A DNA stretch of 20,000 bases from Sarea resinae (taxonomy: Eukaryota): assembly GCA_026026165.1 (NCBI GenBank), contig JAPEUD010000102.1:48387-68386 (forward strand). The letters are read 5' to 3'. The position numbers were made by a program, and so were the translations under genes. Shown here piece by piece: positions 1-20,000 of the stretch. Numbering within the stretch: position 1 is the first letter of the stretch; every line of letters starts with the position of its first letter. The notes beneath the pieces were generated by a model. That model saw only the letters and a program-made list of their open reading frames with translations. It was not told the DNA's origin and did no database searches.

Positions 1-666
1 ACTTTCGTCGATGTAGCCAACGTCATCCCATCGGCTCTACCAGCACAAGAACTCGACCTTCTCCAGTCAAAGGCCCACAGTATTTTGCGCCGTCTGGGGT
101 TTGCCAATGGGGTTTTCCATGTGGAAGCCCGGGTCCGTAACTCAGCAATGAATTACATTGGGGCTGACGGCAGCATAGACCTCCATACAGAGACAGCGCA
201 CAACAGCAGCAACGGTACACCAACCGTCTTCTTGGTGGAAATTAATGCCCGCATGCCTGGGAACCAGGAAACAACCGCGATCGAGCGAGCCTACGGCATC
301 GACTACTACCCAATATACATGCTTTCGGCAATGGGTGAAACGGATCGACTAAAAAAGATGGCAGCGCCATTTCGGAACGGTCCGCAATACTGGTGTCAAG
401 TACTCCGCTTCCATGGATTTCATGGAGGCACATGGAACTCGGACGATGCGTGCAAGGACTTGATCTCGCGCCGGCCAGAACTCCAAGAGAACATTTCTCA
501 TCATCGATGCCTGTTCAAAAGGGGTCAGGTGGTACCAGCCCCTACTATCAACGTTGTCGTCTTTGTCGCCTACTTCGTCCTATTCTCTCGAAGGAGCCGA
601 GATCATCTTCTCCAGGTGGCAGAGGCTGTCCGGAGAGATTTTCATTATGACGTGATATCTTATTGA
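1..666 (+). CDS. ATP-grasp fold ligase (fungal L-amino acid ligase / carnosine synthase-like), C-terminal part; 5' end lies upstream of the window
   Basis: Frame is open from base 1 (TFVDVANVIPSALPAQELDLLQ...) to TGA 664-666. It carries the ATP-grasp motifs 'GFANGVFHVEAR' and 'VFLVEINARMPG' (E-x-N-x-R metal/ATP-binding signature), followed by 'YGIDYY'. Confidence 0.85.
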   Translation, partial: TFVDVANVIPSALPAQELDLLQSKAHSILRRLGFANGVFHVEARVRNSAMNYIGADGSIDLHTETAHNSSNGTPTVFLVEINARMPGNQETTAIERAYGIDYYPIYMLSAMGETDRLKKMAAPFRNGPQYWCQVLRFHGFHGGTWNSDDACKDLISRRPELQENISHHRCLFKRGQVVPAPTINVVVFVAYFVLFSRRSRDHLLQVAEAVRRDFHYDVISY

Positions 667-1033
667 TTTCAAGACAGGGTTGCTAGTGCACAAATATTTG
701 CGTCTTGACATAGCGGACATGCTGTCCATGATATTGTGTTTTTCATACCTACTTGCTATCCATCTACATACCTATTGAAATCCATATCTAAACTTCAACC
801 AAAACTTCGGCTGCTTAAAGGCCGATCTTGGCCGTAGAGCGAGAGACCTTTGCCTTTGACATTACGGCTGCAAACCTTTTGCTGTATCGAGAGATTGATC
901 AAGAAATTGATTTGCTAGCCCAGTCATTCGTTTTTCAGCATGGCTCTGTTAAAAGCCCGTGGAACTACTGATTGACGATCATGTCTATTCAAAGCCGGAG
1001 ATCTCGGTGAAAGGGAAGCTGAACGGCCGGTGC

Positions 1034-2338
1034 TCAGGTGCTTGACGTGGTACTTGGAGCAGGGAGACCTTCTGGGGTTTTGACCAGTGCCAACAAGGCA
1101 CCGCCGCCTAACTCCAAGATCCGCTTAGCAACAATGATACCCACTGCCTCGGCATCAACATCAGTCTTGACCAAGCCTGAGTGATGGGCCCGGATCTCAA
1201 CCCCTCCTTGAGGATGTAGCAATGTACCAATCAGATGAAGCACACCGGCTTGCCCATCAGTAGTAACGCTTGAATCCACAGATCCGCTGTGCAGAGAGCT
1301 CAGAACTGCAATTGGTGCGGAACAGCCACCTTGTAGATATCGCAATAGAGAACGCTCGGCGAGACATCGAACACGCGTTGGCCAGTGATCGATGGGTTTG
1401 ATGAGCTCGAGTGTCTTCGTGTCGTTGGAGCGGATTTCGATCCCCAGAGATCCCTGTCCCACCGCATGTAGAAATGTGGGTGCTGAGAGACGCGCGGTGA
1501 TACGGTGCTCGAGGTTCAAGCGTTCCAGGCCGGAAGTGGCGACGACGATCGCAGTGTACGGCGAGTCGCTGGCGTCCAGCTTCGCGATTCGAGAGTCCCT
1601 GAAGAACTTGTGTCAATGACGCAATGTGAGACAGCAAGGCACTTACACATTACCACGGCATTCCTGGACCAACAAGTGAGGACAGAAGTGCTTCAATTGC
1701 GCGGTGCGGCGAACAGAGCTAGTTCCAACGACGGATCCGGAAGGCAGATCCTCCAAAGAGCGATATGGAAGGCCGGTCTTCACCACCAGTGCGTCTGTGG
1801 GATCGTTGCGGTGTGGAAAGACGCCAATAGCGCAGCCTTCTGGGAGGGCGGTCGGGACATCCTTTAGGCTGTGCACAATAATATCGATATCTCCCGCCAG
1901 CAGTCGTTCTTCGATCTCCTTGGTCCACAGGCTTTTGGAGACGTCGGCCGAACTCTTGCCTGGCTTTGCGGCAAACTGTAGAAATGGAGTCGTCTTGTCC
2001 ACGTCTCCTTGAACAGCGTGCGTTGAGATGGGAAAGGAGAATCCATGATGCACCTTGAAGAGGGCTGCCGCTACGGACGAGGCCTGGATGAGGGCCATCT
2101 TCGACTTGCGGCTACCGATGCGGAGAGATCCAAAGAGGCCGCTGGCTGGGCATTGCGTTGGGGGATGCAAGGCCTGATCGGATTGCAGTTCGACGTATTG
2201 CTTCATTGCATCCATGTGCGAGAGAGCCGTCTCTGTCAACTCATGTTGCTCTGCGGCGCCGAGCGGATAGACGCCCGAGGCCGGTCTGTCATCACGCCCG
2301 TCGCCATCGCCATTGCCATTGCCATCTGGTTCAGCCAT
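1034..2338 (-). CDS. HEM3: Porphobilinogen deaminase (hydroxymethylbilane synthase), divergent; 2 exons (2338-1647, 1598-1034), about 418 aa
   Basis: Motifs RIGSRKSKMALIQ, LWTKEIE, DIIVHSLKDVP (catalytic Asp), VGTSSVRR, HAVGQGSLGIE and AERSLLRYLQGGCSAP (cofactor Cys). The 48-nt intron 1646-1599 (GTAAGT...TTGAC...TTCAG) joins the two ORFs into RGNV-DSRIAKLD. The start ATG at 2338 is inferred. Confidence 0.92.
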
Positions 2339-2370
2339 GTGACAATTGTGGAGGTGATGATTTGAGAAAG

Positions 2371-2402
2371 GTGTGTGTTGTGTGTTGTGTGTTGTGTTGT
2401 GC
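2371..2402. repeat. Imperfect GT-rich microsatellite (GTGTT/GTGTTGT units) just upstream of the HEM3-like start codon
   Basis: gtgtgtgttgtgtgttgtgtgttgtgttgtgc read directly. Confidence 0.8.
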
Positions 2403-2669
2403 GTGGAGGGAGAAATCCAGATCACGTCAAGCGACGCAATCAGGGAAGCGTCTTAGGAGACGTTCGACGATAAATCCATGGATGTCGGAAACACTGCCCT
2501 GGGAGGGACTTCCGACCCCGACCCCCGCCCCACTCCGCGCCCTTCTTATCTACCTTAAGCTTACCTCGTATTTTAGACCTCCCGGCCACCACATCTAACC
2601 GCTTGAATCGATCTTGCTGCTCTTAGTCTCTCGCCTCTACAATTTTCTACGATGCCCCGGCTATGAACC

Positions 2670-3931
2670 ATGGGACAGTTCATCTATCTCCGGTTGAAAG
2701 GTGGGCCGCTCTCCAATGTGCTCGAGTAGCATAATTGATAACCCTTTTCTTAGGGATCGTCTATTTTGCCAGCTGCCGTACAGATGACGACGAGACGGTA
2801 CTAGAACTTCTCACTCGAAGGTTAGCTGCCGCATCTCCAGAATCTTCATTCATTGCTCTACATTCGAGCACTTCGCTTCAGTGGCACCAGCAAGACGACG
2901 TGGTCAACCCGTTTGGTGATGACTGAGAATCCTGCGTAGCTGCCGTGTGGATCGTCGATCTGGATTACGACATACTTGAACTTCGCAAAAAGGATGAACG
3001 TCGAAGGATTGCGCTTGGCCGAGTTCGCCAAGGTCTTCCAAGCTCTATTGCCGACCTCGAGCTTCATGATCCCCTCCCGTCGAGAAGACACGTGATGCAC
3101 CTATGGCTATCGAACCCAACCTGGAATCCAAAATGCGACGCAACAGCGAGACAAAAGGCGTTTACAGCTAGAATGCTAGAAGATTTCTCACACCAATGGA
3201 GGCATATATCGCGAAGTCAATACAATACGCACACCTTTCAAAAACTTGCCAATGCAATACTTCGCATTGCCACACTCGACTTTAGCGTGGTTGAGGTGGC
3301 TTCATCACGGTCATCGACTCCCGGAGTGCTGGTGGAATTGAAAGACCTACCCTTTTGGGGGCCTCCTCAAGGACAAATCTTTCGCTGTGGTCGCGTATAC
3401 GTCGTTCTTTTACAACATCTTGAACGCGTCCTCCCTACTATCAATGGTGACCTTAGATCACGAATTTTGACTCATTCTTCGCATCCAACCAGAGACGATA
3501 TGCAAAGCATTACGTATCTTGTCCTAACGATTCGAGAAATCTTGCTGTTAAAGACCGACACTGCCGACACTGCCAACACTGTCGAGGACAGGCTCTTGAC
3601 CTACACCAACCCAGTGGCTTTCCTTGATGGGATTCATTCTCCGTCGGAGAAGGCATTGGAGTACTTGCTTATGGCAAATCCAACCTGCTCTCATTCTTCC
3701 ATCCATGAGCTGCCCCTAGAGATACAAGACTTGATACTGAGTGCACTTTCGATAGGCCCTATCGAAGCAGCTCGAGTCGGTTGCATACTTGATCTTGGAT
3801 CCTCTTTCGAATGGAAAACGGGCGGTCATGCTATCGAGAGGTAACCCAGATTTTCTGCACGGTCAATAGACAGCCCCGTCGAATCTCAGATCTGGCTTGA
3901 TGGTTCCTTTACTGGGCTGGCATACGAGTAG
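2670..3931 (+). pseudogene. Fungal hypothetical protein with a C-terminal F-box-like motif, interrupted by two in-frame stop codons
   Basis: Exon 2670-2700 (MGQFIYLRLK) and intron 2701-2753 (GTGGGC...TTAG) lead into one frame that runs to TAG 3929-3931, apart from TGA 2924-2926 and TAA 3842-3844. Plausible coding sequence continues past both stops (...FGDD*ESCVAAVWIVDLD...; ...AIER*PRFSARSIDSPVESQIWLDGSFTGLAYE). It contains the F-box-like 'IHELPLEIQDLIL'. Confidence 0.7.
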
Positions 3932-4517
3932 CTGCATCAGCCAGGAAGTCGCTCTTCAATGCACGTCGTGGTCAATCAGGTGCTTGCTATATATGGGACG
4001 AGCCGGTTCTTCCAAGTCGTTCGAGATCTCGGTGGCGAAGAAAGTCAACGCCGTCAAAGAACGCGCTCGATAAAGCCACCGACTACGATGTTCAAGACAC
4101 GACACAGATTTCCATGAAAGGAGGGCAAACCGATAACAAGGAATGGTGGGGGCTGTATGGCCACGTGGACGAGGAAGGAAATTCAACCAGACTGGATGAA
4201 ATCTAGGCTCTCAGGGAATACATCCAGCCGACCAAGTAGATAGATCTAATGTACGTATGCGCCCCCGAAGCGCCGCGAGGGATGTTCTGGTATAATGTTT
4301 CGTTTGACGTGTCGGAGCTAAGAGAAGTTCAAGACGACGCAACGGCAATACCTAAGGTAGGTACGAAGTACTTTGAGGCAGGGCTCTGTCGAGCATTCCC
4401 GTTTGGTTTAGCGGCAGTGGAATCTTGAGTGTGTCATGACAAACTAACTAAACACCAACAAAATCCGTACGTCTCGACAACGAGTTCCTATCCTGATTGT
4501 AACACCCAAACAAAAGT

Positions 4518-5389
4518 ATGGCCTCAAATACTGCTGCATTCGACCTAGGGCCGCTTTACAGAGGTCCCTGGCAACAGTATACAAACAAAATCGGCCAAGT
4601 CTACTATCAGAATACCGCTAATCGAGCGGTTCAATATGCGATACCGCGAGGTTGGGAGGATGCAGCTACTGTGAGTACGCTCCAAATCTTTGACCTGCCG
4701 TGCGATAATTTCCGCTAACCTTAGAAAAGGACAAATGGACCCGCGACGCTTCCAAAACATGGCCGCAATGGTAATACTCAGATCTCTGCATCAGCCGTGC
4801 TCCAGCAGTAGCATGCTCGCCACGGGCAGATAGTTGACAACTCCATAGGAACAACGATCGGACTGGGAGAGCAGTTCTCATCGACCCGAATCCGCCACCT
4901 CCACAAACCTACCTCGACGACCCTGTCATTCGAGCGCATATTCTGTCACTGCAGCGTGCCCCCGAATCAGATGAGCATCTGTATCGAGTGCCTACGACAG
5001 AAGTTATCTGTATGCTTTTCCCGAGGCAGGAAGGGTATAGTGTCGTTGAGACCGGGGTCCAAACTTCGCTCCCGGTAATCACTGTCCTCGAGGTCTTTCG
5101 CAGGCCGGGGGGGACATTGCATAATTACGAGCACCTAATTGTCGAGTGCAGAAAGATGGGGTGTACGGTCGCGGCCGCCGAGCCCGAGCTGCATGACGCT
5201 CTTGCGACTTGCAATCATGAGAGTAAGAATATCTATGGACTGATTCAATGCGGCTTCCGTCTCCAATTCTACAAGCATGAGAATTTCACCTTTGGAAGGA
5301 TTGGCCCAACAATGCATCTTGTAGATGACGCAAAGAAGGTCATGGAAATGCTCGAGCATCTGAAGGCCAATCCTTTACCAGGAATATGA
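4518..5389 (+). CDS. 244-aa protein with N-terminal WW-like domain(s) and a C-terminal PD-(D/E)xK-like domain; exons 4518-4670, 4730-4770, 4849-5389
   Basis: Introns 4671-4729 (GTGAGT...GCTAAC...AAG) and 4771-4848 (GTAATA...TTGAC...ATAG) give one open frame. The WW pattern is GPWQQYTNKIGQVYYQNTANRAVQYAIP. The C-terminal pattern is FPRQEGYSVVE...PVITV...LIVECR...IYGLIQCGFRLQFY. Confidence 0.7.
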
Positions 5390-6155
5390 ATTTCTGCGAG
5401 CTGGTCACGAGGCATAGAATTTCTACAGTTAGAGATTGATAGAATAGAGGCATGGTCGTTATGATAGACAACTGAGCAGAGCTAGAACAATTATGAATAT
5501 TTCTCCCCAAGGCCATTTAGATTTGCAGTGAAAAGGGGCTCTCTCTCGAAGTTGAATTGGCTACCTATATTTTAAGACGAGAAAGCTGTCGGAGCTCAAG
5601 GCATCAGTAGTGCCGCAATGGTCTGCGTTAAGGAAGGTTGTCTGCCTAAGAGCGATAGAGCCAAGCGAGCGGTGTAACAGAAGGCGCCCTGCCTCTCTGC
5701 CCGTATCAAGAGCTGTCGAGAAAAATCTATTACATTACATGCATCGAGAAATGGGTTTCGGTGGTTACTCGATAGCAATTCGTTTTTTCGGCGACCTCCG
5801 AAGCGCCGGCTTGCAAGACAAACATCAGGAACACGACCGCTATCGAAAAACAAAACATCGAGTGTTAGTAAGGACAACCATTCGTGGACCAGCAATTGGT
5901 CCCGCTCTAGCTGAGCGGATGTTGTGGCACATTGTGGAGAAGTGGGGAAGGAGATTCATCTCACGTGGGGAAAATCGATCGTAAGACCGCCTGACGGAGA
6001 CCGTTAGAAAGCGTGTCGATCGGGGTCGAGGCCGTGATAAGAGAGCAACTTGACTACATCCAAATCCATTGATTATAGCACCTCTGAAAGTTCCCAAAAA
6101 GCGAGTTGTGTATCATCTTCTCTGATCTCAGAAGCCGTTTGATTCAGGAGCAAAG

Positions 6156-7653
6156 ATGCTCTACACCCACGCTACCATCATCACGGTCGACAAGTCTCGG
6201 AGGATCATAGACGACGGCGCCATCCAGGTCGAGTACAACCGGATTACAGACATTGGCAAGACCGAGACCTTGAAAGGAAAATATCCAGACGAAGAAGAAT
6301 GTGACTTGACCGGTCGGATCATTGTCCCAGGCCTTGTATCAACTCACATACATACGGCTCAGACGTTGATTCGAGGCGCGGCCGATGATCTCGAACTGGT
6401 CTCATGGCTCTGCGAGAGGATCTGGGTGCTGCAAGGCAACTTTACTCCTGAGGATGGCTATGCTGCAGCACGTTTGAGCATCGGAGAAATGTTGAAGTCG
6501 GGAACAACGTGTTTCCTCGAGAGCATGGTAATCTCTCCCATCCCTTATCTTCCCGGTATCGAAGGATGAGGGTCTAACTCGCGATAGTTTGCCGACCGAT
6601 ATGGCTTTGATGGACTATGTCGCGCAGTGGAAGAAAGCGGCATCCGGGGATGTCTCGGAAAGATTGTCATGGACGTTGCCAAGTACGCAAAAGATGACGG
6701 CTGGGCGATGCATCCCGGACTGGTTGAAGAAGGACAGAACTCATTGCTAGGAACTGTAAAGATGTGGGAAAAGTGGAACGGGAAAGCCAACGATCGGATC
6801 CGAGTCTGGTTTGGTGCAAGGACGCCGGGAGGGTATGTGTCTGTGGTCTCACACCTGTCTCATCTCGCTGATGGTCCGCAGAGTATCGGACGAACTCTAC
6901 AGGGAAATGACGGCCATCTCCCGCAAAAGTTCCATCCCTATCACGATGCACTGCGCCGAAGTCCAAGCCGACCGCGACTTCTTCGCTTCCGTTTCGCACA
7001 CGCCCATGTCATATTGCGAGTCGGTCGGTCTACTTTCTCCCTCGACCGTTCTCGTCCATATGGTGCACCTCGACAACTCTGACATCAGAACGTTGTCCTC
7101 AACTGGCACTCACGTCGCGCACTGTCCCACATCCAACGCAAAATTGGCATCGGGGATCTGTCGAGTGCCCGAGCTCCAAAAAGCGGGTATCAATATAGGA
7201 TTAGGCACGGATGGCGCGCCATGCAATAACACCTGTGATCTGTTCCAAGAGATGAAACTCGCCGCCATTATCCACAAGAGCATCTCTCATGATCCCACTG
7301 CAGTACCGGCGGAATCTGTACTCGAAATGGCCACTATCAACGGAGCAAAAGCTCTGGGCTTAGACGATAGCATTGGCAGTTTGGAGGTCGGCAAAAAGGC
7401 GGACTTTGTCGCGATCGATTTGAGGGCAATACATTTGCAACCCTGGTTCAGTGCGGTCAGTGCTGTGGTATACACGGCAACAGGAAGAGATGTCGACATT
7501 GTTGTGATAGACGGAAAGATGGTTGTAAAGGGTGGGCAGCTACTGACTCTGAATGAAGCGGACATTGTTACAGAGGCGAAGTGGAGAAGTAATAATATTC
7601 TACAGCGAGCAGGACTACGAGAGAAAATAAAAGATCGGTGGCCTACTGTGTGA
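6156..7653 (+). CDS. Metal-dependent amidohydrolase, AtzA/TrzA/MtaD (5'-methylthioadenosine/SAH deaminase-like) family; exons 6156-6527, 6588-6832, 6882-7653, about 462 aa
   Basis: Motifs PGLVSTHIHT (HxH), EMLKSGTTCF, TMHCAE, LVHMVH, HCPTSNAKLASG, GLGTDG and ATINGAKALG...GSLEVGKKADF. Canonical introns 6528-6587 (GTAATC...CTAAC...TAG) and 6833-6881 (GTATGT...CTGAT...CAG) join three ORFs in frame. Confidence 0.92.
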
Positions 7654-8905
7654 ATTATCTCCGCTTCTTAAGTGTAAGAGCTAGGGTTTTAGCAGTTAAT
7701 CAGTCGTTTTATTTTATTGTTTCTGTGAGGCGCGCTGCTATATAGTAGGCAAATAGGCATGGCGCGGATGAGCCGGGTTATAGTAGTCTTTTCAGCGCAC
7801 GTAGGAGCAGGTTTGCCTATTTACTAGACCTTATATGTAGCTTCGCCAACTTATTTTTCCTCCTTTGCCTAGGATTCTGTTAGATCCGAACGTTCTCGTT
7901 CGGCAGACAACCATTCTGCTTTAAGAGATTCTAACTGGGATTGAGAAGCATTCAGAGTTTGTGCCCTGTGCTGATCCTTATCCAGGGTTGTCTGCGTGGT
8001 ACAGGTCGCTTAGGATGAGAAACTCCCTGCCTGTGCCCGTGCTAATACTCGTTTTCTCGGCGGCTGAGATCTGTCGATTCCGGACATATCATTGTTTGAG
8101 ATCTCTAACGCCTTACATTTTGCAGAGCCTTCACTACCGGACACTGACTGTGCCTTTTGGCATTCTCGAATAACATATCGAACACATTCTGTTCTAATCG
8201 CAGAGATTGTTTCGCCTCGAAGCTGCAACTCTAGTGTGACTTTCGCTTCAACAAGACCAAATGCGAATGGGGCCATTGCATTTTAAAAGAGGTAAATCCT
8301 TTTGATCTTTCCACAAGTTCAAAAAATGAGGTTAGACAGGGAAAATTGGGCGAGCGACGAGATCCGTTCCGTCTTGAGTTGTCTGTTCCTCGCGATCCTA
8401 ATCAGCACCTCCCACCCAGGCGAACTGCATATTGCCAGATTGTCGATATCGAATCATTGTTACCTGATCGGTCTTCAGCTCTGTTGCATTGAAGGTGCTG
8501 TGCGACCTCGCCATTGTCGACGACATACAACTCCTCTGTCCTCGTCCTTGTTGTTGTCCTCATGTAGGACATCTCATGTACCACTTCATGGCTGGTGGAA
8601 TAATCCTGATGAGCCCAATGCTGCCGAGTGTGACAGTTACGCAACTGACGAATGAGTCGGTACTCTTCACGCCGGACGCCGGGCGCCGAGCCACTCGGGA
8701 GGAAACAAGTCGGCGTCCAAACGAGCCAATCCCACGATATCCATGACGAGTATCTAAGGAATGAGAAACAGGTAATCAACGGCTGCGCACTCTATCGCTC
8801 CCCGCTTGCAGTCGGACGTTGCTTTACACTATTTCAGTCGAAGAGCTTCAAGAAAGAAATATCACGAATCTCTCAACTCGATATGAGGTTTGTGTTCCAC
8901 TGAAT

Positions 8906-9923
8906 ATGTCGTCAAAGATAGATGTGCATCATCATTACTACCCTCCGTTTTCCGTTGAAGGCAAGTTTCCAATCCAATCCAGTCTGCTCCGATAAGAATC
9001 GATGGATGACCCTGGAAACAGCCATCAAGCGTGCCGGTGGCGACCCTTCGGGATGGTCCATTCCGTCGTGGACGCTTGATGCCGACAAGGCTATCAACAA
9101 CGTCGTAGGGACCGCAACGACCATCCTGTCGCTGACGGCACCTGGTGCCCCTATCGAGAAAGACACGGCTGATGCCGCGCGCCTTGCACGTCAGGCCAAC
9201 GAATACGCCGCGAAATTGCGTGATGACGAGCCGACCAAGTATGGGTTCTTTGCCGCTTTGCCGTCAATCGTTGACACCAAGGAATCCCTCGAGGAGATCG
9301 CGTACGCGCTAGACGTGCTCAAAGCGGACGGCGTCACCCTCTTCACGCGCTACGGTGAAGACAGTTACTATTTGGGCCACCCAAGCTTCCGACCCATCTG
9401 GGCCGAGCTGAACAGCCGGAAAGCCGTCGTCTTTGTCCATCCGACCCATGTCGACTTGAGCCTCGTCAACGAGCACTTGCCTCAACCGATGCTCGATTAT
9501 CCCCACGAGACATGCCGAACGGCCATGGATCTCATTGTCAACAACAATATCAAAACCTACCCGGATTGCAAGATCATCCTCTCGCATGCCGGGGGAACCT
9601 TACCCTACCTCATCTACCGCGCCGCAGCCATGCTGCCATATACGCCGTGCGACATTGGAAAGTCGACCCAAGAGATTGTCGAGGAAGGGCGCTCATTTTA
9701 TTTTGACACTGCCATCTCCAGTAATAAGTATACGCTGGAGTTGCTCTTTGCGTTTGCAAAGCCCGGCCATATCCTGTTCGGATCTGACTTCCCAAACGCG
9801 CCGACGGAATCCATTGAATATTTTACTTCGACGCTAGAGGAGCTCTGGGGTGATCACAGAGAAATCGAAAGGGATGCGGCGTTGGCTATTTTGCCGCGTT
9901 TGAGACAAAAGTTGACGGGGTGA
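8906..9923 (+). CDS. Amidohydrolase-2 family decarboxylase (ACMSD / 6-methylsalicylate decarboxylase-like); exons 8906-8960, 9022-9923, about 318 aa
   Basis: The spliced N-terminus [30 protein letters not shown] carries the metal-binding D-x-H-x-H. Other motifs are [57 protein letters not shown] and ILFGSDFP. Confidence 0.9.
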
Positions 9924-10418
9924 TAATATATCTAATGGCTCAGTGATACGATTCTCTGATGAAACTAGATGCCAATGACGCAGAAAGTATTGAAAGAAGT
10001 AAGCTGTTCATGAAAGGAACGACAAAAGAAAAGTAGAGTGAAATGATAATATAACGGTCGAACTCTGATGCGAAAATCAACCCGGGGAAGAAACGTATTT
10101 ACACGACGTTAGCTAATAAACCCTGGATTAGCTCGTAATGTAGACGATCTATCGGAGAGGCTCTGACTGACTCGCTCCTATGACCTTAGTGGTGCTCGTG
10201 ATAATTGGCTTGGGCTCGTTGTTAGAAGAGGCTACATGGAACAGTTTGGAAGCTTGAGAGCGATCATGAAGTTGTCTGAGCGAATAGGCGACTACTCGTG
10301 CAAGAGCGGCGACGCGACAGCAATGCTCACTATTTCACCACCTTTCGAGGATCAATTCCGTTTCCCATCTGTCGGCATCGTACTTGCCTCTGCGACAGCT
10401 CCCTCTGACCGCTTCTCC

Positions 10419-11203
10419 TCACAAGCTTGCGAGCTGCCTGTTAACAGCATCCTTGTCCCAGATTCTATCTCCCCCTTCTCCTAGACCCGCCGGATCCATA
10501 TTTGAGCAGGATGTTTCGAACCAGTCCATCTTTTCTATCTGATCTTGGGTCGGGCTTTGTGCTCTGTAGCTATCTCGCAACTCATTCCACCCATCTACAC
10601 CACCCACATCCTCCGCACATGGATGCCCTTCCCCATCCCGACAGATGAATCCTGAAGTGCTGATATTCCTGACTTCGCCGGTGTCTTCTCGGCCCACAAT
10701 TGTAATACAGTGATCCCAGCGGTCCCCAAAATCGTACTCATACTCGATAGTGGCGTCTGCGAATGATCTGTCCTCGAAAAGCTCAGACAGTCGTGTTTGT
10801 AAAGCATGCTTTTCGGGGGTAGTCTCTAGTCCCAACGTGGCATTCATGTTGGCGCGGTGGATCAGATCGTTGCCACTGTCGTCGCTGATCCTAAGAGCGT
10901 TCTCGGCGGATTGTAGAAAGAGCGACGGCCGTAGGAGTCGTTCTGTCCACCAGCGCTTCGGTGAGGTTCGAGGAACTTGAAGGCATAGAGATGAGTGGTG
11001 GCCCAATTAAAAGCGATTTGTATGGCGCGGTGCAGCTCATCAAATGTAGCTGTTGGTGGACAAGACAATGTACGACTGATGGCGGGGTCTTCGATCTCTC
11101 CAGGACATAGGTCGATCTTCAAGATATAGTTTCGAGGTAGCAAGTTTGGGGGCCGTGGGGGTCCGAAGACCCTCTTTCCGTTGATATGCGTCGCCGCGGA
11201 CAT
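10419..11203 (-). pseudogene. pRiA4b ORF3-like (MM3350-like) protein, split by an apparent 1-nt frameshift near 10890-10897
   Basis: The N-half (ORF 11203-10862) has RTLSCPPTATFDELHRAIQIAFNWATTHLYAF. The C-half (ORF 11006-10419) has IEYEYDFGDRWDHCI and CRDGEGHPCAEDVGGVDGW. Both halves match the family but are in different frames, with no consensus intron between them. Confidence 0.75.
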
Positions 11204-11420
11204 CCTTTTAATCGTCGCCTAGGAACTCTTAGGAACTGAGATTGATTACCGAGATGGTGTACTCTGGCTGCGGAGGGACAGGGACACTTGCTGAGTAAGG
11301 TAGTGAGTAGGTTGTTGATTGTTGACGCGGGAGCGCTGACTAGGGTGTGGGAGCGCGTTCGCTCAAAGCAGCGATAAGTGCCCGCATACCATAGTAGGGA
11401 CGACTCGCTTGTGAATTACG

Positions 11421-13702
11421 TTAAGTTTCTAGTACATTATTAAAAAATGTAAGAGGAGAGTAAAAGCCAGAAGGGAAATCTAATAAGTCTTTTTATTAGT
11501 TGCAATTAGCATGACCGAGTGTGCTTCTTACATTGATCGTCGAACGTTGCGCCAAATTCATTCAGAGGTATGGCATCAAAATCCGTCAGAAAGTCGTCAG
11601 CAGCGGGCCCGCTACCGTCCTCGGTAGACGCTTCTGTGTTTCCAAGGACAACACCTAGAGCTTTCGCTACTTTTCTAGCTTCCGCAGATGCCGTACTCAT
11701 TTGAAGCCAAATCTTATGCGAGATCGTCAGTCGTTGTCGAATCTCTTCAGCCCTAGGCGACCACGTTGTCTGTCCTCCAGTCTCAGGCAATTCAAATTTA
11801 TCGACGTCTTGAAGGTAGAGACAGAGCACGCTCGTTGCGAGGAGAACATCCTGGTTGAAAATATGGGTGACCTTCCATCTAAGCTGACACAAACGACCAA
11901 ATGGCTGAGACTCTTCGTGAAGCATCTGTTGAAACGATAGAATTTTGAGTGCGGAATCTAAACAAATTCGCACCGACTCCCTGTCCCGCTCTTGAGACTG
12001 TCGAACTGGGTAGCTGATCAAAGCTCTCCGGTACAGGAGGATGCGTGATTTGTAGTAGGTCGTCTCTACACTTACCCGCTGTACCACAAGGTTTGGACTA
12101 TCCGTGATAGGGTGTGGTAGAATTTCCCAGCGCAGCACGGCCGGAATAGCACGATTGTGTACGTCTTCAAGAAGTGCGTCGACCTTGATGACCTTGTCAT
12201 AGGAAGGGGGATTAATATCGGTGTTGACGTCGCAAATCAAGCCGAGGGCTGATATCAGTCGTCCTTTTGCAATGAGAGGCAGCACCGGCGTCCATTCTGT
12301 TTCTGGCCTCGGCGGAGGCATCTCAGTCGTGTCCTCTTCAAAGTCACAGTCGCGCAGATTACGGGGCTGTTTGGTATCGATGTGCGTATCTGTGGCATTT
12401 CGAGGAAGGCCCATCTCCAAGGAGAGAACGAGATCTAATTGAAGGATTGTAGTCCAGATGCGTCTACGCATCTCACCCTCGAATGGAGATATTCCGGGAA
12501 AGTGATCTGGGTCCCGGTGATAGCCCATGCGCATTGCAAGATGAAGGATCAGACTGATCAAAAGCCAGCCATCGGTAGCGCTATCTTTCAAGAGTACAGA
12601 CTCTCCAGTAAGGAACGTTATGAGGGTTTCCAGGATATATGGTCCTCCCGTCGTATACCTAGCCAGAATAAGACACTGAACGGCCTTCTCACGGAAGTCA
12701 TCCTTCATGGTAAGATATTCCGCCTTGAGCGATTCGGCTCGTCCGTCGGTGAAGTCAATGGTGAAGGTCTGCAACTGCGCAGCAATATATAACATGGAGA
12801 ACAGGAGACCGATCCAAGCGATAGAAGTTGCAGACGGATCTTCCCAGAAGGTTTCATACTAATCAAATGTCAGACTGCTTGTAATCGGCCAGGTTAGAAA
12901 GAACCCACCTCTCGGAGAAACTTCTTGCCATGAATGAGATCTACAGCACACAGTCAATGCCTCTGAGAGCGGAAAGGAAGCTTGGATGTACCGACATGGA
13001 GTGATAATGTAGGAATCGAAGTGAAGGGCTATGAGGCGGTCAACAACTGGACGAGGAGGAACCGCAGCCAGTATCTCATCTCGAGTTGCATGACGGTTCG
13101 GGCCATAGAACAAGCGTGACCCGGGCGGAGCCTTGCTATTAATGACCAAGTCCTCCTTCAGTCCTCTGATTTTGGTCAGAATGGCCTCCCAATGGACACT
13201 CTGGACATAGCTGGTTCCAGACTCGCGCAACTTTAGGGTGCCAGGGTCTGCCGGGGATGCCGCTTCACCTTGGGATTTCTTTGGACTCCGGATCTCCGGG
13301 GACCCATCTGCGAATGATGGCGCGCTTGGTCTCGGCGATTTCGGTGCGGGCGGACTTAGGAGTGATGGGCCTTTCATGAGCGTCACGACAAGGCTCTCCA
13401 GTTCCGAGATTCGGCCATGGAGGCTGGTGGACTGTCGCGGAGCAACGGACCGCTGAGCGTCGGGCGTCGAAGAAGAAGATGTTGTCGCATAATTGCAGGG
13501 GTCGGTGAGGCCACGCCTTGAGCAAGCTCCGCATGGGTGCTGTCGGTCGCACCTCAGCCTTGCAAAGTTCAGTGTGCACGACTTGGTGATGGTGATGGCT
13601 ATCGAGCACGTACTTTCGGTGTCTGCAAGGGTCGCAGGAAACCTGGACTTTGTCTCGGCGTCGATTTGGCGGCGGACGCGGACGGTGAGCAATGTCGGCC
13701 AT
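11421..13702 (-). CDS. Zn(II)2Cys6 transcription factor with fungal-specific TF domain; exons 13702-13614, 13558-12996, 12940-12909, 12858-11532, 11479-11421, about 689 aa
   Basis: The spliced zinc cluster is SCDPCRHRKLRCDRQHPCGACSRRGLTDPCNY. The middle homology region is LAMRMGYHRDPDHFPGISPFEGEMRRRIW. Four 50-55 nt GT-AG introns restore a single frame; the last exon is the least certain. Confidence 0.9.
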
Positions 13703-14262
13703 GGTGTGACTGGATTGAGGCGATTGCGGAGCTCAACCTCGTCGAGAAAGAAGATGTCTGGCGGCGCCAACCGAATGGGTTTTATCGAAAATTGGTCTTC
13801 GTTCTCCTTTTGACGGAGATTGATGATAGAGACAGAGTACAACTAGTATATTGTCGGATTCGAAACTGAGTTCGTTTGGGACTATCGACTGATATGGATG
13901 GGTATGAGGTATGAGGCGATGGAGAAAGGAACGACCGTCCGACCGTCCGACCGTCCGCGCGCCGCCCACGACGCCAGCTCCTCCTGCTCCTCCGACCCTC
14001 CGCGTCCGCTCGCTCTCCGAGCTCCCCTTCGATCAAGCAAATCTCCCATTTGGCTCCGCATTGACGAACCGTTTTGCGGATTTAGTAGCTGGCGCAATGA
14101 GCCCTTGCCCAAAAAGAAGAAAAATAGCCATGACTCCTCTACGCGGCCTTCTTCGTCCGGGCGTGGTCCGGCCCGCCTACCCTGCCTTCAAATATATATA
14201 TAGCAAGCAAAGCCTGGCACCCGTGAACAAATACGCGCCCATATCCCTCTCGACAGCATATC
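13703..14262. promoter_or_regulatory. Divergent (bidirectional) promoter shared by the Zn2Cys6 TF and the MFS transporter
   Basis: 560-bp gap between head-to-head start codons. It contains TATATATATA at 14193-14202, 60 nt before the MFS ATG, and many CCG/CGG triplets including (CGACCGTC)x3 at 13932-13957. Confidence 0.7.
13932..13957. repeat. Perfect 8-bp tandem repeat (CGACCGTC) x3.25
   Basis: cgaccgtc cgaccgtc cgaccgtc cg read directly. Confidence 0.9.
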
Positions 14263-15935
14263 ATGGCGGCCGACTGGGAATCCGCACATGAGAAGCCGGC
14301 CATATCGGAAGACGGCCACCATGACCAGCAATCGAGCGAGTCTGACCAAACAGCCATTGAACAAGAGACAAAGAACAATGTCGTCGACTGGGAGGGGCCT
14401 GACGATGCCCAGAATCCGCGGAACTGGCCAGCATGGAAACGCATGACCCAAGTCGTCTTCGCCAGCGCTTTCTTGCTCACCGCGTAAGGCAGTCCCTGTT
14501 CCTGCGCTCCTTTGGCGAAGCACATCCCGAATCCCATACTGACCAATACACACATACAGCAACCTCGCCGCGACAATGTTTGCACCTGGAGCGGCCTCGC
14601 TTGCTCAGGAGTTCCATATCACGAGTTCCACCATTGTCAGTCTCACCGTGTCCATCTACCTTTGCGGCATCGCCATTGGGCCAATGTTCATTGCACCGCT
14701 ATCCGAACTGTACGGACGCCTGGTGATCTACCACACCTGCAATATCTTTTACCTTGGCTTCATCATCGGATGTGCGCTGAGCACAAACACCGGCAGTTTT
14801 CTCGCTTTTCGATTCCTGGCCGGATGTGCTTCTTCGGGCCCATTGACAGTTGGCGGAGGAACCGTCGCCGACGTCGTCCCGCCAGCTCAGCGTGGGAGGG
14901 TAATGTCTGTGTTCTTCATGGGACCACTTCTGGGACCAGTAGATGGCATCACCCCACGCAAACCGTCATGACACTGACGATCCTTCAAGGTCTTGGGCCC
15001 CATTATTGGTGGCTTTGTGTCCGAATCAATTGGCTGGCGATGGACTTTTTGGATCATCTTAATCCTCGTGGGTAGAGCACAACCCCGACGATTCTTGAGT
15101 CGCTGACGGTTCGACCTAGGCAGGAGTATCATTTACCATATCAATCTTCCTCCTCCGCGAGACCAATGCCGCCGTGCTGCTAGGATGGAAAGCCGCTCGC
15201 CTCCGGAAAGAAACGGGCAATGCTGCTCTGGTTTCGAAGATGGATCGAGGCCTGACCCCCCGCCAGCTATTCCTCCGCGCTATTACTCGGCCAACAAAGC
15301 TTCTCATCCTGTCGCCAATCGTGCTCCTCCTTTCCCTCCTGTGCGCGTTCGTTTTCAGCCTCCTCTTTATGCTGTTCACTACGTTTCCCACGGTCTTTGA
15401 GGAACAATACCACTTCTCCGCCGGCGTTTCTGGCTTGTCATATCTCGGCGTTGGAATTGGAATGGTCGTCTCTCTCGGATTCTTTGCCACCGTGAGCGAC
15501 AAACTGCAAAAGGCACTTGGAGATTCGCCCAAACCTGAAGGACGCCTGAAGCCCATGGCGTGGGTCATGCCCGCCGTGCCCGTCGGCATCTTCTGGTATG
15601 GCTGGGCAGCCGAGAAGCAGACTCATTGGATCGTGCCCATCATCGGCACCTCATTCTTCGGATTCGGCTTTCTCTGGGTCATAATGCCAACTCAGCTCTA
15701 CATGGTGGATGCTTTTGGTCCCGAGGCTGCCGCCTCTGCATTGGCTGCGAACGTGATTCTCCGACTTCTTTTTGCAGCTTTCATTCCATTAGCAGGGCCG
15801 TCTTTGTATGCAGACCTAGGACTTGGGTGGGGGAATAGCGTCCTAGGTTTTATAGGGGTGGCTTTTCTTCCAGTGCCACTCTTGCTCTATCGTTACGGAG
15901 GGTGGCTTAGGGAGCGTTTTGCTGTGAAGCTATAA
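14263..15935 (+). CDS. MFS drug:H+ antiporter (DHA1 family, Mdr1/Tpo/Flr1-like); exons 14263-14483, 14560-14938, 14990-15067, 15120-15935, about 497 aa
   Basis: Motifs VDWEGPDDAQNPRNWPAWKR, APLSELYGR, FRFLAG, GGGTVADV, GPLLGPVLGPIIGGFV...GWRWTFW, LRET, KPEGRL and LGLGWGNSVLGFI. Three GT-AG introns each have a CTGAC branch site. Confidence 0.93.
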
Positions 15936-16879
15936 CGTTTCATGTTGATATAGACTTGTTATAGATCTATTTTACTATTTGCAGCGCTTTTCACAAGGAG
16001 ATTGTCGCGACTTTCTGCTATTTTATTCTATGTATAACTAGGTATAAATAATAGATTTAATGTCTCTACTACTACAGTTACAAGCATAAGTTTTGTGAGG
16101 GGGGTAGATTGCTAGGATTGCCTTAGCTGCCTCTAACCAATTATAGGGGCTAATTTACATGCTGCTTTTAATACTATATATATAGACTGTCTGTATTAAT
16201 AACTGCCTAGCAGCGATCTAGCATTAAATCTATCAGATTATTAAGTGTCTCTGTAGAAATTTAATCCTATACCTCTTATATAGTAAGCCTAAGCTTATTA
16301 GCAGACTATTGCTTAGGAAAATTATTCTATCTCTATTAACAACTAGAGTTAAACTTAAACTCTAAAAGTATATACTCTTTTTAACGATTATAATTAGTAG
16401 AAATAATTTAGCAAGAGTAGAACTCTAGTAGTAGAACTCTAGTTAGTTAATACTGTTAAAATACTCTCTTTCTTTAGGCGTATTATATCTTCTAATCTTC
16501 TCTATTATAATCCTAACTGTATTGCACTTTGTAAAGACGCTGTCTTCCTACTAATCTGCCCTTTGTTTAAGTAAGGCAAGTAAGCTAAAGTAAGAATTAA
16601 TAATGAAATTATAATAGTAGAATCGCGCCTCTCTACTAACAGCCTTATTAGATAATAACAACGACTATAAGGCTAACTCCTCTATCTCTAAATGCCTTTA
16701 GAGCCTTAGACTAGTATATGCAGTCTAATCTAGGTTAATTTTCTATTGCTAGCTTACTAGCTTAGATTTCACCTATCTAGAGTAAACTTAGAGTTAATTA
16801 AGAGTTAGAGTTCTAAGAGTTATTATAGTGAGCTAAGGTATGCTAGTAGCGCACTTAGCTAGAGCAGCAGCTGTAGTTA

Positions 16880-17001
16880 AAGAGAGAGAGAAGAAGAAGA
16901 AAAAGAAGAAGAAAGATAAGAAAGATAAAGAGAAGAAAGAAAGAAAGCAACTATTAACAATAATAATAGGCAGCAAGCAGCAGCAGCAGCAGTAGCAGCA
17001 G
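16880..17001. repeat. Low-complexity tracts: (GA)n/(GAA)n purine run followed by (CAG)n
   Basis: agagagagagaagaagaagaaaaagaagaagaaag... then cagcaagcagcagcagcagcagtagcagcag. Confidence 0.75.
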
Positions 17002-17002
17002 G

Positions 17003-17188
17003 TATTATTATTCTACTATAAGCCTTACTATTAGGTCCTTATTTGCTGTTAATATAGCTACACAATTTAAAATATTAACTACTACTTAAAGAATAGTTAT
17101 ACAATGCTTATAAAGAAGCGACATCTGCTTTAGGCCTAGTATTAAGACTATAGCCTACTTAATCTGCAAGCTATACCCTTACTACTAC
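17003..17188 (+). repeat. Diverged direct-repeat copy of 17938-18123 (RIP-degraded zinc-finger / DUF3505-like segment)
   Basis: Co-linear blocks are shared by both copies: attattattctactataagc, actattaggtcct, tgctgttaatatagctacac, tttaaaatat, ctacttaaag, tagtattaag, ctatagcctacttaatct, actactac. Confidence 0.85.
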
Positions 17189-17942
17189 CTTATTACTCTA
17201 CATTTTCTATCTACATTATAGTAGGTAAAAACACTGTCTTCTTACTAATCTTTACCTCTTTAAGGCATTAAACTAAGCCTAAGTAAGAATTAACAGTGTT
17301 TTCTTAACAGTGTTTTTATACCTGTTAAAAAACGCTCTTTGCCTACTAACCTAACTACTTTAATAGCTGCCTTAATTCTTACTTATATATCTACTCTTTG
17401 TTTATTTAATTGCTAACCTACTAGCGTTAATTTCCTACCCTTAGAGTTGCTCTATCCTTTAGAGTTACTTAGAGTTAGAGGTATTAAGAGGTGATTGCAG
17501 CTAGCTAAGGCAGACTAACAACGCACTTTACCTCTAGCGCTTATATAGCGCTTTAAGGAAAGAAGAAGGCTTGCTTATATCTAATCTACTAGCTGCTGTT
17601 TAAAGATTAAAAAACTTCTAGATAGTCTAGAAGAAAAAGCTCTCTATATATATACACTGCACCTACCTAGCCTGCTAGCTATTTAGCTAGCCTAGCTAGT
17701 AAAATCTACTAAAAGAGTTTAAGTATTACTTAGAGTTAAAAGAGGATTAAAAGGTTATTATAATAAGCTAAGGTATACTAACTACACACTTTACCTATAG
17801 TAGTGCTACTACTACTCTTAATAACTAGTAGCAGTAGCTGTAGTAAGTAGTGTAAGAATAAGAGCAATAAGAGTAGTAAGAGAAGTAAAAGAAGTAGTAA
17901 AAGAGATTAGGATTAAGATTAAGATTAGGATCGCGATTATTA

Positions 17943-19871
17943 TTATTCTACTATAAGCTAAACTATTAGGTCCTAATCTGCTGTTAATATAGCTACACTC
18001 TTTAAAATATAGACTGCTACTTAAAGGATAGTTATATAATGCTAGCTAAGAAGTAATATCTGCTTAGAGTGTAGTATTAAGGCTATAGCCTACTTAATCT
18101 ATATGCTATACCTTTACTACTACTAAATTGCCTTGTATTTCTTACTCTAGAGGCACTTACTAATAGCTTTACTTATTAAGACTATAGTTTTAGCATAGTA
18201 AATCGCTAGATTATATAGAAGCATAGTAATAAGCAGCACACCTAGTCTGCTAATTAAGAGAAAGAAGAAGAAAAGGACTCGCTAAATTAGCAGCTAGTTC
18301 TAGTGCAGACCTTCTTTACTAGCAGGCTGCAGCAATATTTTCTAGTGCAGCTAGCAAAAAAGAAGTATGTAAAGAGAAGCTATAATAATAATTAGCTAGG
18401 TAAAGCAGCCTCTAAAAATCTAGCTAGTTAGATCTAGCATGAGTTTAATACTTAGCAGGCTATATATAAGTAGAGTTAGGCTCTAATTAAGAGCAAGGTA
18501 TAGAAGACTAATTAGATAGGCTAGTTTAGTTGTATAGGCTAGCTAACCTACTTACACTATTAGAATATAGCCTACTTTCTCTATACTAGCAAGCTCTTAC
18601 TAAACTAGCGACTTAGCTAGCAGCAGTAATAAGAGCAGCAGTAGTAGTAGTAATAAGAGTAAGATTTTAACTGTATCTTAGGCTAAGTAGCTAAGGTCAC
18701 CTAACTAATAATTAAGCGCTATATAGCTAGGCTAGTAACCTTGCTATATAAGCTCTACTACTAGCTGTGTAGTAAGAAGCGCACTAAGGTGTACTAGTAG
18801 CTATAAGCTTAGCTATATAGCAATAAAGGCTAGGCGCACTATACTAACTATTAGGTGTGTCTAATCTGCTATTACCTATATATCTTTACCTACTACACCT
18901 TTACTATAGCTAATAATAACAATGCACTTAATATATAGCTAAAAGATGCTAATAAATTGCTGTATCTAATAGCAAAGCAGAATAAGCGCTTATAAGCTAT
19001 CTAAGAGTCGCTTAAGCTAGATAGTAATAAGTCCTTATAAGTTAACTATATGCTAGCCTTCTTATAAGCGCTAATCTTTTACCTACTACTAGCAGACTGC
19101 TTTAATAGCACGCTAATCTACTTCCTTACTATACTTAGCATTAACTCTAAAACTAATTAGCTATATATAGCGCTAGACTACTTCTTTTAGCTAGTAAGAG
19201 TAGTCTACTATATATAGGTGATTAAAGCTAAGGTGCTGCTGCTAGTAGCAGTGTAAGAGCAGCAAAGCCTAGCTAAGTAGAAGCGCTTCTTAGCCTAGTA
19301 TAAGAGATTCCTTACTAACAGCTTACTAAGCCTAATAAGTATAATAATTAGCCTGCTTATATACAGCAAGTATATTAGCTTATAGCAGCTAAGCACAACA
19401 ATAATAAGCTAGCCTAAGAGCGTTTAGTAGCTGCGCTTCTATAGCAAGCTAATTATAATTACCTACTTCTAGTAGATAGTGTACTAGGCAATTAAAGCTA
19501 CTAAGGCTATCCTCTAGCCTAAGCTAATATAGTGCTACTAACTAGATAACTGCTTTACTATTAACCTAGCTAGTATTAAGGATAATATAGCCTTTATATA
19601 GCAGAATTAGTCTTTCCTTAGTAACCTAGTAAATAGGCTTAATTAGAGGCTCTCTTTAATAGTAGCGCAAGTCGCACGCACTACTTAATACTTCTAGACA
19701 GTCTAGAAGAAAGAAAGAGAGAGTAGTAAAAAACCGCTCTAATAGCACAACAGCACTAGCTAGGAACTAGGCCTAGTTAGAGACTACTATTAGTATATAT
19801 AGGCCTTTCTTAAGCTGCTACTCTTTAGCTGCTATATAACTAGAGGCTAGCCTAGCTATAGCACTAAAGAG
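17943..19871 (+). pseudogene. RIP-inactivated, 3'-truncated telomere-linked RecQ helicase (TLH)-type gene; only the N-terminal DUF3505/OrsD-like zinc fingers and conserved middle region remain
   Basis: All motifs fall in one frame (codon starts divisible by 3). Raw versus de-RIP readings: Y*VLICC*YSY (YQVLICxxCGY, about 17964); FTY*DYSF...KHSNKQH (FTCQDCSF...H...H, 18168); VQTFF...QYFLV (18303); STLIYFLTILSIN (SxLIHFLAVLGID, 19107); FLTNSLLSLISIIISLLIYSK (FLADGSPSPMSTMISLLAYGK, 19308); FLKLLLFSCYITRG*PSYSTK (FLELLLFSCHMTGGQPGRGTE, 19806-19868). The family is recognised from memory of TLH-type proteins. Confidence 0.75.
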
Positions 19872-19875
19872 TCAT

Positions 19876-20000
19876 TTAGGGTTAGGGTTAGGGTTAGGGT
19901 TAGGGTTAGGGTTAGGGTTAGGGTTAGGGTTAGGGTTAGGGTTAGGGTTAGGGTTAGGGTTAGGGTTAGGGTTAGGGTTAGGGTTAGGGTTAGGGTTAGG
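19876..20000 (+). repeat. Telomeric repeat (TTAGGG)n, right chromosome end
   Basis: 20 perfect TTAGGG units plus TTAGG run to the end of the window, with the G-rich strand pointing toward the end. Confidence 0.99.

Follow-up and report, generated by a model that had tools for sequence, protein, structure and literature searches.

A second, long-lid porphobilinogen deaminase in a subtelomeric five-gene cluster of Sarea resinae that probably makes a pyrrole-based small molecule

Introduction

Why should a divergent gene for porphobilinogen (PBG) deaminase (HEM3) of the fungus Sarea resinae lie close to a telomere, tail to tail with a gene for an ATP-grasp ligase? An earlier note, made from the 20,000 bp at the end of the contig concerned (in the following "the window"), had taken this gene for a second HEM3 paralog serving a cluster that extends to the left of the window, and had offered three roles for it: a resistant target, a heme supplier, or a repurposed pyrrole-condensing enzyme. 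The ligases of this fungal family are poorly characterised, and even FsqD, another fungal ATP-grasp enzyme, is described in the accessible part of PMC12568646 as itself lacking biochemical characterisation.

Results

Gene models and cluster layout

The HEM3 reading frame runs uninterrupted on the minus strand from an ATG at 2338 to a stop codon at 1034-1036, and its spliced length equals that of the public protein P0001 (418 aa, from a 68,386-bp contig), which is identical to it (100%) across the queried exon. The protein exceeds the Pfam cut-offs for PF01379 and PF03900 and reaches 273.8 bits against TIGR00212 (hemC; cut-off 164). Its start is situated 17,538 bp from the telomeric array and its stop 367 bp from that of the ligase, which confirms the description of an intact gene less than 18 kb from the telomere next to an ATP-grasp ligase.

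Table 1. Features of the window and of the adjoining cluster on contig C5 (window position = C5 position minus 48386; positions without prefix are those of the window)
Feature	Position	Strand	Remarks
MFS transporter	C5:38341-39945	-	516 aa; cluster membership by adjacency only
Second HEM1 (ALA synthase)	C5:41051-42690	-	about 530 aa; CP motif absent
Second HEM2 (PBG synthase)	C5:43985-45092	+	349 aa
ATP-grasp ligase, 3' part	1..666	+	whole gene C5:46935-49052, 686 aa, one in-frame 57-nt intron
Long-lid HEM3 paralog (porphobilinogen deaminase / HMBS)	1034..2338	-	418 aa; exons 2338-1647 + 1598-1034
HEM3 Cys323, dipyrromethane attachment site (human Cys261)	1322..1324	-	
HEM3 intron, 48 nt	1599..1646	-	GT-AG, consensus donor, CAG acceptor; predicted from sequence
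Remodelled HEM3 active-site lid, residues 109-135	1934..2014	-	Val109 (human Thr58), Phe119 (Leu68)
Clade-specific HEM3 N-terminal extension, about residues 20-68	2135..2281	-	predicted helix 28-51, then conserved PPxxCPA motif
Telomeric array, TTAGGG x20.8	19876..20000	+	end of contig C5; context only

The part of the ligase inside the window is the 3' third of the gene and has no Pfam match when scanned alone; the full ORF matches PF18130 and PF13535. No other member of its family was found in the genome. The nearest solved folds are L-amino acid ligases (3VOT, i.e., BL00235; BacD/YwfE; RizA), with which it shares 14-19% identity and from which it differs by about 200 additional residues in its N-terminal part; the ATP and metal motifs of the ATP-grasp fold, including E-x-N-x-R, are retained.

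To the left of the window, further genes were found; the supposed cluster is real and extends in this direction, such that the order on C5 from left to right is MFS transporter, HEM1, HEM2, ATP-grasp ligase, HEM3 (12.4 kb in total). The five genes have uninterrupted reading frames and introns of consensus type, and all three extra heme enzymes exceed their family cut-offs (e.g., HEM1 with 604.6 bits against TIGR01821, cut-off 338.55). A 545-aa ORF left of the MFS gene, for which no family or fold match was obtained, and the ORFs right of HEM3 were left out of the cluster. The C5 ORFs that were listed or scanned (35 scanned) include no NRPS, no second ALA synthase (ALAS), and no Zn2Cys6 factor. 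A fungal transcription factor was found only once, 9 kb to the right, where it adjoins a further MFS gene. Concerning the promoters, no 8-mer or 9-mer is common to four of the upstream regions and no shared word is prominent; six 8-mers and one 9-mer recur in three of the five, as counted without a shuffle control. A single sequencing run yielded no more than one contig, of 180 bp and internal to the ligase gene, and is uninformative on expression. C5 carries the only PHO88 match of the genome and is therefore not a stray contig; contamination as its origin is ruled out.

Copies of the heme genes

Within the 25.5-Mb genome, HEM1 occurs on C5 and C133, HEM2 on C5 and C55, and HEM3 on C5 and, as the canonical copy, on C2, whereas HEM4, HEM12, HEM13, HEM14, and HEM15 have one locus each, all outside the cluster. 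Duplication is thus confined to the first three steps of heme synthesis, and the three extra copies are neighbours: no second copies of HEM1, HEM2, or HEM3 were found apart from these, and all three sit within 10 kb of each other, which is beyond chance. Identity between cluster and housekeeping copies is 74.5% for HEM1, 69.5% for HEM2, and 42% (139/329 aligned) for HEM3, which has drifted most and deserves the term divergent given to it beforehand.

The cluster HEM2 retains, in an alignment to yeast 1H7O, the zinc cysteines, the two Schiff-base lysines, and the lid arginines. The cluster HEM1, as modelled from sequence, possesses no CP motif, compared to three in the housekeeping HEM1; the motif is absent from all 12 models with a full consensus donor among 300 enumerated one-intron models. 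According to the accessible part of PMC3136693, CP motifs mediate the heme feedback on Hem1. Furthermore, this ALAS retains the glycine-type Thr (Thr83) and Ser, i.e., the residues that separate ALAS from AlmA.

Phylogeny of the second HEM3

The window HEM3 falls outside the canonical ascomycete group, in a separate fungal clade of 14 members (SH-aLRT 100, quick tree). The AU test, on a quick tree of 25 rows, rejects a topology in which the copies on C2 and C5 group with each other (p = 5e-6), which upholds the second paralog and rules out a recent duplication within the Sarea lineage. HEM3, HEM2, and the ligase are each placed inside a cluster clade of their own, the trees for HEM2 (57 rows) and the ligase (75 rows) being from FastTree only.

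The earlier statement that HEM3 is normally single-copy proved too strong: the accessible part of PMC3136693 reports that all Aspergilli have additional genes of this kind, so that a second HEM3 by itself is not unusual. As in Sarea, these genes (A. niger An01g08640/An18g02970, A. fumigatus Afu3g13120/Afu5g11760) are second HEM3 copies, with a role left unexplained in the accessible parts of PMC3136693 and PMC12482460, where clustering with HEM1/HEM2 or a ligase is not mentioned. One protein of A. udagawae/felis (P0322) belongs to the long-lid clade, although it lacks the N-terminal extension of the window HEM3, and we infer that Afu3g13120 is a long-lid HEM3 as well.

Active site, lid, and N-terminal extension

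The cofactor and catalytic set of the window HEM3 is retained (C323, D160, K159, R77, R210, R211, R228, R234, R257), with equivalents of human HMBS Arg26, Ser28, Gln34, Asp61, Lys98, Asp99, Arg149, Arg150, Arg167, Arg173, Arg195, and Cys261 all present, which rules out a pseudo-enzyme. The fold is that of human (7CCX) and E. coli (1PDA) HMBS, with TM values of 0.80-0.95 by target length. Despite this similarity, there are clear differences from the human enzyme: the lid is longer by 10 residues, Thr58, Leu68, and Glu258 are replaced by Val, Phe, and Gln, and the N-terminal part carries a predicted helical extension with a CP motif. The spacing between the GD and K anchors of the lid is 22 residues instead of the usual 12, so that the lid is not of the canonical type, and the Gln (Gln320) just before Cys323 occurs clade-wide.

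The combination Val/Phe/Gln is found in 14/14 members of the long-lid clade and in 1/197 other HEM3 sequences; the lid measures 17-33 residues in the clade, compared to 12 residues in 154 of the 197 others. The long N-terminal extension is present in all nine core-group sequences examined and in none of six from the wider clade, one of which keeps its CP. For human Thr58 and its loop, a role in PBG recruitment and chain elongation is described (PMC10577081, accessible part).

Linkage in other fungi

The grouping is common in part to distant fungi. In T. stipitatus, ATP-grasp ligase and HEM3 bear consecutive accessions (EED11430.1 / EED11431.1), so that the linkage is not confined to Sarea. The earlier note had named a linkage seen in no other fungus, and a HEM3 that is the only one of its genome, as refutations; neither is the case. 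Four ENA proteins, namely an ATP-grasp ligase (P0110), two HEM3 halves (P0193 and P0347), and a HEM2 (P0205), are each given with a contig of 30,899 bp, and they are probably linked on one contig, as judged by this equal size rather than by DNA. T. stipitatus is absent by name from the best 120 of 8000 HEM2 matches.

Long-lid HEM3 genes are spread more widely than their link to the ligase. For Scytalidium and three named Xylographa species with core-type HEM3, no ATP-grasp match appeared among 8000 candidates scored, and one long-lid HEM3 adjoins a gene of the ornithine decarboxylase type on a 3.4-kb contig that contains no ligase. In metagenome DNA, the ligase query found no relative. The HEM3 alignment gave 279 confirmed stretches, the best 80 of which are mostly 31-40% identical; among these 80 loci, none has an ATP-grasp, ALAS, or MFS match, 16 have a HEM2 match (36-47% identity), as expected of bacterial hem operons, and one (L026) is long-lid, with ORFs read at two of the 80. 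In the literature, with subscription journals thinly covered, no paper on ATP-grasp ligases together with PBG deaminase was found; on clusters of heme genes in fungi, PMC3408471 (cited by PMC3445971) was the only one.

Discussion

A proposed glycine-to-pyrrole module

The Sarea cluster probably makes a pyrrole-based small molecule. That HEM1 and HEM2 are duplicated as well, which could not be seen from the window, speaks for a dedicated module leading from glycine to a pyrrole rather than for a resistance gene on its own. Of the three roles offered earlier, the repurposed pyrrole-condensing enzyme fits best, plain heme supply least, and self-resistance takes a viable place between them. We slightly favour the reading of a five-gene, NRPS-free secondary-metabolite cluster that would make and export an amide of porphobilinogen or of a short polypyrrole, a proposal drawn from gene content and residue patterns.

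The starting materials would be glycine and succinyl-CoA, turned into a pyrrole that then receives an amide cap. The extra ALA synthase, identified by sequence and devoid of CP motifs, would produce 5-aminolevulinate, presumably free of heme feedback on its import, and the extra PBG synthase, likewise identified by sequence, would convert this into porphobilinogen. The long-lid deaminase, altered at its substrate-entry lid and cofactor loop, would build the usual dipyrromethane cofactor; its output, however, may be not the ordinary hydroxymethylbilane for heme but a shorter chain, or a chain made from, or released onto, a different partner. Before or after this step, the ligase, for which the fold is established, could link a carboxylate to an amine, with the pyrrole intermediate providing one of the two, and the MFS pump would presumably export the product.

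Several points count against this pathway: the residue pattern of the long-lid clade equally fits a resistant target, the clade reaches beyond the ATP-grasp link, the linkage in T. stipitatus covers the ligase and HEM3 only and that of the ENA proteins is judged from contig size, the three doubled steps are those reported as limiting for heme, and the cluster has neither a transcription factor nor a prominent shared promoter word.

More tentatively, the whole long-lid clade might be a repurposed family of PBG deaminases that keep the self-assembled dipyrromethane primer, and stop early or pass the chain to an amine rather than to water. Such enzymes would partner ATP-grasp ligases (or amine-supplying decarboxylases), and their secreted, porphobilinogen-derived, non-macrocyclic products would be distributed patchily across ascomycetes. 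If true, this would be a second chemistry for an enzyme known for a single reaction and would account for the unexplained extra HEM3 genes of fungi.

Alternative readings

An unlikely but coherent alternative is an antimetabolite with self-resistance, for which HEM1 (and HEM2) would supply ALA/PBG, the ligase would make a heme-blocking amide directed against competitors, the pump would export it, and the long-lid HEM3 (perhaps also HEM2) would serve as a resistant back-up. A clustered duplicate of an essential gene, with intact catalytic residues and changes mainly at the substrate-entry lid, is what a resistant target would look like, and long-lid copies are present also in fungi where the ligase link is unseen. 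Alaremycin offers a precedent with its ALAS homologue and MFS exporter in Streptomyces; the ALAS of Sarea, however, is glycine-type and not AlmA-type, and the alaremycin cluster, as described in the accessible part of PMC9356726, lacks extra copies of PBG synthase and deaminase. Moreover, core-group HEM3 carries a conserved extension of about 50 residues in its N-terminal part, for which a role in resistance is not obvious, and the VLB cluster (see below) carries the same three consecutive heme steps together with amide-forming enzymes.

Less probable still is a tetrapyrrole overflow, in which the three copies would lift the flux to heme/siroheme or to exported uroporphyrin I / coproporphyrin pigments, with the ligase as a bystander or porphyrin decorator. 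The accessible part of PMC3136693 names ALAS, ALAD, and PBGD as limiting for heme, so that the doubling of just HEM1, HEM2, and HEM3 fits a supply role, as does the CP loss, which would remove feedback; the same CP cysteines were deliberately mutated to raise heme in A. oryzae (PMC10940619, accessible part). Exceedance of the family cut-offs by all three enzymes and the published view of VLB as porphyrin production for iron acquisition point in the same direction. On the other hand, a crude three-pattern scan found no heme-protein motif on C5, HEM4 is single-copy, and the ligase link is retained across fungal classes; the fixed change of Thr58, which matters for normal human activity (PMC10577081, accessible part), would be pointless in a supply enzyme.

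A decaying or accidental grouping without joint function, as might be suspected at a subtelomeric site adjoining RIP-scarred DNA, is highly improbable given five open frames with consensus introns, a GC3 of 0.54-0.59 across the four enzymes, window positions 1-16000 without RIP signature, catalytic residues retained despite 25-58% divergence, and a linkage that recurs in other fungi.

Comparison with known systems

Alaremycin, an antibiotic analogue of ALA from Streptomyces (almABCE), resembles the proposed Sarea pathway in that its cluster puts an ALAS homologue to use in secondary metabolism, next to an N-acylating enzyme and an exporter of the MFS type (this and the following after the accessible part of PMC9356726). 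AlmA, however, has Ser82/Gly86 and prefers serine, whereas the cluster ALAS of Sarea has Thr/Ser, and the four alm genes described include neither HEM2/HEM3 copies nor an ATP-grasp gene. The marks of an alaremycin-type cluster (Ser82/Gly86, acetyltransferase, oxidoreductase) are lacking in the Sarea cluster.

The organization found in Sarea is closest to that of the VLB cluster of Microsporum (Nannizzia) gypseum (Mgyp_05781-05791; HEM1/2/3 and NRPS; Zhang, Rokas, Slot 2012, PMC3408471), for which no product was identified and which its authors interpret as porphyrin production for iron acquisition. Both clusters possess an extra PBG deaminase, PBG synthase, ALA synthase, and transporter, and the VLB order (deaminase, one gene, synthase, ALAS, pump) matches the Sarea arrangement. 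Despite this general similarity, VLB is larger: its 12 genes include an NRPS, two ALAS-like genes, an ABC pump, and a Zn2Cys6 factor. The Sarea cluster has five genes and no NRPS, with a single ALAS and a pump of the MFS type, and its ligase lies between HEM2 and HEM3. VLB-11, "hypothetical" in PMC3408471, stands in one gene tree with MGYG_07050, which is homologous to the Sarea ATP-grasp ligase (37% identity), and appears to belong to this ligase family; VLB-3, -5, -6, and -11 were compared by their published tree labels and are at most candidate orthologs of the Sarea genes. Such heme-gene clustering was reported for M. gypseum alone among 128 genomes, in the table of which no Talaromyces was found.

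The VLB report thus left a fungal "porphyrin gene cluster" without a product and deemed unique to one dermatophyte. The NRPS-free, short-intron Sarea version, with its five genes on 12.4 kb, is small enough for reconstruction in a laboratory host; since T. stipitatus possesses a related pair, the question of the VLB product becomes directly testable. Clusters that lack a PKS, NRPS, or terpene core are easily overlooked by standard cluster finders, and the long-lid signature provides a simple search handle. Either of the two main outcomes would be of use: a new class of pyrrole-amide natural products along with a deaminase whose chain control has changed, or a natural compound that inhibits heme synthesis, along with its resistant target.

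Organization of the gene cluster

The window (C5:48387-68386) forms the terminal 20 kb of contig C5 in an assembly of 25.5 Mb in 143 contigs, and C5 is part of the Sarea resinae genome, since the only PHO88 match genome-wide is situated on it. The earlier note had described an intact HEM3-like gene (PBG deaminase) less than 18 kb from a telomere and 367 bp from an ATP-grasp stop codon; the coordinates agree, with 17,538 bp between the HEM3 start and the TTAGGG array and a stop-to-stop gap of 367 bp to the plus-strand ATP-grasp gene (ligase). Its assumption of a second HEM3 paralog in a cluster extending to the left of the window also holds: another HEM3 locus is found on contig C2, and an MFS gene, HEM1 (ALA synthase, ALAS), HEM2 (PBG synthase) and most of the ligase gene precede the window. 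The cluster is real, and it is larger and more specific than was visible from the window.

Genes of the Sarea resinae cluster on contig C5
Gene	Position on C5	Strand	Remarks
MFS transporter	38341-39945	minus	provisionally the leftmost gene
ALA synthase (HEM1)	41051-42690	minus
PBG synthase (HEM2)	43985-45092	plus
ATP-grasp ligase	46935-49052	plus
HEM3-like gene	49420-50724 (window 2338 to 1034)	minus	rightmost cluster gene; one 48-nt intron, 418 aa

Between these genes no further ORFs of at least 135 aa were found, a length that a small multi-exon gene could escape. Whole-genome searches yielded two loci each for HEM1 (C5, C133), HEM2 (C5, C55) and HEM3 (C5, C2), and one locus each, on contigs other than C5, for HEM4, HEM12, HEM13, HEM14 (below the family cut-off and in three pieces) and HEM15, such that the duplication covers exactly steps 1-3; these counts are lower bounds, as the assembly may be incomplete. 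A second ligase copy was not found in the genome search. The left border is provisional because further genes are situated at C5:26331-37066, to the left of the MFS gene: one encodes a flavin monooxygenase, one a protein with a CHAT domain, and one a 545-aa orphan whose predicted fold has low confidence; a TauD dioxygenase gene is situated farther left.

To the right, HEM3 is immediately followed by two ORFs without Pfam match (window 2927-3930 and 4838-5389); the listed frame of the first shows no clear start codon in its initial part. Farther right, 4-7 kb from HEM3, there are two amidohydrolase genes (6126-9923), which we do not count among the cluster genes; one has introns (PF01979) and the other consists of a single frame (PF04909). 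Window 10419-15935 contains a PRiA4_ORF3-like gene and, beyond it, a regulator-pump pair near the telomere, in which a minus-strand gene for a fungal transcription factor diverges from a plus-strand MFS gene. The AT-rich subtelomeric block at 16001-19875 is RIP-scarred (TpA/ApT 2.18 vs 0.61 in 1-16000); an internal repeat is apparent by eye at about 16980-17150 and 17940-18110.

The cluster enzymes

Cluster HEM1, HEM2 and HEM3 all score above their family cut-offs and exhibit 74.5% (333/447), 69.5% (230/331) and 42% (139/329) identity to their housekeeping counterparts. Alignment of HEM2 to the yeast enzyme shows that the zinc cysteines and the two lysines are kept. Two otherwise shared positions differ: immediately following the first lid arginine there is Val in place of Asp, and soon after the second lysine Cys in place of Tyr.

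The N-terminus of the cluster ALAS is basic and by inspection resembles a mitochondrial presequence. It contains no CP motif, whereas the housekeeping ALAS contains three; according to the available text of PMC3136693, heme exerts feedback on ALAS import through such motifs. CP is present in an alternative frame of the first exon and included in 38 of 300 open one-intron models, but the donors of these 38 match at most 3/6 consensus bases, and it is absent from all 12 models whose donor fully matches the consensus. The glycine-pocket Thr and adjacent Ser are ALAS-type, unlike those of AlmA, the ALAS homologue of the Streptomyces alaremycin cluster (PMC9356726, available text).

Concerning the ligase, the predicted structure (pLDDT 87) is closest to the L-amino acid ligases 3VOT, BacD and RizA. 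According to the available text of PMC12568646, natural-product ATP-grasp enzymes are few in fungi, and FsqD is uncharacterised.

The HEM3 model has an HMBS fold, and all cofactor and catalytic residues are kept. In a quick IQ-TREE analysis of 72 sequences (29 chosen; of the top 51 new profile matches, 43 were retained by length), it is placed in a 14-member clade separate from canonical ascomycete HEM3 (SH-aLRT 100), and a tree forcing the C5 and C2 copies together is rejected (AU p = 5e-6). Named hosts are Talaromyces, Scytalidium, Xylographa, Toensbergia, Geopyxis, Coniocarpon, a dothideomycete, Clonostachys, and Aspergillus udagawae and relatives. Val/Phe/Gln at human Thr58/Leu68/Glu258 are found in 14/14 members vs 1/197 other sequences, and this single exception, P0373, appears to belong to the clade as well; the active-site lid comprises 17-33 residues in this long-lid clade vs 12 in 154/197 others, a signature not fully independent of the tree, since its columns are partly in it. 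In human HMBS, loop 56-76 aids PBG recruitment and elongation, with Thr58 being important, and loop 257-263 shifts as the chain grows (PMC10577081, PMC7907807, available text).

Seven full-length proteins form a core group with a common N-terminal helix and a PPxxCPA motif, which is kept in 9/9 core-group sequences and in Geopyxis and may act as a heme sensor. At window 2135-2155 (HEM3 residues 62-68), it is a look-alike of the CP lost from the cluster ALAS. The named hosts of the core and near-core HEM3 proteins P0001-P0008 (Sarea, Scytalidium, Xylographa, T. stipitatus, Toensbergia, Coniocarpon, Geopyxis) are presumably mostly resin-, wood- or bark-dwelling. For all Aspergilli, extra PBGD genes are reported, with no function given in the available text of PMC3136693; Afu3g13120 is not nitrite-induced (PMC12482460, available text).

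Proposed pathway

PBG possesses one primary amine and two carboxylates, so that in an ATP-grasp reaction PBG, or an oligomer of it, can act as either the amine or the carboxylate partner. The cluster works like a putative self-contained amide-ligase pathway that draws its precursors from its own copy of early heme synthesis: the cluster ALAS would supply ALA unregulated, HEM2 would form PBG, the deaminase would release an altered product, the ligase would form an amide on the pyrrole, and the product would be exported. We favour this reading with somewhat better than even confidence. The sequence does not distinguish it from an antimetabolite made by the same genes, with HEM3 as a shield, which we regard as rather unlikely. 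Plain heme supply accounts for the three heme genes but leaves the retained ligase and the Thr58 change unexplained, and is improbable. Decay is poorly supported and can hardly be credited; the cluster frames are open, with a GC3 of 0.54-0.59 across the four enzymes.

Linkage in other fungi

The closest ligases among the matches listed are a JGI protein (75%), an ENA protein (54%) and T. stipitatus TSTA_080410 (53%), which form one clade with the window ligase (FastTree 0.994). Together with these four cluster ligases, the Elasticomyces and Teratosphaeria ligases (P0112, P0113, P0115) make up a seven-member clade (support 1.0), and the two sets have several arginine-bearing motifs in common. 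The co-localisation of ATP-grasp and HEM3 genes that the earlier note proposed to look for is indicated indirectly, by accession order, in at least one further fungus: in T. stipitatus, the ligase and a long-lid HEM3 have the consecutive accessions EED11430.1 and EED11431.1 on a 96,371-bp contig. Records of the ENA ligase, of a Xylographa-like long-lid HEM3 in two halves and of a HEM2 grouping with cluster HEM2 (support 1.0) all give a 30,899-bp contig, a shared figure that indirectly points to ligase-HEM3-HEM2 linkage. The link is probably not universal, since no ligase from Scytalidium or three named Xylographa species matched among 8000 candidates scored, and since in the metagenome contig L026 (3442 bp; positions 2-907 and 1786-2978) an ornithine-decarboxylase-type gene precedes the long-lid HEM3 on the same strand, with about 880 bp between them. 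A dedicated amine supply from the decarboxylase-type gene would fit release of a pyrrole chain onto an amine; chance is also possible.

Comparison with known clusters

In the literature searched, which leaves out most subscription journals, no paper joining ATP-grasp with PBG deaminase was found, and one bioinformatic report of clusters of this kind was found (Zhang, Rokas and Slot, PMC3408471). It describes VLB of Microsporum gypseum, a 12-gene cluster that combines two ALAS genes with genes for PBG deaminase, PBG synthase, an NRPS, a regulator and an ABC pump, and that was not observed in 128 further fungal genomes; the product was guessed to be a porphyrin for iron uptake, which is repeated in the available text of PMC3445971. 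VLB-11, labelled hypothetical, shares a supplementary tree with MGYG_07050 (PMC3408471, available part), an ATP-grasp homologue of the cluster ligase; judging from these tree labels, VLB therefore probably also carries this ligase. The trio of HEM1, HEM2 and HEM3 is common to VLB and the Sarea cluster, whereas no counterpart of the VLB NRPS and regulator was found in the latter among the C5 ORFs scanned.
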